Notes under the pieces: model-generated
The model's database searches: none
Seen by the model: the letters and a program-made list of their open reading frames with translations, nothing else
Told to the model about the DNA's origin: nothing
Program-made: the position numbers and the translations under genes
Assembly (NCBI GenBank): GCA_049325535.1
Contig: JBMOKY010000001.1
Span: 29,002 to 93,001 of the forward strand
Length of the DNA: 64,000 nucleotides
Direction: 5' to 3'
Origin: Patescibacteria group bacterium
GTDB taxonomy: Bacteria; Patescibacteriota; Patescibacteriia; UBA10025; JAHIVO01
Part shown: positions 1-64,000 of the stretch, one piece after another
Numbering within the stretch: the stretch's first letter is position 1
Layout of the letters: every line of letters starts with the position of its first letter

Positions 1-1
1 T

Positions 2-232
2 TTTCCGACTATGGCGAGCCGTATGATCGGTGTCGGTGAACGGACGGGAAAATTAGACGAGAGCTTGCGGTATCTCGCCGCTTTTTATGAGGACGAAGTG
101 GATAATGCCACCAAAAATTTAGCCACCGTACTCGAGCCGGCACTGTTGTTATTCATCGGGGTGGTACTTGGTTTCTTGGCCATCGCTATCATCTCCCCTA
201 TCTATCAATTCACTGGGTCGCTCCAGCCGTAA
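2..232 (+). CDS. pilC: C-terminal fragment of type II secretion/type IV pilus platform protein (GspF/PilC family); gene runs off the 5' edge of the window
   Basis: Translation ...ATVLEPALLLFIGVVLGFLAIAIISPIYQFTGSLQP matches the conserved C-terminal TM segment of PilC/GspF. The ORF is open to the window start. Confidence 0.6.
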   Translation, partial: FPTMASRMIGVGERTGKLDESLRYLAAFYEDEVDNATKNLATVLEPALLLFIGVVLGFLAIAIISPIYQFTGSLQP

Positions 233-235
233 CGT

Positions 236-1495
236 ATGATGACTCTTTCCCGACAGGCGTATGGTATCGACATCTCCGACTACTCAATCGAGCTGATGGA
301 GATTCGCGGCCATATGGGTAGACTGGCGGTGACAGCCACTGCCCGCGTTGAGCTTGAGCCTGGGGCGATGAGCAATGGCTTGGTGCAGCAGCCGGATAAA
401 TTGATTGTTGCCCTCCAGCGGCTGCAATCTAGCGCTGGTCTGGAGCGGCGCGGCATTCGCCATGCTATTCTGGCCGTTCCCGAATCACAGATGTATCTGT
501 ACGTATTTACGGTTCCGGCCGAAGTTCAGCCAGAGCATGTCGGCGAATCGGTGCAGTATATGGCTGAAGAGACGCTGCCGTTGTCATTTGATCAGGTGTA
601 TCATGATTACCAGGTCTTGTCCCAGGGGCATGACGGAACCGATGTGCTGTATGTGGCGTGCGCCAAGCCGGTTGTGGACGGATTGCGGACAGTCTGTGAT
701 CGCGCCGGTATCGTACCAGTGGTCATAGAGCCGGAGTCGGCGGCACTGGCCAGGGCATTGATTCCTCCCGGACCGGTTGCGCCCGCGGTTCTCGTGGATA
801 TCGGATCACGGACCACTATTGTTACTATCTACGACCGGCACGGCATTCGCTATTCGTACACGCTGGCGGTAGCCGGTAATGCATTCACCGATGCCTTGAT
901 GCGCGGTCGGTCGATGAGCCGCGAAGAAGCTGAGCGAATCAAACGGGAACGACTCGTCACGGTCAGTGGCCAGCCAAATGAACTCAGCGAGCCGCTTGAT
1001 CAGATTGTGGAGCGGGTCAGCACGTCAATCAGTTACTATGAACATAAGACCGGTTTTGCGGTGACCCATGTCATTTTGGCTGGGGGCAGCAGCCTCATCC
1101 CCGGAATCGACCAATTTATTGGTGGCCGACTGCGGTTGCCGGTGTCAATAGGGAAGCCGCTGCAACATGTCCAGTATGAGCGATCATTGTTTCCCGATGA
1201 AAAACGGAGCGTTCTCTACGCTACCGTGACCGGACTGGCCCTACGCGGGGCCGGTCATCATCGGATTCAGGAAGGGCTCAATCTGCTGCGCCATGAAACC
1301 GCGCATCGGCAGCTGGCAGTGGGGCATTGGTTTCATCGTGGTACGCAGCACGCGACATCCCTAGCCCGTCCTGAGGTGCGGTCGGCATCGCATCGCCTGA
1401 ATGCGCCATTGAATCGGATGCAGCTTCTCTTACTGGTATTTGGCTTTCTTATCGTAGTATTTGTTGCCGTGCTGATCATCAGGCCAAACGGGTAG
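236..1495 (+). CDS. pilM: Type IV pilus assembly protein PilM (actin-like ATPase fold) with a C-terminal hydrophobic extension, possibly a fused PilN-like TM segment
   Basis: 419-aa ORF with the PilM/FtsA-like fold pattern (GIDISDYSIELMEI..., ILAGGSSLIPGIDQFI) and a C-terminal TM helix LLLLVFGFLIVVFVAVLII. Lies between the pilC fragment and the pilin gene. Confidence 0.65.
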   Translation: MMTLSRQAYGIDISDYSIELMEIRGHMGRLAVTATARVELEPGAMSNGLVQQPDKLIVALQRLQSSAGLERRGIRHAILAVPESQMYLYVFTVPAEVQPEHVGESVQYMAEETLPLSFDQVYHDYQVLSQGHDGTDVLYVACAKPVVDGLRTVCDRAGIVPVVIEPESAALARALIPPGPVAPAVLVDIGSRTTIVTIYDRHGIRYSYTLAVAGNAFTDALMRGRSMSREEAERIKRERLVTVSGQPNELSEPLDQIVERVSTSISYYEHKTGFAVTHVILAGGSSLIPGIDQFIGGRLRLPVSIGKPLQHVQYERSLFPDEKRSVLYATVTGLALRGAGHHRIQEGLNLLRHETAHRQLAVGHWFHRGTQHATSLARPEVRSASHRLNAPLNRMQLLLLVFGFLIVVFVAVLIIRPNG

Positions 1496-1498
1496 CAG

Positions 1499-1527
1499 TT
1501 GCCGGTTGTCATTTTTTGTGGTATAAT
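1499..1527 (+). promoter_or_regulatory. Sigma70-like promoter for the pilin gene: TTGCCG-17 nt-TATAAT with an extended -10 TG
   Basis: -35 TTGCCG at 1499-1504, 17-nt spacer, TGgTATAAT ending at 1527. The pilin ATG is at 1566. Confidence 0.5.
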
Positions 1528-1565
1528 GAGACCACTGAATATTTATTTTTTATTAGACATAGCTT

Positions 1566-2021
1566 ATGACCCATACGCAGACAAAAAAAGGGTTTACCCT
1601 GCTCGAGTTGCTGGTCGTGATTGGCATCATCGGCATCCTCGCCGCAATCGTGATCATCGCCATCAATCCGGGCCGACAATTCGCCCAGGCGCGCAATGCC
1701 CAGCGATGGAATGACGTCAACGCCATCCTCAATGCGGTGCATCAGTACGCCGTGGACAATAATGGTGAGGTACCGGCCGCCATCACCGCGGTTGCCACCA
1801 ATGTCGGTTCTGGCGGCGGTAATATTGACATTTGTGGTCAGTTGGTTGGTACCGAGGGTACCTATCTGACCGAGATTCCAGCCGATCCCACGACCGGGAG
1901 CTTTACGAGTTGCGCCTCATATAATTCCGGATATGACATTTCCCAAAACGCGACGTCGGGCCGGGTGACTGTCAGCGCACCGGATGCCGAGCTCAGCACC
2001 TCAATTACGGTCAGCCGATAA
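1566..2021 (+). CDS. Type IV pilin-like protein (prepilin-type N-terminal cleavage/methylation domain)
   Basis: N-terminus MTHTQTKKGFTLLELLVVIGIIGILAAIVIIAI has the class III signal motif (G/FTLLE + hydrophobic helix). The gene is 151 aa. Confidence 0.8.
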   Translation: MTHTQTKKGFTLLELLVVIGIIGILAAIVIIAINPGRQFAQARNAQRWNDVNAILNAVHQYAVDNNGEVPAAITAVATNVGSGGGNIDICGQLVGTEGTYLTEIPADPTTGSFTSCASYNSGYDISQNATSGRVTVSAPDAELSTSITVSR

Positions 2022-2087
2022 ATAATCGTCAGTCTATCATAAAACGTCCCGCGCAAGCGGGACGTTTTGGTAATGCATATGAATAGT

Positions 2088-3716
2088 CTAGATGGTTTCC
2101 TCTTTTTTCTGTTGCTGGAAACTGACCCAGTCCTCGATGGTTTCAACCAGAATTTTAAATGGCGCCTCAATAATAAAGTCCATGATAAACATGAATACGT
2201 TTACTTTTGAAGTACGACGGGCAATCCACCGCCCTGCCCGGAGGATCGGTAGTGCAAAGAAATCAAAGATAATATTGAAAAACCCTTCACGCCGGTCGAC
2301 AATGACCAGCTCCTTGGCAGTTTGCCTGAGCCGGAGGCCGAAGAAACTGATCACACTGAGGAAGAAGAGGAACAAAAATCCGCTGACAATAGAGAACTCC
2401 AGCGCATTGAGCAGCCAGATGATCAGTCCAAATGTTACCACATATGCCAGGCCATAGAGCACATTGAATAAACCATTGAGGAATCCGCTGGCCCGCATCG
2501 TCTGCTGTTTTTTCTTGGTGATTTCTTTTTCTTCAGGGTCGTAGACTACCTCATAAATTCCCTGATATATTTTTTGCGTGTTTCGATCGGCCGGCACCCG
2601 CATCGACGTGGCGATGAGAAACATCAGGGTCGGATGAAAAACTACATTGATGGCCAGGGGTAGGATTTTGACGTGTTTGAGCACCAACAGTTCATAGGGC
2701 AGCTCGAAGACGAAGGCCATGATAGTCTTCGTCAGGAAAATATAAATGATACTGCGGATGACTCCACGGCTGAGTTTGGCGCTGGCGGCGGCATAGCGAG
2801 TATTACATGCTTGGGTGACTGCTTGGCCAAGCTGTGTCGGGTCTCCCAGGATTGCTTCGGCTCGGTCTGGATGGGACTGGATGACGTCTTTAAGGATGGT
2901 AAAGATGGGGGCGAATTTTTTGGCATAGTTAAAGAGCCGGTCGCCGACACGGTGATTGATCTGCTGTTCGATACGTTCGACGTAGGCAGGGATTTGGGTG
3001 GCAAAGTCGCTGGTTTCGTCGGGAGTCATGAAGCGCCATTGGGGGGCATAGTAATACAAGAGGTGGTAGCGCAGCATGGCCGAGTCTGATTTTATCAGCG
3101 CCCGGTGGATGGCGATATAGACCTGGATGTCCTGATCCTCGGGATTAAAAATATCCCGCGAAAGATCAACTTGTCCTCGTAATGTTTTGTACATGAGCTC
3201 TACCAGCGCATCATCGCGGATGGAGGGCTTCAGATATTCTTCAATTTCAAATGCCATCACCGAAATGACCCAATTGATCGTCCGTTTTCGCTTTTTTTGG
3301 TCAGCAGTCTGGCGGTTCAGCGCATCGAGGAGGTAGGTGTATTTGATGATGATACTCTCGATGTCCGGCAGGCGCCGCTCGGGGAAATAGGCATTGGGCA
3401 GGTAGCCGGCACGGATTAGTTCGCGGATGAGTGGCGCTGCCACCTGAGCAGTTCGCTCTTGTGAAAAAATACGCCGCTTGAGCATGCGGGTGATGGCGTT
3501 TTTTCTGATCAGGTGCTCTTCCTGATAATCAATAGCTTGGCGTACTTTTTCATAGACGTATGCCATTTTACTGACCGTTTCATTGACGGTGACTTTCGGC
3601 TCGTCCTTTGCGCCCTCGATGGATTCTTCATTGTGCCGCTCACGAAAAATATCCAGAACGTCCTGTATATGTGGAGCGATTGATTGTTTGGATTGTGGCA
3701 TAGGGTAACCGCGCAC
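2088..3716 (-). CDS. Hypothetical integral membrane protein (542 aa): long soluble N-terminal region, 4-6 C-terminal TM helices
   Basis: Long ORF with a good coding pattern. C-terminal hydrophobic helices (FLNGLFNVLYGLAYVVTFGLIIWLLNALEFSIVSGFLFLFFLSVISFFGL...). No family recognised with confidence. Confidence 0.5.
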   Translation of the reverse strand: MRGYPMPQSKQSIAPHIQDVLDIFRERHNEESIEGAKDEPKVTVNETVSKMAYVYEKVRQAIDYQEEHLIRKNAITRMLKRRIFSQERTAQVAAPLIRELIRAGYLPNAYFPERRLPDIESIIIKYTYLLDALNRQTADQKKRKRTINWVISVMAFEIEEYLKPSIRDDALVELMYKTLRGQVDLSRDIFNPEDQDIQVYIAIHRALIKSDSAMLRYHLLYYYAPQWRFMTPDETSDFATQIPAYVERIEQQINHRVGDRLFNYAKKFAPIFTILKDVIQSHPDRAEAILGDPTQLGQAVTQACNTRYAAASAKLSRGVIRSIIYIFLTKTIMAFVFELPYELLVLKHVKILPLAINVVFHPTLMFLIATSMRVPADRNTQKIYQGIYEVVYDPEEKEITKKKQQTMRASGFLNGLFNVLYGLAYVVTFGLIIWLLNALEFSIVSGFLFLFFLSVISFFGLRLRQTAKELVIVDRREGFFNIIFDFFALPILRAGRWIARRTSKVNVFMFIMDFIIEAPFKILVETIEDWVSFQQQKKEETI

Positions 3717-3818
3717 TATAGCGTATCATGGCATGAGTGTCAAGGATGACGGAGGTAACATGCCAGCGAGTTTTTATTGTACCATTCGGGGGTATTTTTT
3801 TGAAGCGCACGCGCTGGT

Positions 3819-4046
3819 CTAAAACCAGCCGCTGGTGATCGGTTTTTTGCGCAGGCTGGCGGTACCGTCCTTGTCCACCACAAATTCATAGGTACGTCCT
3901 TTGATCTTGAATTCAGACCGCATTTTTTTTCGCGTGTCTTGAGCCTCCTTCATCAACGGATAGAATTTTTCCATTTTTTCTTTGTATGAAAAATAATTGA
4001 GCATACCGTCTTCGTCGACGATATCATCATCAAAGTCGATTACCAT
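3819..4046 (-). CDS. Small hypothetical protein (75 aa)
   Basis: ORF only. Confidence 0.3.
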   Translation of the reverse strand: MVIDFDDDIVDEDGMLNYFSYKEKMEKFYPLMKEAQDTRKKMRSEFKIKGRTYEFVVDKDGTASLRKKPITSGWF

Positions 4047-4089
4047 ATAGGTATGTGTAAGTGGATGAACATATGACTATCTATAGGTA

Positions 4090-4122
4090 GTGTATCAAAA
4101 AAAGAAGGCCATCACCATGGGT
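4090..4122 (-). terminator. Intrinsic terminator (hairpin GGCCGTCACCACCCATGGTGATGGCC followed by a T-run on the minus strand)
   Basis: GC-rich stem with a CCATGG-centred loop, then TTTTTTT on the minus strand. Sits downstream of the minus-strand membrane-protein gene. Confidence 0.5.
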
Positions 4123-4161
4123 GGTGACGGCCATCGTCATTGAAGGGGTGCGGACGTCCGG

Positions 4162-4440
4162 TCAGGCCGCGCTTTTCGCGTGTGATTTCCGTCTGGCGGC
4201 GGCTGCGTCCCGGAATGTGTCGGGAACCGATTCCAGCCATAGGATGGTCAGCACCGGTAGAGCCATAACCCCAAGTATCAGGAACAGCGGGGTGGGCATG
4301 CCATTCCCGTCATGCGCGCGTTCGACCGCCGAAAGAATAGGTACGATTACCCAGCGTCCGATGACGTATGAGATGGCCATGCCAATCAGGCACAGCAGCC
4401 CGCCCAGCAGTGTGAATGGGTTTGTAAGTACGGTACGCAT
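4162..4440 (-). CDS. Small membrane protein (two TM helices)
   Basis: Hydrophobic helices LLGGLLCLIGMAISYVIGRWVIVPILS and LFLILGVMALPVLTILWL. Followed by the terminator at about 4090-4122 on the same strand. Confidence 0.4.
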   Translation of the reverse strand: MRTVLTNPFTLLGGLLCLIGMAISYVIGRWVIVPILSAVERAHDGNGMPTPLFLILGVMALPVLTILWLESVPDTFRDAAAARRKSHAKSAA

Positions 4441-4549
4441 CGATCCTCCATGAAAAGAGCTTGGATATTGCTGCAGCCTACGCCATCCGAAGCAAGCTGT
4501 CAATATTTTTTGCAACCGGGGTTTTAATTTGGTACACTACAGGTCACCC

Positions 4550-5126
4550 TATGCATAAAGTCGTCTTCGATATCGAAACAAAAAATACATTTAGCGACAT
4601 CGGCAGTAGTAATCCCGGCAAGCTGGAGATATCACTGCTGGTCGTCTATGATTATGCCACGGACCAGTATTTGAGTTTTATGGAGCAGGATTTTTCCCGG
4701 CTGTGGAAAATTCTGGAAAATACGGATTTGATCATTGGTTTTAATTCAGACCATTTTGATATCCCGGTTTTGAACCGGTATTATCCCGGTGATTTAACCA
4801 AGATAAAGAGTCTGGATTTGCTCGATGCCCTATATCGTTCACTGGGGCGTCGCGTATCGCTCGATATGGTTGCCGCCGGGACACTCGGTACGCGAAAAAG
4901 CGGAAAGGGGCTCGATGCCATCCATTGGTGGAAAAATGGGGAAATCGATAAATTGAGAAAGTATTGCACCGATGATGTGCGGATTACCAAGGACATCTAT
5001 GAGTACGCACTCCGGCACGGTGAACTAAAGTATAAATTGGGTGGCGACGTGCATACGGTGCCGATTGATACACGGAGCTGGGAAGTGCGGGTACAGACGC
5101 CGCTGAATTACACGCTGCCTTTTTAA
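4550..5126 (+). CDS. RNase H-like 3'-5' exonuclease domain protein (DnaQ/PolB-exonuclease-like, COG3359-type)
   Basis: MHKVVFDIETKN...LIIGFNSDHFDIPVL...KYCTDDVRITKDIY resembles the Exo I (DxE) and Exo II/III motifs of DEDD-type exonucleases. Confidence 0.5.
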
Positions 5127-5217
5127 ATTGACTGATCCCATCGGCTGGTGTACGGTACACAGTATTCTTTTGTATGTTCTTTTTTTTCGCATGCACTCAA
5201 ACCATGGAGGACGAATT

Positions 5218-5454
5218 ATGCCCAGTCAACAGCGGCAGAACAAGACGACGCCCAACGTACTCCGCGCCAAACTGCGAAAAAAGCGCAATCGCCAGCTCCG
5301 TCGCATCCACGATTTTCAGGAAGCGGAAGCTCGCGGTATCACCGTGGATGAATTGCATCGTCAGCAGTATGCGATAGCGGCTACCATCCGCCGTCGCATA
5401 GCCTCCCCATCAGCTTACACTGGGGAGTACCGGCAGTGGTATCGTCAATGGTAA
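5218..5454 (+). CDS. Small basic hypothetical protein
   Basis: ORF with an Arg/Lys-rich N-terminus. The terminator immediately downstream at 5487-5516 supports transcription. Confidence 0.3.
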   Translation: MPSQQRQNKTTPNVLRAKLRKKRNRQLRRIHDFQEAEARGITVDELHRQQYAIAATIRRRIASPSAYTGEYRQWYRQW

Positions 5455-5486
5455 TTGGCCACATCATTTCGGCCAATAGCTACAGG

Positions 5487-5516
5487 AGCCCGAGGAATGT
5501 TTCTCGGGCTTTTCTA
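5487..5516 (+). terminator. Intrinsic terminator
   Basis: AGCCCGAG-8 nt-CTCGGGCT followed by TTTTCT. Confidence 0.55.
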
Positions 5517-5520
5517 TGCA

Positions 5521-5555
5521 TTGACAGATGTCACTTCCCATGCTAGAGTGTCGTT
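5521..5555 (+). promoter_or_regulatory. Sigma70-like promoter TTGACA-17-TAGAGT with a ~90-nt leader upstream of the RRM protein gene
   Basis: TTGACA at 5521-5526, 17-nt spacer, then TAGAGT. The ATG is at 5647. Confidence 0.45.
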
Positions 5556-5646
5556 GTTCGCCTCTTTTAGGAATACCGGCAGAAGCCGGTGATGAAAGGT
5601 CCTCCTAGAAAGAGCGGGTACTTTAATCAAGTTACGTATCAACACC

Positions 5647-5928
5647 ATGGGCAAAAAGCTCTTTGTGGGGAACCTTGCTTACGGCGTCACCGATGAAGAT
5701 CTCGGTAGTGCCTTTGCAGCGTCCGGTACCGTAGCATCAGCCAAGGTCATCACCGATCGCGTCACAGGACGCTCACGGGGATTCGGCTTTGTCGAGATGT
5801 CAACGGATGAGGAAGCGCAAGCAGCGATCCAAGCAATGGACGGCCAAGATATCGGCGGCCGACCTGTGAAGGTCAATGAAGCGCGTCCGCAAACGGACCG
5901 ACCGCGAGGCAATTTCTCTGATCGCTAG
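5647..5928 (+). CDS. RRM-type RNA-binding protein
   Basis: RNP-2-like LFVGNL and RNP-1-like RGFGFVEM motifs. 93 aa with a Gly/Arg-rich C-terminus. Confidence 0.85.
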   Translation: MGKKLFVGNLAYGVTDEDLGSAFAASGTVASAKVITDRVTGRSRGFGFVEMSTDEEAQAAIQAMDGQDIGGRPVKVNEARPQTDRPRGNFSDR

Positions 5929-5957
5929 ACACTCACCATAGCATCACACAAACAAAA

Positions 5958-5984
5958 AACACCTCTTTACCGGGGTGTTTTTTG
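5958..5984 (+). terminator. Intrinsic terminator after the RRM gene
   Basis: AACACC-loop-GGTGTT followed by TTTTTT. Confidence 0.55.
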
Positions 5985-6178
5985 GTGGGGAGGCTAGAGG
6001 GATTTTGTCGCCTCGCTCCGCTCGTTGTCCTGGGCAGCGACGATCTGCCAGTGGCAGATCGTCGGCGTTCAGCTTCGCGTTTCGCGCTTGCTTTACTGCT
6101 GCCCGTTCGAATCCCTCTATCAATTCATCTTAATAGAAAAACCGTCACCATGTCTTCGACACGGTGCCGCTTTTTCTA

Positions 6179-6254
6179 TGGGGTGGCTAGAGGGATTCGA
6201 ACCCTCGTCATCGGTGCCACAGACCGATGCACTAACCACTGTGCTATAGCCACC
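6179..6254 (-). tRNA. tRNA-His (anticodon GTG)
   Basis: Reverse complement GGTGGCTATAGCACAGTGGTTAGTGCATCGGTCTGTGGCACCGATGACGAGGGTTCGAATCCCTCTAGCCACCCCA folds as a cloverleaf with anticodon loop CTGTGGC. Confidence 0.7.
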
Positions 6255-6372
6255 ATGTTCAAACGGTGCTCCCGGTCCCATGTTCGATTATCATCAACCA
6301 CTTCACCTGCGCACACGTTTCTCATTTTTTTCGCCTGCCCATGGGCAAGCTTGGTGATAATTCGGAAATGGA

Positions 6373-6461
6373 TTGGTGCGGACGGGGAGACTTGAACTCC
6401 CAAGGGCTTGCGCCCACTAGCACCTCAAGCTAGCGCGTCTACCAAATTGCGCCACGTCCGC
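6373..6461 (-). tRNA. tRNA-Leu (anticodon GAG), long variable arm
   Basis: Reverse complement GCGGACGTGGCGCAATTTGGTAGACGCGCTAGCTTGAGGTGCTAGTGGGCGCAAGCCCTTGGGAGTTCAAGTCTCCCCGTCCGCACCA. Confidence 0.7.
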
Positions 6462-6578
6462 TCGAAAAGGGTGAATGGTTGCCGCAGCATTGCCTGAAGT
6501 ATACGTTTACCCCCTGATGTTTTTGAAATACCGGTCCCATTTTTCCGCCACACGTCAGGCTGGGCCGCTGGCAACTAA

Positions 6579-6923
6579 TTACTTGGCGGTAATTTCCTTG
6601 AGTTTTTTCTTATAGGTGCGCAGGTAGTTCAGTTTGGCGCGACGTACTTTTGCCTTTTTTACGACCTCGATTTTGGTGATCGTCGGCAGGTGGATGGGGA
6701 ATATTTTTTCTACTCCGATTCCCTCGGATATCTTCCGTACCGTGATGGTACCATTGATTCCCGAACCGCCCGTGCGGGCGATAACCATGCCCTCAAATTT
6801 TTGGGTTCGTTCCTTATCACCTTCCTTGATTTTTTGATAGACGGCAACGGTATGACCCGGGCGGATGTCCGGCAGGTCTTTTTTTAGGTGTTTGGCATTG
6901 AGTTCTCGTACGGTCGTTTTCAT
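6579..6923 (-). CDS. rplS: 50S ribosomal protein L19
   Basis: [66 protein letters not shown]... is a canonical L19 sequence. Confidence 0.9.
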
Positions 6924-6973
6924 ACAAAAATCGGCAAATACTAATTTTTTAAGTACTCACCAGCATACCCATA

Positions 6974-7930
6974 TTACCGTATACTGTCAAGAATTTCCGC
7001 TAATTTTTTCGGCAGCTCACATTCGACCATGAGGCGCGATCCATCGGGCAGCGGAAAGGCCAGATGGTAGGCATGGAGGAAAATGCGGTCAAGCGTGAGG
7101 GATGATTTCATTTTTTTTGGATGATAGAGCTGGTCACCGACGATGGGTAGGCCGTAGGCATTGAGGTGAACACGAATTTGATGGGTGCGGCCGGTGCGCG
7201 GCCTGACCCGGAGCAGGGTGTATGACCCGAGCGGTTCGATGATTTCAAATTCGGTCAGCGCGGGTTTGCCGCGGTCCCGCTCCTGTGATGGCACCGCGGC
7301 CATTTTGTGGTCGGCGGTGCTACTGCGGTCAATATTAAATTTAATTTCGCCATTTGGCTGCTGCGGTCGGCCATACACGAGCGCATAGTACCATTTTTCT
7401 ACCCGGCGGGATTTGAATTGAGTTTTCAGATGGTCAAACATATCCTGTGTTTTTGCGATGACCAGCAACCCGGAGACGTCTTTGTCTATTCGGTGTACGA
7501 TCCCCGGTCTCACTGGATCTTCTCCGATTTTCGCCACGTCCGGGTAGTGCCGTAGTACAAAATCAACCACCGTGGCTTCGTGTTTTCCGGGGGCGTCATG
7601 CACCAGCACGCCCGCCGGTTTATTTATGATGAGGTATTCGGTGGTGTCTTTGACAATAGGTATGTCCGGAATTGGTAACGGTTGAGTGGGTAATTCGGAT
7701 GGTTTCCGTGCCGACACAATCACATCATCGATCGCCACCCGGTCACCGACTTTGAGGAATTGGTGGACGGTAGGGATCAGGCCATTGACCGTGACCCGTC
7801 CGGACTTGATACGTTTCTGCAGCTGGGAGCGGGAGCTTTGTGGCAGCTGTGTATTGAGAAATTTATCCAATCGCTGACCAGCCTCCGGTTTAGTTATCGT
7901 AAAGTGAGTCATGATTTTTTCTGTAGCCAT
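6974..7930 (-). CDS. rluD: RluA-family 23S rRNA pseudouridine synthase (RluD-like) with an N-terminal S4 domain
   Basis: S4-like N-terminus (RLDKFL...RSQLQKRIKSGRVTVNG) and the catalytic HRIDKDVSGLLVIAKT motif. Confidence 0.85.
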   Translation of the reverse strand: MATEKIMTHFTITKPEAGQRLDKFLNTQLPQSSRSQLQKRIKSGRVTVNGLIPTVHQFLKVGDRVAIDDVIVSARKPSELPTQPLPIPDIPIVKDTTEYLIINKPAGVLVHDAPGKHEATVVDFVLRHYPDVAKIGEDPVRPGIVHRIDKDVSGLLVIAKTQDMFDHLKTQFKSRRVEKWYYALVYGRPQQPNGEIKFNIDRSSTADHKMAAVPSQERDRGKPALTEFEIIEPLGSYTLLRVRPRTGRTHQIRVHLNAYGLPIVGDQLYHPKKMKSSLTLDRIFLHAYHLAFPLPDGSRLMVECELPKKLAEILDSIR

Positions 7931-9360
7931 TGACGTGCAGCTGATGCGGTTCGGATTTCTCCCGCGAGTTGAGCTTCCCGGAGTGCGGCCTTGAGCGTGC
8001 CGATACGTGGCCCTGGCTTCAATTTCATCATCCGCATGATGTCATGACCCGAAAGGAGCTCAGCGGGGAGCGCCGCCCCGTGGCGCGGTTTGATTGATCG
8101 TATTTGCCGTTCCAGTTGCCGGTAGTCGGTGGCGTCGGGGCGATTATTTTTTTTAAAAATAGTCGCTTGGATATCGGCATATGAGAGCATGAGTAGCGCG
8201 GTTCCAGGCCGGGCCGATGAGTAAAAATATTTTTCAATCGTCGTTTTTTTCATGGGAGAATGTTTGCTGCTGGCTACGATCATGTGTCGACGGATAAGCC
8301 AGTTGACCTGCTCGGTATCCACCCCGGCGCTGGCTATTTTCAGGCGCTGCATGATTCGTGAAGCTATGTCCGCGCCGACGATATCGTGGTTATTGAACCG
8401 GAGACGGTCAGCTCGAGTGAGCGTAGCGGGTTTGCCGATGTCATGCCAAAGCAGCGCCACAATGAGCTCTGGGGTTAGCTGCTCCCCGGAAAATTTTTTT
8501 TTGAATGCAGCAGCACTGAGTTTCCTGAGACAAAGTCGGGTATGTGTCCAGACATCCCCTTCAGCATGGAATTCGGGCGGTTGTGGGCACCCTTTCATGA
8601 CAAGCATTTCTGGCATGAGTTGTGCCGTGCACCCCAGCTCATCATACAAATCGAAAGCCGCCACCGGACTCGCCACAAACGTTTTGACAAATTCAGCAGC
8701 AATGGTTTCGCGGGGTACGGTGTATTCCCCCTTTATTTTTTTATTGATATGTCGCATGGCTGAACGGATACTCGCGCGGGTGTCAGGTTCGATAGCGAAT
8801 CCGAGCTGGCAGGCAAAACGGATTGCGCGCAGCATGCGGGAGTAATCCTCGGCGAAACGCTGGGATGGTATGCCGACCGTACGGATTATTTTTTTCTTCA
8901 GATCACGCTGTCCGCGGTGCAAGTCGAGTAATGTTCGCTGGCGGACGTCGTATGCCAGCGCATTGATGGTAAAATCCCGGCGCTGCAAGTCCGATTCGAT
9001 AGGCAAACGATAATCCGACTGAACTGTCACATCGCGGTATGCCCCGGACATGCCGGCATGTTCGGTACGGGGCAGAGCGATATCGATCGGCTGGCGGAGT
9101 TTTGTATTGCTGGGGAGAAATTTCAGCACGCCGAAACGACGGCCGACCAGGTCGACCTGACCATGGCGCTGGAGCCAGGTCTGTAATTTTTTCAGCGGTA
9201 TCCCACGGATGACAAAATCATAGTCTTTTGAGGGGCGACGGAGCAGGGCGTCCCTGACGATGCCGCCGACCAAATAGATTTCCGACTGTGGAAAATCCCG
9301 CTTCAGGCGGCTGAGGAAGCCCAATTCCTTTCTTTGTGTGATGGCGTGGAGTGTTTGCAT
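7909..9360 (-). CDS. cca: CCA-adding tRNA nucleotidyltransferase / poly(A) polymerase family protein with an HD domain
   Basis: YLVGGIVRDALL...DYDF head motif. C-terminal HD domain (LLWHDIGKP). Confidence 0.8.
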   Translation of the reverse strand: MQTLHAITQRKELGFLSRLKRDFPQSEIYLVGGIVRDALLRRPSKDYDFVIRGIPLKKLQTWLQRHGQVDLVGRRFGVLKFLPSNTKLRQPIDIALPRTEHAGMSGAYRDVTVQSDYRLPIESDLQRRDFTINALAYDVRQRTLLDLHRGQRDLKKKIIRTVGIPSQRFAEDYSRMLRAIRFACQLGFAIEPDTRASIRSAMRHINKKIKGEYTVPRETIAAEFVKTFVASPVAAFDLYDELGCTAQLMPEMLVMKGCPQPPEFHAEGDVWTHTRLCLRKLSAAAFKKKFSGEQLTPELIVALLWHDIGKPATLTRADRLRFNNHDIVGADIASRIMQRLKIASAGVDTEQVNWLIRRHMIVASSKHSPMKKTTIEKYFYSSARPGTALLMLSYADIQATIFKKNNRPDATDYRQLERQIRSIKPRHGAALPAELLSGHDIMRMMKLKPGPRIGTLKAALREAQLAGEIRTASAARQWLQKKS

Positions 9361-9464
9361 ACCTACTTGTACGGTAGCGCATCCTCCATTCCTTGACAAT
9401 ACGAAAAATAATTGTCAGAGTGCACTATTACCGAATGAACGTTGACAAAACATATAGTAGGAGG

Positions 9465-10982
9465 ATGGATATGGTGCATGATCAGCGCAATGGCACACAA
9501 GAGTACGTGCCCGATCTCCATGGATGGGTTCGACAGGTTATGGACCGTGATTCTGACAAGCGCGCCCGCAAGATAGCTAATTACGTCTGCAATACGCCGT
9601 TGGCCGGCCGCGAAGCAGCAATGCAGCGGGTCGTGGCCGCGCTGGCTGCCCATCGGAGCGCTTACTTGCACAAAGGATGGAGCGGCGGTGTGGCCCTCAT
9701 CACTCGGTACCTGGCGGACTGTTCGCTCCGATTGGGCGATTACACATTTCTGAATGTAGTGTATGCTCCCCAGATTGATGTGCGGATGACCGCCCAGCAG
9801 CATACCAGGCTCGAATTGATGATCAGCTACTTTCAGTACGTCGCTTCGTCTGAAGAAAAGACGCGGCACTTTTGCCGGGTCATGTTTACCGATTTGGCGG
9901 AGCAGCTGGCTCCCGCGCTGAAGCAGGGCCATGCTGGGTTACGCTCTTTTCTGGACAAGCAGACGCCGCTGATGATAGCGATCATTTGGGAATCGGTGTA
10001 TTGTCCGGCAAGTGAATCAGGGCCGGTCAAGGGCTGGTTTACCAATTTGCTTCGCATGTTTGCTCAAACAGAAGACGAGGAGGCATTTGGGTGGCTGGAG
10101 ACGATCTGGTGGCTACTCACCTACCGCAGCGCCGAGGTACGCGTGTATGATCAGGGGAGATTTGAATTGTTCCTGGAGCATGCCAATCTCAGCCTCACTG
10201 AGTATATCATGGGCAGTTTTGATCCCGAATCACCTACGGTCATCATACCACGGGGTATGAGTGGGGCGTTTGAGAAATTCATTTCTGCACTTGATCGGCA
10301 TTGTGGTGAGCTGAGACAGGCCGCGGTCGAATGGTGTCGCTGGTTTATGTGGTATGAGCCGCAGCTGCGCATCGACCTCAGGGACATGCAGCAGGCGGTG
10401 ACGGAGCGGCCCAGCCGGCTGATTCGTCCGGACGGTCTGGACTGCATCGATGTGGGGCGGCTGACGGTGCTGCGCGACCTGGGTATCCAGCAGATTCGTT
10501 TCTATCCGAATGGCAGTCCGTGGCCCGCCATGGAAATTGGTTTTACCCTCCGGGTATTTGGTCGGCTGAATACAGAAATTCGTGGCCAGTTGTCCGTGAA
10601 TGGGCTCCAGGTATCCCCGGTTCTGTATGAGGGGTGCCTGCCTGAGGATCGGGGTCGCCGGGCAATCGTGCTCGAATATCTGGTATGGGAATGCCTGTAT
10701 CGCCTGGTGGTGAACCGTGAATCTCACGTGCATCATGCCGGGTGCCCGGGCAATGGACAAATGCGGCGCTGGACCGGATATGCTCCACATTGGGTGGCGC
10801 TGCCCGACGGTAAGAAGCCGAGTATCGGAGCCATCGAGCGTTGCTTGAAACTGTATCAGTTCAGGCCGCCCGACGGCCACACATTCAACAAAGGTTGTGA
10901 GGCATCTAGCCCTGACCACATGGTCGTCGTGCCGCCCCGGCTGGTACTGACCGATGATCTGCTCACCCATAGTACCTATTGA
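9465..10982 (+). CDS. Hypothetical protein (~505 aa), Trp/Cys/Arg-rich, no recognisable domain
   Basis: Long uninterrupted ORF preceded by an AGGAGG Shine-Dalgarno sequence at 9457-9462. The composition (GC-rich, W/R/C-rich) differs from the neighbouring genes. Confidence 0.5.
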   Translation: MDMVHDQRNGTQEYVPDLHGWVRQVMDRDSDKRARKIANYVCNTPLAGREAAMQRVVAALAAHRSAYLHKGWSGGVALITRYLADCSLRLGDYTFLNVVYAPQIDVRMTAQQHTRLELMISYFQYVASSEEKTRHFCRVMFTDLAEQLAPALKQGHAGLRSFLDKQTPLMIAIIWESVYCPASESGPVKGWFTNLLRMFAQTEDEEAFGWLETIWWLLTYRSAEVRVYDQGRFELFLEHANLSLTEYIMGSFDPESPTVIIPRGMSGAFEKFISALDRHCGELRQAAVEWCRWFMWYEPQLRIDLRDMQQAVTERPSRLIRPDGLDCIDVGRLTVLRDLGIQQIRFYPNGSPWPAMEIGFTLRVFGRLNTEIRGQLSVNGLQVSPVLYEGCLPEDRGRRAIVLEYLVWECLYRLVVNRESHVHHAGCPGNGQMRRWTGYAPHWVALPDGKKPSIGAIERCLKLYQFRPPDGHTFNKGCEASSPDHMVVVPPRLVLTDDLLTHSTY

Positions 10983-11078
10983 TAGGAGGATTGTACAATG
11001 CCACCGCGCTCTGATTTTGAGCCCGGTGGTTTTTTTATGGATGGATGGTAGGGGTCGTGGCCAGGATGATGGCGTTTT

Positions 11079-11750
11079 TTAACCAGCATGCGTGATTACG
11101 CCGTCCCGTATCTCAATAGTTTGAGTGGCGTATTTTTTGATGTAATCAGAATGAGAAATGACAACCACTGTTTTGTGATGGCGCGTATTCAGGTCGGCGA
11201 GCAGCTGGATGATGCCTTCGCCCGTTTTACTATCCAGATTTCCCGTCGGTTCATCGGCCAGGATGATATTTGGTTCGTTGATTAGGGCGCGGGCGATGGC
11301 GACCCGTTGCTGTTCACCCCCGGAGAGGAGGCTGGGGAGGTGGCGTGCCCGCTGTTCCAAACCAACTTGTTTGAGCGCAGCCCGTACTCGATCCCGGTCG
11401 CGATTTGAGCGTCGAGCGATGCCCGCCTCCACGTTTTGCTCTGCGGTCAGCGTGGGTATCAGATTGAAACTCTGGAATATGAATCCCATCAGGTCGCGGC
11501 GCATTTCTGTCAATTTCCGGTCGCTGATGGTGGTGATATCAACCCCCTGTATTTCGATGATACCATCGGTCGGGCGATCCAAACCGCCGATGAGCTGCAG
11601 CAGCGTACTTTTACCGGATCCGGACGGGCCGATGATGGCGAGGAAATCGCCTTGTGCCATTTCCAGATTGACTCCGTTGGTAGCATTGATTGCTTTGTCC
11701 CCCTGCTGGTAGCGTTTGATGGCGTTTGTGATTTTGATGATAGTGGCCAT
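11079..11750 (-). CDS. ABC transporter ATP-binding protein (MacB/LolD/FtsE-like)
   Basis: Walker [13 protein letters not shown] signature [15 protein letters not shown], Walker [12 protein letters not shown]. Confidence 0.9.
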
Positions 11751-11770
11751 GAGCGTATGCTAATTTTTTA

Positions 11771-13432
11771 TTACTCTAAGTTACGGAATGCTTCCTGCGG
11801 TTTCATCTTTGACGCTTTGACGGCAGCTAGGGCGCCGGCAATGATGGATCCGATCAGCGCCACCCCCGCGCCTAGCAGCAGGATGAGATATGTATAGGCG
11901 ACGTGAAGCGTGACCGTGGTCGTGGTGTCAGCGGTGGAGCCTTCACTCGTTGGCCCGCCAAAGAAACGTTGCGCCATACCAACCATGCCCTGGGGCTCGT
12001 TTCCGGTGATGGTAGCAGCGAGCGATATGTCATAGGTGTTGAGTAGGGCAATCATCCCCAAGCCGAGGCCGATACCGAGTGCGCCACCCGCCATTCCCAA
12101 AATTACATTTTCCCCGATAATTTGCCGAATAATTCGGGTGTTACTCCAGCCGATCGCTTTGAGTGTACCAATTTCGCGAACCCGCTTGTTGACCGACAGT
12201 ATCGTGAGCAGGCTGACAATGACGAACGCAGCTCCGATGATGATGAAACTGGTCACCCCAATGAATTTATTGGTCAGATTGGCTGCGTTGACCAAACTGC
12301 CCGTCACGAGGTGAGCTGTGTCAGTCGCATCGGTGACGGCCGCTCCTACAAAGAGATTCTCCAATTGTCGGCTGGCAGTTTCGACTGATTGGGCATCGGC
12401 TACTTTGATTAAGAGAATATTGATAGTTTCCGTACGGTCGGCAAGCGTCTGAAGATCTGCCAGTGGCAGATAGAGGTCAGCGGTGGTGGTGTATAATTCC
12501 GGTTCGACGATACCCGTCAGTGTCAGCGTTTTACCTCCCAGTTCGATCGTCCCCCCGACTGCCAAGCTCTGTTTGTCTGCGTATGAGGCATTGGCAATGA
12601 CCTGATCGGCTCCTGTAAACCAGGTGCCGCTCGTTATCTGATCGGGAAGGATGAGGCCGATGTCTGTTTTTGACGTGTCAACACCGGCGACCGTCAGATT
12701 ATTTGAGCTGATATTTGTTTCGATCGGGCCTACCCGCTGTGAGTAGATTCGTTCAGGAGCGGTAAATTTAAAGGTTTGTGATTTGAATCGCTCGGGCATA
12801 GCCGCATCGGTAGCCGACCGTACGTGCTCCATACCTTCGGGTGACCGTGGATCTATCCCCCGTGCCTGCAATTCAGCTTCTGCCTCCTTTCGGGCAGCAT
12901 CGACTGCCGCCCGCTCTGCGTCGGTCATGGCCGAAATTTCCTGATTGACTTCAAATGTTTCGCCCCCGGTTTGAAATTCAGCTACCACGTCGGGTATGGT
13001 CCCCTCCTGGTGCATAACATTCATGACCAGTCCCGCAGCGGCATTGGCGACCAGTGACCGATCGAGGGTGTCGGTGATCGACTGTTCAAAGGTCATCATC
13101 GATCCGGGCAAAAAGGTGTCGCTGGAAAATGTGGATCCGGGGTCGCCTAATGCGGCGAGATTCAAGCCGATGCGGTTGTCCTGCATCAATTCCTCCCGGG
13201 TGGCGTCGTCGAGCGCGGCCATACTTTCGGCGTCAACCGATCGGGTAATCAGTATATCAGTCCCCACGTTTTGTAATGGGTTGAGGACGGTGTCCTGGGC
13301 GGCAGACAGGCTTTGTGAAACGGAAATGATGACGATGATGATCGTGCTGGCAATAGCCAGTCCAAACGATATCGTTATTGTTTTTCCCCACCGTCTGGTC
13401 AGTTCCGCCCAGAGGTAGCGTAGATAAAACAT
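11771..13432 (-). CDS. ABC transporter permease, FtsX/MacB-like, with a large extracytoplasmic domain
   Basis: N-terminal TM helix, long periplasmic region, and a C-terminal FtsX-type 3-TM module. Immediately upstream of the ABC ATPase. Confidence 0.8.
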   Translation of the reverse strand: MFYLRYLWAELTRRWGKTITISFGLAIASTIIIVIISVSQSLSAAQDTVLNPLQNVGTDILITRSVDAESMAALDDATREELMQDNRIGLNLAALGDPGSTFSSDTFLPGSMMTFEQSITDTLDRSLVANAAAGLVMNVMHQEGTIPDVVAEFQTGGETFEVNQEISAMTDAERAAVDAARKEAEAELQARGIDPRSPEGMEHVRSATDAAMPERFKSQTFKFTAPERIYSQRVGPIETNISSNNLTVAGVDTSKTDIGLILPDQITSGTWFTGADQVIANASYADKQSLAVGGTIELGGKTLTLTGIVEPELYTTTADLYLPLADLQTLADRTETINILLIKVADAQSVETASRQLENLFVGAAVTDATDTAHLVTGSLVNAANLTNKFIGVTSFIIIGAAFVIVSLLTILSVNKRVREIGTLKAIGWSNTRIIRQIIGENVILGMAGGALGIGLGLGMIALLNTYDISLAATITGNEPQGMVGMAQRFFGGPTSEGSTADTTTTVTLHVAYTYLILLLGAGVALIGSIIAGALAAVKASKMKPQEAFRNLE

Positions 13433-13579
13433 ATAAAATATTTTTTTAGAAATCAAAATAAAATATGCGGTCGCCCGATACGGTCGTCGTATTGTGGCTT
13501 GCCGTATGCCTATATGTACGCACACTCTGACTATTTCATTTCAAAACAAAAACACCCTGCTATTTTGGCAAGGTGTTTT

Positions 13580-13655
13580 TGGTGCGCGCAGAGGGATTCG
13601 AACCCCCGACCGTTTGCTTAAGAGGCAACTGCTCTACCGACTGAGCTATGCGCGC
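13580..13655 (-). tRNA. tRNA-Lys (anticodon CTT), probable
   Basis: Reverse complement GCGCGCATAGCTCAGTCGGTAGAGCAGTTGCCTCTTAAGCAAACGGTCGGGGGTTCGAATCCCTCTGCGCGCACCA. The anticodon stem has one mismatch. Confidence 0.6.
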
Positions 13656-13905
13656 GCGTCGAAATGGTAACCCCGGTTCCGTTTCCTGCTGTGTAGGCAG
13701 GCACCTCCACCTTCGCACACATTTCCCCTTTTCCTCGTCCACCTATGGGTGGACTCGGTATTTTTTTTAATGACACCGATCGTGTCTCACCGGACTCGGG
13801 ATTGTGATCATAAGAAACGGTGAGATTGCATTAGTATAGTGCAGTAAACCGGTAAAATCAAGAATATCGCTAGAAATCGCCCAGCTTTTGGAGTATGATT
13901 GTGGC

Positions 13906-14547
13906 ATGCGTACTCGTGCTGTTCGATTTTTATTACTGATTATCGGCGCTGCCGTGCTCTTCTTTATTTTTTATCCGCTGTTTCATGATACCCGTTTTGG
14001 CGTCAGCATGATCAGCAATCTGCTGATAGCCTATGGCAGTGTGTGGTGCTTTTATTCACTCAAAGATGACCGCTCAATTCGTCAGTTGCTGGGCATCCGC
14101 ACCCTCGACCTGACCATCCTGGGCATCATTACTATGCTGACGACTGCCGGAGTACTGGGGGTGTTATTTGGTTTGGCGGGTACGATTAACCGGTACCTGG
14201 ATATCTCATCGTGGACTGGCGCGGCGCATCAGCCGTTGTTCCTTTTCACCATGCTTTTTTATGTACTCCTCAGTATTCCGCTCCAGGAATATATTTTCCG
14301 TGGGTATGTCTGGGCGCTGATACGGCACTCAGTATCGCATCCATGGGTAGCCATTGGTATCTCGTCATTTTTATATTCGATTTCCCACTTACAATACGGT
14401 TGGTTGATGATGGCTGTTACATTTAGCTTTGGTTTATTTCTGGGATACATCATGGAGCGGTATCGGCGCATTGCATTGCCGATCATTATTCATTTATTGG
14501 GGGGAGTGGCGTTTTTCTCTGCGAATCTGATCATTCATTTTTTGTAG
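13906..14547 (+). CDS. CPBP-family intramembrane metalloprotease (CAAX protease/Abi-like)
   Basis: Multi-TM protein with the EExxxR-like QEYIFRGY motif and a conserved C-terminal HxxxN/H segment (IIIHLLGGVAFF). Confidence 0.65.
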   Translation: MRTRAVRFLLLIIGAAVLFFIFYPLFHDTRFGVSMISNLLIAYGSVWCFYSLKDDRSIRQLLGIRTLDLTILGIITMLTTAGVLGVLFGLAGTINRYLDISSWTGAAHQPLFLFTMLFYVLLSIPLQEYIFRGYVWALIRHSVSHPWVAIGISSFLYSISHLQYGWLMMAVTFSFGLFLGYIMERYRRIALPIIIHLLGGVAFFSANLIIHFL

Positions 14548-14587
14548 CACAAAAAATTGATGCGCCGGCGTGGAGCCATCACGGGCA

Positions 14588-14881
14588 TTATTTTTTTATG
14601 GTTGGTTGTCGGGTGAGCAGCGCGCTTATCAACCAGAGTATGCCAAAGGTAATACCAGTACCGATCACTCCCGCCAGACCAATGGCGACATATTCATGGG
14701 CAATCCCCGGTACCGCATAATCCGGTATGACGCCGGAGAAATAGGTAATACTTCTGTCCAGGAAGCCCTGGTTTTCGGCAACGCGCTCCAATCCATCGGG
14801 AGATGGCGATGCGGCCAGTGATATGATACCCCCGACGAAGAAAGCGATGGCCAGAAGTTGGAGCCAGGTATTACGTTTCAT
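14588..14881 (-). CDS. PDGLE-domain membrane protein (CbiN-like small component of a cobalt/nickel ECF-type transporter)
   Basis: Contains the SPSPDGLE motif and two TM helices. Immediately downstream of cbiM. Confidence 0.6.
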   Translation of the reverse strand: MKRNTWLQLLAIAFFVGGIISLAASPSPDGLERVAENQGFLDRSITYFSGVIPDYAVPGIAHEYVAIGLAGVIGTGITFGILWLISALLTRQPTIKK

Positions 14882-15614
14882 GCTGATTGTCGGTGAAAAT
14901 AAATAATGGCTCATTGCGTTTTTGCAGGAAGGCAATGAAGGCGACCGTAATAATCGCTTCGCCAATGCCGATCAAGGCATGAATACTGAGCATGGCCGGC
15001 AGTACCTGGCTCATCGATATGGTGCCGGCCAGGCCGAATTCGAGCGAAGCAGCCGTTGCTGCCAACATGACTGATAGCCAGGCAGTGATTGCCATAGCCA
15101 GCCAGGTGTATTTTTTGTGTCGGCGGTACAGGCGGAAGATATATTGAAATACATGCCAGCCACCCACGGTGCCGATAAGCCCCATGTTGATGATATTGGC
15201 ACCAAGGGCGACTAGGCCGCCATCACCAAAGACAAACGCCTGGATAGCCACGATCACGGTGATGACGATGAATCCAGCCCATGGCCCGAGAATGAGCGCA
15301 GCGAGTACGCCGCCCAAGAGGTGGCCGGACGTACCGCCGGCAATCGGGAAATTCATCATCTGTGCGGCGAAAATGAGTGCACCGACGGTGGCCATGCGCA
15401 GCATGAGTTGTCTGCCAGCGGCGCTGAACTGTGTTTGGCTGCTCATGTCCATCGATCCGACGTCAGGCGCGGTTGCCAGCCGTTTTTTTTGGACCATGAC
15501 GCGTTTGGTTACCGCGCTGCGGAGTTTGTGAGCGGCGACGGCGGCGAAAGCACCGGCGGTGCCGAGAAGCGGGCCAGCCACATTATTATTGAGAAATCCA
15601 TCGGGGATATGCAT
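14871..15614 (-). CDS. cbiM: Cobalt/nickel transport protein CbiM (ECF transporter substrate-capture subunit)
   Basis: N-terminus MHIPDGFL is the hallmark CbiM start. 247-aa polytopic membrane protein. Confidence 0.8.
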   Translation of the reverse strand: MHIPDGFLNNNVAGPLLGTAGAFAAVAAHKLRSAVTKRVMVQKKRLATAPDVGSMDMSSQTQFSAAGRQLMLRMATVGALIFAAQMMNFPIAGGTSGHLLGGVLAALILGPWAGFIVITVIVAIQAFVFGDGGLVALGANIINMGLIGTVGGWHVFQYIFRLYRRHKKYTWLAMAITAWLSVMLAATAASLEFGLAGTISMSQVLPAMLSIHALIGIGEAIITVAFIAFLQKRNEPLFIFTDNQHET

Positions 15615-15617
15615 TGT

Positions 15618-16298
15618 CTATGTTCGTTTGATAATTAATTCTTCTCGTGGCTGAGCGCGCTTGAGATTGGTGATGATGCGCCGTGCCACATACGCCGGAT
15701 CCATGTATCGGTCATACTCTGCCGGTTTCTGTTCATCAAAGAAATGTGTTCGCATGCCACCCGGGTAGACGCCGATGACGCTGATGTTTTGAGCGGCCGT
15801 TTCGAGCCTGAGTGATTTGGTGAACCCGGTGGCCGCGTATTTACTGGCGCAATATGCCGCTGAATTGGCGCGACCGGTGAGAGCACTGGTTGATAAAATA
15901 TTGATAATGACACCTCGTTTCCGTCGTTGCATATAAGGCAGCACTGCCTGTGTACCATAGATCACCCCGAATAGATTTACGTCCATCATGTGGCGCATCC
16001 GTCGAGTATTAATTTTTTCCACCGGACCATGGGGGATGCGTGTGCCGGCATTATTAATCCAAATATCAATATGACCAAAGCGTTTGACGGTCGTTTCTGC
16101 CAAGCGGTTCATGTCGCCCGCTTGAGTCACGTCGGCACGCACCCACCATTCACGAGTTGCGCCCAGGGGGTTTCGACGTGACCGATGTCGTGCGGCGCGA
16201 ACCACGCGAGCGCCTTCATAGAGCGCGGCTTCGGCCAGCGCCCGGCCGAGACCTTTGCTGGCGCCGGTGATGACGATGACTTTTTTATTGAGTTGCAT
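15618..16298 (-). CDS. SDR-family oxidoreductase
   Basis: TGASKGLGRALA cofactor-binding motif and YxxxK catalytic motif (YCASKYA). Confidence 0.85.
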   Translation of the reverse strand: MQLNKKVIVITGASKGLGRALAEAALYEGARVVRAARHRSRRNPLGATREWWVRADVTQAGDMNRLAETTVKRFGHIDIWINNAGTRIPHGPVEKINTRRMRHMMDVNLFGVIYGTQAVLPYMQRRKRGVIINILSTSALTGRANSAAYCASKYAATGFTKSLRLETAAQNISVIGVYPGGMRTHFFDEQKPAEYDRYMDPAYVARRIITNLKRAQPREELIIKRT

Positions 16299-16313
16299 AT
16301 ATCGTGTATATCA

Positions 16314-18140
16314 TTATTCGCAGGGCAGTTGGTTCTGCAGGAGCGGATCCTGGAATACCGTTCCATAGTTGTGTGCGTAATAGAGGGTAGCTCCTGGATC
16401 AGTCAGTCGGCTGGGGATACAAAAGTCTTTTGTTCCGATATCAGTCGTCAGATTAATGATGAGTTGTGGCACGGAGATAGGATTTTCAGTTAAGTTTTGA
16501 ATCCCAATCAGCAGTGGAGCGGCGCCCTGAAGCATTGGTGATTCGGCCAACAGCGTTCCGGGGGTATACCCGCCAGGCGTCAACAACCCGAGCGTTTGTG
16601 TCTGATAGACATCACCTCGTCCAAACGCGATTGCAGTTCCGTCCGGCAAGTTCGCAGCAGTGGCAGTTATGATGAGGTTTGGACGAAAGCCGTGCTCCAA
16701 GAGCAGGGCGCAGTCCACGGGCGTTGTGGAATTTTGCAGTAATGGATCGGTATATGTATTTCCGTTTGATGCTACGTACAGCAGTTTGGTTTCGGATGGA
16801 CTGAGATCGACACTTTCAGCACAAGTGGTAATAGTCCCCTGATCACTCATGATCGTAAACACTTGTTTAGGAATAGTAATAGTCGTTTCTGAGTATTTAT
16901 TTTGGTATGCGATGGTAAGCGGTGCGCTGCCGGTCTGTCCCTGCAAGGCATTATCATCCTGAAAACCTCTTTCGAAATCGCCGGATTCGGTCTCGTGTTC
17001 GTGGAAATTTCCCATCTGGTATGTGGAATCTCCGATTATCGCTCGGTGAAAGATGATCGTGCCTGTATCGATCAACGCTGATAGACCTATATTAGACAAA
17101 TCATCTGGGTGAAAAGAACGCTCCTGAATCTGTGAACATGAAAAATTCAAGTAGGGATCAGATAAGAGAGCATCACGGTATGCATTGCCCTGTACATCGA
17201 TATACGTAATTTCAGAATCAAACGCGCCGGGTAACATCACGGAGGGCATACATACATTTTTGACGTTGCCTTCGCTATCCCATAGTGTCAGGAAGTCTGG
17301 CGGGGTTGCCAAATCATCGCCATCTCGTTTCGGATGTGGAGCAATAGCTAGTGGGGCCTGGCCATATGCGCGGAGATAGCAATCAGCACACAACCCCTCA
17401 CGATCGAAACCAAGCGGGTATAGATAACCAAACTCCCAGATATTATCCCAAAAACTACCTCGTACGATCGCGTGGTAATCAAAATTTTCCGGGTAAAATG
17501 TGCTTGTTCCGGCGTTGTATACGTTCACTACCATGCCTCGTGCAAGTTTTGCAGGACATGGTTCGTCCAGCGCCGATTGTGTGAGTGCGGAGTCAATATA
17601 TGGGGTACCGTATGTATCAAAAAATCTCGATTCCCCATTTACAAGTCCGTCAACGCATAATGTGACAATTTGGTTACCCGCGCTCCTGATAGTAATATGC
17701 TGGCTGCGGGGGAAGTCGCCATCTACCGCTGTTAGTGAAAGCGTCTGTCCAGTTGATGTTGTTTCGCCATCATGCGCGGTGAGAATGCACTTAGCCGGAT
17801 TTGTCAGCTGGGTGGACAAAAAAGATCCGAGATTCGCCTGACCGTTATGGAATACAAGCGCCGCCCCATCATCACACGCGGGGATGGTGGGTTCCCCGGA
17901 AAGCTGATCAAACATATCGGTCGAGAATTCCTGGATATCATTGATGACAAGCGGAGTTTGGGTGCTCTGCGTGTCACATTTTTTTGTTATTCCTAAAGTT
18001 TTTGATAAGAAATGTATTTGACTTGCGCAGTCATTAGGAAAAAGTGATGGGAGAAAACCAAAGATAAAAAGTCCAATGCTTAATAGTCCGATGACGGTTA
18101 CCGTAATGCCCCGTGTTTTCGTTTGGGTAGCCTGCTGCAT
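16314..18140 (-). CDS. Hypothetical secreted/membrane-anchored protein (608 aa), Cys-rich
   Basis: N-terminal TM/signal anchor (ITVTVIGLLSIGLFIFGFL) followed by a long Cys-, Thr- and Gly-rich extracytoplasmic region. No recognised domain. Confidence 0.55.
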   Translation of the reverse strand: MQQATQTKTRGITVTVIGLLSIGLFIFGFLPSLFPNDCASQIHFLSKTLGITKKCDTQSTQTPLVINDIQEFSTDMFDQLSGEPTIPACDDGAALVFHNGQANLGSFLSTQLTNPAKCILTAHDGETTSTGQTLSLTAVDGDFPRSQHITIRSAGNQIVTLCVDGLVNGESRFFDTYGTPYIDSALTQSALDEPCPAKLARGMVVNVYNAGTSTFYPENFDYHAIVRGSFWDNIWEFGYLYPLGFDREGLCADCYLRAYGQAPLAIAPHPKRDGDDLATPPDFLTLWDSEGNVKNVCMPSVMLPGAFDSEITYIDVQGNAYRDALLSDPYLNFSCSQIQERSFHPDDLSNIGLSALIDTGTIIFHRAIIGDSTYQMGNFHEHETESGDFERGFQDDNALQGQTGSAPLTIAYQNKYSETTITIPKQVFTIMSDQGTITTCAESVDLSPSETKLLYVASNGNTYTDPLLQNSTTPVDCALLLEHGFRPNLIITATAANLPDGTAIAFGRGDVYQTQTLGLLTPGGYTPGTLLAESPMLQGAAPLLIGIQNLTENPISVPQLIINLTTDIGTKDFCIPSRLTDPGATLYYAHNYGTVFQDPLLQNQLPCE

Positions 18141-18173
18141 ACATAGGTTATTATTTGTTATGCTTGCATAATG

Positions 18174-18250
18174 TGGTACCCCCGCTAGGAATTGAACCTA
18201 GATCCTCGGCTTAGAAGGCCGATGCTCTATCCGTTGAGCTACAGGGGCGC
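18174..18250 (-). tRNA. tRNA-Arg (anticodon TCT)
   Basis: Reverse complement GCGCCCCTGTAGCTCAACGGATAGAGCATCGGCCTTCTAAGCCGAGGATCTAGGTTCAATTCCTAGCGGGGGTACCA. Confidence 0.7.
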
Positions 18251-18416
18251 GCCTATATGAGGAGACAACCTCAGGTTTTCTCCTCATTACTTCTCTTTCC
18301 TGTGGTGTCGCTCAGCTCGGGACCGTATAACCCCAGCTTCGCGACGCTTCCTGTTCCTCCTCTACTCAGCTCGCTCACGCGAGCCTAGTTATTTGTAGTG
18401 AAATAAGCGGTTCTCG

Positions 18417-19274
18417 TCAATCTCGAGTGTAGCGGCGGGTGGTGGCAATGGTGGCATGCCCGAGCCGGGATTGGATGGTCTGTATGTCTTCGCCATCGAC
18501 CGCCAGTTTATGAGCATAGAGTTGACGCACGCGTTCGGGGGTAAGGTCAGGAGATAGATTGGCGGTCCGGGCGTATTTTTTTATAATACGCTCAATACTG
18601 CGCGGTGTTAATGGGGATGAGTTCTGGCGCCCGGCCTTATCATGCCGGACAAAGAGGGCCGGTGCGGCATCGGTGCGCTGATTGAGATATTGCCTGATGG
18701 CGAAGTGCGTTTGATGGGTCAGCTGGATGGTCCGAGTCGACCGACGCAATCCCCGGACAGCAATTGCTCGCCCGGTCGCCGGAATATCTACTCGTTTCAA
18801 TTCGACCAACTCGGACACTTTCATGCCCGTGGTAGCGAGCAGCTGCAGCAGTGCTGTATCCCGCAGTCGGATGATGGTGGGTGCGGCGGCGTTGGTCGCT
18901 GCGGCGAGCACACGGTTGATGATGCTCGGATGCAGCGTCCGAGATGGCAGGTGGTATGGCTCGAGGGCGACGTCATCCAGCGAGGCCGGTAACAATCCAA
19001 GTCGCGCCAGATAGGCAATGAACGCCCGGACCGCTATGAGGTGGTAGTTGATGCTGCTCGACATCATGGTGCTGCCACGGTTGGTATGGGTGCGCCTGAG
19101 CATGGCACGAAAAGTATCAATCGCCCGTTCGGTTATATCAGACGGCAGGTGGGCTCCGGTGGTCGACTGAAATCGGCTCAGGTAGAGCCGGTAATTTCGG
19201 ATGGTGCGGGGGGTGGAGCGGCTTACCATATCCTGTAAGAAAGATTCAATATAGTGCGTCAGATCGGTGGGCAT
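18417..19274 (-). CDS. xerC: Tyrosine recombinase XerC/XerD family
   Basis: 285 aa. C-terminal catalytic region with R...HxxR...Y (LGHATIATTRRYTRD). Confidence 0.8.
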   Translation of the reverse strand: MPTDLTHYIESFLQDMVSRSTPRTIRNYRLYLSRFQSTTGAHLPSDITERAIDTFRAMLRRTHTNRGSTMMSSSINYHLIAVRAFIAYLARLGLLPASLDDVALEPYHLPSRTLHPSIINRVLAAATNAAAPTIIRLRDTALLQLLATTGMKVSELVELKRVDIPATGRAIAVRGLRRSTRTIQLTHQTHFAIRQYLNQRTDAAPALFVRHDKAGRQNSSPLTPRSIERIIKKYARTANLSPDLTPERVRQLYAHKLAVDGEDIQTIQSRLGHATIATTRRYTRD

Positions 19275-19405
19275 AGCTATTTCATTTTACGACGCCATCC
19301 CCATCCAGTCAAAATATGGCCTGGGCGACCGAGATTGACATCGTGGCAGGTCAGTCGTATAGTCAGTATTCAGAAAATGTAAATATAGAACATCGACAAT
19401 AAACA

Positions 19406-20671
19406 TTGGAGGAATTCGTGAAGATCGATCCGAGTAAACGAATCGGCGGCGGGTACCGACGTGCCATCCAGATTTCTATCGAGGGCACAGCGCGTACGGT
19501 GGCTGCGCGTGGCGGACTCTTTCGGGGTGACCTGTATGTCATTCTGGAGGGCGTCCGGCAGCACATGGTCGCCATCCCCAACTGGGACAATATGGTCGCG
19601 CGCGCAGCGCTGGCATCTGGTGCCTATCGGCCGGATTATTATGACCCGAGCTGGTTGATGTACCAGGTATATACCAGCGTGTATGAAGCGCTTCGCTACA
19701 CATATTATGTGCTCGATCGGCAGTATGGCATTTCTTTCCATCACGGTGAAAAGGGTCGCTTGTCCGCTGCCCGTGAGGAACTGCTGGCGATCAATGAAAT
19801 TGCCGCTGGCCTCCGTCGTGGCAATGCGCAGGAGTTGGCTCCGGTTTTTTTCGAAAAAGCGCGGGCAATATTGGAGCAGATTGAAGAACACCCTCGTGAT
19901 CAACATAAGCGGGCCGCGCGGCGCATGAGCGTACCGCTGATGACCGTGTTTGACCGGACCGGCCGGGCAAATAGCACCGTCAAGATGGTGCAGGCGCTGG
20001 CCGCGCATGGCCAGCTGCGTCGCCGACAGGTGGCCATCAGCTGCATCGAGCCGGTGATTATCGCCCGACGGCAGACGCTCAAGTCGTTGATTGAGGAGAT
20101 GGAGCTCTTCTGGGAGGGTTTGTACGATTACCTCAATCGCTTGTTTGATCGACCGTATTGGGTTCGCGGTCAGTCGCGGTGCATGCAGCTGCTGATTGAT
20201 GCCATGGCTCGTCCATCGATGGTGCAGCATCTGACGATGTTTCACCAGGAGATCGGGCGGTACGATATCGCGCCATTTACCCAGACATCCTACCATGTCT
20301 ACCCCGAGCTGGGGCAGGTGCTGGAGCATATCCGGCGCGAGGAGTATGGCGCGGCGCGGAAGATTCTCGAGCGAATGTGGAATTCACTCAAGCTGCGGCA
20401 TATCCGCGCCGAACTGGAAGCAGCATTGTTGCCGTTTACGTGCTCACTGTATGGTGATCTGGTGGATCGCGCAGCCTATGATGCCATGATCTATAGCACC
20501 AAGCAGGCGCGGACCGCGCTGGCTCGAGTGGATGAATCGGGATTTGTCCACCCGGTGTCTCGGCACGCCATCGCGCAGTTGTCAGCCGCTCTCGAACTGT
20601 TGATACAGAAAACTATTACCAGCGGCCGTCAGGCCAAGGAACATATCAAAACAGCGCTCGGCGTGCTGTAA
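19406..20671 (+). CDS. Hypothetical protein (~420 aa), Arg-rich helical
   Basis: Long ORF with a non-ATG (TTG/GTG) start region and a GGAGG at 19408-19412. The opposite-strand ORF 19370..20329 is judged spurious. Confidence 0.5.
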   Translation: MEEFVKIDPSKRIGGGYRRAIQISIEGTARTVAARGGLFRGDLYVILEGVRQHMVAIPNWDNMVARAALASGAYRPDYYDPSWLMYQVYTSVYEALRYTYYVLDRQYGISFHHGEKGRLSAAREELLAINEIAAGLRRGNAQELAPVFFEKARAILEQIEEHPRDQHKRAARRMSVPLMTVFDRTGRANSTVKMVQALAAHGQLRRRQVAISCIEPVIIARRQTLKSLIEEMELFWEGLYDYLNRLFDRPYWVRGQSRCMQLLIDAMARPSMVQHLTMFHQEIGRYDIAPFTQTSYHVYPELGQVLEHIRREEYGAARKILERMWNSLKLRHIRAELEAALLPFTCSLYGDLVDRAAYDAMIYSTKQARTALARVDESGFVHPVSRHAIAQLSAALELLIQKTITSGRQAKEHIKTALGVL

Positions 20672-20685
20672 GAAAGGAGCAGTGC

Positions 20686-20934
20686 GTGGATACGAAGTTA
20701 CTGGAAGGCAAGATCGTTACCATCCCCTATATGGAGGAATGGAAACCGGGATTCTACATCGATGATGCATGTTCATGTGCGGTGAGGCTGGTCGCCCTCA
20801 TGCCGGACGGCGTAATCGTGGATATCGGTCCCGTATCGCTCGTTGATTTCGAAGCGCATTATGCCATCCTCAGGCAGGATCGTCGGCGGATCGAGATGGA
20901 TGCTTTTGCGCAGTATCAGATCGTCGGTCGGTAA
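20686..20934 (+). CDS. Small hypothetical protein (82 aa)
   Basis: GTG start preceded by an AAAGGAG Shine-Dalgarno sequence. Confidence 0.45.
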   Translation: MDTKLLEGKIVTIPYMEEWKPGFYIDDACSCAVRLVALMPDGVIVDIGPVSLVDFEAHYAILRQDRRRIEMDAFAQYQIVGR

Positions 20935-20959
20935 TCCGCACATCGTTCAATCGGTACTG

Positions 20960-20995
20960 ACACGGCAGCCTTCAGGGGCGCCGTGTTTTTTTATT
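20960..20995 (+). terminator. Intrinsic terminator
   Basis: ACACGGC...GCCGTGT hairpin followed by TTTTTTT. Confidence 0.55.
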
Positions 20996-21002
20996 TCATC
21001 CC

Positions 21003-21030
21003 TTGACAATATCCCCCGGTTTCCTATACT
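21003..21030 (+). promoter_or_regulatory. Sigma70-like promoter TTGACA-16-TATACT for the rpsO-NYN-pnp operon
   Basis: TTGACA at 21003-21008 and TATACT at 21025-21030, about 90 nt upstream of rpsO. Confidence 0.55.
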
Positions 21031-21117
21031 AGTGGGTACTTATACGTGATGACGAATGCTGGGTTTTTGGGGAAGGTTAGCCCCATATACTCGGATTCGC
21101 CAGAAAGGAACAAACAC

Positions 21118-21390
21118 ATGCTAACCAAGAAAGAAAAGGATAAGATAATTGAGAAGTACAAAATCCACGAGAAAGATACCGGGTCTGCTGAAGTGCAGAT
21201 CGCTATTTTGAGTGAGGAGATCAAGCGATTAACCGGTCATCTCAAGGATCACAAGAAAGATTTTTCCTCGAGACGCGGGTTGCTCCGGAAAGTTGGTCAG
21301 CGCCGCCGACTATTGCGGTATTTGGAAAAAGACAATCAGAAGAGCTACGACGATTTGACCGATAAGCTGAAATTAAAGAAGAAGTCATGA
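21118..21390 (+). CDS. rpsO: 30S ribosomal protein S15
   Basis: [69 protein letters not shown] is a canonical S15 sequence. Confidence 0.9.
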
Positions 21391-21905
21391 AATTGAAAGA
21401 TCAACGCGTCGGCGTATTCGTCGATGTCCAGAACCTCTACTATTCCGCCAAGAATCTGTATGGCGCAAAAGTTAATTTTGGCGAGGTGCTCAAAACCGCA
21501 GTTGCGGACCGACTGCTCATTCGGGCTATCGCCTACGTCATCAAGGCTGATAATGTTGATGAGCAGAAATTTTTCGAAGCGTTGGATAATCAGGGTTTCG
21601 AGGTGAAGATGAAGGATTTGCAGATATTCTACGGCGGTAATAAAAAGGGAGATTGGGATGTGGGCGTGGCTATTGATGCCGTCCGCCTCTCAAATAAACT
21701 GGATGTGGTGGTGTTGGTTACCGGCGATGGCGATTTTGTCCCACTGATCAATTATCTGAAGAATCTTGGTGTGTATGTTGAGGTGATTGCGTTTAGTGAA
21801 TCAACGTCCAGCAGCATCAAGACCCTCGCTGATGATTTTATCGATTTGAGTGCGGACAAGAAGAAATACCTTATCGCCAACCGCCGTCGGTTCATCGGAC
21901 GGTAG
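21387..21905 (+). CDS. NYN-domain (LabA/PIN-like) protein
   Basis: [15 protein letters not shown]...[14 protein letters not shown] is the NYN-domain signature. Confidence 0.7.
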
Positions 21906-22066
21906 TTATTTAATAATAGTAGATTTTTAATACATTGGCAGCGGTGGCTGCCGTAGCCGCGTTTCGTAGGCTTATTCATCGCAGTACACCGTCACGGGTA
22001 CTGAGGAGAACAAGTTTATGAGCCGGCCTGGTGCCACTTCCTGCCGTAAGTGAAAGGAACACCTCT

Positions 22067-24346
22067 ATGGCTCACATGCCACAACGGTTTACCACCGAGG
22101 TAGCCGGAAAAGAAATGATTTTTGAGTTCGGCAAGCTGGCCGGGCAGACGAATGGATCCTGTACCGTTCAGTATGGCGGCACAGTAGTTTTAGCTACTGC
22201 GGTTTTGAGTGATACCATCCGTGATGGCATCGACTATTTTCCGCTGATGGTTGACTATGAAGAGCGTCTCTATGCCGCAGGTAAGATCAAGGGCTCACGT
22301 TTTATCAAACGTGAAGGTCGTCCGACGGATGAGGCGGTATTGACCGCGCGCATGGTTGATCGATCGGTACGCCCGCTGTTTGACGAATCAATGCGTAACG
22401 ACATACAAGTCGTCATTACCGTACTGTCAGTCGACCAGGAAAATGATCCGGATATTGTTTCATTGATTGCCGCGTCAGCCGCTCTGTCCGTTTCCGATAT
22501 ACCCTGGAATGGTCCGGTAGCAGGGTTTCGCGTCGGTCGGGTCGGTGGTGAATGGGTGCTCAACCCTACCTATGACGCTCGTGACAAAAGCGATTTAGAT
22601 TTGGTCGTGGTCGGAACGGGCACGAAAATCGTAATGATTGAAGCGGGAGCGCATCAGGTACCTGAGGATGTGATGCAGCAAGCAATGGAATTTTGCTATC
22701 AGCATACCAAAAAAGTTGCTGATTTCATCGCGGACATGGCCAAACAGGTGGGTCGTCCGAAGATTGCCGTACCCGCCGAAGCGCTCGCTGATGAGGAAGC
22801 GGCGGCGTGGAAAAAGGTTGAAGAAAAAACAAATGCGTTTCTCGCTGATCGTTTGCCAGCCGTGTTTGCTATCAAAGGCAAAAAAGAACACAAGGCAGCC
22901 GTTGCCGCTATCAAAGATGACCTAGACGCCATGCTCAAGGCGGACAATGAAGTGAGCAAAGAGGCGCGCGCGAAAGCCCTCGGGTTGATTGATCAGGCAT
23001 ATTATCATGCTGCGCGTCGTCTGGTGCTGGATACTGATACTCGCGTAGACGGTCGCAAAACCGATGAATTACGGGAGATTTGGTGTGAGGCTGGTATACT
23101 TCCCCGTACACATGGTTCCGGCCTCTTCAATCGCGGTGAAACACAGGTACTGTCGATTGTGACGCTCGGTTCTCCTGGTGATGAGCAGGTTTTGGATACC
23201 ATGGAAGAAAGCGGGAAAAAACGCTATATGCATCATTACAATTTTCCGGGGTTCTCCGTCGGTGAAGCAAAACCAGTTCGCTCTCCGGGACGCCGTGAAA
23301 TCGGCCATGGAGCACTCGCCGAAAAAGCGCTTGAGCCGGTACTGCCACCGAAAGAAACGTTCCCCTACACCATCCGCGTCGTATCTGAGGTTTTGTCATC
23401 AAACGGATCGTCATCACAGGCGTCAGCCTGTGGTTCGACATTGGCGCTGATGGACGCAGGCGTGCCGATTTCCGATCCGGTTGCTGGCGTTGCTATTGGA
23501 TTGATTACGGATACGGATAATCCGTCACGCTATAAGATTCTAACTGATATTCAGGGTGTGGAAGACCATGATGGTGACATGGATTTCAAAGTAGCGGGTA
23601 CCGCCAAAGGAATTACTGCTATTCAGCTCGACGTCAAAGTAGACGGCATTGATTTTGGCATCATCGGGGATACATTGGCGGCGGCTCAGCGAGCGCGGAT
23701 GCAGATATTGGAGCGAATGACCGCGGTCATTGCCCAGCCGCGGGCCGACCTCTCCCCCTACGCTCCGCGTATTACGTCGATCAAGATTGACCCGGAGAAA
23801 ATTCGTGATGTCATCGGTAAGGGTGGAGAAACGATCAATAAGATCATCGAAGAGTGTGGGGGTGAAGATGTGATGAAGATAGATATCGAGGATGACGGTC
23901 TGGTGATGGTCACCTCAACCAATGGTGCCATGGCAGAAAAGGCCATGACCTGGATCAAAAATCTCACCCATGAGATTACTGTCGGGGAAATCTATGAAGG
24001 TACCGTGACGCGTATCGTCGCCGATCGTAACACGGGCAGTGAAATTGGAGCCATCGTCGAACTGTTGCCCGGCCAAGACGGGATGGTCCATATTTCCCAG
24101 TTCCGCCATGAGCGCATCAATCGCGTATCAGATGTGGTGAAAGAAGGCGACCATCTGAAAGTGAAGGTCATGGGGATCGACAAAGAAAAAGGCCGCATCG
24201 AATTGTCGCATAAAGTATTCCTTGAGGGTACTGCGGGTACCCCGTCGCCATCTCAGGATCGCGGACACGGGCATCCCGGAGGTGGCCGGGGAGATTCTCA
24301 TAACCGTAGCCGGTTTAATCGTCGACGACCCATCAATGATTATTAG
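22067..24346 (+). CDS. pnp: Polynucleotide phosphorylase with a Gly/Arg-rich C-terminal tail
   Basis: Two RNase PH domains, a KH domain (IDPEKIRDVIGKGGETINKI) and an S1 domain. The C-terminal ~40 aa are RGG/His-rich. Confidence 0.9.
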   Translation: MAHMPQRFTTEVAGKEMIFEFGKLAGQTNGSCTVQYGGTVVLATAVLSDTIRDGIDYFPLMVDYEERLYAAGKIKGSRFIKREGRPTDEAVLTARMVDRSVRPLFDESMRNDIQVVITVLSVDQENDPDIVSLIAASAALSVSDIPWNGPVAGFRVGRVGGEWVLNPTYDARDKSDLDLVVVGTGTKIVMIEAGAHQVPEDVMQQAMEFCYQHTKKVADFIADMAKQVGRPKIAVPAEALADEEAAAWKKVEEKTNAFLADRLPAVFAIKGKKEHKAAVAAIKDDLDAMLKADNEVSKEARAKALGLIDQAYYHAARRLVLDTDTRVDGRKTDELREIWCEAGILPRTHGSGLFNRGETQVLSIVTLGSPGDEQVLDTMEESGKKRYMHHYNFPGFSVGEAKPVRSPGRREIGHGALAEKALEPVLPPKETFPYTIRVVSEVLSSNGSSSQASACGSTLALMDAGVPISDPVAGVAIGLITDTDNPSRYKILTDIQGVEDHDGDMDFKVAGTAKGITAIQLDVKVDGIDFGIIGDTLAAAQRARMQILERMTAVIAQPRADLSPYAPRITSIKIDPEKIRDVIGKGGETINKIIEECGGEDVMKIDIEDDGLVMVTSTNGAMAEKAMTWIKNLTHEITVGEIYEGTVTRIVADRNTGSEIGAIVELLPGQDGMVHISQFRHERINRVSDVVKEGDHLKVKVMGIDKEKGRIELSHKVFLEGTAGTPSPSQDRGHGHPGGGRGDSHNRSRFNRRRPINDY

Positions 24347-24911
24347 TCTGAGCGGCAAACCAGGGTCCGGTAAGAGTACCATCGCCACCCGATTGGCGGC
24401 AGAGCTCGGTTTTGAACGTATTTACATCGGTGGCATGCGTCGTGCCATGGCGCGGACAAAAGGCATGACACTGCAGGAGTTCAATGCCTGGAGCGAAACG
24501 CATCCGGAGGGCGACAAGGAATTTGACGCATATATCACATCCGTCGCCTCCGGCAAAGATAATATCATCATCGAAAGCCGTACGGCTTTTCATTTCTTGC
24601 CACAGTCATTGAAAATATTCCTCGATGTCAGTGTCGAGGAAGGCGCGCGGCGGATTTGGGAGGCGCTCCAATCCGGCGCAAAGTCAGATCGAAATGAAGC
24701 GCCTGCCGTGGAACGGTATGAGGACGTGCTGGCATCGGTACGCGACCGGTTGCGCAGTGACGCGCTGCGTTATCGGAAGTATTATCAGATCGATATTTTT
24801 GATCCTGCGCAGTATGATCTGTTTCTGGATACCACCCAGCTCACCCCAGAACAGGAATACAGGCACGTGTATACGTTTGTGCGAGAAAAGCTCATGCATT
24901 TGGCTGGGTAA
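24336..24911 (+). CDS. cmk: Cytidylate kinase-like nucleoside monophosphate kinase
   Basis: P-loop ISLSGKPGSGKSTIATRLAAELGF and a cmk-like layout. Overlaps the pnp stop by 11 nt. Confidence 0.7.
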   Translation: MIISLSGKPGSGKSTIATRLAAELGFERIYIGGMRRAMARTKGMTLQEFNAWSETHPEGDKEFDAYITSVASGKDNIIIESRTAFHFLPQSLKIFLDVSVEEGARRIWEALQSGAKSDRNEAPAVERYEDVLASVRDRLRSDALRYRKYYQIDIFDPAQYDLFLDTTQLTPEQEYRHVYTFVREKLMHLAG

Positions 24912-25004
24912 TGTCCAGTCAAGCTGAGTCAAAATGGTGTGGATAAAAAATTACGGAATAATCGTAATTTTTTATTTTTATTTAATGTTAGCCAAAATGA
25001 ACTA

Positions 25005-25033
25005 TTGACAATGGGATGCGTATATGATATACT
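25005..25033 (+). promoter_or_regulatory. Near-consensus sigma70 promoter TTGACA-17-TATACT driving an orphan non-coding transcript
   Basis: TTGACA at 25005-25010, 17-nt spacer, TATACT at 25028-25033. No ORF follows. Confidence 0.5.
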
Positions 25034-25039
25034 GGTTTC

Positions 25040-25426
25040 ATACTGAAACTTGATAATTTATCCACAGGATAAAAACAAGGTAGTGGAAGCGGTATAGCCG
25101 AAATACTCGGATATATGCTTTCTCTACTTTTGGAGCGGTGCAGTTGGACATCGCGAATAAAAATCAAACAAAACAAAAAGGTACCTCTGTACGAAAAAAC
25201 AAAAAATGTAGAGAGGAAACCACAAGAAGGTAGAGAAATGCGCTTTTTGACATCCAACACAAAAGGCAAATAACGAGTACGCCATCTATGGCGCTTACTG
25301 CTCATATGTGTACCGGACGCGATCCGGTATAGATACGAGCGGTAAGCTCGCCTGGGCGCACCCGTCCAGGAGGTGTCGCATATAAAACAATATATTTTGG
25401 TGCGTTACACCTCCTTTTCAATTTCT
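25040..25426 (+). ncRNA. Candidate structured non-coding RNA (~390 nt) of unknown class, bounded by a consensus promoter and an intrinsic terminator
   Basis: There is no plausible ORF. Multiple local hairpins (TACCGGAcgcgaTCCGGTA, GAGCggtaaGCTC), a long-range complement (GCTTTCTCTAC at about 25112 with GTAGAGAAATGC at about 25228), and a terminal 12-bp GC-rich hairpin (25369-25414) followed by a T-run. Confidence 0.4.
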
Positions 25427-25562
25427 AAAAAAATCATATCTGAAATTCGCCGGCATTTTTTGGCACCAGTGGCGCGCCATAGTCGATAGTATAGAGCGAC
25501 GTTCGGCGCATTTTTTATTTTTAGTTACTTTTTATTGACGGGGATATATACTGAAAGTAACT

Positions 25563-26189
25563 ATGCAGCATCCAAACAGTAAACGGGAAAACGCATTGTA
25601 CCGTGCTGGGCATACATACGTAGCCGGTGCGGACGAAGCAGGGCGCGGGGCGTGGGCAGGGCCAATCGTCGCGGCAGCGGTTGTGCTGCCACCACGCGTG
25701 CGGATACCCGGTATCCGTGATTCAAAACAGTTGTCTCCGGCCATGCGCGAGCGACTCTCCGCGCGCATTATTGAGATTGCCGTTGCGTATCAGATCTGTG
25801 CCATCGCTCCGGTGGAGATTGACCGTGTCGGCATCGGTGAAGCAAATCGTGCAGCACTTCGCCACGCACTAACCACTATGGGGGTGGCGCCGACTTTTGC
25901 ATTAGTCGATGCTTTATCGATCGGGCGGATGCCATTTGGGACCGATGCCATTATCCGGGGTGATGCGCAGGTGGTCAGTATAGCCGCAGCTTCTATTGTA
26001 GCCAAAGTATCACGCGACCGTATGATGCGCTCACTTCATCAGCGGTATCCAAACTATGGATTTGTCCGACATAAGGGATATGGCACATTACAGCACCGGA
26101 TGGCGCTGCAACGGCATGGTATTTCCGCGGTGCACCGTCGATCGTTTGCTCCGATGGCGCAGATGCTCACCGGTTCTGGAGCGATGTGA
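25563..26189 (+). CDS. rnhB: Ribonuclease HII
   Basis: AGADEAGRGAWAGPIVAAAVVL...DSKQL motifs. Confidence 0.85.
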   Translation: MQHPNSKRENALYRAGHTYVAGADEAGRGAWAGPIVAAAVVLPPRVRIPGIRDSKQLSPAMRERLSARIIEIAVAYQICAIAPVEIDRVGIGEANRAALRHALTTMGVAPTFALVDALSIGRMPFGTDAIIRGDAQVVSIAAASIVAKVSRDRMMRSLHQRYPNYGFVRHKGYGTLQHRMALQRHGISAVHRRSFAPMAQMLTGSGAM

Positions 26190-26201
26190 TATACTGTAGC
26201 T

Positions 26202-26759
26202 ATGCAGGAAACCCATATTTCAGGATCTACATTTCTTCACCCGGAAAATATATTGGCCAAGGCGGGATTAACCGCCGGTCGGGTAGTGGCCGATTTGGGC
26301 TGCGGTGGCGGGTATTTTGCGTTGGCAGCATCGCGCATCGTCGGAGACACCGGCAGGGTATATGCCGTCGATATCCTAAAGGATGCCCTGTCCTCAGTTG
26401 CCGGCAAAGCTAAACTCTACGGTTTGAGCAATATCACCACAGTGTGGTCTGATGCCGAACAGGTAGGCGCTGCCCGGGTGATCGCCGACCGATCCGTCGA
26501 CTATGTGCTGCTGGTACAGATTTTGTCTCAGGTAAAGCATATGGACAATATATTCAAGGAGGCGCTTCGGATTTGTAAACCCCAGGCGACGGTCGTGGTT
26601 GTCGACTGGCGCGCTAATAATTTTCATTTTGGCCCGCCAACAGAAAAACGTCTCAAGCCCGAATTAATCATCACCGAGGCCTCCCAGCATCAATTAGCAT
26701 TCCACCGTGAGATAGAAGCCGGCCCGTATCATTTTGGATTGGTATTTGAGCGGGTGTAG
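26202..26759 (+). CDS. Class I SAM-dependent methyltransferase
   Basis: Motif I VVADLGCGGGYFA and a Rossmann-fold layout. Confidence 0.7.
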   Translation: MQETHISGSTFLHPENILAKAGLTAGRVVADLGCGGGYFALAASRIVGDTGRVYAVDILKDALSSVAGKAKLYGLSNITTVWSDAEQVGAARVIADRSVDYVLLVQILSQVKHMDNIFKEALRICKPQATVVVVDWRANNFHFGPPTEKRLKPELIITEASQHQLAFHREIEAGPYHFGLVFERV

Positions 26760-26817
26760 TGCCGGTAGTGACCGGTACCCATGAACCTTCCCTAGCAGAT
26801 TATTCTATGGGGCAGGT

Positions 26818-27171
26818 ATGACGTTACAAAAAAATATAGGGAACGAAGGTGAGCGGATGGCGGCCGAATTCCTCCACGCGCGGGGCTATGTGATCCGGGA
26901 GCGTCAGTGGACGTGCCGTTTTGGGGAAATAGACCTCATCGCTTACCAGCATACCACGGGCACGCTGGTTTTTATTGAAGTCAAACGACGTCGTGGGTTG
27001 ATGTCCGCGGCATTTATTGAGTGCGTCGACTGGCGGAAACAACAACGGTTGGTCAGTGCTATTACCTGCTATCTTCAGCAGCATGGCTATGACGGGCCGA
27101 TTCGTTGTGATGTCGTGCTGATAGATCGCACTGGCCGGATAACACATATATGCGACGTCGATCTCGGATGA
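26818..27171 (+). CDS. yraN: YraN-family (UPF0102) endonuclease
   Basis: GE..AA.FL..RGY.I..R.W.CRFGEIDLIA pattern. Confidence 0.75.
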   Translation: MTLQKNIGNEGERMAAEFLHARGYVIRERQWTCRFGEIDLIAYQHTTGTLVFIEVKRRRGLMSAAFIECVDWRKQQRLVSAITCYLQQHGYDGPIRCDVVLIDRTGRITHICDVDLG

Positions 27172-27260
27172 CCCTTGCAATTTTTTTACAGTATCGTATA
27201 CTGCAGTATATGAGACTAGTTATGTATATAACTGGTCTTTTTTAGCAGTAATATAAATAT

Positions 27261-28646
27261 ATGAAAACATCAGCCAATGAAATTCTCGAAGCTGCCAAGG
27301 CAATCTGCGAGGAAAAGAAGATTTCCCTCGAATCGGTCATCGAAACAATCGAGGCGGCACTTGCTGTAGCCTACCGTAAGGATTTTGGCGAAAAAAATCA
27401 GAATATCAAAGTGGAATTTAATATTCAGGATGGGACCGCACGGGTATTTGACGTGAAGACTGTCGTGTCCGATGAAAAGAAAGAACTGACGGAGCAGCTA
27501 CAGGCAGAAAAACAGGTGGCGCTGGAGGCGGCCGCAGCTGCCGCTGCAGCGGGGGCAGAACCCGTCGCACCGGTCGATGAGCCTGCGGGGGACACGACCG
27601 AAGAAGAATTTGAGCGGTATAATGCCAAGACAGAGATTTCCCTCAGCGAAGCGCAGGAAATACAAAAGGGCGCGGTGGAGGGCGATGTCATCAAGACCGA
27701 ATTGCAACCCCCGGCTGCGTATGGCCGCATGGCCGCCCAAACCGCCAAACAAGTCATCATCCAGCGCCTGCGAGAAGCGGAGCGTGATATGATTTTCCGT
27801 GAATTCAAAGATAAGGAAGGCGAGGTCATCAACGGTACAGTACAGCGGATGGAAGGCCGCATCGTACTGGTTGATTTGGGGCAGACGACGGCCATTATCC
27901 CGCCTTCGGAGCAGGTGCCCCATGAGCGCTATACTCCTGGGCAGCGTCTGAAATTTTTTGTGGTGGCGGTCAATACTACCCCCAAAGGCCCAGAAATTAT
28001 TTTATCGCGCGCGCATCCGGAAATGGTACGCAAGTTATTTACTCTGGAGGTTCCGGAAATCGGCAACGGGTCGGTGGAAATAAAATCCATTGCCCGTGAG
28101 GCCGGCTCTCGAACCAAAATAGCCGTTTTTACCGATCAGAAAAATATCGATCCAGTCGGATCATGTGTCGGTCAGCGCGGCTCCCGCGTTCAGACGATTA
28201 TTTCAGAGATCGGCGGTGAGAAAATAGACATCATCGAATGGGATGAAGACTCGGTAAAATTTATCATCAATGCCCTGTCCCCGGCAAAAGTATTGAGCGT
28301 CAAACTGAATGATCAGGAGAAGACCGCAATCGCCGAGGTCAAGGAAGACCAGCTGTCTTTGGCAATCGGCAAATCAGGGCAAAATGTTCGTCTATCGGCA
28401 AAACTGACCGGGTGGAAAATTGACATCGTATCCGAATCAGGGGAAAAGGTGAGTGAAGGCTCGCATAAAAAGGCAACCGTCGCCCCGGTTGATGCTGATG
28501 CGCCGGTAGCTGCAACTCCAGCTGCTGATCCGGCCGCCGCTCCAGACGCTCCACCTGAGACACCAGCGGTTCCCTCCGCTGATACTCCCGCTCCTGAGGC
28601 TCCGGCCGAAACCCCGGCAGCCCCCGTAGACCAATCAAAAGAATAA
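27261..28646 (+). CDS. nusA: Transcription termination/antitermination factor NusA with an Ala/Pro/Thr-rich C-terminal extension
   Basis: NusA N-terminal domain, S1 domain and two KH domains. The final ~70 aa are a low-complexity P/A/E tail. Confidence 0.85.
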   Translation: MKTSANEILEAAKAICEEKKISLESVIETIEAALAVAYRKDFGEKNQNIKVEFNIQDGTARVFDVKTVVSDEKKELTEQLQAEKQVALEAAAAAAAAGAEPVAPVDEPAGDTTEEEFERYNAKTEISLSEAQEIQKGAVEGDVIKTELQPPAAYGRMAAQTAKQVIIQRLREAERDMIFREFKDKEGEVINGTVQRMEGRIVLVDLGQTTAIIPPSEQVPHERYTPGQRLKFFVVAVNTTPKGPEIILSRAHPEMVRKLFTLEVPEIGNGSVEIKSIAREAGSRTKIAVFTDQKNIDPVGSCVGQRGSRVQTIISEIGGEKIDIIEWDEDSVKFIINALSPAKVLSVKLNDQEKTAIAEVKEDQLSLAIGKSGQNVRLSAKLTGWKIDIVSESGEKVSEGSHKKATVAPVDADAPVAATPAADPAAAPDAPPETPAVPSADTPAPEAPAETPAAPVDQSKE

Positions 28647-28672
28647 TAATTAATATCAATACATAACGATAT

Positions 28673-30667
28673 ATGTCTACCGCACTTATCATTGCACTGA
28701 CCGCGGCAGTCGTGGCCATCGGCTATGGACTGTTTTTGGCTCGCTGGATCATCCGCCAGCCTGCCGGATCGGAAACGATGCAGCATATTGCTAAAGCGAT
28801 CCAGCAGGGCGCCAGCGCCTACCTCAATCGCCAATATCGCACCGTGGCTATCATCGCGGTGGTGATTTTTGGTTTGCTAACCTGGCTTTTGGATCTGGAA
28901 ACCGGCATCGGATTCATAATTGGCGCGGTATTATCCGCACTGGCCGGATATATTGGCATGAATATATCGGTACGGGCAAATGTACGGACGGCTGAAGCCG
29001 CCAAACACGGACTAGCTCCGGCGCTTGCCGTCGCCGCTAAAGGCGGTGCCGTAACTGGATTGCTCGTAGTTGGCTTGGGATTGCTGGGGGTAGCCGGATA
29101 CTATGCGCTTACCAAGGATATATCAGCCTTAGTTGGTTTGGGTTTTGGTGGCAGTTTGATTTCAATATTTGCCCGATTGGGTGGTGGTATCTACACGAAA
29201 GCGGCTGACGTTGGCGCTGACTTAGTGGGAAAAGTTGAGGCCGGTATTCCCGAGGATGACCCACGGAATCCCGCGGTGATCGCGGACAACGTGGGTGATA
29301 ATGTCGGAGATTGCGCCGGTATGGCGGCGGATTTGTTTGAAACGTATGCGGTTACGGCAGTGGCGGCCATGCTGCTCGGGTCACTGACGTTCAGTGCTTT
29401 TGACAATGCATTACTATTGCCGTTGGTTATCGGCGGACTGTCCATCATCAGCTCCATCATCGGCGTTATTTTTATTCGTCTGGGTCGCACGCACAATATT
29501 ATGGGGGCGCTCTATAAGGGCTTGGCCGTTTCCGGCATCCTTTCCGCTGTTGCATTTTATCCTTTGGTACACTGGCTGATGGATGGTAATGGCCGCTATG
29601 CGACATCCAATCTTTATTTCACCGCATTGATCGGATTGGTCGTCACCGCACTGATCGTCGTGATTACCGAGTACTATACGTCGACGAAGTACGCGCCGGT
29701 ACAATCAATCGCTAAAAGTTCAGAGACAGGGCATGGTACCAACATCATCACCGGTTTGGCGGTCAGCATGAAATCGACCGCGCTCCCGGTCGTCGTTATC
29801 GCGGCCGGAATCCTCGGCGCCTATGCGCTGGCCGACGTGTACGGCATTGCCATCGCGGTGATGAGCATGCTGTCTCTTGCTGGGATCATTGTCACCATCG
29901 ATTCGTTCGGACCGATTACAGACAATGCCGGCGGGATTGCCGAGATGTCAAAATTGCCGGAAGACGTCCGGACGGTAACCGATGCGCTCGATGCGGTCGG
30001 CAATACCACCAAAGCCATCACCAAAGGGTATGCCATCGGTTCGGCTGGATTGGCGGCGGTGGTGCTGTTTGCCTCATACATCCAGGATTTGGCGGCGCAG
30101 CACAAATTTTTCGAATTCGCCCTCGATGATCCGAAGGTGATGGTGGGGCTGTTTATCGGCGGCTTGCTCCCGTATTTTTTCGGCGCCCAAGCCATGGAAG
30201 CGGTGGGCAAGGTGGCCGGCTATGTCGTCAACGAGGTGCGGCGCCAATTCAAGGAAAAGCCGGGCATCATGCAGGGTACGGAAAAGCCTGACTATGCTCG
30301 CACCGTCGATATCGTGACTAAAGGTGCTATCAAACAGATGATCGTCCCCGCATTGACGCCGGTATTGGCCCCGATTCTGGTCGGCTGGCTTCTTGGGCCG
30401 GTGGCACTGGGTGGGCTGCTGGTCGGCAGTATCGTCACCGGAATTTTTGTGGCGATATCCATGACGACCGGTGGTGCCGCATGGGACAATGCCAAAAAAT
30501 ACATCGAAGCAGGAAATCATGGTGGCAAGGGTTCCGAAGCCCACGCAGCCGCCGTAACCGGTGACACGGTTGGCGATCCATATAAAGACACAGCCGGTCC
30601 GGCCATCAATCCGATGATCAAAATTCTCAACATCGTTGCTTTGCTGATTATTGGCATTGTCATCTAA
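28673..30667 (+). CDS. hppA: Membrane-bound proton-translocating pyrophosphatase (H+-PPase)
   Basis: 664-aa polytopic protein with conserved GGG(I/L)[11 protein letters not shown](V)GKVE and DNVGDNVGD motifs. Confidence 0.9.
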
Positions 30668-30690
30668 TCATTTGTTTCGGAGGCCGGCCT

Positions 30691-31332
30691 ATGTATCGGT
30701 TCTTCTTCCGACTGTTGCGCCCACTTGGTCAGCGCGTCATCACGCCGGTGACGGGCAGGGAGAATATTCCAAAACACCCCCCGTATATTTTGGCTATGAA
30801 CCACGTGGGGTTTTTTGATGGTCCGGCCATTGCCATGACCATGCTGCCCTATCTGACTGAATCGCTTCAGTTTCTCACGCTTGATATCATGTGGCGCTTC
30901 TGGGGCGGTCCGTTTGCGACACGCTACTTTGGGATGGTACGGTTACAGCCGAATAATGTCCGTGGCTCATTGGATCGCATGATTGAACTAGTACGGGCGG
31001 GTAAGGCAGTCGGGATTTTTCCTGAAGGCGGCCGGAATACGCATCCTGACCAGCTATTGCTGGGGAAAACCGGTGCGATTCGGATGGCGCTCGCTACCGG
31101 CGCTCCGCTCATACCCGTCGGCATCCGCAACGCAATGGGCTTTTCCATGGCTAGTTCATTTGCCAGTTTTTTCCGGCCGGATCGCCACATCGCCATTCAT
31201 ATTGGCCGGCCGGTCGACCTGAGCGTTTATCGTAATCAGCCGATAACCCGTGAACTTTTGCATCGCGCCACTGATGATCTGATGCGTGCCATTGGTCGGT
31301 TAATTGGTGCCTCCATTACCCCACACACCTAG
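30691..31332 (+). CDS. 1-acyl-sn-glycerol-3-phosphate acyltransferase-like (LPLAT/PlsC family)
   Basis: NHVGFFDG (HxxxxD) and FPEGGRN motifs. Confidence 0.7.
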   Translation: MYRFFFRLLRPLGQRVITPVTGRENIPKHPPYILAMNHVGFFDGPAIAMTMLPYLTESLQFLTLDIMWRFWGGPFATRYFGMVRLQPNNVRGSLDRMIELVRAGKAVGIFPEGGRNTHPDQLLLGKTGAIRMALATGAPLIPVGIRNAMGFSMASSFASFFRPDRHIAIHIGRPVDLSVYRNQPITRELLHRATDDLMRAIGRLIGASITPHT

Positions 31333-31333
31333 T

Positions 31334-31996
31334 ATGTTTTATCCAATTTCACGTCGTACGCTATTTCCGCTGATCCGGTTTTTTATCAAAAAGACCATTG
31401 GTTTGGAAAATGTCCCACTCCGGGGACCGTATCTGATTGCGTGCAAACATCTGGGCCCGCTGGATGGTGTGTTTATCGGTGCCGTGCTACTGCCGTACCT
31501 CAGACAAAAAATATCCTTTATTTCTAATACGGCACCCTGGGGTTGGTTCTGGGAAAAGATTGTGGCTGAACAATGGGCAAATTGCATACCCTTCCACCGT
31601 GAAGCTCCCCATCTTTCGCTGGAGATTGCCGATGACCGCTTGAAGCAAGGCAAGATTGTCGGAATTTTTCCCGAGGGTATCATCCAGGATTATAATGAGG
31701 AGAAAATGCGAGCTAAAACCGGTACGGCGCGATTGGCGATTTGGAATCGGGTGCCGATCGTGCCCATCGGCATGGTCCACGATGTCTCTGTCCGACCCGA
31801 TTTGCCTAAATTACATCGTCGTCGTCAAGTAATTCGAAATATACTGTACAATCCTCATGCGCTGGAAATTCATATTGGCAAGCCGTTTGAATTGGCCGAG
31901 TACTACGGCCGCGAGATGACAAAAGATATGCTGATTGAAGCTACGGACATTATCATGGATCGAATTGACTCATTGACTCAAATTAATCGTAAATAA
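31334..31996 (+). CDS. Second LPLAT/PlsC-family acyltransferase
   Basis: CKHLGPLDG (HxxxxD variant) and FPEGIIQD motifs. Confidence 0.65.
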   Translation: MFYPISRRTLFPLIRFFIKKTIGLENVPLRGPYLIACKHLGPLDGVFIGAVLLPYLRQKISFISNTAPWGWFWEKIVAEQWANCIPFHREAPHLSLEIADDRLKQGKIVGIFPEGIIQDYNEEKMRAKTGTARLAIWNRVPIVPIGMVHDVSVRPDLPKLHRRRQVIRNILYNPHALEIHIGKPFELAEYYGREMTKDMLIEATDIIMDRIDSLTQINRK

Positions 31997-32009
31997 TAAC
32001 CAAACCATT

Positions 32010-33467
32010 ATGTCATACCTTTGGGATCGTATTACTCATATGTCGCCGGATGAGCAGCGGGCGCTGCAAAATAAGCGCATCGCACATTTTTTCCGGCACG
32101 AATTGCCGTACTCCCCTTTTTATCGGGCATTATTTGAAAAACACGGCATTGATTTTAAATCTATTCGTACGGTTGATGACGTGCAAAGAATTCCCTTCAC
32201 CACCAAGGCGGACATCGCCCCCACTCCTGACGATAAGGCAAAACCACGCACGTTCATGCTGCAGCCCGATGAGCATTTGATCAAGAAATATGCCCCGGCA
32301 TCCCTGCTGGCGAAGGTCATCTGGGGGAAGATTACTCGCCGAGATGTGAAACGGATGCTGGAGCGTCTCTACAAGCCGATCCACCTGCACTTCACCACCG
32401 GCCGCAGTGCTTTGCCAACGGCATTTGGCTACACTGAATCCGACATTGAGATTCTCAAGGAAGCCGGCGAACGGATGTTTAGCGTGGCCAATGTGTCACG
32501 TGATAAGGTGGCTATCAATGCATTCCCCTACGCTCCCCACCTCGCCTTTTGGCAAGCATACAACGCTTTGGTTCAGCTCGGTATTACTTCCCTGCAGACC
32601 GGCGGCGGAAAAGTCATGGGCTCGCAGAAAATTATGGACGCGCTGGAAGGAATGAAAGCCGGGCTCTTCATCTGCATTCCCGGATATGGGTATCATCTGT
32701 TGCGCGAGGCAGTGAAACAAAAGCGAAATTTTTCAGGACTCGAAACATTCATCACCGGCGGCGAGCGAGCGAGCGAAGGTATGCGGGTAAAAGTAAAATC
32801 CCTGCTGGCCCAGCTGGGCGCCCCGAATGTTCGTTTCTTAAGCACGTATGCTTTTACCGAAGCTAAGACCGCCTGGATCCAGTGCCACGAAAAATCGGGG
32901 TATCACCTGTATCCCGATTTGGGATATTTTGAGGTGATTGATAAAGACGGGAAACGAGTACCCGATGGCCAGCCGGGGGAATTGGTCTACACCAGTATTG
33001 GCTGGCGCGGATCAGTCGTGGTGCGGTATCGCACGGGCGACATGACCACGGGTATTGAGTACAGTCCCTGCCAGTACTGTGGGCGGACGGTTCCACGCAT
33101 CGGAGTTGATTTGCAGCGCACTACTGAAATCAAAGAATTTCATCTCACGAAGGTGAAAGGTGAATTAGTCAATCTGAATGATTTTTATCCTCTGCTATCC
33201 GGTTTGCCCGAAGTGGAAGAGTGGCAGGTGGAGATTTCCAAGAAAGACAATGACCCCCATGGGCTCGATGAAATCACGATTTACCTGGCGCCAAAAACAG
33301 GCGTTGACTTTGCTCAACTAGAGCGTACGGTCAATAAACTGGTGCACAATCAAATCTTTGTGACCGCCGCTATCCGTCAGAAGCCGCTTGATGAGTTGCT
33401 TCGCATGCTGGGTATGGAGACAGAATTAAAAGAAAAACGCATTGTCGACAATCGGCCAAAAGATTAG
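32010..33467 (+). CDS. Adenylate-forming enzyme of the phenylacetate-CoA ligase / coenzyme F390 synthetase (PaaK-like) family
   Basis: 485 aa. The N-terminal region and the TGGERASEG...YRTGD motif pattern are typical of PaaK-like acyl-adenylate ligases. Confidence 0.6.
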   Translation: MSYLWDRITHMSPDEQRALQNKRIAHFFRHELPYSPFYRALFEKHGIDFKSIRTVDDVQRIPFTTKADIAPTPDDKAKPRTFMLQPDEHLIKKYAPASLLAKVIWGKITRRDVKRMLERLYKPIHLHFTTGRSALPTAFGYTESDIEILKEAGERMFSVANVSRDKVAINAFPYAPHLAFWQAYNALVQLGITSLQTGGGKVMGSQKIMDALEGMKAGLFICIPGYGYHLLREAVKQKRNFSGLETFITGGERASEGMRVKVKSLLAQLGAPNVRFLSTYAFTEAKTAWIQCHEKSGYHLYPDLGYFEVIDKDGKRVPDGQPGELVYTSIGWRGSVVVRYRTGDMTTGIEYSPCQYCGRTVPRIGVDLQRTTEIKEFHLTKVKGELVNLNDFYPLLSGLPEVEEWQVEISKKDNDPHGLDEITIYLAPKTGVDFAQLERTVNKLVHNQIFVTAAIRQKPLDELLRMLGMETELKEKRIVDNRPKD

Positions 33468-34368
33468 TCAACCGCCACAGCGTGACATTGTTCTGGCATT
33501 TTCCGGTGGCGTGATGCAGGGCGTATTTGGCGCCGGGGTAGCAACCGCACTACAGGAGGCAAATCTGTATCCGCGCATCCATAGTGTGTATAGTTCGTCG
33601 GCCGGTGCTCACAATGCGGCGTATTTTTTGTCCCGACAGACACGACTCGGATCGTCAATTTATTATGAGGATTTGACCGGTCGTCAGTTCATCCATGTGG
33701 AGCGGTTGTGGCGATTTATCGGAGGTTGCGTGCGGCGGCTATGGGATCGGCGCGCCCCGATTCGTGCGCTGGCTGATTTAGATTACCTCATCACTGAGGT
33801 GGAACAGAAGCGAAAGCCGCTCGATATCGCGGCTATTGTTCGCCAGCCGATTCACTGGTGGGTGCACGGATATGATATTTCACGCCATAGCTGGACCTGG
33901 CTGGATGGCAAACGGGACACCTGGGCCACTCTCAAGGCGACCGCCACAGCGACGCCATACTATCCCCAGAGCGTGCCGTGTCAGGGGCGTTCAATTATTG
34001 ACGGCAGCGTCATTCGGAGCACACGGATGCTCGATGTGGCCCGGGACCATCCGGATAAAATTATACTATACATTCGCAATCGCCGTCGGACTCGGTGGGG
34101 CGTCGTCAGAGAGCTTCCGGGTCGCCTCCTTGATTCGATATTGGCAGCGATCATACACAATTGGCGAGTGGGTTGGGCGTTATGGATGACTGCTTTTGAC
34201 TTCCCCTTGCGTCGGCGGATAGAGGTCCTATCCAATGTCATCCTGATAGAAAATCAGCTGGGGTCAAATGCCATCGAGACGGATGCACAGGAGCTGCGCC
34301 GCATATATGCGCATGGGATCGCGGCCGGCCAGGCCGCACTGCAGCAATTATCTCGTTTCACATTTTGA
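33442..34368 (+). CDS. Patatin-like phospholipase/esterase
   Basis: Gly-rich oxyanion loop FSGGVMQGVFGAGV, nucleophile-elbow-like YSSSAGA, and DGSV Asp motif. Confidence 0.65.
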   Translation: MSTIGQKISQPPQRDIVLAFSGGVMQGVFGAGVATALQEANLYPRIHSVYSSSAGAHNAAYFLSRQTRLGSSIYYEDLTGRQFIHVERLWRFIGGCVRRLWDRRAPIRALADLDYLITEVEQKRKPLDIAAIVRQPIHWWVHGYDISRHSWTWLDGKRDTWATLKATATATPYYPQSVPCQGRSIIDGSVIRSTRMLDVARDHPDKIILYIRNRRRTRWGVVRELPGRLLDSILAAIIHNWRVGWALWMTAFDFPLRRRIEVLSNVILIENQLGSNAIETDAQELRRIYAHGIAAGQAALQQLSRFTF

Positions 34369-34425
34369 AATACCGGATAAACCTGATACAATGACGCTAC
34401 CATCGCGTCATTTTTTGCGTATCGT

Positions 34426-34968
34426 ATGTGGCTTTCTCTCATCCAAATCATCTGGTTTTTCTTTCCCGCAGGGGTAGCCAATATGGGTGCATCCATGTCC
34501 CGGTTTTTACCGGTACCGGCCCTGCCCGTCGATGCCGGCCGCACGTGGCGCGGAAAGCGTATCCTCGGTGACCATAAGACCTGGCGGGGCGTCATCACAG
34601 GTTTGATTGCCGGCACACTATTTTATTACCTCCAGCGGTGGTTATATCTGGCGTATGACTGGGCGCGGGAAATCAGCTTTATCGATTATGCCGATATGTC
34701 CATCTGGTTTCCTGTGCTTTTGGGGGCTGGCGCACTTATCGGTGATATGGTAAAAAGTATTGCCAAGCGGCAGTTCGGTATCGCGCCCGGGATATCCTGG
34801 ATGCCGTTTGACCAGATCGACTATGTGCTCGGGGCAGCTGCTCTGGTCAGTATCATTACGTTTCCCGGTTGGGGACGTATTGGTATAGCTATCGCGCTTG
34901 GTTTCACCTTTCACATCTTAGTTAATCGTATCGCCTACTTACTTCGTATCCAAAGAAATACATTATGA
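34426..34968 (+). CDS. CDP-archaeol synthase-like (CarS/DUF46 family) membrane protein
   Basis: GDHKTWRG and DMVKSIAKRQFGI motifs match the CarS/DUF46 CTP-transferase signature. 5 TM helices. Confidence 0.6.
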   Translation: MWLSLIQIIWFFFPAGVANMGASMSRFLPVPALPVDAGRTWRGKRILGDHKTWRGVITGLIAGTLFYYLQRWLYLAYDWAREISFIDYADMSIWFPVLLGAGALIGDMVKSIAKRQFGIAPGISWMPFDQIDYVLGAAALVSIITFPGWGRIGIAIALGFTFHILVNRIAYLLRIQRNTL

Positions 34969-36248
34969 ACGTTACCGTTACCAAACAACCAAAAAGTATG
35001 ATCCAGCTGACCGTAACCATAGAACCAGATGAACTGCAGTCCTATGTGGAGCGGGCTATTAGTGAGCTGGGGAAGTCGATGCGGATTGCCGGATTTCGGC
35101 CGGGAAAAGCACCTCGAGAATTGATTATTCGCGAGGCTGGGCAGATGAAATTGTATCAGCAGGCAGCAGAGTCGGCGGTGGAAAAAACCTATCCAGAGGC
35201 CGTCGTGCAGCATAATCTGCAGACGATCGGCATGCCGCAAGTATCGGTAGAAAAATTGGCTCCGGGGAACCCGCTCGTGTATACTGCCACCGTTGCCCTG
35301 TTACCCCAGGTGAAACTCGGGAATTACAAAAAAATCGTCGAAGAAAAAAAATCGGTGGCCGTCACGTCCGATGAAGTGGATGCTACCATCGGAAATTTAC
35401 GGCGCATGTTTGGTAAGGAAGTAAAGGTGGATCGTCCGGCGCGGCAACAGGATAAGGTTGAAATCGACATGGAAACGTTCATGGACAATGTGCCGCTGGA
35501 TGGCGGAGCCAGTAAAAAACAACCGATCGTCATCGGTGAGGGACATTTTATTCCGGGGTTTGAGGATGCGTTGATCGGTTTGGCCGCAGGCGTGAAGAAA
35601 GACTTGACCCTCCATTTCCCCAAGGAATACCATCGCAAAGATTTGGCGGGCAAACCAGCGACGTTCCGCGTGGCGGTCAGTGCCGTATATGAAATTACTC
35701 TGCCGCCGCTTGATGACACTTTCGCCAAGCAGGTGGGCGCTTTTGAAACACTCGACGCGTTGCGCCAGCAGATAGAAAAAAATATCCACGAGGAAAAAAC
35801 CAGCAAAGAACGGCAGCGCTGGGAACTGGCGGTAATCGATCGGATCGTCGGCACATCAACCTTTGATGAGATTCCTGATATCCTGGTGGATAATGAGTTG
35901 CACAAGATGCTGCATGAGTTGGAGCACGAAGTCACCAATCAGGGTATGAAATTTGACGACTATCTGGCCAGCATCAAGAAAACGCGAGACGAATTAAGCG
36001 TAGAGTTTCGCCCTCGGGCGGTTAAACGTGTACAGACAGCGCTGGCGCTGCGCGCTATTGCTCGTGCGGAGAATATTACGGTAGCTGATTCCGAGCTGAA
36101 TCAACAGATTGACGAGGAGCGCAAACAGTATGCCCAGAATCCGGAAATTATCAAGCAAATAAACTCATCGGAATATCGAGACTATCTGCATAATGTAATG
36201 CGCAGCCGCAAGGTTTTTGATTTTTTTGAGGAATTGAGCAGGAAATAA
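34965..36248 (+). CDS. tig: Trigger factor
   Basis: N-terminal ribosome-binding motif (GFRPGKAP), central FKBP-like PPIase domain, and C-terminal arm. Confidence 0.85.
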   Translation: MNVTVTKQPKSMIQLTVTIEPDELQSYVERAISELGKSMRIAGFRPGKAPRELIIREAGQMKLYQQAAESAVEKTYPEAVVQHNLQTIGMPQVSVEKLAPGNPLVYTATVALLPQVKLGNYKKIVEEKKSVAVTSDEVDATIGNLRRMFGKEVKVDRPARQQDKVEIDMETFMDNVPLDGGASKKQPIVIGEGHFIPGFEDALIGLAAGVKKDLTLHFPKEYHRKDLAGKPATFRVAVSAVYEITLPPLDDTFAKQVGAFETLDALRQQIEKNIHEEKTSKERQRWELAVIDRIVGTSTFDEIPDILVDNELHKMLHELEHEVTNQGMKFDDYLASIKKTRDELSVEFRPRAVKRVQTALALRAIARAENITVADSELNQQIDEERKQYAQNPEIIKQINSSEYRDYLHNVMRSRKVFDFFEELSRK

Positions 36249-36250
36249 TT

Positions 36251-37081
36251 ATGCTATTCGGCGCGCATGTCTCAATTGCCGGCGGGGTATGGAATGCGCC
36301 GCTCAATGCCGCGGCGGAACATTTGGAGTGTTTTCAGATGTTCACTCGGTCGCCTCGGGGCGGAGCGGCAGCTGCATTGACTCTGAGCAGTATCGCCGCG
36401 TTCAAAGAAAACTGTGCGGCGCACGCATTGCGCCGGTGCTACGTCCATGCGCCGTACTATATCAATTTTGCCTCGTCTAACACCCGGGTTCGTCAGGGAT
36501 CAATCACCGTCATTCGTGAGGAGCTGGAGCGTGCCTCAGCCTTGGGCGTGACCGCGCTGATGACTCACTTGGGGTCAGCCAAGGATGTTGGCTCGGCAAA
36601 GGCACTGGAAATGACTATTGCTGGATTGCAGAAGGCACTGGACGGGTATTCAGGAACATGCCAATTCCTCATAGAAAATGCAGCCGGAGCCGGGCAGGTG
36701 ATTGGCGATCGGTTTGAGGAACTGCAGAGCATTATTGATGCGCTGCCGGAGACGGTTGGCATTTGTTTTGATACCTGCCATGCATTTGCTTCCGGATATG
36801 ATCTCCGCTCGAAGCAAACGGTAGATGCAACTCTGAAGGAGTTTGATGCGCACATCGGCCTGGGTCGGCTGACGATTATCCACGCCAATGACAGTCAGGG
36901 CGAGCTCGGTTCGAAAAAAGACCGGCACGAACATATCGGCCAGGGGCAGATCGGGATGGCGGGATGGAAAGCGCTGGTTAGCCATCCGAAATTACAGCGA
37001 GTCGATTTCATACTGGAGACTCCGCCGGGCGATGCACGGGATCATGATCTGACAACATTACTAGCGCTCCGTAAAGTATGA
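36251..37081 (+). CDS. nfo: Endonuclease IV (AP endonuclease family 2)
   Basis: MLFGAHVSIAGG... start and the family-2 TIM-barrel metal-ligand pattern (HAPYYINFAS, ENAAG, ICFDTCHAFASGYD). Confidence 0.85.
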   Translation: MLFGAHVSIAGGVWNAPLNAAAEHLECFQMFTRSPRGGAAAALTLSSIAAFKENCAAHALRRCYVHAPYYINFASSNTRVRQGSITVIREELERASALGVTALMTHLGSAKDVGSAKALEMTIAGLQKALDGYSGTCQFLIENAAGAGQVIGDRFEELQSIIDALPETVGICFDTCHAFASGYDLRSKQTVDATLKEFDAHIGLGRLTIIHANDSQGELGSKKDRHEHIGQGQIGMAGWKALVSHPKLQRVDFILETPPGDARDHDLTTLLALRKV

Positions 37082-37722
37082 AAAGCGGCTGGGCGACACT
37101 TCGCGCGTTTGTCCTCTGGTTGATCCTCATCGGCCTGGGCGTGGTTCTCGTGGCCATGTACACGCAATTTAATTATTGGTTGGTCCGCCCGCTGGTACGT
37201 GATGAAGCGCCGGAACGTGTCGATGCGATTATCGTGCTCGGGGGCGGCGTGATTCGCGGTACTGACACCAATTTTTTACCCTATGGACCGCAGGAGCGCG
37301 TCCAGCGGGGTGTCGAGCTGTATCGGGCCGGGTATGCCGATCGGGTGATCATGACCGGTGGACAGGTCGAGGGCGAGACATACACTGAGAGTCAGTACAT
37401 GAAAGCGTATGCCGAAGTATTGGGCGTACCATCCGAGAATATCATCGAGGATCCGTATGCTCATGATACCAGTGAAAATGCGTATTTTTCTTTGCGGATC
37501 ATGAGCGATCGTCACTGGAAAACGGCGATTGTGGTTACCTCATATTTCCATACGCATCGCGCCTGTGCTGTTTTCGAAAAACAGGACGCGGACATCACCT
37601 GTGTGGCCGCCTGGCCGAACGAGGATTTCCGTCGCGACCCGTTCCGCAATCTCATCGAGTTTCGCTCCATCCTACGGGATTATCTGGCGACCGTGTATTA
37701 TTATATGGGAAATAAATTATAA
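37078..37722 (+). CDS. DUF218/YdcF-like membrane-anchored protein
   Basis: N-terminal TM helix. IVLGGGV...RVIMTGG motif pattern of the DUF218 family. Confidence 0.6.
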   Translation: MKSGWATLRAFVLWLILIGLGVVLVAMYTQFNYWLVRPLVRDEAPERVDAIIVLGGGVIRGTDTNFLPYGPQERVQRGVELYRAGYADRVIMTGGQVEGETYTESQYMKAYAEVLGVPSENIIEDPYAHDTSENAYFSLRIMSDRHWKTAIVVTSYFHTHRACAVFEKQDADITCVAAWPNEDFRRDPFRNLIEFRSILRDYLATVYYYMGNKL

Positions 37723-38273
37723 TGCGTGAAACGGAGCCGGAAAAATACGGGATCGTGCTGCTGCCTCCGCCTGACGTGCAGGATTGGCTGCAACAGTTGA
37801 ATATTATCGTGAATGCCGGTATGGCCCACCCCCCGCTGGTGCTAGGAAGCAATCATCTGCCCCACGTTTCCCTGGCGCATCTGTATGTGGCCGACCCGTT
37901 TGCTTTAGTTGAGCCGTTGACACGCCTACTGCAATCGACGCATCCCCTCGCCGTATCGCTATCCTCGCTGTCGGTCGATACCATCGGTCAACATACGTGG
38001 AGTTCGGTCGTGATCCAGGACACTCCGGTATTGCATCAATTGCATATCGATGTCATGAACACGGTGTTGCCGTTTGAAACGCGTCCGTCTCGCTATCGCG
38101 ACTCTTGTAGCTATGACAAATTTTGGCCGCATGTGACCGTAGGAGTGGATAGCATCCCGACTGATATGGAGTTTTCCTCCCGGCGGGTAATAATCGACCG
38201 GGTGGCGTTGGCACGCATGGGTAGGCCATATGCCACCTGTGATGCTATACTACGGGAGTGGACATTAATCTGA
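37722..38273 (+). CDS. 2H phosphoesterase (LigT-like) family protein
   Basis: Two H-x-(S/T)-x motifs (HVSLAH and HVTVGV) separated by about 100 aa. Confidence 0.55.
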   Translation: MRETEPEKYGIVLLPPPDVQDWLQQLNIIVNAGMAHPPLVLGSNHLPHVSLAHLYVADPFALVEPLTRLLQSTHPLAVSLSSLSVDTIGQHTWSSVVIQDTPVLHQLHIDVMNTVLPFETRPSRYRDSCSYDKFWPHVTVGVDSIPTDMEFSSRRVIIDRVALARMGRPYATCDAILREWTLI

Positions 38274-38280
38274 CATACCT

Positions 38281-38787
38281 ATGAAGATAGCGATTATTTC
38301 CGACACCCACGATAACTGGGCAAATATTGATAAAGTGCTGACTCATGTCAAAAAAGAAAAAGCCGACGCATTGATTCATTGCGGTGACGTCTGTGCGCCG
38401 ATCACGATGGTGCGTATCGCTGAAGGATTTGGCGGGCCTATACATCTCTGCATCGGCAATGTCGACGGTGACCCATTCCGCATGTTGCAAAAGGCTCACG
38501 ACGGGTCGGCTCCGAATGTGACTATCTATCCGGAAATTGGCGAGTTTGAGCTGGGAGGGAAAAAGTTTGCCATTAACCATTATCCTGACATCGCTTCCAA
38601 ATTAGCGAAATCAGGCGTATATGACATTGTGGTGTATGGGCATAACCATAAACCCTGGGAGGAGACGATTGGTCACACGCGACTAGTCAATCCAGGTAAT
38701 GTGGCGAATATGGTGTATGGGCCGACGTTTGCGTATTATGACACGAATGCCGATCAGCTTACCCTTATCCGGGTTGATGACCTATGA
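38281..38787 (+). CDS. YfcE/MJ0936-family metallophosphoesterase
   Basis: MKIAIISDTHDN...IHCGDV...GNVDG...GHNH motif series. Confidence 0.8.
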   Translation: MKIAIISDTHDNWANIDKVLTHVKKEKADALIHCGDVCAPITMVRIAEGFGGPIHLCIGNVDGDPFRMLQKAHDGSAPNVTIYPEIGEFELGGKKFAINHYPDIASKLAKSGVYDIVVYGHNHKPWEETIGHTRLVNPGNVANMVYGPTFAYYDTNADQLTLIRVDDL

Positions 38788-39557
38788 GTAGTTTTCGTAC
38801 CACCGCTGTCCGCGCCGCCCGATCGGCCGGTCATGAATTGATGCGCCATTTTCGCCATCTCACCACTCATCAGGTGAAAAAGAAGGGCCGCCATGATTTG
38901 GTCACCGAGGCGGATATGGCCGCGAACCGGGCTATCATTCGTACTATTCGGCGCCAATTTCCCGATCATGATTTCTTGAGTGAGGAGACCGGACTCGAGG
39001 ACAATCCTGGTGCATACCGTTGGACGATCGATCCGCTCGATGGCACGATGAATTTTGCTTTGCAATCCCCTCTTTTTTGCACTGCTATCGCCCTGCTGCA
39101 TGGGACCGAAATACGCCTCGGCGTGATTTATGCACCGTATATGAAGGAGCTGTATGTCGCCGAGGAAGGTAAAGGAGCCTGGTTAAACGGCATGCGGTTG
39201 CGGGTTTCCACTACTCGCGCGCTGTCTGATACATTGGTCCTCATCGGGCGGACGCACCGACGCCAGTCCCATGAAAATTTCGTGCGCCTGCAGCATCGGT
39301 TGGAGGATCGGGTATTCAACGTGCGCCGACTGGGGAGCGGATCTCTGGAGCTGGCCTATACGGCAGCAGGCCGGAGCGATGCCACCATCTTTACCCCTCC
39401 GGGCGTCAGTTTGTGGGATGCGCCGGCTGGGGTGCTGCTGGTACAGGAGGCGGGCGGTACGGTCACTGGATTTCATAATAAACCCTGGACGGCGCGCAGT
39501 ACCGGCCTCGTAGCTTCAAATGGCCACATTCACCGTTCATTGATTCGGGCACTGTGA
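38784..39557 (+). CDS. suhB: Inositol monophosphatase family protein
   Basis: DPLDGTMNF and WDAPAGVLLVQEAGG motifs. Confidence 0.8.
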   Translation: MSSFRTTAVRAARSAGHELMRHFRHLTTHQVKKKGRHDLVTEADMAANRAIIRTIRRQFPDHDFLSEETGLEDNPGAYRWTIDPLDGTMNFALQSPLFCTAIALLHGTEIRLGVIYAPYMKELYVAEEGKGAWLNGMRLRVSTTRALSDTLVLIGRTHRRQSHENFVRLQHRLEDRVFNVRRLGSGSLELAYTAAGRSDATIFTPPGVSLWDAPAGVLLVQEAGGTVTGFHNKPWTARSTGLVASNGHIHRSLIRAL

Positions 39558-39961
39558 TGCGGCTGATCACGATTTCGGGTACCGTCATATCCGGAGAACA
39601 GATTGGCGAACGCCAGGGGTATCCCACGGCAAATTTTAGCCGTCATGTATTGCGGCGGTCGGGCTTAGGCAATGGTATCTATATTGCCAGCATTACTATT
39701 GGTACCCGGTGGTATCGTGCCGTGGCGGTCATTGGAGTGCCTGGGGTACGCGTGCAGCGGCGGGGAAAAGTTGAGCTGTATATCATTGATTACCCGCGAC
39801 GGGAGCTCTATGGTCGACGGCTGCAATTCGTGGTGTATAAAAAAATTCGTCCGATTCGCCGGTATCGCCAATCGGCCGACCTGATGGCGCGTATTCGGGC
39901 GGATATCCGAGCGGCACGAAAATTTCACTATCCCTCACGCGCTACTCGGGGAAATATTTGA
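39554..39961 (+). CDS. Riboflavin kinase-like domain protein (flavokinase domain only)
   Basis: GTVISGEQIGERQGYPTANF resembles the RibF C-terminal flavokinase domain. No FAD-synthetase domain is present. Confidence 0.65.
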   Translation: MMRLITISGTVISGEQIGERQGYPTANFSRHVLRRSGLGNGIYIASITIGTRWYRAVAVIGVPGVRVQRRGKVELYIIDYPRRELYGRRLQFVVYKKIRPIRRYRQSADLMARIRADIRAARKFHYPSRATRGNI

Positions 39962-42281
39962 TCGGCCACTGTCGAAAGTCGCTGACGTACTGCAGGTCGC
40001 TGATTTTTATTTTTCCGATGTAGAGCTTCTTAAGCGTATCTTCCCCTTGCTCTTTGACCAGGCGCTCTATGATTTGGTTACCGGTAAAATAAACCGCATC
40101 TTTCGTAAATGCTCCGGGGACTCCGGTATCACTGAGCCCTCGCTTTACCCGCACACAGGTACGCCAGGCGCGATCGGGGGCAAGGCCGTAGACATCGACC
40201 ATCTGGTGGTAGAGATCGACGAAGGAGAGCTGCATGCCGAGATAAATGGCAATCACATTGTGCGCTGGTGTAAAAAATTTATCACCCAGGCTGACATGCA
40301 GCCGGTTTTGGTTGTAGATTGCCAGTCCTTCCTCAATCGTCAGATAGCCGGCAGTACCCTGTTCGAAAATGCGGTATTTCTGGAGCCGGCCGTTTTCCAG
40401 CCGGAAGATATGCGTCTCCACTTCATGGGCAATCAGGGCCTTGAGGCGGTTGATGCTAATGCGAGCGTTTTTATCGACGATGATGGTATTATTTTTTGTA
40501 ACCTGCATCCCAGCCGTGGCATCGGGTGATAGTTTAATTTTCCATTTGGTCAGTTTTTTTTCTAGCAAGTAGTTTTCCACCCGTTTGATGACGTCCTCAA
40601 TTTTCAGTATCTTACTGGAGTCAGCGACCATCGGTGTCTGTTTGACGAAGGTGAGCGCATCGCGGTATTGGCGCTCAGTCACCGTACCATACACCGCAGC
40701 AGAGCGTGTGGTCAGATCAGTTTCATCTACTCCTTCAGCAAGCTTCAGTTTATTGGTAATTTCGGTGATTTTATCCAGAAATAGCGGCATCAGCGGGTGA
40801 TCCACCTGGCGAGGGATCTTTTTCAGTTCGGTGCGCAGTGCCGCGAGCTGGTCGGTCGGTACGGTGTAGTTGAATTGCGGCGATACCGTCGGATGTTCCA
40901 TGAATCGCCGGTACTCTTCCTCGGTATTGGTTGGTTTGATTCGGGCTAGCAAATGAATCTGTTCATTGATCCGAGCCAGCCGCTGGTCAATGTTATAGAT
41001 AATTTTTTCAGCGATTGGCGTTGAGGCGCCTGGTGTGACGTTTGGTTTAGCGGCGGTTTGCCGCGTTGCATCGATCAGGAATTCCGTCAGAAATTTTCCC
41101 GACAGGATGAGCTGGTGTTTGGCATGTTCGATGGGCGCCTGGCGGAACGGCAGGCGAAGTTTTTTATCCTTAATACTGATATTCAGCAGTTTGGTATCGG
41201 GCGGAACCGCTATAGTTGATGACAGGACATTATGTTCGCTATGGGGGTCGATTTTCGCGCTGAGTGTGGTGATCCCGGGCAGATTGAGGACGTGGATTAA
41301 TTCATATAAACCGACGATTGGTTTGCTGGCCGGTTTGCTCGTTACTGGATTTTTTTCGGCAAGCACGCGGGTAAAAAGTGTCTGGCCGAGGCGCACTCCC
41401 TCACTGGGAGAGGCAACCTTGAGGTCCGCCACTTTTTCCAGGCGTTTGCGAAGCAGCGCTTGGTTTGATATTTGGATAGCCAATCCGGCTCGCGCATTCA
41501 GCTCCAATATTTTGATACCGGCGTTGGTCAGGGCAAGGTCAACGGCCAGATAGCCGATCTGGGTGTAGTACTGGGTTTTAGCCGCCGTCTGTAGGATCTC
41601 CTGCCATTGGGGCATGATAATTTTACGCACCAGATCACCGCCGGGTAGTTTGCGAATAAGCCGGTTTCCCTGGACGCCATAGGTCCCCCGCCCAGTCCCC
41701 AGGTCGATGCCCACGCCGATAGCTCCGAGGTGGAGGTTTGCTTTGCCGCTGGAGGCCGGGGTGGGAAGCCGGAGCATGGCGATGACCGGAACGTATTTGA
41801 ATATAATCACTCGAATATCCGGCAGCCCGGTCGAGCCGAGTGAGCGGAAATAATCGTGCGGTTCCAGTAATTCCTCAAAAAGAACCGTGTCGCCCAAACC
41901 GGAAATCGCATAGCGGCCGTCGAGGATGCTCAGGCTGTGCTCGTATAAATCAGCCCAGCGGTACTCTTTGCCGCCGGCGTCGGTATAGGTACCGTTCTTG
42001 GTATCCTGAACGGCGATGATGCCTTCGCCGCCGTATCCTTTGTTTGGTTTGATGACGAACCGCCGCGGTAGCCGGTCTGGTTTGAATGCGTGCAGCTCAG
42101 CGGAGCTGGAGATCTGGGCAAATAATTTTGCGACGCCGATCCCCCGCGCGTGGAGGAATCGCTTGGTATATAATTTGTCATCGGCAAGACGGCGGTTTTT
42201 TCGGGAATTGAAACGGGATACGTAGAGAAGGTTGCGGGCATTGATGCCCAATATTCCCGATACTTTGGCAAATACAGACAT
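39942..42281 (-). CDS. Fusion protein with an N-terminal RimK-like ATP-grasp ('alpha-L-glutamate ligase-related') domain and a C-terminal QEGLA-motif/DUF1704 domain
   Basis: N-terminal half has ATP-grasp features (FVIKPNKGYGGEGI, LAVDLALTNAGIKILELNARAGL). C-terminal half has ALIAHEVETHIFRLENG...TIEEGLAIY, i.e. the HExxH-like/QEGLA signature of the 'flavohemoglobin expression-modulating QEGLA motif' family. 779 aa. Confidence 0.7.
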   Translation of the reverse strand: MSVFAKVSGILGINARNLLYVSRFNSRKNRRLADDKLYTKRFLHARGIGVAKLFAQISSSAELHAFKPDRLPRRFVIKPNKGYGGEGIIAVQDTKNGTYTDAGGKEYRWADLYEHSLSILDGRYAISGLGDTVLFEELLEPHDYFRSLGSTGLPDIRVIIFKYVPVIAMLRLPTPASSGKANLHLGAIGVGIDLGTGRGTYGVQGNRLIRKLPGGDLVRKIIMPQWQEILQTAAKTQYYTQIGYLAVDLALTNAGIKILELNARAGLAIQISNQALLRKRLEKVADLKVASPSEGVRLGQTLFTRVLAEKNPVTSKPASKPIVGLYELIHVLNLPGITTLSAKIDPHSEHNVLSSTIAVPPDTKLLNISIKDKKLRLPFRQAPIEHAKHQLILSGKFLTEFLIDATRQTAAKPNVTPGASTPIAEKIIYNIDQRLARINEQIHLLARIKPTNTEEEYRRFMEHPTVSPQFNYTVPTDQLAALRTELKKIPRQVDHPLMPLFLDKITEITNKLKLAEGVDETDLTTRSAAVYGTVTERQYRDALTFVKQTPMVADSSKILKIEDVIKRVENYLLEKKLTKWKIKLSPDATAGMQVTKNNTIIVDKNARISINRLKALIAHEVETHIFRLENGRLQKYRIFEQGTAGYLTIEEGLAIYNQNRLHVSLGDKFFTPAHNVIAIYLGMQLSFVDLYHQMVDVYGLAPDRAWRTCVRVKRGLSDTGVPGAFTKDAVYFTGNQIIERLVKEQGEDTLKKLYIGKIKISDLQYVSDFRQWPIKYFPE

Positions 42282-42290
42282 ACGGTAGGG

Positions 42291-43847
42291 TTATTCCTCT
42301 TCTTCGATATCTTTTTCTTTAAATAGACTACGGAATCGTGCGTATTCCGTCCATCGCAAACCAGTGAATTTACCCAGCAGCACCATGCCAGCTAGTGGCA
42401 CGATAATCAATTCTGGCCATGATAGTACCAGATTGGTAAATGAGTCCCAGACGACGACGTAATAAGCACCAATGGATACCACCACCGTGGTAAACACTCC
42501 AAACAGCGCGGCACGGAGACCCTCTTCAGATTGGGCGGAAAGGAATTTGTCGGACATGGTGGACATCACCAGCATGGGAAAAATCGCCAGGGAAGCAGCC
42601 AGGGAGATACGGTAGAGCGACAGGATCCAAATCACCGCCAGAAATGATAAGCCGATGCTGGAGAGGATCAGGCTGGTTTTCGGGATGTAGAGCAGTCGGA
42701 ACCGGTTGAGCGCCAGCCGCAGGATGTAGCTGACAGCCACGACCACGATCAGCGTGCCGAGACCGACATAGATGCCTAGGATGAGGAATGATAGGGCAAT
42801 AACCAACGGCGTATAGATACCAAATGCGGTTATGCCGATGACTTGGCGCGCGAAGGTAATCAGAAAAGCAATAAATGGAACGGCGAGTATCAGATAAATC
42901 GTATTGGTGGGGATGCCCCGGGCGATGAAATTGGTGATAGCGTGTGACAGGAAAAAAACGTTTGATTTTTCACTGCGAGCATCGACGATGCGGTATTCGA
43001 TGGCGCGGCCCTCTAGGCTTGGCACCAGTTCCGTATTGTCTTTGGTTTCAAAAATGGGATTCAGTGCCTCGGGTCGGGTGAGAAGGATGAACGTCGGATT
43101 GATTACCCGGAATGACTGCTGTGCCAGATCCGCGGCGATGGACATGTTTTGTTCGGTGATGACAACTAGGAGTTTGCTTTGCAGGTTTATTTTTTTGCCC
43201 GTGTCCAGATTTTGCCAGTATCGCGTAAAAGACTGGAGTCCGGCAGCGGCATTGGTATAGAACAAGAGTCCATCCGCTTCGCGAATGAAATCCGCTTCCT
43301 GCGCGACCAGCGGCAGCAATTTTTCTTCGGTCAGGAAACCAGTGTCACCAGTTGGGGCAGTGAGGATTTTTAAGTACACTCCATTATTTGCCGCTTGTTC
43401 GACGATAGCATCCAGGTCCTGGACGATTTCCTGATCGGCAATCATCAGCAGTTTCGTGTCAAAGACAAATACTTCTTTTTCGCTGGTAACCACGGCGCCC
43501 CCCTGGGTGATGGTGAGTGTCACTTTATGGATGCCGGTGGCCGTGAATTCGTAGAGCAATTCCTGCCCAAATCGGGCTACCGGGCTGTCGGAAAAATCCC
43601 AACGGTATGATGCCTGTTCGTCGGTGGCCAGCTGGGAGTCGGTCGCGTCGAACAGCGCTTTTTTCCCGAATTCGATATAGTTATCCGAGGTAATTCGCGG
43701 GACGATCGTTCCCGGTTCAGCCGTCGGCTCTTCATTGGTGGGCGCGGGTGTGGTAATCGGAGTAATTTCTTCGGATTGCGCGTGCGTGTCCGACGCCGTG
43801 ATGGTCAGGCAGGTGAGGAGAATGCCGATAAGGAGTATTTTTTTCAT
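42291..43847 (-). CDS. Signal-peptide plus multi-TM protein of the '7TM domain fused to inactive transglutaminase' type
   Basis: Signal peptide MKKILLIGILLTCLTITASDTHA, an extracytoplasmic domain of about 330 aa, and 6-7 C-terminal TM helices. Conserved context between two ATP-grasp genes. The start overlaps the upstream gene by 4 nt (ATGA). Confidence 0.6.
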   Translation of the reverse strand: MKKILLIGILLTCLTITASDTHAQSEEITPITTPAPTNEEPTAEPGTIVPRITSDNYIEFGKKALFDATDSQLATDEQASYRWDFSDSPVARFGQELLYEFTATGIHKVTLTITQGGAVVTSEKEVFVFDTKLLMIADQEIVQDLDAIVEQAANNGVYLKILTAPTGDTGFLTEEKLLPLVAQEADFIREADGLLFYTNAAAGLQSFTRYWQNLDTGKKINLQSKLLVVITEQNMSIAADLAQQSFRVINPTFILLTRPEALNPIFETKDNTELVPSLEGRAIEYRIVDARSEKSNVFFLSHAITNFIARGIPTNTIYLILAVPFIAFLITFARQVIGITAFGIYTPLVIALSFLILGIYVGLGTLIVVVAVSYILRLALNRFRLLYIPKTSLILSSIGLSFLAVIWILSLYRISLAASLAIFPMLVMSTMSDKFLSAQSEEGLRAALFGVFTTVVVSIGAYYVVVWDSFTNLVLSWPELIIVPLAGMVLLGKFTGLRWTEYARFRSLFKEKDIEEEE

Positions 43848-44782
43848 ACTGCGTTTATGAATGTTTTGATGAGTCCGTGGTGAAATTCGCGGTAATGCAT
43901 ACACCAATGTTTGTATGGTAATCCCGGTTCGGGGTTTATTTCAAAAATATACGGCTTCCCCCGTTCAAATCCCATGTCGACGGCATAGATGCGGTTGCCA
44001 TACCGCTTCAGCCGGTTATCGATGCTGTGTACTAGCTGTTTGGCGCGTCGGGGGATGCGGGCAAGCGGTACTTGCCGGGCACGGGCGCCCTGGGCGACAT
44101 TGGCCACCATGAGGTGGGCGGGCGGGATACGGATAAACGATTGAACGATTGTGCCATCCATGACGGTGACGCGGAGGTCGTGACGTCCCCGATAGAGTCC
44201 TGGAATGCCGCCAGTCGTATCCACAAAGGTCTGTATCAGCCCGGGAAATTCCTTCACGGTACGCCGTATTTTTTCAGCACTGCCAATGATTACTCCGGTA
44301 CCGCCGGTACCATGAAGCGGTTTGTACACTATTTGATCGGTCGCTACCTTAGCGATTGCCGCCCTGAGTTGTTTTTTGTTCAGCACGCGGTAGGTCGGTT
44401 TCATGTAGCGATGGAAGGCCCGGTAGGTACCGTATTTATCATAGGTCAGCTGATAGAGCTTCCAGGGATTGACGACTGCCCAATCACGTCCGCCATTGCT
44501 CCGGAGTCGGTTTTTATTGTACACCACGCGGGCCGCGATGGGGCCATGATGCCCGACTAATGTACCGGTTTGGTAATGATAACCTCCTGAAAAGTTACCG
44601 TTGCCAATGTGGCGCTCCGCGCCGCGGACGTAGTAGACGGAAAAATGGGCTGATGCGGTTTTGAAAAAATCGAAATACGATTCTCTCCAGTGCGGTACGG
44701 TAAATGGATAGGAGCGAACCGTCCCGGATGGATGCAGAACGACGAGATTTGGTTTTCCATCGGTGAAGCGAGATGTATTCAT
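43844..44782 (-). CDS. Stand-alone ATP-grasp-fold ligase (RimK-like)
   Basis: KPLHGTGGTGVII and C-terminal IFEINPEPG are ATP-grasp features. First gene of the three-gene operon. Confidence 0.55.
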   Translation of the reverse strand: MNTSRFTDGKPNLVVLHPSGTVRSYPFTVPHWRESYFDFFKTASAHFSVYYVRGAERHIGNGNFSGGYHYQTGTLVGHHGPIAARVVYNKNRLRSNGGRDWAVVNPWKLYQLTYDKYGTYRAFHRYMKPTYRVLNKKQLRAAIAKVATDQIVYKPLHGTGGTGVIIGSAEKIRRTVKEFPGLIQTFVDTTGGIPGLYRGRHDLRVTVMDGTIVQSFIRIPPAHLMVANVAQGARARQVPLARIPRRAKQLVHSIDNRLKRYGNRIYAVDMGFERGKPYIFEINPEPGLPYKHWCMHYREFHHGLIKTFINAV

Positions 44783-44808
44783 CGGCCTCGGGTCAAAGAC
44801 AAGAGTGA

Positions 44809-44895
44809 TGGTGCCGCCGGTCGGACTCGAACCGACACGGGATTGCTCCCAAAGGATTTTAAGTCCTTCGTGTATACCAATTTCACCACGGCGGC
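44809..44895 (-). tRNA. tRNA-Leu (anticodon TAA), long variable arm
   Basis: Reverse complement GCCGCCGTGGTGAAATTGGTATACACGAAGGACTTAAAATCCTTTGGGAGCAATCCCGTGTCGGTTCGAGTCCGACCGGCGGCACCA. Confidence 0.7.
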
Positions 44896-44905
44896 ATGAA
44901 ACTTA

Positions 44906-45364
44906 TTATGGCTTGATACTGTGAAAGAGGACGATGCCGGCAGCAATGCCGACGTTTAAGGATTCCTTCTTTCCGTGCATCGGTATTTCGATAATCTGAT
45001 CGCAGATATTGAGCAGTCGCTTGGGCAGTCCCGTTATTTCAGCGCCGAGCACATAGGCTCGTTTGCGTTTCAATCGGACCGAGGAGTATGGTTTGCTCAT
45101 GGATGACTGTTCAAGCGCCACCAGCTGGTAGCCAGTGGCTTTGAGGGCATCAAGCGCTCGTTTGGTCTGATGGCAATAGGTGAAGGTCACTGTTTTTTCC
45201 GCGCCGAGGGCAACTTTGTCAATTTTCGGGTGCGGCGGTTGTGGGGTAATACCGCAAAGAATAATCCGTTTGACCCCGGCCGCATCTGCGGTACGAAAAA
45301 TAGCGCCTACATTGAAACGGCTACGGATGTTATAGAGGACCAATACGATGTCATGTTCAGGCAT
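44906..45364 (-). CDS. SpoU/TrmH-family RNA 2'-O-methyltransferase (TrmL-like, short form)
   Basis: SPOUT-fold motifs (VLYNIRSRFNVGAIFRTADAAGV, LGAEITG, ESLNVGIAAGIVLF). Confidence 0.8.
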   Translation of the reverse strand: MPEHDIVLVLYNIRSRFNVGAIFRTADAAGVKRIILCGITPQPPHPKIDKVALGAEKTVTFTYCHQTKRALDALKATGYQLVALEQSSMSKPYSSVRLKRKRAYVLGAEITGLPKRLLNICDQIIEIPMHGKKESLNVGIAAGIVLFHSIKP

Positions 45365-45380
45365 GGAAACGGATGATGGG

Positions 45381-45457
45381 CTGGAGCGGCAGACCGGACT
45401 TGAACCGGCGACCTTCTCCTTGGCAAGGAGACGTTCTAGCCAACTGAACTACTGCCG
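45381..45457 (-). tRNA. tRNA-Gly (anticodon GCC)
   Basis: Reverse complement GCGGCAGTAGTTCAGTTGGCTAGAACGTCTCCTTGCCAAGGAGAAGGTCGCCGGTTCAAGTCCGGTCTGCCGCTCCA. Confidence 0.7.
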
Positions 45458-45728
45458 CGTGATTGTCGAAAACCCCTTTTGAAAGTGGTTTTGGATACTT
45501 TCCGCAAAGATTTGTATCGTTCACCCGACATAAAGTCGAGGTTCACGATGCTTCATTATTTTCCTCACCTGCCCATGGGCAGGTTCGGAGCAATGATGAG
45601 AGTAAAAGCGCACCGTACCGAAGTGGAGGCCACGGGCGTCCCGTCCTTCGACAAGCTCATGACGGAATCTCCGCTGCGCTCCGAGAATCGAATCTCGCTT
45701 GGATTGTATTTCTCATAATTTTTCCTAA

Positions 45729-45802
<74 letters not shown>

Positions 45803-46126
45803 TAGGAAAAATTATGAGAAATCGAGCTCTCAATGAACTCGGCCAAAAATTGGATGTGAAATGGCGACTATCTGGACCCCACCCCGTCGCATGACGGGGA
45901 CTCCGTGGCCTCGTGAGGCTGATTCATCGAAAAAAGTGCATTCATGATCTATGAAATGCAAGCTGAATAGTACCAAAAAGGGTGTTAAAAATCAATAGGA
46001 GACCAATATAGTTCACCATTGTCCTAAACCCCGAAAAAATTTAAGGAAAGAGTCCTGCTCGGTATATTCAGGAGTATTCTGGTTGAGAACGCAAAAACCC
46101 GGATATTGCCGGGTTTTTTGTGCTGA

Positions 46127-46633
46127 TTATAGAATTTCTATAGTGGTATACCTGACGCCCCATTGCAGCGCCGCTTCTCGGCTGGTCATCCAGATATCAG
46201 CTTTGTGCCAGTAGCGGGCAGCCATGCGATCCTCGACGATAAATATCTTGTCGCCGAAGTAGTCGGGAAATCGGACTTTGGTGCCGATGGGCAGAAAATT
46301 GGCGGCGATAGTACCGTCGTGCACCCGTGTGCCCGATGCGGTGATAAAAGGATCGCCGCTTGTCTGATCGGGCGTCGAGGAATAGGCGGTGACGCTGATG
46401 CGCATGATTCGTTTTGCTTCAGGGCGTGGTTTGTCCGGGTTCTGGGGCAGCCGAGCTGACTCCGCCGGGGCGGAAATGGTGTCATTATTTTGACTTTGAT
46501 CCGTGGCTAGCGGGACTTCAATAGAAGCAGCGGCAACCGACTGGGGAAATGAAAATTGCCAGAAAAGTACGAATGCCATGATGGCGATGATATGCTTTGC
46601 TTTTGCAGTACGTATGTACCTGCGACCAATCAT
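46127..46633 (-). CDS. 3D-domain (MltA/RlpA-like) protein, secreted
   Basis: Signal peptide/TM helix. C-terminal RISVTAYSSTPDQTSGDPFITASGTRVHDGTIAAN...DRMAARYWHKADIW matches the 3D domain. Confidence 0.7.
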   Translation of the reverse strand: MIGRRYIRTAKAKHIIAIMAFVLFWQFSFPQSVAAASIEVPLATDQSQNNDTISAPAESARLPQNPDKPRPEAKRIMRISVTAYSSTPDQTSGDPFITASGTRVHDGTIAANFLPIGTKVRFPDYFGDKIFIVEDRMAARYWHKADIWMTSREAALQWGVRYTTIEIL

Positions 46634-46725
46634 AGAGATCGGTTAATGAATTAGATAGGCTAATATTAGCTAAAATAAGCAACTATCAGGGTATAATGGT
46701 GCTAACATTAGCTCTTTTTATCTAC

Positions 46726-46760
46726 CAAAAAACACCCTACTACAGGGTGCATGTTTTGGA
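46726..46760 (-). terminator. Bidirectional intrinsic terminator downstream of nrdG
   Basis: CACCCT-loop-AGGGTG flanked by A-runs and T-runs. Confidence 0.5.
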
Positions 46761-46802
46761 GTCAACCACCTTAGCATAGGCGGTTTTTTCGGTCAAGCCC
46801 TC

Positions 46803-47492
46803 TTAGCGGATGCCGACTTTTTTTATCATGGTATGCAATTGGTCGCGAAGAACGGCAAATTCTTGATCTGTGTAGGTGTGTTTGCCGAGAAAAGCGCTGT
46901 CATTTGCCTTGGTGGGGATGAATTTTTGTAAATAGTATTGATTTGCTCCTTTGATGGTATCGCCGATCCTCAGGATATCCTCTGGCGAGAGCTGTTCGCG
47001 GACGATGGTTGTGCGGAATTCATACGGAATGCCCGATTTCATCAGCAGTTCGATGCTCCTTTTGATGTCGTCTCGATTGACTGGCATATTGGTTATTTCT
47101 TGATATCGATCAAGCGGACCTTTGATATCCATAGCCAGATAATTGACGAGTTTTTCCTGGATGATCTGTTCCAGCATGGTGGGATTGGTACCCTGAGAGT
47201 CGAGTTTAATTTTGAAGCCTACATCCTTGATTTTCCTGATAAATTCAGGCAAATCCGCATGGATCGTGGGTTCGCCGCCGGTTATGACCACCGCTTGGAG
47301 TTTTCCTCGGCGGGAACGAAGGAAGTCAAGCACTTCTTCTTCCGGAATAGGTGCGGGGAATTGATCGGGTTGCACCAGCTCGGGATTGTGGCAGAATCCG
47401 CAACGAAAATTACACCCGGTGGTGAACACGATGGCGCTCACCAAACCGGGGTAATCAATCATGCTGAATTTTTGCAGCCCGCCGATCCGCAT
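46803..47492 (-). CDS. nrdG: Anaerobic ribonucleoside-triphosphate reductase activating protein (radical SAM)
   Basis: CNFRCGFCHNPEL is the CxxxCxxC radical-SAM cluster motif. Confidence 0.85.
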   Translation of the reverse strand: MRIGGLQKFSMIDYPGLVSAIVFTTGCNFRCGFCHNPELVQPDQFPAPIPEEEVLDFLRSRRGKLQAVVITGGEPTIHADLPEFIRKIKDVGFKIKLDSQGTNPTMLEQIIQEKLVNYLAMDIKGPLDRYQEITNMPVNRDDIKRSIELLMKSGIPYEFRTTIVREQLSPEDILRIGDTIKGANQYYLQKFIPTKANDSAFLGKHTYTDQEFAVLRDQLHTMIKKVGIR

Positions 47493-47507
47493 AGGGTTCG
47501 TGGCGAT

Positions 47508-49652
47508 TTAGGCGTTGACTGGCACCTTCACTGTTTGGGCGGATGGGGCGGCCGTGGTCGCTGCGGGTTTGTATACTTTGCGATTCTTAAATTCTTCCTT
47601 TTTGCCTTTATTCCATTGTTGTACTGGACGCAGGTAGCCGACCACGCGGGAGTATACTTCGCAGATAGCCTGGCAACTGGGACATTCGGCGTGCTCACCG
47701 CTGAGGTAGCCATGCGTCGGACAGACGCTAAACGTCGGTGTGAAGGTGAAGTAGGGCAAGCGATATGTTTCACAGATTTTTCTGACCATTGATTTGATGG
47801 TGGTTGGCTCGGTGATTTGTTCCCCGAGGAACAAGTGGATGACCGTACCGCCGGTGTAGCGAGTTTGCAGGCTATCTTGCAGGTCGAGCACCTCAAATAG
47901 ATCCTCGGTGTAGTTGACCGGCAGATGGGTGGAATTGGTGTAAAACGGTTCGGCATTGTTCTGGTAATCCGGCTCATTTGCTGCAATAATCGTCGGATAT
48001 TTTTCTTTGTCTTTCTTGGCTAGGCGGTACGAGGTACCTTCGGCTGGCGTCGCTTCGAGATTGTAATTGTTCCCCGTCTCTTTTTGGTACGTTATCAGAC
48101 GATTACGCATGAAGTCGAGCACCCGTTCGGCAAAGGCGTGACCCTCTTCGGTTCCGAGGTCTTTGCCGAGGAGATTCAGGGCAGCTTCGTTCATGCCCAC
48201 GAGGCCGATGGTGGAAAAATGATTTTTCCAGTATTCATTAAACCGTTCCTTCATGTGCCGGAGGTAGTATTTGGTATAGGGATACAATCCTTTTTCCGTA
48301 AACCGTTCCAGGATTTTCCGTTTGATTTCCAGACTGTCCCGGGCGATATCCATCAGGCGTTCGAGACGGGTGATAAACTCCTCCTCATTGCGTGAGAGGA
48401 AGCCGAGGCGCGGCAAATTGATGGTGACGACTCCGGTTGAGCCGGTCAGGGGATGGGCGCCAAAGAGCCCGCCGCCGCGTTTTTCCAGCTGGCGATTGTC
48501 CAGGCGAAGGCGGCAGCACATGGAGCGGGCGTCTTCTGGATCCATGTCGGAATTGATGAAGTTTGAGAAATAGGGAATGCCGTATTTGCCGGAAATTTTC
48601 CAGAGCAGGTCGGCAATGGGACTGTCCCAGTCAAAATCCTTGGTGATATTGTAGGTGGGAATGGGAAAGGTAAAGACGCGGCCTTTGGCATCACCCTCGA
48701 GCATGACTTCCATCAGGGCTTTATTGAATATGTCCATTTCCCTCTGGAAATCTTTGTATTGTTCTTTTTGTGGCTTTCCGCCGATGATCACTGGCTGGTC
48801 GGCAAATGTGGAAGGGACAGTGAAGTCGAGAGTGATATTGGTAAATGGCGTCTGGAAGCCGACTCGAGTCGGGACATTGATATTAAAGAGGAATTCCTGG
48901 AGAACCTGTTTTACTTCTTTTTCAGTCAGATTATCGTAGCGGATAAATGGTGCCAGCAGTGTGTCAAAATTTGAGAATGCCTGCGCGCCGGCGGCTTCAC
49001 CCTGGAGGGTGTAAAAGAAATTAACGACTTGGCCCATGGCAGAACGTAAGTGTTTGGGAGGTTTGCTTTCGATTTTTCCGGCCACGCCGCGGAAGCCCTG
49101 GCTCATCAAGTCATAGAGATCCCAGCCGACGCAGTAGACGGACAGGATATTCAGATCATGCATGTGAAAATCACCACTATCGTGCGCCTGCCGGACTTCC
49201 TGGGGGTAAATTTTATTCAGCCAGTACTTTTTACTGATTTCCGAGGAAATGTAGTTATTGAGACCCTGGAGGGAGAATGACATGTTGCTATTTTCATTCA
49301 CCTGCCAGTCGAGTTCGTCCAGATATTGGTCAACAAGGCTGACATGCGCAGAGTCGGCGATTTCTCGCATCTTTGAATGCTGCTCGCGGTAAATGATGTA
49401 CGCCTTTGCCGTTTTTTTGTACATGGAGGACAGCAATATTTCTTCGACGATGTCCTGGATCTGCTCGACCGAGGGGATGCCATCACCATTGATGACTTGC
49501 TGGGCCACGCTTAATACGCGCAGCGTAAGCTGTTTGGCAATTTCTTTATCGAACTCGCCGGTTACCTGGCCGGCTTTATATATAGCGTTCACAATGCGCT
49601 CGGGATCAAAGGCGACGATGCGTCCATCCCGCTTTCGTATCTTCGTAAACAT
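47508..49652 (-). CDS. nrdD: Anaerobic ribonucleoside-triphosphate reductase (class III)
   Basis: N-terminal ATP-cone, C-terminal Zn-ribbon CPTHGYLSGEHAECPSC, and glycyl-radical motif RVVGYLR. Confidence 0.9.
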   Translation of the reverse strand: MFTKIRKRDGRIVAFDPERIVNAIYKAGQVTGEFDKEIAKQLTLRVLSVAQQVINGDGIPSVEQIQDIVEEILLSSMYKKTAKAYIIYREQHSKMREIADSAHVSLVDQYLDELDWQVNENSNMSFSLQGLNNYISSEISKKYWLNKIYPQEVRQAHDSGDFHMHDLNILSVYCVGWDLYDLMSQGFRGVAGKIESKPPKHLRSAMGQVVNFFYTLQGEAAGAQAFSNFDTLLAPFIRYDNLTEKEVKQVLQEFLFNINVPTRVGFQTPFTNITLDFTVPSTFADQPVIIGGKPQKEQYKDFQREMDIFNKALMEVMLEGDAKGRVFTFPIPTYNITKDFDWDSPIADLLWKISGKYGIPYFSNFINSDMDPEDARSMCCRLRLDNRQLEKRGGGLFGAHPLTGSTGVVTINLPRLGFLSRNEEEFITRLERLMDIARDSLEIKRKILERFTEKGLYPYTKYYLRHMKERFNEYWKNHFSTIGLVGMNEAALNLLGKDLGTEEGHAFAERVLDFMRNRLITYQKETGNNYNLEATPAEGTSYRLAKKDKEKYPTIIAANEPDYQNNAEPFYTNSTHLPVNYTEDLFEVLDLQDSLQTRYTGGTVIHLFLGEQITEPTTIKSMVRKICETYRLPYFTFTPTFSVCPTHGYLSGEHAECPSCQAICEVYSRVVGYLRPVQQWNKGKKEEFKNRKVYKPAATTAAPSAQTVKVPVNA

Positions 49653-49717
49653 GGCGATGGTTTTTGTTAGTGTTTATGAGCACCCCCGAAAGGGCGAGAA
49701 CTGAACCCACCTTGTTA

Positions 49718-49765
49718 GCACAAGATGTAGTGTCTCTATAGGGTAGTATACCACTAGATGTAGTT
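49718..49765. promoter_or_regulatory. Tandem NrdR-box-like palindromes upstream of nrdD
   Basis: GCACAAGATGTAGTGT and ACCACTAGATGTAGTT are both ACAC-N8-GTGT-like. Their starts are 32 bp apart, 65-115 nt upstream of the nrdD start. Confidence 0.35.
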
Positions 49766-49940
49766 TTGATCAAGGATAGCGGGTTTTCTCCGCTAATCAC
49801 AGGCTAAAATATTTTTCGCTTTTCCATTGTAGCACGTTTGGCCAGTCGCGTGGGCGTGAGAATGATTCGCAGTATGTGGACAGGAATGGCCAAAAGGGCG
49901 ATTGGAACGTTTTACGAACCTCAGGTAGGATGAAGACAGT

Positions 49941-50576
49941 ATGAAACCAGTCGTTTCCATAATTATTCCTACATATAATCGGGCAGCCTATCTCCCCCGC
50001 GCTATTAGTTCTGTGGTGGAGCAGTCATATAGCGCATGGGAACTGATTATTATCGATGATGGGAGCACGGATGCGACGCAAGAGGTCGTCCGTTCGATTG
50101 CCGCCACAGAACGGCGGATCCGCTCTGTCCGCCGCCTGCACCGTGGGGTCTACCCAGCTCTGAATACTGGCATCCGAACGGCCGTAGGGACATACATTAC
50201 CTTTTTGGGGAGTGACGATCGCCTCAACTCCAGCCATATCAGTAGGCGCGTCGGGTATCTGATGCGACATCCAGAGGTCGATATGCTGCATGGAGGCGTC
50301 CGTATCATCGGACAGCCCTATGTGGTGGACGCAGATCATCCTGGCCGGCGAATCCACCTCAAATATTGTGCCATTGGTGGTACGTTTTTTGGAAGGCGGG
50401 AGGTATTTACCTCTTTGGGCGGTTTTCAGACCCGGCGATATGGTGGAGATGCAGCCTTTTTAGCCGTCGCCCAGGGCAGGTTTACGATTCGACATGTTTC
50501 CTGGCCTACCTATGTGTATCATCGCGATACACCTGGGAGCATCACCAATAAAAAATTAGCCAGAAACAAGGTATAG
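49941..50576 (+). CDS. Family 2 glycosyltransferase
   Basis: VSIIIPTYNRAAYL...LIIIDDGSTD and DxD-like FLGSDDR motifs. Confidence 0.8.
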   Translation: MKPVVSIIIPTYNRAAYLPRAISSVVEQSYSAWELIIIDDGSTDATQEVVRSIAATERRIRSVRRLHRGVYPALNTGIRTAVGTYITFLGSDDRLNSSHISRRVGYLMRHPEVDMLHGGVRIIGQPYVVDADHPGRRIHLKYCAIGGTFFGRREVFTSLGGFQTRRYGGDAAFLAVAQGRFTIRHVSWPTYVYHRDTPGSITNKKLARNKV

Positions 50577-50605
50577 TTTCTGATGCCTGACTGTGAGATG
50601 AGGGT

Positions 50606-51178
50606 TTAAGTAAATATTTCTTTGAGCGCTTGGTAACGACTTGCCACTTCCTGGCGCACATCCTCAAAGAAGATTTTTATTGTGTAATCCCGTTCTAATT
50701 TTTCTTGTACCCAGCTGATGAATTCTGCGTATGTTTTATTTTCCGGAATATGCATCCAGCAAAATTGAGGATAGAAATCAGTCATGAAATGGGCATATGC
50801 ATCAGCGGTTGTCAGGATTTTACCTTCGAGTGTCTGCGGCAGCTCATCCCCGCGGCATTCGTGAGGTTTGATAACTACATTCATGACCGTCTCGATTTCA
50901 TTTTCGGTGTAGCCTGCTTTTTGCAGAACAGCCCGTGATTCCTTGTCCGTCACCGCTTCGAATTGTGGATCATGGCGATTCAGGAAGGCATCGCCGAAGT
51001 CATGGAGTAAGGCACCCGCAACCGCTATATCAGTATTTGCATTATGTACATGGCATAATGTTTCAGCTTTTTTCGCGACAACTTGGACGTGATTATCCCA
51101 CATCCAAGCAGCCAATGCATCAGTGGATGATGCGTAGGCTTGGGCTACGAGTTGCGTGACCTTCTCGTGTTTGTTCAT
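50606..51178 (-). CDS. HD-domain phosphohydrolase
   Basis: H...HD (LLHDFGD)...D metal-ligand pattern. Confidence 0.7.
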   Translation of the reverse strand: MNKHEKVTQLVAQAYASSTDALAAWMWDNHVQVVAKKAETLCHVHNANTDIAVAGALLHDFGDAFLNRHDPQFEAVTDKESRAVLQKAGYTENEIETVMNVVIKPHECRGDELPQTLEGKILTTADAYAHFMTDFYPQFCWMHIPENKTYAEFISWVQEKLERDYTIKIFFEDVRQEVASRYQALKEIFT

Positions 51179-51330
51179 ATTTTATTGTTCATAGACAGTA
51201 AGCGGGTAAGTCCTTCGACTTCGCTCAGGATAAAGTCCGTCGAACCCCTGTCAACAGCTTGTCCCGCAACGATGAGGCGAATGTAATGAGCCCATCTTGT
51301 TGCGAGAATCCCGGATTATCCCGCCAAGGT

Positions 51331-51401
51331 AGCGGGTAAGGGGAGTCGAACCCCTGTCAACAGCTTGGAAAGCTGTGGTAATACCGTTATACGATACCCG
51401 C
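51331..51401 (-). tRNA. tRNA-Gly (anticodon TCC)
   Basis: Reverse complement GCGGGTATCGTATAACGGTATTACCACAGCTTTCCAAGCTGTTGACAGGGGTTCGACTCCCCTTACCCGCT. Flanked by degenerate partial copies (see findings). Confidence 0.65.
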
Positions 51402-51612
51402 TACCTTGGCATGATTTGTTTGTTAAGAAAAATTGTTTCGTGCGGGATCCTCGTCCTCCAAAGGCGGACGGGAGAAAGCTGTGGTAATACCGTTATATGA
51501 TACCCGCGCGTGTTATGAGGAAACACCTACGGTTTTTCCTCATTACTCTTTTTCCCTATAGTAGTATGCCTCGCTCGGAGTAAATCCGCAGCTCGTCATG
51601 CTAGGAGTGTTG

Positions 51613-51939
51613 TTAAGGATTCCAGAGATACTGATTGAGATCAACGTAGTAATTTCCTGCTCGCTGGGTGACGGTCACGCCATCCTTTTTCAGTAGTTTT
51701 GCCTGCTCGTGGCAGTCATGGATCTCACAGGTAGTGCTGATTCTTCCCTCGCGGTTGATGATGCGTTGCCAGGGCATGTTTTCCAGTCCGTTATTGTCGA
51801 TGGCGTGCAGTGCCCACCCCACCATCCGGGCGGCTTGCGGCGAACCAAGCAGAGCGGCAATTTGTCCATAGGTGGCCACCGTGCCTTTGGGAATTTGTGA
51901 CACTATAGCGTATACTCGTTTGTAAAAATCACCAGCCAT
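51613..51939 (-). CDS. Alkyltransferase-like (ATL) protein: MGMT-family DNA-binding domain with Trp in place of the catalytic Cys
   Basis: MGMT/Ogt C-terminal fold (YGQIAALLGSPQAARMVGWAL). The canonical PCHRV is replaced by PWQRII, as in the non-catalytic ATL proteins (PWHRV). Confidence 0.7.
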   Translation of the reverse strand: MAGDFYKRVYAIVSQIPKGTVATYGQIAALLGSPQAARMVGWALHAIDNNGLENMPWQRIINREGRISTTCEIHDCHEQAKLLKKDGVTVTQRAGNYYVDLNQYLWNP

Positions 51940-51973
51940 ACTACGTATGCTGTACTCTACGTTTTTTGGAGGT

Positions 51974-52312
51974 TTACGTCAAGCGCTCAAAACACGGACA
52001 CGGTTTTTCACGCAGGATGGCTCGTTGGCGGTGCGGAGTATCAATATAGGCCCATTGGGCGCGCATCCCGCGGGCCAATCGTTTATCCAGTGGCGAGCGG
52101 TGGCGGTATCCTCGGCGTTTCATTTCGTGTACCAATTGTTCATGCCGTCGGTACAGCGCGGCCAATTTACCCATCCACCGCTTGGTTTCCGGATGCTGGC
52201 TGTACCCTTTTTTGTTTTGCGTTATTACTGTCCAGACAGCATGCAATTCCCGGTGCTCTCCGAGTAGGTGGTTCCGGCAAAGATTTTTTGGATGGATGTC
52301 CCAGATGCGCAT
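51974..52312 (-). CDS. Pyrimidine-dimer DNA glycosylase-like (T4 endonuclease V / Pyr_excise family)
   Basis: MRIWDIHPKNLCRNHLLGEHRELHAVW N-terminus resembles the MR(L/I)W...LLGEHRE pattern of bacterial endonuclease V homologues. Confidence 0.55.
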   Translation of the reverse strand: MRIWDIHPKNLCRNHLLGEHRELHAVWTVITQNKKGYSQHPETKRWMGKLAALYRRHEQLVHEMKRRGYRHRSPLDKRLARGMRAQWAYIDTPHRQRAILREKPCPCFERLT

Positions 52313-52412
52313 AGAGGTAGGCATATAGTACTCCCCTGATTGGCAGGGACGCAAATCGGGCATATCGAAAATTCCTCTTGGGTAACGGTGAGCAGAGGTT
52401 CGATTGCGGATA

Positions 52413-54086
52413 CTATCCTGCGGTCACCGGCCGAGCTAGCGGCTGTTTATCGCGTGGGGAGTTGGATGATGCAATCGGCATCGGGCGGGGGGTGCTGGCA
52501 CGCACTAGTTTTTTGTCCATTTGGGTCAGTTTCAGGATGTGCTCCGGGGTGAGCGATTGGAGTTCAGGGGTGCGGTCAGTGGCCGGGTAATACACCGAGT
52601 AGATTTCTGGGAGCATAGGGCTGCTGATCTCCTCAAGCGTCACCGATTGCGCCAGCTGAAGAAAATGTTCGTAGTGGGACTCGACGTCATGGAACAGCAT
52701 GTCGATGCCAGTGGCAGGCACCAGTGACCCGGTGATCGTGGGGAGGTATGACAATACCAATCCATCGCCGCCATAGGCAGTCGTGTCGGTCGGTTCTATG
52801 GCATCCGCTTCGATAGCATCGCCCATCTGGCGCAGCAGTTGCTGCCAGGCGCGTTTGGTCGCGGTGAGGTCATTGACCTGAGAAAATCCGCCCAGGCATT
52901 TCATGCCGTAGTACAGAGCCACCATCAGGTAGCAGAGCATCATGCTGGGCATAATTTTTTTCTCCCGGAGCGCTTGAGTAAGCGCTGGGACAGTTGTTGC
53001 TACTGAGTAATCCATGCCCTCTGCCACGAGTCGTCCTTGCTGCAGGGTCATGCGTTTGCGGTGCTGTCGATCATTGAGTGCCCAGAACAGGTGGGTACCC
53101 CACTGTTTCTCTTCGGAGAAAGCACCGGGGATATTGTCAAAATGAATTTTCATGGCCTGATGGTAGCCTGGGTTAGTCAGCAGCTGATGGAGTGATGAGG
53201 CGGTATTGGGCAGGTGGAATCGGATCAGCAGTTCGCGTGTTAGCGATTCAATGTCCAAATATACGAGATCGGGTATCTGGACGTCGGAATTAGACGAGGT
53301 TTCGGCCGTATGGAATAGATCAGGCCATAGATTGAAATTGATTTTGGTGATTTGCTCCGCGAGACTGGCGGTATCCAGTACTGATGGATCAGAAAAATAG
53401 GTATCCAGACATTGGTGTACGGCGACGCAGCGCTCTCGGGTGATCGTCCCCGTGGCACCTTTGCTGTCGACAGCCCGATGTGCTCGGGCGATATCATCCG
53501 GGGTAAATGGGCGCATGGTATATGCGACCCCCATTTTTTCCCGATCCGGTAATATGGGGATGCGGATCAGGTTCGACGACCCATTGATACCGCCATGAAA
53601 AAGAATGCCACGCGGGTAGGCAGACGCATTATTGATAGATACGGTGGCAAACGAAAAAACAACCAGGTAGCGGAGATCGGGATCCTGTCGCTGGTGGAAC
53701 GGAAGTGAATCGATGATATTTGAATTGACAAAAAATGGATGGTCAATCGGGCCGTGATGGTCGGCCGTGGAGACGAGCGGGAATTTTTCAAGCTGGCGGA
53801 CAACCCCGTCGGCTACGGTTGCACCGAGACGATCCGCGGTTAGTTCACGGGCAACGGAAATCAGCTCATGCCGACGGGCCTCAGTAATGGGGAGTGATGG
53901 AAAACTGAAAAAATCGCGGGTAAATTCTAGTAAATTTTTTGCGCCGCGGCGCTGGATGATATCCGCAAGGATTGGACTCCGTTTCCAGACGGCGCTTTTG
54001 AGTGATGAGAGAGTGGCTGGGGAAGGGCGGTCGGGAACAGGCCCACTATCATCAGATTCTATCGTTGCTTCCATAAAGAGGCTCAT
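52413..54086 (-). CDS. Hypothetical protein (557 aa), no recognised domain
   Basis: Long ORF with ordinary composition. Sits between DNA-repair genes and an HD dNTPase-like gene. Confidence 0.5.
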   Translation of the reverse strand: MSLFMEATIESDDSGPVPDRPSPATLSSLKSAVWKRSPILADIIQRRGAKNLLEFTRDFFSFPSLPITEARRHELISVARELTADRLGATVADGVVRQLEKFPLVSTADHHGPIDHPFFVNSNIIDSLPFHQRQDPDLRYLVVFSFATVSINNASAYPRGILFHGGINGSSNLIRIPILPDREKMGVAYTMRPFTPDDIARAHRAVDSKGATGTITRERCVAVHQCLDTYFSDPSVLDTASLAEQITKINFNLWPDLFHTAETSSNSDVQIPDLVYLDIESLTRELLIRFHLPNTASSLHQLLTNPGYHQAMKIHFDNIPGAFSEEKQWGTHLFWALNDRQHRKRMTLQQGRLVAEGMDYSVATTVPALTQALREKKIMPSMMLCYLMVALYYGMKCLGGFSQVNDLTATKRAWQQLLRQMGDAIEADAIEPTDTTAYGGDGLVLSYLPTITGSLVPATGIDMLFHDVESHYEHFLQLAQSVTLEEISSPMLPEIYSVYYPATDRTPELQSLTPEHILKLTQMDKKLVRASTPRPMPIASSNSPRDKQPLARPVTAG

Positions 54087-54203
54087 TTGGATTTTCGGTC
54101 AGCATAGCGCAAGTGGTCCGAATAGTCAATCCCCTCGTCTTCGCAAGCCCCATATTAGCCAAAAAACTAACAAAGGTAAGGAAAGCTCCCGGGTGGGCAG
54201 GAA

Positions 54204-55223
54204 TTAGGCGGTAGCCAAATTCCCTAAAAATTTTAAAAAGTACCGCTTTGGCGCGCGCTCAGTGCTGACAATTTGTTTCCACTGTACGTCAGTTTCTGAC
54301 AGGCGAATGGAGGTTCCATTTACTGTGACGAAGGGATCGACCACGCGGGATTTACATATGACGGCGCGATCATATTCGTCGGGACTGTTTATCACTTGGT
54401 CGCGTGCGTGCATCCGATGGTAGAGTGTTTTTAAAGTGGCATCTGCTTCATGGAAGGGGTGCAGTTTTTTCAGGACTGCCCGGTCCGTGGTGTAGAGATC
54501 GTGGTAGGTGATATAGGTTTTGTCGAGCGCGTAAGCGAGATAGTCCCCGACTGTCTGGAGCATGACCGCCCCGAGGAAACTTGCAAAATACGTATTATTT
54601 AAATGGTGGAAAAGCTGCGAGAATTCTCGGGCAGCAGCAATATCATGGAAAAACCATTTTCCATCCTGGGTGGCAAGGGAATTGAGCAGTCTTCGTATTT
54701 TTATTGGCGTCCATTTTTTTTCGAATGCCTCAGCATTGCGCACTGCATAATCTATCCGGTCAGCACATAGATCCGGAAGTTGCCGCTCAAGCAAAGGGAA
54801 GCGACTATCATCAAGGATTTCTGATGGATCATAGCCATGTTTCGTGAGTATGGCGGGAATGTTTGTCTGGTTGATGTACTGATGAAAATATTCATCCTGG
54901 TGTTTTTGGGTGGCCCCGGATCCGTTTCTGAGCGCATAATCTATACAATGGGAAAATGCCGAGTGCGATACGTCATGAAGCAGTCCGGCTATTTGCTCTT
55001 CCAGTGATGCGTCATATATCCGAAGCAGTATACAAACGCCGACCGAATGGGCGAAACGGCTGAATTCTTCATCGGTGATGTCCGCATCGGGGTATATCCA
55101 CAGCGGACGATACCCGGCCTGGTCGATACCTTTGAGTCGCTGGAGGGCGGGATCTTGGATTAATTCCAATAAGACCGGCTCGGTGAACTCAACGGAACCA
55201 TACACGCGGTCAGTGTAGCGCAT
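54204..55223 (-). CDS. HD-domain dNTP triphosphohydrolase-like protein (COG1078 type)
   Basis: N-terminal DRVYGSVEFTEPVLLELIQDPALQRLKGIDQAG and LLHDVSHSAFSH HD motif. Confidence 0.65.
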   Translation of the reverse strand: MRYTDRVYGSVEFTEPVLLELIQDPALQRLKGIDQAGYRPLWIYPDADITDEEFSRFAHSVGVCILLRIYDASLEEQIAGLLHDVSHSAFSHCIDYALRNGSGATQKHQDEYFHQYINQTNIPAILTKHGYDPSEILDDSRFPLLERQLPDLCADRIDYAVRNAEAFEKKWTPIKIRRLLNSLATQDGKWFFHDIAAAREFSQLFHHLNNTYFASFLGAVMLQTVGDYLAYALDKTYITYHDLYTTDRAVLKKLHPFHEADATLKTLYHRMHARDQVINSPDEYDRAVICKSRVVDPFVTVNGTSIRLSETDVQWKQIVSTERAPKRYFLKFLGNLATA

Positions 55224-55228
55224 GTGCG

Positions 55229-55582
55229 TTATTTTTTTATTGCATCAATCTTCGCCGCCAGGATGAAGTCATTTTCATGCAGGCCGCGTACGGCATGGGT
55301 CCAGATGGTGAACACCACGTGATTGTAATGCACGCAGAAGTCAGGGTGGTGACCCTCAGACTCGGCAAGATCCTCTACTGTGCGTAAGAATGCCATGGCC
55401 TCACGGAAATCCTTGAAGACGATTTCCTTGGTAATAGCTTTGACGTCCACTGCTTTTTGTTTGGTGGTCGTGAGCTCCCACCCATCGACATGAGTCATGA
55501 GTTCTTTGATTTCCTCATCGGTGGCTGGTGGTACGCCACCTTCGCACGGGATGCAGCGTTTATGGGTGAGTTGGTCGGTCAT
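55229..55582 (-). CDS. Pterin-4a-carbinolamine dehydratase
   Basis: EGHHPD motif and about 115 aa, typical of PCD/DCoH. Confidence 0.8.
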   Translation of the reverse strand: MTDQLTHKRCIPCEGGVPPATDEEIKELMTHVDGWELTTTKQKAVDVKAITKEIVFKDFREAMAFLRTVEDLAESEGHHPDFCVHYNHVVFTIWTHAVRGLHENDFILAAKIDAIKK

Positions 55583-55671
55583 ATACATGGTTTGGTTACT
55601 GCCGATGTAATGATACTCCTATGGTAATTGGTTCGGCAAACGTTCATTTCCAAAATCCCTCAACATGATTG

Positions 55672-55681
55672 GGGGGGGGCG
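55672..55681. repeat. Homopolymeric G10 tract in the intergenic region upstream of the PCD gene
   Basis: GGGGGGGGGG seen directly in the sequence. Confidence 0.9.
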
Positions 55682-55796
55682 TTTAGTCGGGGTGACTAGA
55701 ATTGTTCGCCTCCGGCAGAAACCCACGATCTTCTCTGACGGTACTGTCGGGGAGAGCGAGCAAACAAACTGCCCGCAAAATTCGTAATGTTTAGAT

Positions 55797-55874
55797 TGGT
55801 CGGGGCGGCGAGACTCGAACTCGCGACCTCCTGCTCCCAAAGCAGGCGCGCTAGCCAACTGCGCTACGCCCCGA
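55797..55874 (-). tRNA. tRNA-Pro (anticodon TGG)
   Basis: Reverse complement CGGGGCGTAGCGCAGTTGGCTAGCGCGCCTGCTTTGGGAGCAGGAGGTCGCGAGTTCGAGTCTCGCCGCCCCGACCA. Confidence 0.7.
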
Positions 55875-55882
55875 TGAGGCGT

Positions 55883-56278
55883 TTATTTCTTTGTGCGGGG
55901 GAAGGCACCCCGGCGTCTGTCATACCGTTTTTCGTTGGTCTTGTACCCGTCATCAGATGACCAGCGAAGCCACAATCGTTTTTTAAATCCACCTTTGCGC
56001 ATCATATTTACTCTTTGGGCAGCCGCAACCTCACGGGTGGTTATCTTCTTTATTGATTTAATTTCCTCAATGACATCTATGACGTCGGCAATCTCACTGA
56101 CAAGTTCTGTACGAGAGGTGGCACGTTGCATACCACTCGCCTCTTCTTCAACTTTTTTGATGAGCTCTTGCTCGAATTTCTTTTTGGGCAGGACGCGCAC
56201 ATCATAATCAGCACCGGCGGCTTTGATGCGGCTTGGGATCCTGTCGCGAATGACTTTGTTGTAAAATATTTTTTTCAT
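55883..56278 (-). CDS. MazG-like all-alpha nucleoside-triphosphate pyrophosphohydrolase with a basic C-terminal tail
   Basis: KVIRDRIPSRI...ELIKKVEEE...EIADVIDVIEEI matches small MazG/HisE-like house-cleaning NTP-PPases. Confidence 0.6.
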   Translation of the reverse strand: MKKIFYNKVIRDRIPSRIKAAGADYDVRVLPKKKFEQELIKKVEEEASGMQRATSRTELVSEIADVIDVIEEIKSIKKITTREVAAAQRVNMMRKGGFKKRLWLRWSSDDGYKTNEKRYDRRRGAFPRTKK

Positions 56279-56403
56279 TCGCCTAATTGGAGAAAGGGTG
56301 GTGCCGAGTGCCAGAATCAGACCCCGTATGATTCCTCGTTTCACTCGTCATAACGGGGCAGGCTGGCGACGTACCAGATCATTTTCCAAATGTCTTTATC
56401 ATG

Positions 56404-56475
56404 TGCCGAGGGCCAGAATCGGACTGGCGACGCAAGGATTTTCAGTCCTTCGCTCTACCACTGAGCTACCTCGGC
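56404..56475 (-). tRNA. tRNA-Phe (anticodon GAA), unusual T-loop (TCCGATT)
   Basis: Reverse complement GCCGAGGTAGCTCAGTGGTAGAGCGAAGGACTGAAAATCCTTGCGTCGCCAGTCCGATTCTGGCCCTCGGCA. Confidence 0.6.
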
Positions 56476-56763
56476 TTGAAGAACCTCGGCACATGATAAA
56501 GAAAGTTATCAATGATTTTCAGTCCGGAGACCTGCCCCGCCATAGCTCACGAAGTGAGCGGTGCGGGGTCTACCACTGAGCTACCTCGGCGCGGGCCGTC
56601 CCCAGCATGAGTGAGTATTATTTTTTAAAGCCACTGGTGAGCGATCGAGTATAAGATCTTTCGCTTACGCTCAGGACGGCACCCGGGACCTCGTCATTAT
56701 CCTGTACTATACTCACTGCGTTTGCAAGTACAGGACGAGTCAGTGACGTTACCACCCCCAGAG

Positions 56764-56837
56764 TGGGCGACTCAGGAATCGAACCTGAGACCTCGTCATT
56801 ATCAGTGACGCGCTCTAACCATCTGAGCTAGTCGCCC
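56764..56837 (-). tRNA. tRNA-Ile (anticodon GAT), immediately downstream of the 16S rRNA
   Basis: Reverse complement GGGCGACTAGCTCAGATGGTTAGAGCGCGTCACTGATAATGACGAGGTCTCAGGTTCGATTCCTGAGTCGCCCA. Confidence 0.7.
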
Positions 56838-57136
56838 ACTCTGGGAGGGTATTGTGAAAGCGCTCCTGGTCCCGTATCAGGCGTAGCCATGGTACGGGAT
56901 AACCATCTGAGCTCGTCGCCCCAAAAAACAAACAAAAAACACAGCTATTATTGACTAGATTCTATCAGGTTATGACGAAATTGCAACGGCATAGCTGTGC
57001 TGCTTGGTGGAGGGGTCCCTTAACACCTGAAAAGCGATAAGAATTTGCCAGAGTTCCGTTATGTTCATCCCGCCATTGCTGGCGTAGATGGACGACCGTT
57101 TAATCTAAGATTTGCATCTTAGAAAAATTCTCCTTA

Positions 57137-58655
<1,519 letters not shown>

Positions 58656-59088
58656 AGAGATTGCTTCCATCTGCGGAAAACAGATGGATGGCTCTCAATA
58701 ATTGTAATCGCTTTGTTGACCTGTGCGATAAGCAGGTTGTGATTAATACCAGCGCTCTTCGCGCGTGATAATAACCGTGGAATCTGGTAATGTTCTTACC
58801 ACTTTTCAGTTGTTAATGGACTCCAAGACGATTGTTATAAGGATGGCCGTACCTGGACCTGTACGCTGCTTGAAATCAGCTGGTCTCAGGAGGCATTCGC
58901 AGATAAAGTTGAAATAAAAAATCCTGGGTGGCCAGGATGCATAATTATTACGAAGAAATTCAGTGATTTGAAAATTGTTCGTAATTAATATGCTCGCTAG
59001 GCCATTTCCTTTCTTTTTTCTGTCAACTTAGCGAATTTTCATCCACCAATCGTGGTGTGGATTATTGTAAGCTATTTCCCAGATAGTG

Positions 59089-59745
59089 TCAAGAATTTGT
59101 CCTCTGGGCAGATTTTCCAGTCCGCCAGGCCTTAATTTCCTTATGATTTCCCGATAGCAATTCATTTGGCACCCGCTTGCCTTTAAAAGTTTCTGGACGG
59201 GTGTACTGGGGATATTCGAGGTAGCCAGTGGTGCTATGTGACTCCTCCGTGGTGGATGTTGAGTCCCCGAGCACGCCGGGGATGAGCCTCGTCACCGCGT
59301 CCGTGATTACGAGTGATGGCAGTTCACCGCCCGTTAGTACATAGTTGCCAATCGAGATTTCTTCATCCACGTAATGCATAATCCGCTCATCGACGCCTTC
59401 GTAATGGCCGGCGATGAGGATGAGGTGGTTGTATTTTTTTGCATAGCTCTGAGCCATTTTATGATCAAAGGTTTTACCTTTGGCTGAGAGAAGGATGGTC
59501 CGCGCTTTCTTTTTGCGTCTGATTGATTTTAAACAACGATAAATCGGCTCCACCTTCATGACCATACCGGGGCCACCGCCGTAGGGTCGATCATCGGTGG
59601 TGTGGTGTTTGTCAGTAGCATAGTCGCGGATATTATGTATCTGCACGTCAATAAGTTTGTTTTTCCGCGCTCGTTTCAAAATACTCTCGCCAAGGTAAGA
59701 GTTATATATGTCGGGGAATATGGTCAGAAGGTCGAAGCGATACAT
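59089..59745 (-). CDS. trmD: tRNA (guanine37-N1)-methyltransferase
   Basis: MYRFDLLTIFPDIY...YGGGPGMVMKVEPI...GHYEGVDERI motifs. Confidence 0.9.
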   Translation of the reverse strand: MYRFDLLTIFPDIYNSYLGESILKRARKNKLIDVQIHNIRDYATDKHHTTDDRPYGGGPGMVMKVEPIYRCLKSIRRKKKARTILLSAKGKTFDHKMAQSYAKKYNHLILIAGHYEGVDERIMHYVDEEISIGNYVLTGGELPSLVITDAVTRLIPGVLGDSTSTTEESHSTTGYLEYPQYTRPETFKGKRVPNELLSGNHKEIKAWRTGKSAQRTNS

Positions 59746-59814
59746 AGTGTCAGTATAAACCAAAAACCGCCTGGGGTATACCCGGGACGGTTTTGGCGAT
59801 TTTTTGTATCGAAT

Positions 59815-60138
59815 TTATATTTTGAGATCGTCGACAGCTGAGGTGTCAGCTTCTTCTTCACGTGATCCACCTCTGTTCCCTTTGCGGAAACCTTCTGGTT
59901 CGTGGATCTTCAAGTTGACGCGTGCGTGGTTTTTGGCGCCGACGACACGGAGTAGGGTGCGAACGGCTTTTGCCGTTTGGCCCTGCCGGCCAATCACCTG
60001 TCCGAGGTCCTGGGGATTCACCTTGAGGGTGATGAGTACCCCCATCTCATCGACGGTTCGATCCGAGGAAACATCCTCGGGACGGTCAACGAGTGCCTTT
60101 ACCACGTACTCGACAAACTCTTGATCTTTTTCTGCCAT
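59815..60138 (-). CDS. KH-domain RNA-binding protein (YlqC-like)
   Basis: VIGRQGQTAKAVRTLL GXXG-containing KH motif. Position between rpsP and trmD is typical. Confidence 0.8.
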   Translation of the reverse strand: MAEKDQEFVEYVVKALVDRPEDVSSDRTVDEMGVLITLKVNPQDLGQVIGRQGQTAKAVRTLLRVVGAKNHARVNLKIHEPEGFRKGNRGGSREEEADTSAVDDLKI

Positions 60139-60274
60139 GTTCGTCGATACGTTAGCTGCTGATTAATTGATGTGCATTGTGTTGTTTGGTACCAGTCTGT
60201 CGACCAAAGCAGAGCTGGACGTATTCACAGGATACCAACGCCCCCCGGGAGTGTCAACCCCGCGAAATCGGCCA

Positions 60275-62410
60275 CTAGTAGCAGGCGATTGATTCATAGA
60301 TGCTGGTGCAGTGCATGATGCCCCATTTGTTTTTTCGGCAGGTATCGCGCACGGTGACGCTGACCGGAAGCTGAGTTACATTCGTACCATCGCTGACCAT
60401 AGCATTGACGAGATAGGTGCCGGCACTGTGTTCATCGGTGAACCAGGCAAATGAATGCCGCCCCGGCCAGCATCCGGACATATCCACAAAACGCGGATCA
60501 TCTACCCAATAGGTCAGAGCGTCACCCTCTGGGTCGGTGGCATTGATAGTGATGACGGCCCGCTGGCGCTCATCGACGGCAATCGAATCGATCGGCGCGA
60601 TGGCCGGCGGGCAGTTGTCACATACGGTGGGCGTGGTGAGCGGGTAATGGTCTGTCACCGTGCCCGCTAGAAACAGCGGTTCGTCACAAATGCCATCGGA
60701 ATTTACGTCCGCGCATCCCTCGCTGGGCTCGTCGTAGTCGCTGTAGTAATTACCTCGGCCATCCACGTCGGCTACCCCTTCATAAACTAACGCCTGATAA
60801 TAGCTGTCCGACATGCTATGGTATCCGTTTTCCACAAACGTATTTCCCGTGACGACCGTTCCAGTTAGTTCATCGTGCATATATACTGCCGAACCGCCGA
60901 AGAGGCCATCGTACCAGCCATTGTGATAGAAATAATTCTCGGTAATATGCCAGTTTACTGCCACACCGGGTAGCGACACCGCCACCCCGTCGAATACCTG
61001 GTAGCTGATATGGTTATGACTGATGGTGACATCGCTGATCGGTACCTGGGGCGCCTGATCCGGCCATGATTGATAATACATCACCCGGATCCCCCACTGA
61101 CAGTAACTGATGTCATTGTCCGTGAGCGTGGTATGGGAGGTGCCATTGGCGAGACTGATGCCATTGGCTGATCCGGTCGGACAGACGATGGTATTGCCGG
61201 TTGCGGTGTTGTCATGGGGAAAATAGTGGGTAGGGACGCCTCCGTCGGTTATGGTTTGGTATTGGAAATATAAACCATTCAAAATAAATACCTCAATATT
61301 GTTGTTACGTATCGTATTGTGATGGGCGTCGTGGAGTATGGCAACAGCGGCTGTATAATTTTCCACCCGAATGGTATTGTCTTCGATCAAGTTATTGTAC
61401 GCCGCTTGGCGGTATGCTGGATTGATTGGATTATAGTTAGACGGAAATCCATCGAGCTGTATGGCCATCAGTTCACCGCCGTACGTATTTTCATTGCGAA
61501 TAGTGTTGTGGTGGATGTGGTTATCATGGGCGCCACGGTCAAGTTTGACGGCAACGCCGGGTGGCGTAGTCTGGGTCGGGCCTCCCTGAGCCGCCCAATC
61601 AAACGTATTGTGGTGAATTTCATTGGAGCTCGAATCCTGGAAAATATGGACGCCTTTGTTGTTGTGGGTGGTATTGTAGGCTATGGTATTGTCGGACGAT
61701 TGGGCGGTGAGAATGGTGAAATATGCGTCCGGCCACCAATACCCATCGTCATTGTCCGCCGATCGTACATTATTCATTACGCTGCTCTGGGTGACGTGCG
61801 CCAGATATATGTCAGCCCAGTAGAGAGATTGATTGATGAATGTGTTATTCGTGACCGTGAGATCGGCGATGGTCCCGAGGCTGGTATTTTCACTGCCCGC
61901 CCATACCGATACGAAAAAATTTTTGAATGTGCAGTTTTTTACCGTGATCCCGCTTCGTCCCGGGTAGACGTATACCCCATCTGTCAGATGCTGGCTGGTG
62001 ATATCTTCTAGCGTAGCGCCATTACAGTCGAGAGTGACATCGTCAGCATCGATAGTGATCAGAGTGGTCCCCGGCGTGCTGCTATAGTAGGTGGTATCAG
62101 CGCAGAGGGTCAGGTCATCGGTCAGTGGCATCGGCGGCAGCGTGCAGTCGCCCGGTGATTGCGTTAGTGCGGTCGGAGAGAGCTTAATCGGCGTGGGCCA
62201 GCGGGTAGCGGTGATACGCAAATAGGGCGGCAGGGGGGCAGCCGTCTGATAGGCGATATGTATCGGCGTCTGGATCGTGTCTTGGCTCGTATCGATTATC
62301 TCATCGGTTATCGGTGCGAGGTCGATTGTAGCAGCGGCCGTGATGGCATCCGCTGGCGTCACCAAAGCACAGAGGGTGCCGATGGCGAGTATGTATACAA
62401 TAGTTTTCAT
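60275..62410 (-). CDS. Secreted right-handed beta-helix (pectin-lyase-fold) repeat protein with a C-terminal Ig-like (DxDGD...LTY) domain
   Basis: Signal peptide MKTIVYILAIGTLCALVTPADA. Repeated NNTF/HHNTIRNN/ITENYF beta-helix repeats. C-terminal NATDPEGDALTYWV. Confidence 0.6.
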   Translation of the reverse strand: MKTIVYILAIGTLCALVTPADAITAAATIDLAPITDEIIDTSQDTIQTPIHIAYQTAAPLPPYLRITATRWPTPIKLSPTALTQSPGDCTLPPMPLTDDLTLCADTTYYSSTPGTTLITIDADDVTLDCNGATLEDITSQHLTDGVYVYPGRSGITVKNCTFKNFFVSVWAGSENTSLGTIADLTVTNNTFINQSLYWADIYLAHVTQSSVMNNVRSADNDDGYWWPDAYFTILTAQSSDNTIAYNTTHNNKGVHIFQDSSSNEIHHNTFDWAAQGGPTQTTPPGVAVKLDRGAHDNHIHHNTIRNENTYGGELMAIQLDGFPSNYNPINPAYRQAAYNNLIEDNTIRVENYTAAVAILHDAHHNTIRNNNIEVFILNGLYFQYQTITDGGVPTHYFPHDNTATGNTIVCPTGSANGISLANGTSHTTLTDNDISYCQWGIRVMYYQSWPDQAPQVPISDVTISHNHISYQVFDGVAVSLPGVAVNWHITENYFYHNGWYDGLFGGSAVYMHDELTGTVVTGNTFVENGYHSMSDSYYQALVYEGVADVDGRGNYYSDYDEPSEGCADVNSDGICDEPLFLAGTVTDHYPLTTPTVCDNCPPAIAPIDSIAVDERQRAVITINATDPEGDALTYWVDDPRFVDMSGCWPGRHSFAWFTDEHSAGTYLVNAMVSDGTNVTQLPVSVTVRDTCRKNKWGIMHCTSIYESIACY

Positions 62411-62529
62411 GGTATATATCGCTCAAAAAATAAAAGTGGCCTTAGTATATGGTACTAAAGTAATCGTTGCATCCCCCCGACGGTTGTAAAAAACTTTTTT
62501 GCGGGAAGGTGATGGGCCAAGTAGGCGAC

Positions 62530-62883
62530 CTAGGCAGTTTTTTCAGCTGTGGGAGCAGCCGGCGCAGCAGGTTGTGCTGCTGGCGCGGTGGCGGCTGGGG
62601 TTTCCTCGGCTGGTTTTTTCTTGATATTGGCGACGGCCCGTTTTGCCTGACTGATAATTTTTTGATCGACGAGCAAGTTGTGGACGGTCCCAGACGCCTG
62701 AGCGCCGTGTGCCAACCAGTACTTGATGCGATCAGCTTTCAGGTCAGTGGCATTGGTATGCGGATTATGCGTGCCGACCAGCTCCAAATAGTCGCCTTTC
62801 GTGTCCTTGGTTTTTTCTGAAACCACGACGCGATAGAGCGGATGGTGCTTTTTGCCAATACGTGATAATCGTATCATTAACAT
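62530..62883 (-). CDS. rpsP: 30S ribosomal protein S16 with an Ala/Pro-rich C-terminal extension
   Basis: MLMIRLSRIGKKHHPLYRVVVSEKTKDTKGDYLELVGTHNPH is canonical S16. The ~35-aa tail is PAEETPAATAPAAQPAAPAAPTAEKTA. Confidence 0.85.
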   Translation of the reverse strand: MLMIRLSRIGKKHHPLYRVVVSEKTKDTKGDYLELVGTHNPHTNATDLKADRIKYWLAHGAQASGTVHNLLVDQKIISQAKRAVANIKKKPAEETPAATAPAAQPAAPAAPTAEKTA

Positions 62884-62925
62884 AGTAGCTGTATGGTAGG
62901 GAAAAGTGTCTGGCCTGTCAAGCGT

Positions 62926-64000
62926 CTAGCGATTCACTATTTTTTCCGCCTCTTCCATGTTCATGGAAAGCAGTTTGGAAACCCCATCATCTCCCATGGT
63001 GACACCGTAGAGCAGAAGGGCTTTGTTCATGGTCGCTCGATTATGGGTGATGATGATAAATTGGGTTTTATCGGAGAGGCGGTCGACGATGGCGGAAAAA
63101 CGGATGGAATTCGATTCATCCAGCGCCGCATCGACTTCGTCGAGGATTACAAACGGCGACGGGTTATTATGGATAATGGCGCAGAGCAGGGCAATAGATG
63201 TCATGGCACGCTCTCCGCCCGAAAGCATGCTGATGCCGCGCAGACGTTTGCCGGGCGGGGTGGCATGTATGTCGATACCAGTGACTACTTTTTCTCCGGT
63301 TGGCCGGGGGGCTGATTTTTCAGCTGGTGCATCGGCGTCCGCTTCATCAATATCGTCATCGTCTTCTTCATCGTCTTCATCAGTGGTTTGTTCACTTTCC
63401 GGACGGACTTCTTCGCGCACCAGACTCAAGCTGGCATTTCCGCCTTTGAAAAGTATTTTAAAGTATTCAGTGAAATGCGCGTTAATCCGTTCGAATGCTT
63501 TGGTGAATTGTTTTTTGATAGTTTCGTCCAGCTCGGCAATAATTTTTTCCAGATCATCGACGGCTTTTTGCAGGTCGGCACTCTGGGTGGTGAGAAAGTC
63601 ATAGCGTTCCTTGGTTTGTTGGTATTCGGTCGATACGTCTGTATCGATACCGCCGATCAATTCAAGCTGATGTTTCAGTTTTTGGATATCGCCGAACAGT
63701 TCGGGCTGATGATCACTTGTAGCCTCCGCCGCGTATACCGTATCCCGCTCCTCGTCGGACAGTTCGTCGACCATTTCTCGTTCCAGATCCTCCTGCCGGG
63801 TTTCAAGTTTTGCCAGCTCGATTTTGACCTCATTTTGTGACTGGATACGCTCGTTTAATTCCTGCTGCTTGCTGCGGAGTTCCTGTTGCAATTTAAATAC
63901 TTCCTCTTTCTGTTCCTGTTCACGTTCGTTGAATCCCGATAATTCCGTGTTGATACTGTCGAGTTGTGCATCCAGCTTGGCTATATGGGTAGCCAATGAC
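62926..64000 (-). CDS. smc: Chromosome segregation protein SMC, C-terminal portion (gene continues past the 3' edge of the window)
   Basis: C-terminal head with ABC signature LSGGERAMTSIALLCAIIH and Walker B ILDEVDAALD. Upstream coiled-coil. Confidence 0.85.
   Translation of the reverse strand, partial: SLATHIAKLDAQLDSINTELSGFNEREQEQKEEVFKLQQELRSKQQELNERIQSQNEVKIELAKLETRQEDLEREMVDELSDEERDTVYAAEATSDHQPELFGDIQKLKHQLELIGGIDTDVSTEYQQTKERYDFLTTQSADLQKAVDDLEKIIAELDETIKKQFTKAFERINAHFTEYFKILFKGGNASLSLVREEVRPESEQTTDEDDEEDDDDIDEADADAPAEKSAPRPTGEKVVTGIDIHATPPGKRLRGISMLSGGERAMTSIALLCAIIHNNPSPFVILDEVDAALDESNSIRFSAIVDRLSDKTQFIIITHNRATMNKALLLYGVTMGDDGVSKLLSMNMEEAEKIVNR

Follow-up and report, generated by a model that had tools for sequence, protein, structure and literature searches.

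The gap between cmk and rnhB in the window, as we call the whole 64 kb stretch of Patescibacteria DNA that was analysed, very probably holds a genuine ncRNA gene that belongs to a new family. Taken jointly with that assignment, and without expression data, we are equally confident that positions 25040-25419 form a stand-alone gene for a stable, non-coding and highly structured RNA. Judged from sequence alone, the family had not been catalogued before and, within the sampling so far, occurs only in Patescibacteria (CPR) of a Komeilibacteria-like lineage; its conserved fold, together with the lack of a match to any catalogued family, makes it a candidate for a new class of bacterial RNA. The sequence marks of a structured ncRNA gene are present, namely a promoter and terminator of its own, conservation in relatives, compensatory base changes and the absence of a conserved ORF. 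The function is unknown; an RNP or sponge-type RNA that works in trans and is controlled by DnaA is what we would guess first.

The RNA gene and its transcription signals

An earlier note on this DNA had placed the RNA in an AT-rich, non-coding gap of about 650 bp between cmk and rnhB, and every element that it described was recovered in its place. The gap measures 651 bp and its GC content goes down to 0.27-0.41, against ~0.5-0.6 in the flanking genes, which are a cytidylate-kinase-like gene and RNase HII. The features of the locus are as follows:

24912-25562: cmk-rnhB gap (651 bp), non-coding
24983-24992, + strand: motif TAATGTTAGC, exactly 12 nt upstream of the -35; half-palindrome CTAAT/TTAG
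25005-25033, + strand: sigma-70-type promoter; -35 TTGACA, 17-nt spacer, TATACT in the extended -10 TGATATACT
25005-25419, + strand: stand-alone RNA gene including promoter and terminator
25040-25419, + strand: transcript, ~380 nt; ends inferred, no expression data
25369-25419, + strand: intrinsic terminator; hairpin at 25369-25415 (GGAGGUGUCGCA...UGCGUUACACCUCC), then UUUUC

The promoter, previously described as a near-perfect sigma70 site (TTGACA-17-TATACT), deserves that description, matching 11 of 12 positions in addition to the TG of an extended -10, and no other promoter-like site in the 2.5 kb scanned scores as well. The combination TTGACA-N14-TGATATACT has a single exact match in the 64 kb window, at 25005-25033, and the promoter is conserved in relatives. 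From the spacing we infer a transcription start near A25040, which has not been measured; in the absence of expression data, the RNA's abundance and both of its ends are inferences only. The upstream motif TAATGTTAGC stands at the same fixed spacing in seven independently found loci (the window, L084, L087 and L002-L005) and is absent in L001. It later became part of the pattern used to search metagenomes, and L088-L113 therefore contain it by construction. The motif could be an UP element or a regulator-binding site.

At the other end, a 12-bp GC-rich hairpin followed by a T-run had been noticed some 370 nt downstream of the promoter. The stem indeed comprises 8 bp (GGAGGUGU/ACACCUCC) and a 4-5-bp inner stem, ~12-13 bp in total, with an AU-rich apical part, and the hairpin has an MFE of -20.3 kcal/mol (z = -5.0). 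A simple terminator scan missed it because the loop exceeds 8 nt. In the L084 terminator we found compensatory changes (U-A to C-G, and CGCA/UGCG to CGAA/UUCG), and a GC-rich hairpin with a U-run lies at the end of every family member. A second hairpin with a T-run, at 25474-25522, was discarded: it is not significant (z = -0.4) and is absent in relatives.

Homologues, subtypes and distribution

Orthologues were found in ~23 distinct Patescibacteria sequences, comprising Komeilibacteria-like MAGs and metagenome contigs. The RNA, 370-430 nt long among members, is always encoded one gene downstream of pnp, and the gene that follows it is rnhB in the A-type subtype and a dksA-like gene (dksA/traR zinc-finger) in the B-type. 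The RNA region is far better conserved than the flanking proteins where the relatives' RNase HII are only 62-63% identical. Most members were retrieved via the promoter pattern, and both the promoter conservation and the taxonomic range are biased by this.

A test of relatedness across subtypes came from a covariance model built from B-type members only. With it, the window RNA is recovered at 25116-25263 (33.8 bits, E 2e-5), together with seven left-out sequences, six A-type and L001, in 837 kb. Searches with sequence alone did not connect the subtypes: the B-type HMM found no A-type members, clade-specific HMMs did not cross subtypes, and blastn and nhmmer from the window matched only the promoter region in distant relatives, while the family HMM added L001 as the sole new sequence. 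No further members appeared when 75 pnp loci of other Patescibacteria and other phyla were searched with a descriptor and CM R1; one descriptor match, L008, was rejected as coding sequence. On viral contigs the A-rich pattern was too unspecific, giving at least 120 matches, none confirmed by a CM (best 19.8 bits).

The earlier note had seen no ORF in the RNA, and among the relatives no small ORF is conserved in position, strand or frame. A small-protein reading was rejected on these grounds, as the ORFs vary in place, strand and frame from relative to relative.

A covarying core with a kissing interaction

The core begins with a 5' hairpin (H1), followed by a long-range helix (H2) that closes a junction holding hairpin H3, a (YAAAAA)n single strand, H4 and H4b; hairpin K comes directly after H2. 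The features of the transcript are:

25085-25122, + strand: H1, 5' hairpin (GGAAGCGGUAUAGCCGA...UCGGAUAUAUGCUUUC), seen in MFE and consensus folds
25119-25127, + strand: H2, 5' strand (UUUCUCUAC), then a conserved ACU(G) junction; pairs with 25230-25238
25135-25154, + strand: H3 hairpin (GCGGUG-CAGUUGGA-CAUCGC); loop 25143-25148 (GUUGGA) kisses the K loop
25155-25179, + strand: conserved single-stranded A-rich tract (GAAUAAAAAUCAAACAAAACAAAAA)
25180-25221, + strand: H4 hairpin (GGUACCUCUGUAC...GUAGAGAGGAAACC), much longer in the B-type
25220-25230, + strand: junction segment and small hairpin H4b (CCAC...GG), ending in an invariant GGU
25230-25238, + strand: H2, 3' strand (GUAGAGAAA)
25242-25267, + strand: K hairpin (GCUUUUUG-ACAUCCAACA-CAAAAGGC); loop 25253-25258 (UCCAAC) pairs with the H3 loop
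25274-25368, + strand: 3' domain, nested long hairpins including a CUGCUC...GAGCGG helix and CCUGGGCGCACCCGUCCAGG

Relative to shuffled sequences, the whole transcript folds with z = -9.8 on the + strand and -7.2 on the - strand, and the core alone with z = -5.2. Compensatory changes affect 17 of 112 consensus pairs among three species and 41 of 107 among four. In a curated alignment of 23 sequences, 94.2% of the cells are paired, compared with 66.9% in shuffles and 35-48% when the partners are slid, and double changes occur in 24 of the 27 pairs. These covariation counts come from a hand-curated, structure-fitted segment alignment; a whole-core MAFFT alignment failed to bring H2, H3 and K of the two subtypes into the same columns and was thus not used for counting pairs. 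G-U pairs are present when the RNA is read on the + strand, consistent with the direction of promoter and terminator. The compensatory changes that the earlier note had proposed to look for in relatives are thus there, and strongly so, being found in most pairs of the core and in every pair of its kissing helix.

A long-range complementarity suspected between positions around 25112 and 25228 turned out to be real and corresponds to H2 (25119-25127/25230-25238), which covaries across relatives. With windows anchored on AC and GU, 8-9 of its 9 positions pair in nearly all members in spite of differing sequences (CUCUAC/GUAGAG, CAUUUUAC/GUAAAAUG, CUCCUUAC/GUGAGGGG, GCUUCAC/GUGGAGU), and both sides have changed in 7 of 8 pairs of the curated alignment. 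The H3 stem has both-side changes in all five pairs, with 98% of cells paired, and the K stem has double changes in 4/4. The H3-K kissing helix of 6 bp is just as well supported, with double changes in 6/6 pairs and 97.8% of cells paired. Its variants include GUUGGA/UCCAAC, GUUGGC/GCCAAC, CCAUGA/UCAUGG, CCUUAC/GUAAGG and CCGAC/GUCGG, and further CUUGAC/GUCAAG, CUUGAU/AUCAAG, CCUGAC/GUCAGG and ACCGGC/GCCGGU. A hairpin equivalent to H1 shows compensatory changes in B-type relatives (columns 41-82), and B-type H4 has many compensatory pairs (columns 162-242). H4b is weak in the window's clade and clear elsewhere (CCAC/GUGG, CCAU/AUGG, CCGU/ACGG), with 84% of cells paired and double changes in 2 of 4 pairs of the curated alignment. 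The 3' domain is conserved within the A-type, where compensatory pairs appear in the consensus fold of the three closest species (columns 244-336), and B-type members have a different one.

The most conserved primary sequence of the family alignments lies in the columns of the A-tract, which family-wide consists of 3-5 YAAAAA repeats with GG at the end and is unpaired in all predicted folds. No reading frame is conserved across it in core sequences compared by eye, and the frames of the window and L093 differ. Invariant nucleotides, ACUG and GGU, stand at the junctions, the GGU after H4b being the same in 22/22 sequences. As a separate observation, the CC of H4b can alternatively pair with the GG at the end of the A-tract, a pairing that appears to covary when read by eye, with no count from a tool.

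Lysine and cobalamin riboswitches likewise combine a multi-helix junction with a kissing loop, a resemblance that favours a cis-acting leader, in effect a giant riboswitch or attenuator. The junction would then respond to a ligand or factor and thereby determine whether transcription passes the terminator and continues into the operon that follows (rnhB...nusA-infB or dksA-lspA). The new RNA and these aptamers are alike in the junction with its kissing helix of ~6 bp, the invariant junction nucleotides and a possible alternative pairing; the mutually exclusive pairings that appear by eye to covary, a terminator only ~35 nt before rnhB in L084 and L087, and the shared strand of all genes also fit such a leader. 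A constant class of downstream gene, as expected of a leader and unlike here found after the known aptamers, is lacking: the downstream family differs by subtype (rnhB versus dksA-like), and these genes are preceded by promoter-like sites of their own. The RNA ends in an independent terminator, separated from the core by 100-150 nt of variable 3' domain, and no antiterminator is evident. Known leaders are far shorter than its 370-430 nt, and it is two to three times longer than the lysine and cobalamin aptamers; its kissing partner lies outside the junction, and it matches no riboswitch family or model. We consider a leader function improbable and retain the stand-alone RNA gene as the better description.

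No match to known RNA families

Rfam 15 gave no match in the RNA when the whole 64 kb window was searched at gathering thresholds, and nothing of substance even at E <= 10. At that threshold, searches of 771 nt of the window, the RNA alone, the B-type member L003 and eight further loci yielded noise only. This noise consisted of miRNA and sRNA hairpins and a group II D1D4 match at E = 5.6 on the wrong strand.

A length of ~380 nt would fit RNase P RNA or tmRNA, the promoter is strong and of a housekeeping type, and none of RNase P RNA, tmRNA, 6S RNA and SRP RNA was found elsewhere in the 64 kb window; all of this would be explained if the RNA were a highly divergent form of one of these universal RNAs. 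The earlier note had recognised no hallmark of any of the four, and their absence was borne out by motif, Rfam and ARAGORN tests. The RNase P P4 strands CR-I (GAGGAAAGUCC) and CR-V (ACAGAAnnCGGCUUA), searched with 2-3 mismatches, were each found in one of 22 members, and in different ones, which is chance level; nor does P4 fit between H1 and H2. RF00010 and RF00011 had no match at E <= 10 in the window, the 771 nt, L003 or the eight further loci. ARAGORN detected no tmRNA, the T-loop of a tRNA-like domain (T-arm GGUUCGAAUCC) and the tmRNA 5' motif are absent in 22/22 members, and no ORF conserved in position, strand or frame could serve as a tag reading frame. The 5' and 3' ends do not pair, which rules out an acceptor stem as well as a 6S rod: the consensus folds, of 370-430 nt, lack a 5'-3' closing stem and are multi-branched, and RF00013 had no match at E <= 10. 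The SRP domain IV motif is missing from 22/22 members and no SRP model matched. The negative model searches at E <= 10 thus cover two subtypes and eight loci, and each of CR-I/CR-V, T-loop, tmRNA 5' end and SRP domain IV is absent in at least 21 of 22 members.

Some diverged RNase P RNAs of CPR bacteria escape standard models, and lowered thresholds were needed in 10 of 35 circular CPR genomes, which counts in favour of a missed RNase P RNA; these diverged forms were nevertheless found with RF00010 and had kept their conserved features, which counts against it (PMC8172020). Beyond this paper, we found nothing relevant in the literature on a described CPR ncRNA or on Hfq or CsrA in CPR. The new RNA shares with RNase P RNA, including the diverged CPR forms, a size of ~350-400 nt, housekeeping-type signals and a multi-helix junction with long-range pairings, and it matches no model, just as some CPR forms evade default models. 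It differs in lacking CR-I/CR-V (P4) and any RF00010/RF00011 match, and in topology, with an enclosing H2 that spans only the core and an A-rich joiner of 25-30 nt. Similarly, it recalls tmRNA in its size (~360 nt for tmRNA), pseudoknot-type long-range pairings and an A-rich single-stranded segment, but has no tRNA-like domain, T-loop, CCA end or tag ORF in a conserved frame. A divergent known RNA, which had been left open as an alternative, failed all tests of defining features that were run, and we regard it as very improbable. What is supported instead is the suggestion of a lineage-specific structured ncRNA, through conservation, compensatory changes, ~23 homologues, and the lack of an ORF and of an Rfam family.

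Conserved DnaA boxes at the promoter

The 64 kb window holds only two perfect DnaA boxes, and both are at the RNA locus, 120 bp apart:

24938-24946, - strand: perfect DnaA box (TTATCCACA on the - strand, TGTGGATAA on the + strand), 95 nt upstream of the -10 end
25058-25066, + strand: another perfect DnaA box (TTATCCACA), early in the transcribed region, ~+25 from the -10 end

An AT-rich stretch lies between them. Of the 22 family members, 20 carry a perfect TGTGGATAA at a distance of 95-128 nt upstream of the -10; this box was no part of the search pattern by which members were retrieved. At the downstream position, the A-type has TTATNCACA-like 9-mers at +25 and the B-type carries a reverse-oriented TGTTGATAA at +6; this difference in orientation between the subtypes speaks for a site in the DNA and against a motif in the RNA. 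We propose that the conserved boxes, at ~-95 to -128 and +6/+25, may gate transcription. Repression by occlusion or roadblock would be the most likely mode, and the RNA level would then be coupled to the state of the replication initiator. Whether DnaA does control transcription of the RNA gene we regard as evenly balanced.

The same boxes could mean that the locus is mainly a DNA-level DnaA-binding site, either oriC or a site of titration or reactivation, with the RNA features secondary. Such a role would account for the pairing of the only two perfect boxes of the window around an AT-rich stretch and for the retention of the upstream box in most members. It would leave unexplained the compensatory changes, the G-U pairs and the kissing-loop covariation, none of which is explicable at the DNA level, and the boxes fall outside the structured core. 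There are also only 2-3 boxes, the genes on either side are on the + strand without divergent orientation, and the GC skew, positive throughout 1-64 kb, keeps its sign across 25 kb. An origin was rejected for the lack of a skew sign change and of gene divergence and for the presence of only two perfect boxes, and we find a mainly DNA-level role hardly credible.

Possible functions of the RNA

In our overall best explanation, a new-family ncRNA gene gated by DnaA makes an RNA that serves as a protein platform; we would put the chance that the whole is right at about one half. The RNA would be trans-acting and abundant (the abundance being inferred), as an RNP, a scaffold or a sponge-type RNA; the kissing loops would lock its junction, which would hold out the invariant A-rich single strand for a protein partner to bind. 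The 6-nt period of the tract makes a perfect (A-R-N)n pattern, which might suit Hfq-like, S1/KH/OB-fold or other oligomeric single-strand binders. The platform mechanism in itself remains tentative, without an identified partner, and we hold it with less confidence than the explanation as a whole. No constant neighbour gene points to a protein partner, an observation that weighs against the platform, and searches with E. coli queries, a weak test, found neither Hfq nor CsrA in the 64 kb window.

With the sponge and regulatory RNAs CrcZ/CrcY, CsrB/RsmZ and 6S RNA, the new RNA has in common a stand-alone gene of ~350-400 nt, a strong promoter and terminator and a would-be action in trans. The likeness to CrcZ and to Hfq distal-face sites goes further, as (YAAAAA)n reads as (A-R-N)n and is conserved, single-stranded and A-rich. 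Sponge RNAs differ in having 5-20 dispersed sites, whereas the new RNA has one contiguous unpaired tract of 3-5 tandem YAAAAA units per molecule; they need no ornate covarying junction and kissing fold, and there is no sequence or model similarity. 6S RNA differs in being rod-shaped. A single A-tract per molecule would make a poor sponge next to the many sites in CsrB or CrcZ, and the elaborate fold suggests more than passive display. By eye we noticed no enrichment of GGA in loops.

The elaborate fold leads to the alternative that the RNA works mainly via its own structure, as a ribozyme or an RNA-only particle like ROOL, GOLLD or OLE. Large structured bacterial RNAs are often catalytic or assembly-forming, and the present one is large and ornate, with ~10 helices, a multi-helix junction, a covarying 6-bp loop-loop pairing and the invariant ACUG and GGU at the junctions. 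The H3 and K loops are complementary to each other and not to themselves, so that sequence alone cannot separate intramolecular from intermolecular pairing; on the alternative view they might pair between molecules, head to tail, with the A-tract used for tertiary packing. OLE, ROOL, GOLLD and raiA motif RNA are similarly large, rich in helices and covarying long-range pairings, restricted to lineages, and of a function that cannot be deduced from gene context. The new RNA has no Rfam match to them, occurs in a different host phylum (Patescibacteria), and sits at a fixed housekeeping locus by pnp with a DnaA-box-flanked promoter, not in a phage or tRNA context. Moreover, no Rfam similarity to any known ribozyme or large RNA exists, no substrate or reaction is suggested, the 3' domain is not conserved between subtypes, and a long repeat tract that stays strictly single-stranded is rather what one expects where a partner binds. 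We judge that the RNA is unlikely to act mainly through its own fold, and keep the protein platform as the proposed mechanism.

One observation that the platform leaves unexplained is the alternative pairing of the CC, with the GG of the A-tract end or with the invariant GGU, which hints at a switch. It can be read to mean that the RNA, an undescribed, large and ornate CPR RNA wired to DnaA, exists in two states in which GG and GGU compete for the CC, and that it acts as a regulator or enzyme. This reading is speculative, and we doubt it more than we believe it.

Implications

Large, intricately folded bacterial RNAs are rare, and have repeatedly proved to be ribozymes, RNP cores or unexpected assemblies. 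The RNA described here would add a new fold, with a kissing interaction of 6 bp defined by covariation and a possible junction switch, that is directly testable by structural methods. Gaps of this kind in CPR MAGs are at present left unannotated, and the alignment and model could serve to annotate them. The genomes of CPR bacteria (Patescibacteria), ~1 Mb in size, contain hardly any non-coding DNA and few known regulators; in such a compact genome, a conserved RNA gene of 400 nt with one of the best promoters of the window is likely to be important. The conservation of the DnaA boxes suggests that an ncRNA is linked to the initiation of replication, and we know of no other link of this kind. 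If the two-state reading is true, the state of replication would be coupled to RNA metabolism or translation in organisms with few protein regulators.

A conserved non-coding unit between cmk and rnhB

An AT-rich non-coding gap between cmk and rnhB had been described in the earlier note as harboring an orphan structured RNA, with a promoter of the TTGACA-17-TATACT type, a GC-rich hairpin followed by a T-run, and no ORF. The promoter, the hairpin and the gap are all present, and their positions are listed here.

Features of the gap and its flanks
24336-24911, + strand: cytidylate-kinase-like gene (cmk), upstream flank
24912-25562: cmk-rnhB gap, non-coding stretch holding the RNA
25005-25033: promoter TTGACA-17-TATACT with TG extended -10 (11/12 positions matched in a promoter scan)
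25369-25415: terminator hairpin GGAGGUGUCGCA...UGCGUUACACCUCC followed by UUUUC, ~335 nt 3' of the promoter
25563-26189, + strand: RNase HII gene (rnhB), downstream flank

The GC content of the gap is 0.27-0.41, compared with ~0.5-0.6 in the flanking genes, and the pattern TTGACA-N14-TGATATACT occurs only once in the 64 kb window, at the RNA promoter. The terminator hairpin, which a simple terminator scan overlooked because its loop limit was 8 nt, folds with an MFE of -20.3 kcal/mol (z = -5.0), while the inferred transcript (~25040-25419) gives a fold z of -9.8 for the + strand (-7.2 for the - strand) relative to shuffled sequence.

Several other features of the surroundings were observed. 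The terminator stem in the window clade (25369-25419) reads GGAGGUG...CACCUCCUUUU, so that a Shine-Dalgarno sequence pairs there with a copy of the anti-SD from the 16S 3' end; the related loci L084 and L087 keep this arrangement and other subtypes do not, so it is probably incidental. About 110 nt of the stretch from the terminator to rnhB (25420-25562) in the window species are missing from L084 and L087, and a hairpin with T-run in this spacer (25474-25522) folds no better than shuffles (z = -0.4). The rnhB gene appears nearly leaderless: a TATACT -10-like hexamer has its end 8-11 nt upstream of the ATG, without an evident Shine-Dalgarno sequence (25549-25565; ~2480-2503 in L084). Exactly 12 nt 5' of the -35 lies a conserved motif, TAATNYTAGC (24983-24992), also found in L002-L005, L084 and L087, palindromic in some members (GCTAAT-N-TTAGC) and absent in L001; it may bind a regulator or act as an UP element. 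A second strong promoter-like site, TTGACA-16-TATACT (21003-21030), precedes the region leading to an NYN-domain gene (21387-21905) and pnp, and is presumably what the earlier note called the rpsO promoter.

Relatives and synteny

Besides 11 tRNA genes, the window has a 16S gene of bacterial type. Compared with species-representative genomes, its PNPase reaches ~60% identity at most, and Patescibacteria MAGs, Candidatus Komeilibacteria among them, match best. After the 16S gene come tRNA-Ile, tRNA-Phe and tRNA-Pro (55797-58654, - strand), with no 23S gene in the 64 kb; the rRNA genes are thus apparently not linked, a situation described for many CPR (PMC8172020).

An exact-protein look-up yielded contigs of two other species with the order pnp-cmk-gap-rnhB and RNase HII 62-63% identical, in which conservation of the gap far exceeds that of the proteins. 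The gap's long invariant runs are broken by changes that preserve pairing in predicted hairpins, amounting to 17 compensatory pairs over three species. In the more distant L002-L005, a homologous promoter and a predicted ~420 nt non-coding transcript occupy the equivalent site downstream of pnp, and the next gene is not rnhB but one of the dksA/traR zinc-finger type; the consensus fold of these relatives shows compensatory changes in 41 of 107 pairs. When metagenomes were scanned for the shared promoter pattern, 26 loci came up, 21 with the RNA and five that were protein-gene promoters; L001, whose promoter context differs, adds one more member. In total the family comprises ~23 distinct sequences, which fall into two synteny types.

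Synteny types
A-type: pnp-cmk-RNA-rnhB-methyltransferase-yraN-nusA
B-type: pnp-(437-aa protein, no Pfam match)-RNA-dksA-like-lspA

Because most members were retrieved via the promoter pattern, promoter conservation among them and the apparent taxonomic range are biased. The L001 contig (JAIWBS010000016.1, labeled Pirellulales) has a pnp resembling those of Patescibacteria (60% identity to the window copy) and the RNA at ~4490-4950, and is probably mis-binned. We also noted that the cmk start (24336-24346) overlaps the pnp end by 11 nt, as in L081, L084 and L087, which suggests translational coupling.

A core fold backed by covariation

A common core was derived from family alignments and anchored analyses.

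Elements of the RNA
H1: 5' hairpin
H2, 25119-25127 with 25230-25238: 8-9-bp long-range helix, sequence varying by member
H3: hairpin enclosed by H2
A-tract: unpaired, A-rich, 3-5 YAAAAA units, GG at its end
H4: hairpin of variable length
H4b: small hairpin with invariant GGU at its end
K: hairpin directly 3' of H2, loop complementary to the H3 loop
25180-25182, 25219-25221, 25228-25230: junction segments with two possible pairings, with equivalents in all members
25274-25368: 3' domain, kept within A-type, different in B-type

The long-range complementary pair seen previously corresponds to H2, whose variants include CUCUAC/GUAGAG, CAUUUUAC/GUAAAAUG, CUCCUUAC/GUGAGGGG and GCUUCAC/GUGGAGU. The H3-K loop pairing changes coordinately, from GUUGGA/UCCAAC in the window to GUUGGC/GCCAAC, CCAUGA/UCAUGG, CCUUAC/GUAAGG, CCGAC/GUCGG, CUUGAC/GUCAAG, CUUGAU/AUCAAG, CCUGAC/GUCAGG and ACCGGC/GCCGGU elsewhere. 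The CC 5' of H4b has two mutually exclusive partners, the terminal GG of the A-tract or the invariant GGU. Both pairings appear to covary, e.g., GG to GA with CC to UC in L088 and L112 (aligned cores read by eye, without a tool count), which suggests that the core may have a two-state junction.

The curated alignment of paired segments (A6) relies on fixed anchors for H2 and H4b and on manual parsing for H3 and K; A6 is for the latter reason fitted to structure. Standard pairs fill 94.2% of its cells versus 66.9% in shuffles (0 of 500 reached the observed value), and only 35-48% of cells are paired when partners are slid by 1-3 columns. Changes on both sides affect 24 of 27 pairs (shuffle mean 18.9), including all six kissing-helix pairs. 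As a check independent of the hand parsing, a covariance model built from B-type cores only, with an RNAalifold consensus structure, recovered the RNA of the window (25116-25263; 33.8 bits, E 2e-5) and seven other left-out sequences (six A-type and L001) in 837 kb. Nothing comparable was found in 75 pnp loci of other lineages, and the best score on 700 kb of A-rich viral-contig decoys was only 19.8 bits. A sequence-only B-type HMM failed to reach A-type where the covariance model succeeded, so it is the structure that carries the signal. The predicted core fold is thus backed by covariation, with pair counts resting on the curated alignment.

Known identities

The members have only short ORFs, whose position, strand and frame vary, and no frame is conserved across the A-tract, which speaks against a coding role. 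Rfam 15 gave no match at gathering scores and only random hairpin-type matches at E <= 10, even with the RNA alone in both subtypes. The absence of known hallmarks had been noted before and extends to the family: ARAGORN detects no tmRNA, and the T-loop and tmRNA 5' end, the RNase P motifs CR-I and CR-V, and the SRP domain IV motif are each missing in at least 21 of 22 members. For RNase P RNA, 10 of 35 circular CPR genomes needed lowered detection thresholds, yet these diverged RNAs remain RF00010-detectable and keep conserved features (PMC8172020), unlike the RNA described here, which has neither. The two ends of the RNA are not paired with each other, excluding a 6S rod or acceptor stem. 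An oriC is rejected by a GC skew that is positive over the whole window and by co-oriented genes on both sides. A cis leader is unlikely, given that the downstream gene class differs by subtype, that the RNA has its own terminator, and that the downstream genes have their own promoter-like sites.

DnaA boxes at the promoter

Two perfect DnaA boxes, the only ones in the 64 kb window, flank the RNA promoter.

DnaA boxes
24938-24946, - strand: TTATCCACA, upstream side of the promoter
25058-25066, + strand: TTATCCACA, downstream side, early transcribed region

In 20 of 22 members a perfect TGTGGATAA, which was not included in the retrieval pattern, lies 95-128 nt 5' of the -10. The second box-like 9-mer in the early transcribed region is at +25 forward in A-type and at +6 reverse in B-type, and this difference in orientation points to a putative DNA-level site. 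Boxes occupy the same positions in L002-L005, L084, L087, L091-L096, L098, L101, L103, L105, L111 and L112. Control of the promoter by DnaA is inferred from sequence only, and we hold it at about even odds; it would most simply be repression, via occlusion or a roadblock, and RNA synthesis would then be DnaA-gated.

Possible function

Our tentative proposal, which may well prove wrong, is that the A-tract serves as a protein-binding platform, binding being inferred. The protein could be of the Hfq type or, equally possibly, an S1, KH or OB-fold binder. Hfq distal-face and CrcZ-type sites consist of A-R-N triplets, and the 6-nt period of the tract equals two such triplets. The main rival is an RNA-centered role, as a ribozyme or in self-assembly, with the H3-K pairing possibly intermolecular; the single A-tract per RNA and the elaborate fold argue against a sponge. 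The alternative pairing of the CC is left unexplained by the platform model.

Independently of mechanism, the comparisons show a predicted RNA gene that is independent, conserved, non-coding and structured, in which H2 closes a junction, the H3 and K loops kiss in a covarying interaction, and the (YAAAAA)n tract is invariant and apparently unpaired, in line with the lineage-specific ncRNA that the earlier note gave as one of two possibilities. High expression is inferred from promoter quality, with no transcript observed, and the RNA would act in trans, as inferred from the lack of a constant neighboring gene. On computational evidence alone, we are highly confident that this is a real ncRNA of a new structured-RNA family, which occurs in a CPR lineage and shows no relation to known families that could be detected.

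Follow-up and report, generated by a model that had tools for sequence, protein, structure and literature searches.

A possible lipid-salvage gene cluster with a CarS-family enzyme in a Patescibacteria bacterium

Lysophospholipids are re-acylated in Escherichia coli by the Aas/LplT system, and the usual bacterial CDP-diacylglycerol synthase is CdsA. The archaeal enzyme AfCarS prefers DGGGP to phosphatidate and fails to complement an E. coli mutant in cdsA (PMC9385802). In bacteria of the CPR, lipid synthesis is incomplete, ACP-using enzymes are missing and lysolipids are enriched (PMC7242380), and no mechanism has been identified for the uptake or breakdown of lipids by these bacteria (PMC11665869). 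The row of five genes analysed here comes from an ultra-small Patescibacteria (CPR) bacterium and lies in a window of 64 kb (the whole stretch of DNA that was analysed). This row is the most complete form of a modular cluster that occurs in a large Patescibacteria branch (Kerfeldbacteria-related lineages). We propose, with about an even chance of being right, that the region serves to salvage fatty acids and lysolipids and to assemble glycerolipid, supplying CDP-diacylglycerol by way of a CarS that acts as CdsA does.

The five open reading frames are co-directional and follow a pyrophosphatase gene:

28673..30667, + strand: membrane H+-translocating pyrophosphatase (PPase; the L001 orthologue has PF03030)
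30691..31332, + strand: AT1, a short PlsC/LPLAT-family acyltransferase of 213 aa (PF01553, 66 bits)
31334..31996, + strand: AT2, a diverged PlsC-family acyltransferase of 220 aa from ATG (PF01553, 62 bits)
32010..33467, + strand: PaaK-fold adenylate-forming ligase (FlxY, 155 bits, under the cut-off of 520; PDB 2Y27, E 8e-25)
33442..34368, + strand: patatin-like acyl hydrolase of 308 aa with a TTG start (PF01734, 36.8 bits)
34365..34419, + strand: patatin-CarS intergenic element, a promoter-like site and a hairpin with a T-run after it
34426..34968, + strand: CarS-family CTP-transferase of five helices and 180 aa (PF01864, 93.6 bits)

These matches bear out the two PlsC-type acyltransferases, the PaaK-like ligase (which also matches PF00501 with 30.6 bits) and the patatin-like lipase named in an earlier, sequence-only reading. 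That reading had also described co-directional genes overlapping by 4-30 nt. The common direction held; the run of overlaps did not. AT1 and AT2 overlap, by 29 nt, solely with a TTG start at 31304, and the alternative ATG at 31334 lies 1 nt past the AT1 stop and agrees with the length of the orthologues. A 13-nt gap separates AT2 from the ligase, the ligase and the patatin overlap by 26 nt, and the 4-nt overlap is that of the CarS stop with the tig start, outside the five genes. The sole real intergenic gap of the cluster is the 57 nt between patatin and CarS. Its promoter-like site (TTGAAA-16-TACAAT with TG), which overlaps the hairpin and T-run, is a hint only, consensus scans across the region having given matches not above chance. 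The GC content is even along the region (~0.52), which is thus no compositional island.

The catalytic motifs of the encoded proteins are intact. AT1 carries HX4D (HVGFFD) and FPEGGRN, has no counterpart to the N-terminal two-helix anchor of TmPlsC and aligns with 5KYM (E 6e-9) from chain residue 65; it scores 52.7 bits against TIGR00530, below the cut-off of 102.95. Its orthologous group was found in all close relatives. AT2 (HLGPLD and FPEGIIQ, with no Arg following FPEG) belongs to a distinct paralogue clade that is missing from two loci (L010 and L090). The patatin has Ser53 within SSSAG and Asp187 within DGS, as well as a weak DUF6363 match; its family had only 34 members in the search, with S53, G55 and D187 invariant. 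Inspection by eye recognised no signal peptide in it. The protein would then work inside the cell and not directly on host membranes, which qualifies the hydrolysis of host-derived lipid initially suggested for it.

The model of the ligase (AF2, pLDDT 88) superposes on PaaK1 (2Y27) with Foldseek TM-scores of 0.77/0.87, and long-chain acyl-CoA synthetases are structurally far from it (TM ~0.4). The TE, RYRTGD and C-terminal Lys motifs are conserved, the P-loop is a non-canonical variant (HxHFTTGRSxxP), and Cys292, Cys354 and Cys357 are invariant. Homologues share 58-99% identity among the 120 clusters listed, and the family is Patescibacteria-specific. The closest characterised relatives use phenylacetate, 2-hydroxyisobutyrate and hydroxy- or amino-benzoates, and all close solved relatives are users of small aryl or branched acids, not of fatty acids. 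Of the acyl-chain re-activation first suggested, the adenylate-forming family thus stood; a fatty-acid substrate did not follow from the protein, and it is the gene context that suggests one. Alternatively, the ligase would activate a small aryl or branched-chain acid, and the acyltransferases would attach it to glycerol-phosphate or a lipid anchor, giving a specialised envelope lipid (cf. flexirubin and aryl-polyene) and not bulk phospholipid. The best NCBIfam matches, FlxY (the flexirubin ligase) and the DVU_1553 family, fit this alternative, as do the solved small-acid ligases, among them NatL2, AjiA1 and ClxA, which make esters or amides straight from the adenylate. PlsC-type acyltransferases also occur in flexirubin and aryl-polyene clusters. 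Yet we consider it rather unlikely: the contexts inspected showed neither a ketosynthase nor an ACP or other polyketide gene near the core, the ligase is very strongly conserved among reduced genomes, and CarS, a CDP-alcohol transferase and patatin repeatedly join the core, which points to phospholipid metabolism.

We surveyed 59 closely related metagenome loci containing the ligase. Their constant core consists of one to four PlsC-type acyltransferases followed directly by the ligase, mostly between the H+-pyrophosphatase and trigger factor. At least one acyltransferase lay 5' of the ligase in all 38 loci that extend 3 kb or more upstream; one was immediately beside it in 41 of 47. The PPase was 5' of this core in 34 of the 46 ligase loci whose upstream flank spans 5 kb or more (both ligase tiers); it is the conserved 5' neighbour of the module, taken here as context and possibly as a PPi sink rather than as an established member. 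Patatin was present at the core in 7/42 loci, and CarS, in-strand, in 7/42 downstream and 5/38 upstream. The compact island described at first is therefore not one fixed unit: patatin, CarS and an occasional CDP-alcohol phosphatidyltransferase are optional additions. One locus has the order AT-ligase-patatin-CDP-alcohol transferase-CarS, another PPase-CDP-alcohol transferase-AT-AT-ligase.

The order from NusA to flavokinase is conserved across the clade by descent, and the linkage may therefore be partly inherited and not selected. At the extreme, the region would have no functional unity: a co-directional housekeeping block would have been inherited intact, with CarS and patatin in unrelated processes. 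Such an explanation accommodates the long range of the synteny, the terminator-like and promoter-like elements in the patatin-CarS gap, the patatin homologues placed elsewhere in other lineages, and two loci (L006 and L016) where CarS lies on the opposite strand, 2-4 kb off, and the PPase directly abuts tig. It is nonetheless improbable in our view, as the pairing of acyltransferase and ligase survives gene insertions on either side and changes in copy number, CarS is inserted in-strand at either side of the core, and a CDP-alcohol transferase is part of the cluster in L094 and L122. Moreover, CarS, acyltransferases and CDP-alcohol transferases are linked independently in Omnitrophota and Saccharibacteria. 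The Omnitrophota-type loci show the recurring order CDP-alcohol transferase, CarS, AT, AT, one of them with a myo-inositol-1-phosphate synthase gene alongside, and in Saccharibacteria and another Patescibacteria genome two or three acyltransferases lie near CarS. Among 80 loci from as many species genomes, 42 had a CDP-alcohol phosphatidyltransferase within 2.5 kb of CarS, against just 2 in all 790 kb of the more distant flank. In a Binatia-like MAG (L034), an Aas-type acyltransferase/acyl-ACP synthetase fusion lies 1 kb from CarS.

The profile search settled the question of CarS versus CdsA type in favour of CarS: the match to the CdsA-type PF01148 is partial and of 27 bits. The protein contains the motifs GDHKTWRG and DMVKSIAKRQFGI that had been claimed for it, matches 5GUF (E 5e-11) and has D36, K51, T52, R54, G55, D107, K114, R115 and D129 invariant. 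Its model (AF2, pLDDT 95) gave TM-scores of 0.69/0.78 with 5GUF and 0.51 with TmCdsA. Searching GTDB species genomes, we found a relative encoded in at least 527 stretches, and the best 80 of these included many from Patescibacteria, Omnitrophota, Binatia and delta-proteobacterial MAGs. Bacterial genes of the CarS type are thus not rare, contrary to the first reading; they are common in Patescibacteria, and the unusual part is the apparent role. The enzyme could instead be a true CDP-archaeol-type synthase, acting on isoprenoid ether lipids (e.g., from archaeal partners) or on another polyprenyl phosphate and not on diacyl phosphatidate. Its full-length membership of the CarS family by sequence and fold would agree with this, as would the Patescibacteria and DPANN sequences interleaved in a rough tree, the partner transferases of relatives, which score highest against archaetidylinositol-phosphate (AIP) synthase, and the selectivity of AfCarS for DGGGP (PMC9385802). 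Against it, the bacterial gene repeatedly adjoins PlsC-type ester-forming acyltransferases, the scanned ORFs of the window include no UbiA- or PcrB-type prenyltransferase, and the score against NF003114 (119 bits) is under the equivalog cut-off of 148. We judge this possibility very unlikely.

Pfam scans of 35 ORFs, together with an annotated syntenic locus from which the stretch from PPase to ATP-grasp was assigned, revealed no Fab, PlsX/Y/B, CdsA, ACP or CDP-alcohol transferase in the window; the sole related match was a generic SDR (15618-16298). The reported lack of fab and glycerol-3-phosphate acyltransferase genes thus holds for the window; 64 kb say little about the genome as a whole.

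The general idea of salvage and remodelling with CDP-activation draws support from gene neighbourhoods in many genomes and agrees with the CPR literature. The bacterium probably has no fatty-acid synthesis of its own, and the CarS-family enzyme apparently takes the place of the usual synthase. The patatin-like hydrolase would release a fatty acid from phospholipids, whether imported or already resident, and we infer a host origin for the lipid. The ligase would convert it with ATP to an acyl-adenylate, with possible transfer to CoA or another carrier. AT1 and AT2 would then acylate glycerol-3-phosphate, lyso-phosphatidate or lysophospholipid, like a split Aas, and the CarS-family enzyme would use CTP to turn phosphatidate into a CDP-activated lipid, the job of CdsA elsewhere. 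A CDP-alcohol phosphatidyltransferase encoded elsewhere, belonging in relatives to the inositol-phosphate or PgsA type, would consume this product; more speculatively, the H+-pyrophosphatase encoded just upstream may use the PPi of the ATP and CTP steps. The substrates, acyl carrier and direction of flux in this scheme are those we infer. The reading is weakened by the small-acid relatives and non-canonical P-loop of the ligase, by the poor handling of phosphatidate by AfCarS and its failure in the cdsA mutant (PMC9385802), by remoter ligases (48-54% identity) with no acyltransferase neighbours, by distant patatins located away from lipid genes, and by the lack of a CDP-alcohol transferase within the window.

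Among known systems, Aas/LplT similarly couples a PlsC-family acyltransferase to an ATP-dependent, adenylate-forming enzyme that reactivates fatty acids; AT1 and AT2 both match the acyltransferase domain of Aas models, and L034 has a genuine fusion beside its CarS-like gene. In contrast, the two activities are here separate genes, with up to four acyltransferase paralogues, the ligase is of PaaK and not FadD type, and the window has no ACP or LplT-like transporter. The protein agrees with archaeal CarS (ApCarS, PDB 5GUF; AfCarS) in Pfam family, in length, in its five-helix fold and in the conserved polar motifs, whereas its host is a bacterium, its score lies beneath the equivalog cut-off, its neighbours are ester-forming acyltransferases and not GGGP/DGGGP synthases, and the substrate predicted for it, diacyl phosphatidate, is a poor one for characterised CarS (PMC9385802). 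It resembles CdsA (TmCdsA, 4Q2E) in the proposed reaction, in pathway position between acyltransferases and CDP-alcohol phosphatidyltransferase, and in a distantly homologous catalytic core, but with 180 aa and 5 helices it is smaller than CdsA (~260 aa, 9 helices), has neither the N-terminal nor the dimerisation domain, and yielded no CDS signature motif. The ligase shares fold, TE, RYRTGD and C-terminal Lys with the PaaK family (PaaK1, FlxY, NatL2, AjiA1, ClxA) and differs in its FTTGRS P-loop, a ~40-residue insertion past residue 70, the invariant Cys triad, its restriction to Patescibacteria and its fixed place beside PlsC-type acyltransferases. Finally, unlike inositol-phospholipid operons (MIPS with PIP/AIP synthase), the window has just an IMPase-family gene (38784-39557) and no such transferase, but in relatives the transferase next to CarS scores highest as an AIP or PIP synthase, and in L052 it adjoins a myo-inositol-1-phosphate synthase (MIPS).

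The five open reading frames proposed by the sequence-only reading are all present, and their family assignments held:

30691-31332, + strand: AT1, PlsC-type acyltransferase (PF01553, 66 bits)
31334-31996 (alternative TTG start at 31304), + strand: AT2, PlsC-type acyltransferase (PF01553, 62 bits)
32010-33467, + strand: ligase, PaaK-type adenylate-forming enzyme
33442-34368, + strand: patatin-like protein (PF01734, 36.8 bits)
34426-34968, + strand: CarS-like protein (PF01864, 93.6 bits)

The gene overlaps described by the same reading do occur, but there are only two, both dependent on TTG starts; one gap of 13 nt and another of 57 nt, the latter in front of the CarS-like gene, complete the spacing. 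The cluster is part of a long co-directional run, i.e., NusA, a H+-pyrophosphatase (PPase), the five genes, trigger factor (tig), endonuclease IV and further genes. Within the cluster, promoter-like and terminator-like elements were confined to the 57-nt gap, where they are no more than a hint, since region-wide scans were not above chance; the promoter-like site is at 34365-34392. A horizontally acquired island was rejected in view of the uniform GC content and the synteny of the block in relatives. We also rejected an anti-phage defence system with the patatin as effector: none of the five proteins matched PADLOC models, and the surroundings showed neither a cyclase nor any other defence partner.

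The window encodes a bacterial 16S rRNA (57138-58654, minus strand) and has a gene content typical of Patescibacteria (CPR), including the type IV pilus protein PilM, an anaerobic ribonucleotide reductase and the membrane H+-pyrophosphatase. Its proteins have their nearest relatives in sequences labelled Patescibacteria, Kerfeldbacteria or Parcubacteria, and in the metagenome contig QZGF01000293.1 the ligase gene is 100% identical and the gene order the same. Genes for tRNA-Ile and tRNA-Phe come after the 16S rRNA gene (56403-58654, minus strand); no 23S rRNA gene was found anywhere in the 64 kb, and the rRNA genes appear to be unlinked. A tyrosine integrase (18417-19274, minus strand) lies beside a tRNA-Arg (18174-18248), flanked by large ORFs (16314-18140 and 19370-20329) without Pfam match, and the stretch 16314-20329 may be an integrated element. 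In Pfam scans that admitted E-values up to 0.001, three ORFs (2088-3716, 9393-10982 and 52413-54086; 529-557 aa) remained without a match. Another three, of 779, 538 and 312 aa (39942-44782, minus strand), are syntenic with genes of a relative's locus (L001) encoding ATP-grasp and MATCAP domains, PKD and 7TM transglutaminase-like domains, and a RimK-like ATP-grasp. Judging from the domains of these counterparts, the trio looks like a three-gene system of peptide ligases and a transglutaminase.

Profile searches bore out the assignment of the fifth protein to CarS and not to CdsA. The match to PF01864 is full-length (93.6 bits for a cut-off of 22, model positions 5-171 of 175), whereas that to the CdsA model PF01148 is partial (27 bits, positions 169-230 of 264). 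The score with the equivalog NF003114, 119 bits, is under its cut-off of 148. The sequence matches ApCarS (5GUF) with an E-value of 5e-11, and the AF2 model (pLDDT 95) resembles 5GUF (Foldseek TM 0.69/0.78, rmsd 2.7) more than TmCdsA (0.51). In this model the protein has the five-helix fold and the conserved polar cavity motifs of ApCarS; GDxKTxxG, GDMxxSxxKR and DQxD all have aligned counterparts in 5GUF and do not vary among 36 homologues. With 180 aa and five long helices, it differs from CdsA, which has about nine helices. The CDS signature of CdsA, HGGxxDRxD, was not found in it. The protein might have a true ether-lipid function: AfCarS, an archaeal CarS that has been characterised, disfavours phosphatidate and does not rescue an E. 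coli cdsA mutant (PMC9385802), which also weighs against a CdsA-like role. However, none of the window ORFs scanned matched the PcrB- or UbiA-type enzymes (GGGPS, DGGGPS) of the ether-lipid core, and we regard this function as very unlikely.

The genomic neighbourhoods of CarS point to ester lipids. We found at least 527 stretches with CarS relatives in GTDB species genomes and read the context in the best 80 of them. Many of these 80 are from Patescibacteria (Saccharibacteria, Kerfeldbacteria, Falkowbacteria, Peribacteria, Paceibacterota), and the rest from DPANN archaea, Omnitrophota, Binatia and delta-proteobacterial MAGs. In the CarS tree, a rough neighbour-joining tree of a short protein, without support values, the sequences of Patescibacteria are interspersed with those of DPANN, and we used the tree solely for this point. 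At 42 of the same best 80 loci, a CDP-alcohol phosphatidyltransferase gene lies no more than 2.5 kb from CarS, and at 22 the distance is at most 300 nt; only two others were found in the remaining 790 kb of flank. Four Omnitrophota-type loci show the order transferase, CarS, acyltransferase, acyltransferase. Bacterial CarS-family genes thus sit between ester-forming acyltransferases and CDP-alcohol transferases, which is the usual pathway position of CdsA.

Some of these loci have features of their own. An operon of Omnitrophota (Tantalella; L052, 8249-12470) encodes a myo-inositol-1-phosphate synthase, a transferase resembling archaetidylinositol-phosphate (AIP) or phosphatidylinositol-phosphate (PIP) synthases, a CarS-like protein, two PlsC-type acyltransferases and GtrA. 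The genes, given here in their order, look like a bacterial inositol-phospholipid pathway that relies on archaeal-type head-group enzymes. A Saccharibacteria locus (L076, 8473-14979) encodes a CarS-like protein, a PHP phosphoesterase and an AIP-synthase-like transferase, a trio also carried by L004. On its other strand, three acyltransferase genes precede those for an NMO-family protein (PF03060) that we take to be FabK-like, for an ornithine cyclodeaminase and for a FabZ-like protein with a FabA domain; parts of FAS II may persist in some Saccharibacteria. In a Binatia-like MAG (L034, 939-4678), which falls with Binatia in the rough CarS tree, the CarS-like gene has, 1 kb upstream, a gene that fuses acyltransferase and acyl-ACP synthetase in the manner of Aas (PF01553 and PF00501, 763 bits with the Aas model). 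Certain 'binchicken' MAGs (e.g., L008, L011, L017) are titled Gammaproteobacteria, Enterobacteriaceae or Methanosarcinales; by gene order and CarS sequence they group with Patescibacteria or DPANN, and their labels look unreliable. The window itself has an IMPase-family gene (38784-39557) four genes downstream of tig, a position conserved in relatives. It scores 166 bits as inositol-1-monophosphatase and 172 bits as HisN, both under the cut-offs, and could be linked to an inositol head group because the transferases of relatives are AIP/PIP-synthase-like.

AT1 and AT2 both keep the HX4D catalytic block (HVGFFD and HLGPLD, respectively), and each matches the acyltransferase domain of Aas-type models. 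Their scores with TIGR00530 (1-acyl-G3P acyltransferase), 52.7 and 40.1 bits, are under the cut-off of 102.95. Both proteins are short: the alignment to TmPlsC (5KYM) begins at residue 65 of the TmPlsC chain, and they therefore lack the N-terminal two-helix anchor. In PlsC-type enzymes, the Arg following FPEG binds the phosphate of the acceptor. This Arg is present in block III of AT1 (FPEGGRN) and missing from that of AT2 (FPEGIIQ). The two proteins define separate orthologue groups, with the patterns FPEGxRN and HLGPLD...FPEGIIQ each conserved within its group. Because the AT2 group lacks the Arg that the AT1 group has, the acceptors of AT1 and AT2 are likely to differ.

The ligase has a two-domain PaaK fold (E-value of 8e-25 with PaaK1, 2Y27; AF2 pLDDT 88; Foldseek TM to 2Y27 0.77/0.87). 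Its TE, RYRTGD and C-terminal Lys motifs are invariant among the 44-118 homologues compared. Instead of the canonical P-loop SSGTTGxP it has a family-invariant FTTGRSxxP, and it also has an insert following residue 70 and three cysteines that do not vary within the family. Conservation is strong, with 58-99% identity over the full length in 120 listed homologue clusters; the source names, where given among these, are all Patescibacteria, Kerfeldbacteria, Parcubacteria or plain 'bacterium'. The ligase is under the equivalog cut-offs of TIGR02155 (98.5 vs 646 bits), NF041878 (134.6 vs 700) and FlxY (155 vs 520). Its best family matches are flexirubin- and aryl-polyene-type ligases, and every one of its close characterised relatives uses a small aryl or branched acid. 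For these reasons, it is from the gene context that we infer fatty-acid activation. The same matches and relatives speak for a specialised aryl- or short-acyl lipid pathway, an alternative that we consider unlikely.

The patatin-like protein exceeds the PF01734 cut-off of 27.7 with its 36.8 bits. Neither Ser53, in [S/A/G]xSxG, nor Asp187, in D[G/S/A], varies among 17 homologues, and the Ser-Asp dyad is therefore intact; Gly55 is invariant too. No signal peptide was evident. The family is small and fast-evolving (34 matches). We inspected two loci of distant homologues for a link to lipids: neither is near lipid genes, and both adjoin NifU, with SOD and peroxiredoxin genes at one of them.

In the closest genome, whose CarS is 58% identical, an eight-gene order is the same as in the window. 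Four more distant contexts keep the PPase, one to three acyltransferases and the ligase, and differ in the genes 3' of the ligase:

L087: nothing before tig
L088: two ORFs without family match
L089: a NUDIX gene
L090: patatin-like and CarS genes

A metagenome scan gave 80 ligase loci, of which we used the 59 at roughly ≥56% identity for the following counts. At least one PlsC-type gene was found upstream of the ligase in all 38 loci with at least 3 kb upstream, with one, two, three or four copies in 10, 17, 10 and 1 of these loci. The acyltransferase is immediately beside the ligase in 41 of 47 loci. A patatin lies downstream of the ligase in 7/42 loci and CarS downstream of the acyltransferase-ligase core in 7/42, while CarS is found upstream, between PPase and acyltransferases, in 5/38. 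One locus is a tight operon of acyltransferase, ligase, patatin, CDP-alcohol transferase and CarS, where the transferase scores best as AIP (141 bits) or PIP (131 bits) synthase, under the cut-offs. Another has the order PPase, CDP-alcohol transferase, two acyltransferases and ligase. In two nearer genomes the PPase directly abuts tig, and CarS stands alone a few kb off. Hence, the arrangement described by the sequence-only reading recurs in its acyltransferase-ligase core, but not as a fixed set of five genes. The cluster is modular, with optional add-ons around this core, because the neighbours vary while the acyltransferase-ligase pair stays. The window holds the fullest version of the module, save for a CDP-alcohol transferase, which was not found in the window. 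Much of the synteny could be inherited and not selected, as would be expected if the five genes were coincidental neighbours; we find such a coincidence distinctly improbable.

We also examined distant ligases (48-54% identity; L138, L159-L171 and other loci) as independent cases of acyltransferase linkage, and discarded them: they have no lipid-related neighbours, and neither acyltransferase, PPase nor tig nearby. At seven of these loci a DUF59/PaaD-like gene lies directly upstream in divergent orientation, and PCMT-like and endonuclease V-like genes are further conserved neighbours (families named by eye).

The most economical reading of the cluster, to which we give about an even chance, is a salvage and assembly route for acyl-glycerophospholipids. 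The patatin would free a fatty acid, the ligase would re-activate it, and AT1 and AT2 would re-esterify the activated acid onto G3P or a lysolipid. CarS would then supply CDP-activated lipid to a head-group transferase whose gene lies elsewhere. More speculatively, the pyrophosphate from both nucleotide-dependent steps could feed the H+-pyrophosphatase, whose gene is the constant upstream neighbour. The salvage route fits published observations on CPR lipids: these genomes lack complete lipid synthesis and ACP-using enzymes, lipidomics indicated lysolipid-enriched membranes with scavenged lysolipids (PMC7242380), and no mechanism of lipid uptake or breakdown has been identified so far (PMC11665869). 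Regular-expression searches for ACP and CdsA signatures gave no match in the window, nor in the ORFs of 90 loci, which cover a small fraction of each genome.

A bolder joint reading, which we hold to be somewhat unlikely, is that scavenged fatty acids go into the ester-lipid membranes of a large branch of Patescibacteria, which would do without ACP, CdsA or PlsX/Y. The clade-specific PaaK-fold ligase would give an acyl-adenylate or unusual thioester to the short PlsC-type acyltransferases, and an archaeal-type CarS and AIP-synthase-like transferase, switched to diacyl substrates, would activate and attach the head group. As CarS and the transferase are common to DPANN, both radiations of ultra-small symbionts would then use one head-group toolkit across the lipid divide.

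The five proteins are members or variants of known families, and public annotation already names them by homology. We found no description in the literature of the module, nor of a CdsA-like role for CarS in Patescibacteria. How these bacteria obtain and maintain their membranes is a recognised question, and the cluster supplies clonable candidates: the paralogous acyltransferases, the unusual, conserved ligase, the patatin-like hydrolase and the CTP-transferase of CarS type. The question thus comes within reach of standard biochemistry and complementation. Should diacyl phosphatidate prove to be a substrate of the CarS-type enzyme, the CarS/CdsA split would be no strict marker of the archaeal-bacterial lipid divide.

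Among known systems, the proposed salvage route would work like a split Aas that delivers into a CDP-diacylglycerol branch of Kennedy type. The window ORFs scanned included no transporter of MFS/LplT type. The linkage of acyltransferase and ligase is common to the cluster and to Aas/LplT, whereas the ligase is PaaK-type in the window and a FadD-type acyl-ACP synthetase in Aas. The likeness is one of mode of working and is not meant as membership of the Aas system.

Follow-up and report, generated by a model that had tools for sequence, protein, structure and literature searches.

A candidate writer and eraser of acidic C-terminal tails in Patescibacteria: an RloC-type ligase fused to a MATCAP-type carboxypeptidase and paired with a Glu-ended 7TM protein

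Two ATP-grasp ligases, a membrane protein and a peptidase-like domain packed into one Patescibacteria operon raise the question of what is ligated, and onto which substrate. The analysed window, a stretch of 64,000 nucleotides, carries on its minus strand three ORFs (39942-44782) that ORF calling on the window identifies as real genes (Table 1). A previous sequence-only reading described tightly packed minus-strand genes with an ATGA overlap in a streamlined genome, and the ORF calls, the sequence and the genome size (~1.15 Mb) bear this out. ATGA joins the start of ORF2 to the stop of ORF1, and ORF3 follows ORF2 in the same frame after a gap of 9 nt. ORF2 could start at 43907 or 43847; the ATG at 43847, giving 518 aa, matches the MKK start shared by the aligned homologues. 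A promoter-sized spacer 5' of ORF1 was ruled out, as a tRNA-Leu gene lies 26 nt upstream. The same reading proposed an amidoligase/peptide-tail system, a general idea consistent with the evidence below, and called it uncharacterised, which no longer holds in full given the genetics available for the homologous rloABC operon (PMC12239564).

Table 1. Features of the three-gene operon, in window coordinates
Feature	Position	Strand	Basis
ORF1: stand-alone RimK/GshB-type ATP-grasp ligase, 312 aa	43844..44782	-	Pfam/NCBIfam
ORF2: membrane partner, 518 aa; signal peptide, PKD, alpha/beta ectodomain, 7TM module, acidic tail	42291..43847	-	
ORF2 signal peptide MKKILLIGILLTCLTITASDTHA	43779..43847	-	hydrophobic helix aa 2-19 in structure model
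ORF2 PKD domain, extracytoplasmic, aa 51-125	43473..43697	-	PKD_4 1.6e-10
ORF2 flavodoxin/CheY-like alpha/beta ectodomain, aa 131-290	42978..43457	-	predicted structure
ORF2 7TM module, aa 314-493, homologous to RloB / PF14402	42369..42908	-	Pfam, hhalign
ORF2 C-terminal tail FTGLRWTEYARFRSLFKEKDIEEEE, predicted cytoplasmic, ending EEEE-COOH (42294-42305)	42294..42368	-	
ORF3: three-domain enzyme, 779 aa, placed in cytoplasm	39942..42281	-	
ORF3 RloC-type ATP-grasp ligase domain, aa 16-305	41367..42236	-	
ORF3 retropepsin-fold (RloA/RimB-like) middle domain, aa 320-405	41067..41324	-	predicted structure
ORF3 KIDPH (DPH in place of catalytic DTG)	41241-41255	-	
ORF3 MATCAP/DUF1704-type metallocarboxypeptidase domain, aa 422-779	39945..41018	-	
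ORF3 HEVETH, aa 619-624	40410-40427	-	
ORF3 EEG, aa 650-652	40326-40334	-	

Domains were called by Pfam and NCBIfam profile searches, with the scores compared to curated cutoffs. The ligase part of ORF3 matches Pfam ATPgrasp_ST (2.6e-54; 184.7 bits, above the cutoff of 31.4), and aa 7-304 match TIGR02291 at 2.3e-72 with 243.7 bits, below the curated cutoff of 314.2; judged by its sequence, it is a domain-level homologue of RloC inside a larger fusion. Residues K78, E136, D248, E260 and N262 are unchanged in all 80 aligned sequences. The best hits of a search of solved structures were enzymes that modify the C-terminal Glu of a protein (ArgX and LysX acting on LysW, RimK acting on S6), and Ddl-type ligases ranked lower. 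At the other end of ORF3, aa 432-768 match MATCAP (former DUF1704; PF08014) at 1.1e-36, which exceeds the gathering score, and the region has the MATCAP fold; the TIGR02421 QEGLA model (2e-40) gives 139.2 bits, under its cutoff of 338.65, and the motif reads EEGLA, not QEGLA. Of 80 aligned relatives, at least 77 retain HExxxH and 79 have EEG/QEG. HExxxH and the Glu of EEG form the metal and catalytic site of MATCAP/TMCP enzymes, which trim acidic C-terminal tails as carboxypeptidases (PMC10499314).

The ATP-grasp and QEGLA/DUF1704 fusion proposed from sequence is upheld by matches to both domain models, and the catalytic residues of both ligases are intact, with none of the inactivating substitutions that would have argued against activity. 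The proposed two modules are, however, three, as a retropepsin-fold domain lies between them. This fold comes from the predicted structure, sequence comparisons being insignificant. The middle domain lacks the traits of RloA: it is not secreted, has no signal peptide, and its DTG motif has turned into DPH. Structure prediction of the fusion (AF2) recovered the domains, including the retropepsin fold, but their juxtaposition is uncertain (pTM 0.51). The hydrolase domains have no signal peptides and are joined to a cytoplasmic ligase; trimming would therefore take place inside the cell.

The membrane partner was thought to be a 7TM-transglutaminase-like protein, and only the first half of this description stands. 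Residues 314-508 of ORF2 match Pfam 7TM_transglut (PF14402) at 1.7e-28, and the hhalign match to Legionella RloB (99.4%, E=5.7e-22) is confined to aa 314-511; the NCBIfam RloB score is 65 bits against a cutoff of 900. A transglutaminase ectodomain was rejected on the basis of the structure model, fold search and hhalign, which give a PKD domain and a flavodoxin-like fold with no transglutaminase core. The sequence-only reading had named the lack of such an extracytoplasmic domain as evidence against itself, and this lack is what was found, RloB homology being limited to the 7TM module. In the structure model a disordered linker (aa 20-43) follows the N-terminal helix; the signal peptide cleavage site was placed by eye. 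The K+R distribution of the 7TM module indicates an N-out, C-in topology by the positive-inside rule, which together with the structure model predicts a cytoplasmic tail. The structure search gave no match between the 7TM module and any solved transporter fold.

This tail, whose invariant Glu terminus had previously been overlooked, is a candidate acceptor or docking tail. In the MATCAP-fused clade the final residue is Glu in all 66 partner 7TM proteins from species genomes and in 120 of 120 database homologues, against a background frequency of terminal Glu of 4.6%. Where the ligase has no fused MATCAP, 4 of 61 partners have a terminal Glu (Fisher p=2.6e-30); this association is confounded by phylogeny and may go back to one or a few events. 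There are exceptions in both directions: locus L092 has a fused MATCAP and yet a tail ending in KKHRA, L101, L108 and L110 combine a separate MATCAP gene with basic tails, and in L105, L117, L120 and L128 the tail ends in E with MATCAP missing. Tails of the outgroup 7TM partners are mostly basic, and therefore the tail is not a universal acceptor for the ligase family; the two proteobacterial RloB proteins examined, paired with a secreted retropepsin, have no terminal Glu either. Within the window, ORF2 is the sole ORF ending in EE.

The ligase-MATCAP fusion, implied earlier to be peculiar to this locus, was found in 202 species-level genomes. In ~66 of 80 related genome loci the gene immediately upstream of ORF3 is ORF2, and the arrangement is therefore non-random; the pair is conserved in Patescibacteria, with ORF3 apart from ORF2 in a few Peregrinibacteria loci. 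The one partner of the ligase that is conserved universally is the 7TM module, whether or not it carries an ectodomain. In the outgroup, 61 of 62 ligases are ligase-retropepsin fusions with intact DTG. MATCAP appears as a separate downstream gene in L101, L108 and L110, it is fused with DTG retained in L092, L076, L078 and L079, and in window-type loci it is fused and DTG is lost. This graded series, from a 7TM protein with a ligase-retropepsin (DTG) through a separate MATCAP gene to fusion and retropepsin decay, is as expected if MATCAP took over the hydrolase role for the same product. In Magasanikbacteria-type loci, 11-13 carry downstream glycosyltransferase-like, glycoside-hydrolase-like and transporter-like membrane genes, assigned by eye from the sequences.

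ORF1 agrees with its first description as a stand-alone ATP-grasp ligase of 312 aa. It matches Pfam GSH-S_ATP (1.8e-9; 37.7 bits, passing the cutoff of 23), and the RimK family model (rimK_fam, TIGR00768) gives 1.2e-8 with 34.7 bits, below the cutoff of 143.4. It is not GshB at the equivalog level (NF003573, 39.9 bits against 272; TIGR01380, 31.1 against 299), so that among glutathione synthase-type models solely the generic GSH-S_ATP domain passes its cutoff. The ATP-binding Lys and the D / E-x-N Mg-binding residues are intact (K154, D269, E281 and N283, invariant across 18 homologues). The family is small (24 clusters); its members accompany the core pair in ~16 of 80 genome loci and in ~16 of 62 loci of the outgroup, and occur also in relatives without MATCAP. 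ORF1 is an optional accessory of the ORF2-ORF3 core pair rather than an addition made here.

Several known systems share parts of this architecture. P. aeruginosa rloABC, which contributes to tolerance of hypo-osmotic stress, to cell shape and to biofilm formation (PMC12239564), has probably the same ATP-grasp subfamily (RloC; TIGR02291/ATPgrasp_ST), the same 7TM module (RloB), a 7TM gene directly upstream of the ligase gene and an RloA/RimB-type module with a retropepsin fold. In ORF3 the retropepsin-like module is joined to the ligase, cytoplasmic and devoid of DTG, whereas RloA is secreted and active; the ectodomain is PKD plus flavodoxin-like, whereas that of RloB is an inactive transglutaminase. 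A MATCAP carboxypeptidase and ORF1 are added here, ORF2 ends in Glu unlike the RloB proteins examined, and the RloB and TIGR02291 scores stay below cutoffs. RimK/RimB systems and RimBK hybrids also pair or fuse a RimK-like ligase with a retropepsin-like peptidase, which acts on C-terminal poly-alpha-glutamate (PMC11957791), and their acceptor S6 ends in Glu-Glu, as ORF2 does. They differ in ATP-grasp subfamily (ORF3 scores 22.2 bits with rimK_fam, TIGR00768, against the cutoff of 143.4), in having the protease N-terminal and not C-terminal to the ligase, and in lacking a membrane partner and MATCAP. Compared with the eukaryotic MATCAP/TMCP1-2 and TTL/TTLL enzymes (PMC10499314), writer and eraser reside here in one polypeptide, the ligase resembles RloC/RimK and does not belong to the TTL family, a bacterial 7TM tail replaces tubulin as candidate substrate, and there is no microtubule-binding region. 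LysW, the substrate of LysX/ArgX, is small and soluble and serves biosynthesis as a carrier through its gamma-carboxyl, whereas the operon has no biosynthetic genes and the partner is a 7TM membrane protein. Proteobacterial QEGLA proteins (TIGR02421) have the same MATCAP/DUF1704 domain as ORF3 but are stand-alone, ~450-660 aa long and 23-26% identical to it. In Proteobacteria the three modules were said to neighbour each other; the loci examined instead have ATP-grasp and 7TM genes with a retropepsin (rloABC; Legionella, Aeromonas), and the four QEGLA loci examined are stand-alone or beside a GshB-like ligase, none being next to a 7TM protein or RloC-type ligase. One of these pairings, on a Pararhizobium plasmid where QEGLA adjoins a GshB-like ATP-grasp, is another case of a ligase with MATCAP.

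We tentatively favour, with confidence somewhat short of even, the view that the operon is the Patescibacteria version of an Rlo/Rim amino-acid ligase and peptidase, related to rloABC and RimK/RimB and acting as a membrane-docked writer/eraser of C-terminal acidic tails, the ORF2 tail being the likely acceptor. We infer the acceptor role of the tail, the amino acid added and any signalling or export role. Cytoplasmic ORF3 would both write and erase acidic C-terminal residues: its RloC/RimK/LysX-like ATP-grasp would attach amino acids, most likely alpha-linked glutamate, to a C-terminal carboxylate that it activates, and its MATCAP-like zinc carboxypeptidase domain would strip residues off that terminus. 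RimB and RloA, both homologues of retropepsin, cut poly-Glu (PMC12239564, PMC11957791); the degenerate domain in ORF3 probably persists to bind the acidic chain or act as a scaffold for it. ORF2 would present its PKD and flavodoxin-like domains outside and its short Glu-ending tail inside, and this -EE-COOH tail would be the most likely acceptor or primer. How long the tail is, or what it consists of, would depend on the relative activity of ligase and carboxypeptidase, with ORF1 as an optional second ligase that may initiate, elongate or cap.

One point against this explanation is that the Pseudomonas peptidase is periplasmic, which argues for an exported product and not for a tail in the cytoplasm (PMC12239564). 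It is possible, if rather unlikely, that ORF3, aided by ORF1, makes free poly-alpha-glutamate or a short acidic peptide in the cytoplasm, which the 7TM module of ORF2 exports or anchors and the PKD and alpha/beta ectodomains handle at the cell surface; MATCAP (retropepsin in relatives) would only control length or recycle, the Glu tail would be a docking motif or primer, and the product could possibly serve as a capsule-like layer or in osmoprotection or host attachment. The effect of losing the periplasmic RloA peptidases of P. aeruginosa is rescued by deletion of rloB or rloC, as if the RloBC product needed cleavage outside the cytoplasm (PMC12239564), and RimK makes free poly-alpha-Glu, stimulated by RimB (PMC11957791). 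The universal 7TM partner, whose ectodomain may be absent, and the basic outgroup tails, which are not Glu-type acceptors, fit export as well. The intracellular location of trimming and the 7TM module's lack of a match to solved transporters speak against it, and it leaves the invariant ORF2 terminal residue in the MATCAP-fused clade unexplained.

It is improbable that ORF3 instead glutamylates and de-glutamylates a soluble target encoded elsewhere, as RimK does ribosomal protein S6, with ORF2 as a membrane sensor that recruits or regulates it through the ectodomain and acidic tail. The structural kinship to RimK, LysX and ArgX, the regulated ligase-protease complex RimABK (PMC11957791), a receiver/periplasmic-binding-like ectodomain fold suited to ligand sensing and the separated Peregrinibacteria loci agree with this, but the operon encodes no candidate target, linkage to the 7TM protein alone is tight and near-universal, the only EE-ending ORF of the window is ORF2 itself, and the RimK family score is far below its cutoff. 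Amidation of a glycan or cell-wall component, in which a 'sugar-transfer associated' ATP-grasp would add amino acids to a carboxylated sugar or lipid-linked envelope precursor handled by the 7TM protein and MATCAP would trim the peptide stem, is most improbable: the family name ATPgrasp_ST and the Magasanikbacteria-type neighbours suggest it, but such neighbours occur in one lineage only and are absent from the window, the nearest structures are protein C-terminus ligases, and the only activity known for either hydrolase type is peptidase action on acidic peptide chains (PMC10499314, PMC12239564).

Newly seen here is a Patescibacteria Rlo/Rim variant with a degenerate retropepsin-fold domain in ORF3 and a Glu-ended partner, for which a candidate substrate is offered. 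In Pseudomonas, systems of the RloBC type influence tolerance to antibiotics, biofilm formation and cell shape (PMC12239564). With a ligase, a degenerate endopeptidase and a carboxypeptidase in one polypeptide, paired with a Glu-ended membrane protein, the Patescibacteria variant provides a concrete hypothesis that is testable with peptides. A bolder and, in our estimate, unlikely extension is a reversible, self-contained 'tail code' on a bacterial 7TM receptor, in which one or two ATP-grasp ligases would extend the cytoplasmic -EE-COOH end of ORF2 and the fused MATCAP would cut it back, under the control of the extracellular PKD and flavodoxin-like sensor domains; it would correspond, in prokaryotes, to the tubulin tyrosination/glutamylation cycle (TTL/TTLL against MATCAP), of which it might be an evolutionary forerunner, and ORF2 would be the first identified substrate of the Rlo-type ligase family. 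A functional context also emerges for bacterial MATCAP/DUF1704 proteins: their recurrence beside ATP-grasp ligases, or fused to them, suggests that the partnership of tail ligases and MATCAP seen in eukaryotes goes back to prokaryotes. For CPR bacteria, whose gene repertoire is small, the operon adds a conserved system linked to the envelope.

The fusion encoded by ORF3, in which an ATP-grasp ligase is joined to a retropepsin-fold domain and a MATCAP domain (the former DUF1704/QEGLA domain, of the zinc carboxypeptidase type), was found in 202 genomes in a scan that used one genome per species. Its architecture is thus a conserved trait of the CPR radiation rather than the peculiarity of one genome. 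Full-length homologues with 35-70% identity occur in Kerfeld-, Magasanik-, Uhr-, Buchanan-, Peregrini- and Gracilibacteria. The sequence-only reading had taken the protein for a fusion of two domains; three are present. Databases name these proteins only 'DUF1704 / tyrosine/phenylalanine carboxypeptidase domain-containing protein', and the fusion is undescribed in the literature searched (7TM_transglut, QEGLA, DUF1704 and ATP-grasp in Patescibacteria). In about 66 of the 80 species loci the gene immediately 5' of ORF3, in the same orientation, is ORF2, which encodes a 7TM protein; the loci lacking it there are mostly contig ends, and a few Peregrinibacteria carry ORF2 elsewhere. The CPR-type operon (44-58% identity) also appears in TPA metagenome-assembled genomes titled 'uncultured Gammaproteobacteria bacterium' (L004, L006, L010, L011, L020, L023, L025, L029, L034, L036, L038, L067 and L068). 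Gene order in these records is that of the Patescibacteria MAGs, and the organism label probably is erroneous or serves as a placeholder.

In the window the three genes form a minus-strand unit, as first proposed, with an ATGA overlap between ORF1, a stand-alone ATP-grasp, and ORF2. This overlap with the ORF1 stop and the MKK start of the homologues make the ATG the preferred start of ORF2. A gap of 9 nt separates ORF2 from ORF3, both being in the same frame, and the convergent ORF that closes the unit shares the last 20 nt of ORF3, leaving no space for a terminator between them. Promoter and terminator scans of the operon gave background level only. As tRNA-Leu ends just 26 nt 5' of the ORF1 start codon and two more tRNA genes lie still further upstream in the same orientation, transcription of the operon may be shared with tRNA genes, without a promoter of its own.

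Features of the operon and its flanks (positions within the window)
Feature	Position	Strand	Size and remarks
ORF1	44782-43844	minus	312 aa
ORF2	43847-42291	minus	518 aa; preferred ATG start at 43847
ORF3	42281-39942	minus	779 aa
tRNA-Leu(taa)	44809-44895	minus	upstream of ORF1
SpoU-like ORF	44906-45364	minus	152 aa; further upstream of ORF1; assigned by eye
tRNA-Gly	45382-45458	minus	upstream of ORF1, beyond tRNA-Leu
tRNA-Cys	45728-45799	minus	upstream of ORF1, beyond tRNA-Leu
Convergent ORF	39554-39961	plus	135 aa; GTG start; riboflavin kinase-like by eye

More distant relatives suggest how the fusion arose. Searched in full with HMMER, the 7TM module gave 1,517 cluster representatives at E<=1e-3, and basic-tailed PKD-7TM proteins, of the same architecture as ORF2, served as queries to collect 80 metagenome loci as an outgroup. 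Here the 7TM gene again lies directly 5' of an RloC-type ligase gene, whose product (373-510 aa) combines the ligase with a retropepsin carrying an intact D[TS]G, usually within AK[IV]D[TS]GA, in 61 of 62 complete cases; for locus L154 the retropepsin was confirmed by Pfam Zn_protease (2.1e-9). MATCAP is missing from most outgroup loci with enough flank. L101, L108 and L110 carry it as a separate gene immediately 3' of the ligase, and L092 has it fused, with DTG retained. The most divergent fused proteins of the genome set (L076, L078 and L079) likewise retain DTG or DSG. The loci form a graded series from ligase-retropepsin, through the addition of a MATCAP gene and the triple fusion, to decay of the retropepsin catalytic motif, and ORF3 of the window, with DPH in place of DTG, stands at the end of it. 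Most simply read, hydrolysis of the same product passed to MATCAP, which supports naming it the 'eraser' of the ligase.

A four-gene module was also observed among the outgroup relatives (L154:4983-8910, a JGI contig, L158, L167 and others). It comprises a 7TM-only protein of 218-290 aa without ectodomain, a ligase-retropepsin with intact DTG, a RimK/TTL-like ATP-grasp and an ORF1-like ATP-grasp, which in L154 follow in this order with 218, 464, 303 and 314 aa. Such a run of three distinct ATP-grasp ligases suggests that a mixed peptide or chain is put together step by step.

The structure model of ORF2 (pLDDT 82) runs from a signal-peptide helix and a disordered linker through to the membrane module, which matches PF14402 at 1.7e-28. 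Profile comparison with Legionella RloB, the 7TM protein of an rloABC operon, gave 99.4% probability, confined to aa 314-511. The domain content of all 120 homologues among the database matches listed is PKD plus 7TM_transglut or 7TM_transglut alone, and none of these 120 carries the inactive-transglutaminase Pfam domain. The transglutaminase-like domain ascribed to this protein at first sight is therefore absent, homology to RloB being limited to the 7TM module, and 'transglutaminase-like' is only the name of the 7TM family. In a set of 28 sequences, lysine and arginine cluster at R334, in loops 377-390 and 433-447 and in the C-terminal tail, and the alternate loops are nearly free of them; this distribution predicts seven TM helices between an outer N-terminus and a cytoplasmic C-terminus. 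The best-conserved parts of the whole protein lie outside the ectodomain: FPMLVMST.SEKFLSAQSEEG, a stretch predicted to be cytoplasmic (aa 424-447; window about 42507-42578), and, at aa 496-506, a juxtamembrane GLR..EY.RFR motif recognisable in nearly all of the 150 wider-family representatives listed, basic-tailed ones included. Both are candidate docking sites for the ligase.

ORF2 of the window ends in ...RFRSLFKEKDIEEEE and is the only ORF of the window to end in EE. A terminal Glu is present in all 66 ORF2 homologues adjoining fused ORF3 genes (preceded by E in 56, Q in 8, and N and H in one each) and in 120/120 database homologues among the matches listed; by comparison, E is the last residue in 4.6% of 690 other ORFs from those loci, and EE closes 0.4%. 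C-termini of the 7TM family fall into two classes, -EE or -QE ends and basic tails. E-ending partners accompany fused MATCAP in 66/67 cases versus 4/61 without it (Fisher p=2.6e-30), an association confounded by clade. A strict rule by which MATCAP entails an E-ending tail is ruled out by the basic tails of L092, with fused MATCAP, and of L101, L108 and L110, with a separate MATCAP gene; a few E-ending tails also occur at loci without MATCAP. Two proteobacterial RloB proteins, both paired with a secreted retropepsin, have the C-termini ...KARS and ...GKDK. The invariant terminal Glu strongly indicates selection on the ORF2 tail in the fused-MATCAP clade; for the tail as the substrate it is circumstantial evidence only.

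Drawing on the anatomy of the locus and on what is known of RimK/RimB/RloA, LysX/ArgX and MATCAP, we tentatively propose a membrane-docked writer/eraser that would act on an acidic C-terminal chain, with the cytoplasmic -EE tail of ORF2 as the most likely acceptor and ORF1 as an auxiliary ligase. The -EE end of S6 is extended by RimK, and LysX and ArgX load the C-terminal Glu of LysW. Poly-alpha-Glu is made by RimK (PMC11957791), Glu runs are cleaved by RimB and RloA (PMC11957791; PMC12239564), and MATCAP/TMCP trims Tyr or Glu from acidic tubulin tails (PMC10499314). The main rival, suggested by Pseudomonas genetics, is export, in which a free cytoplasmic polymer would be passed through or onto the 7TM protein; we consider it rather unlikely. 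Modification of a soluble target under the control of a sensor appears improbable, and amidation of glycans highly improbable.

Homologues of ORF1 are found near the ORF2-ORF3 pair in just 16 of 80 species loci. In the closest relatives they precede the pair in the same orientation, in a Magasanikbacteria group they occur as one or two divergent copies, and in one case they lie downstream; they also adjoin 7TM and ligase pairs without MATCAP. The family is small (24 clusters) and keeps the catalytic residues. The second ATP-grasp noted earlier is real but not a fixed part of the system, and ORF1 is an optional accessory ligase. Its best PDB match is RimK 7qyr (E=0.27). Assignment as a glutathione synthase was ruled out by scores far below the equivalog cutoffs, and kinship with the rhizobial QEGLA-adjacent 'glutathione synthase' was rejected after BLASTP (24% identity, E=0.002, N-terminal part only). 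In a Magasanikbacteria-type group (L010, L013, L015, L017, L023, L024, L028, L030, L032, L043, L044 and L052), four genes follow in conserved order 3' of ORF3 (about 8.4-14 kb, locus coordinates), assigned by eye to a glycosyltransferase, a multi-pass membrane protein, a glycoside hydrolase and a permease. This block could reflect lineage synteny or a functional tie to envelope glycans.

At the level of modules the locus is homologous to rloABC of P. aeruginosa, but it lacks a secreted active RloA and the transglutaminase ectodomain, and its model scores fall under the cutoffs. From RimBK hybrids it differs in ligase subfamily and domain order. A complete rloABC-type cluster lies on the 54-kb plasmid 5 of Legionella adelaidensis (L083:3987-9208), with genes for a 152-aa retropepsin that bears the annotation 'RimK/LysX family protein', for a 7TM protein with an inactive transglutaminase, and for an alpha-L-glutamate ligase-like protein; two C1-family cysteine peptidase genes come directly after the cluster. 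Plasmid pPspA13a of Pararhizobium sp. A13 (L085:3436-7207) encodes in a row an N-formylglutamate amidohydrolase, a 632-aa QEGLA/MATCAP protein and the GshB-like ATP-grasp annotated 'glutathione synthase'; it is a second, independent pairing of MATCAP with an ATP-grasp, with a glutamate-related neighbour. QEGLA matches occur frequently on megaplasmids of Sinorhizobium and Ensifer (74 records). An RloC-type ATP-grasp stretch with 38% identity to ORF3 aa 6-291 was found on an archaeal plasmid (Halobacterium sp. DL1, L086:4809-7316), in an unannotated gap beside transposase genes. The stretch could be a gene that escaped annotation or has decayed, and gives a hint that the ligase has spread horizontally.

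The operon represents a widespread CPR system, undescribed in the literature searched. It ties bacterial MATCAP homologues to ATP-grasp ligases and gives the RloC-type ligase family a testable candidate substrate.
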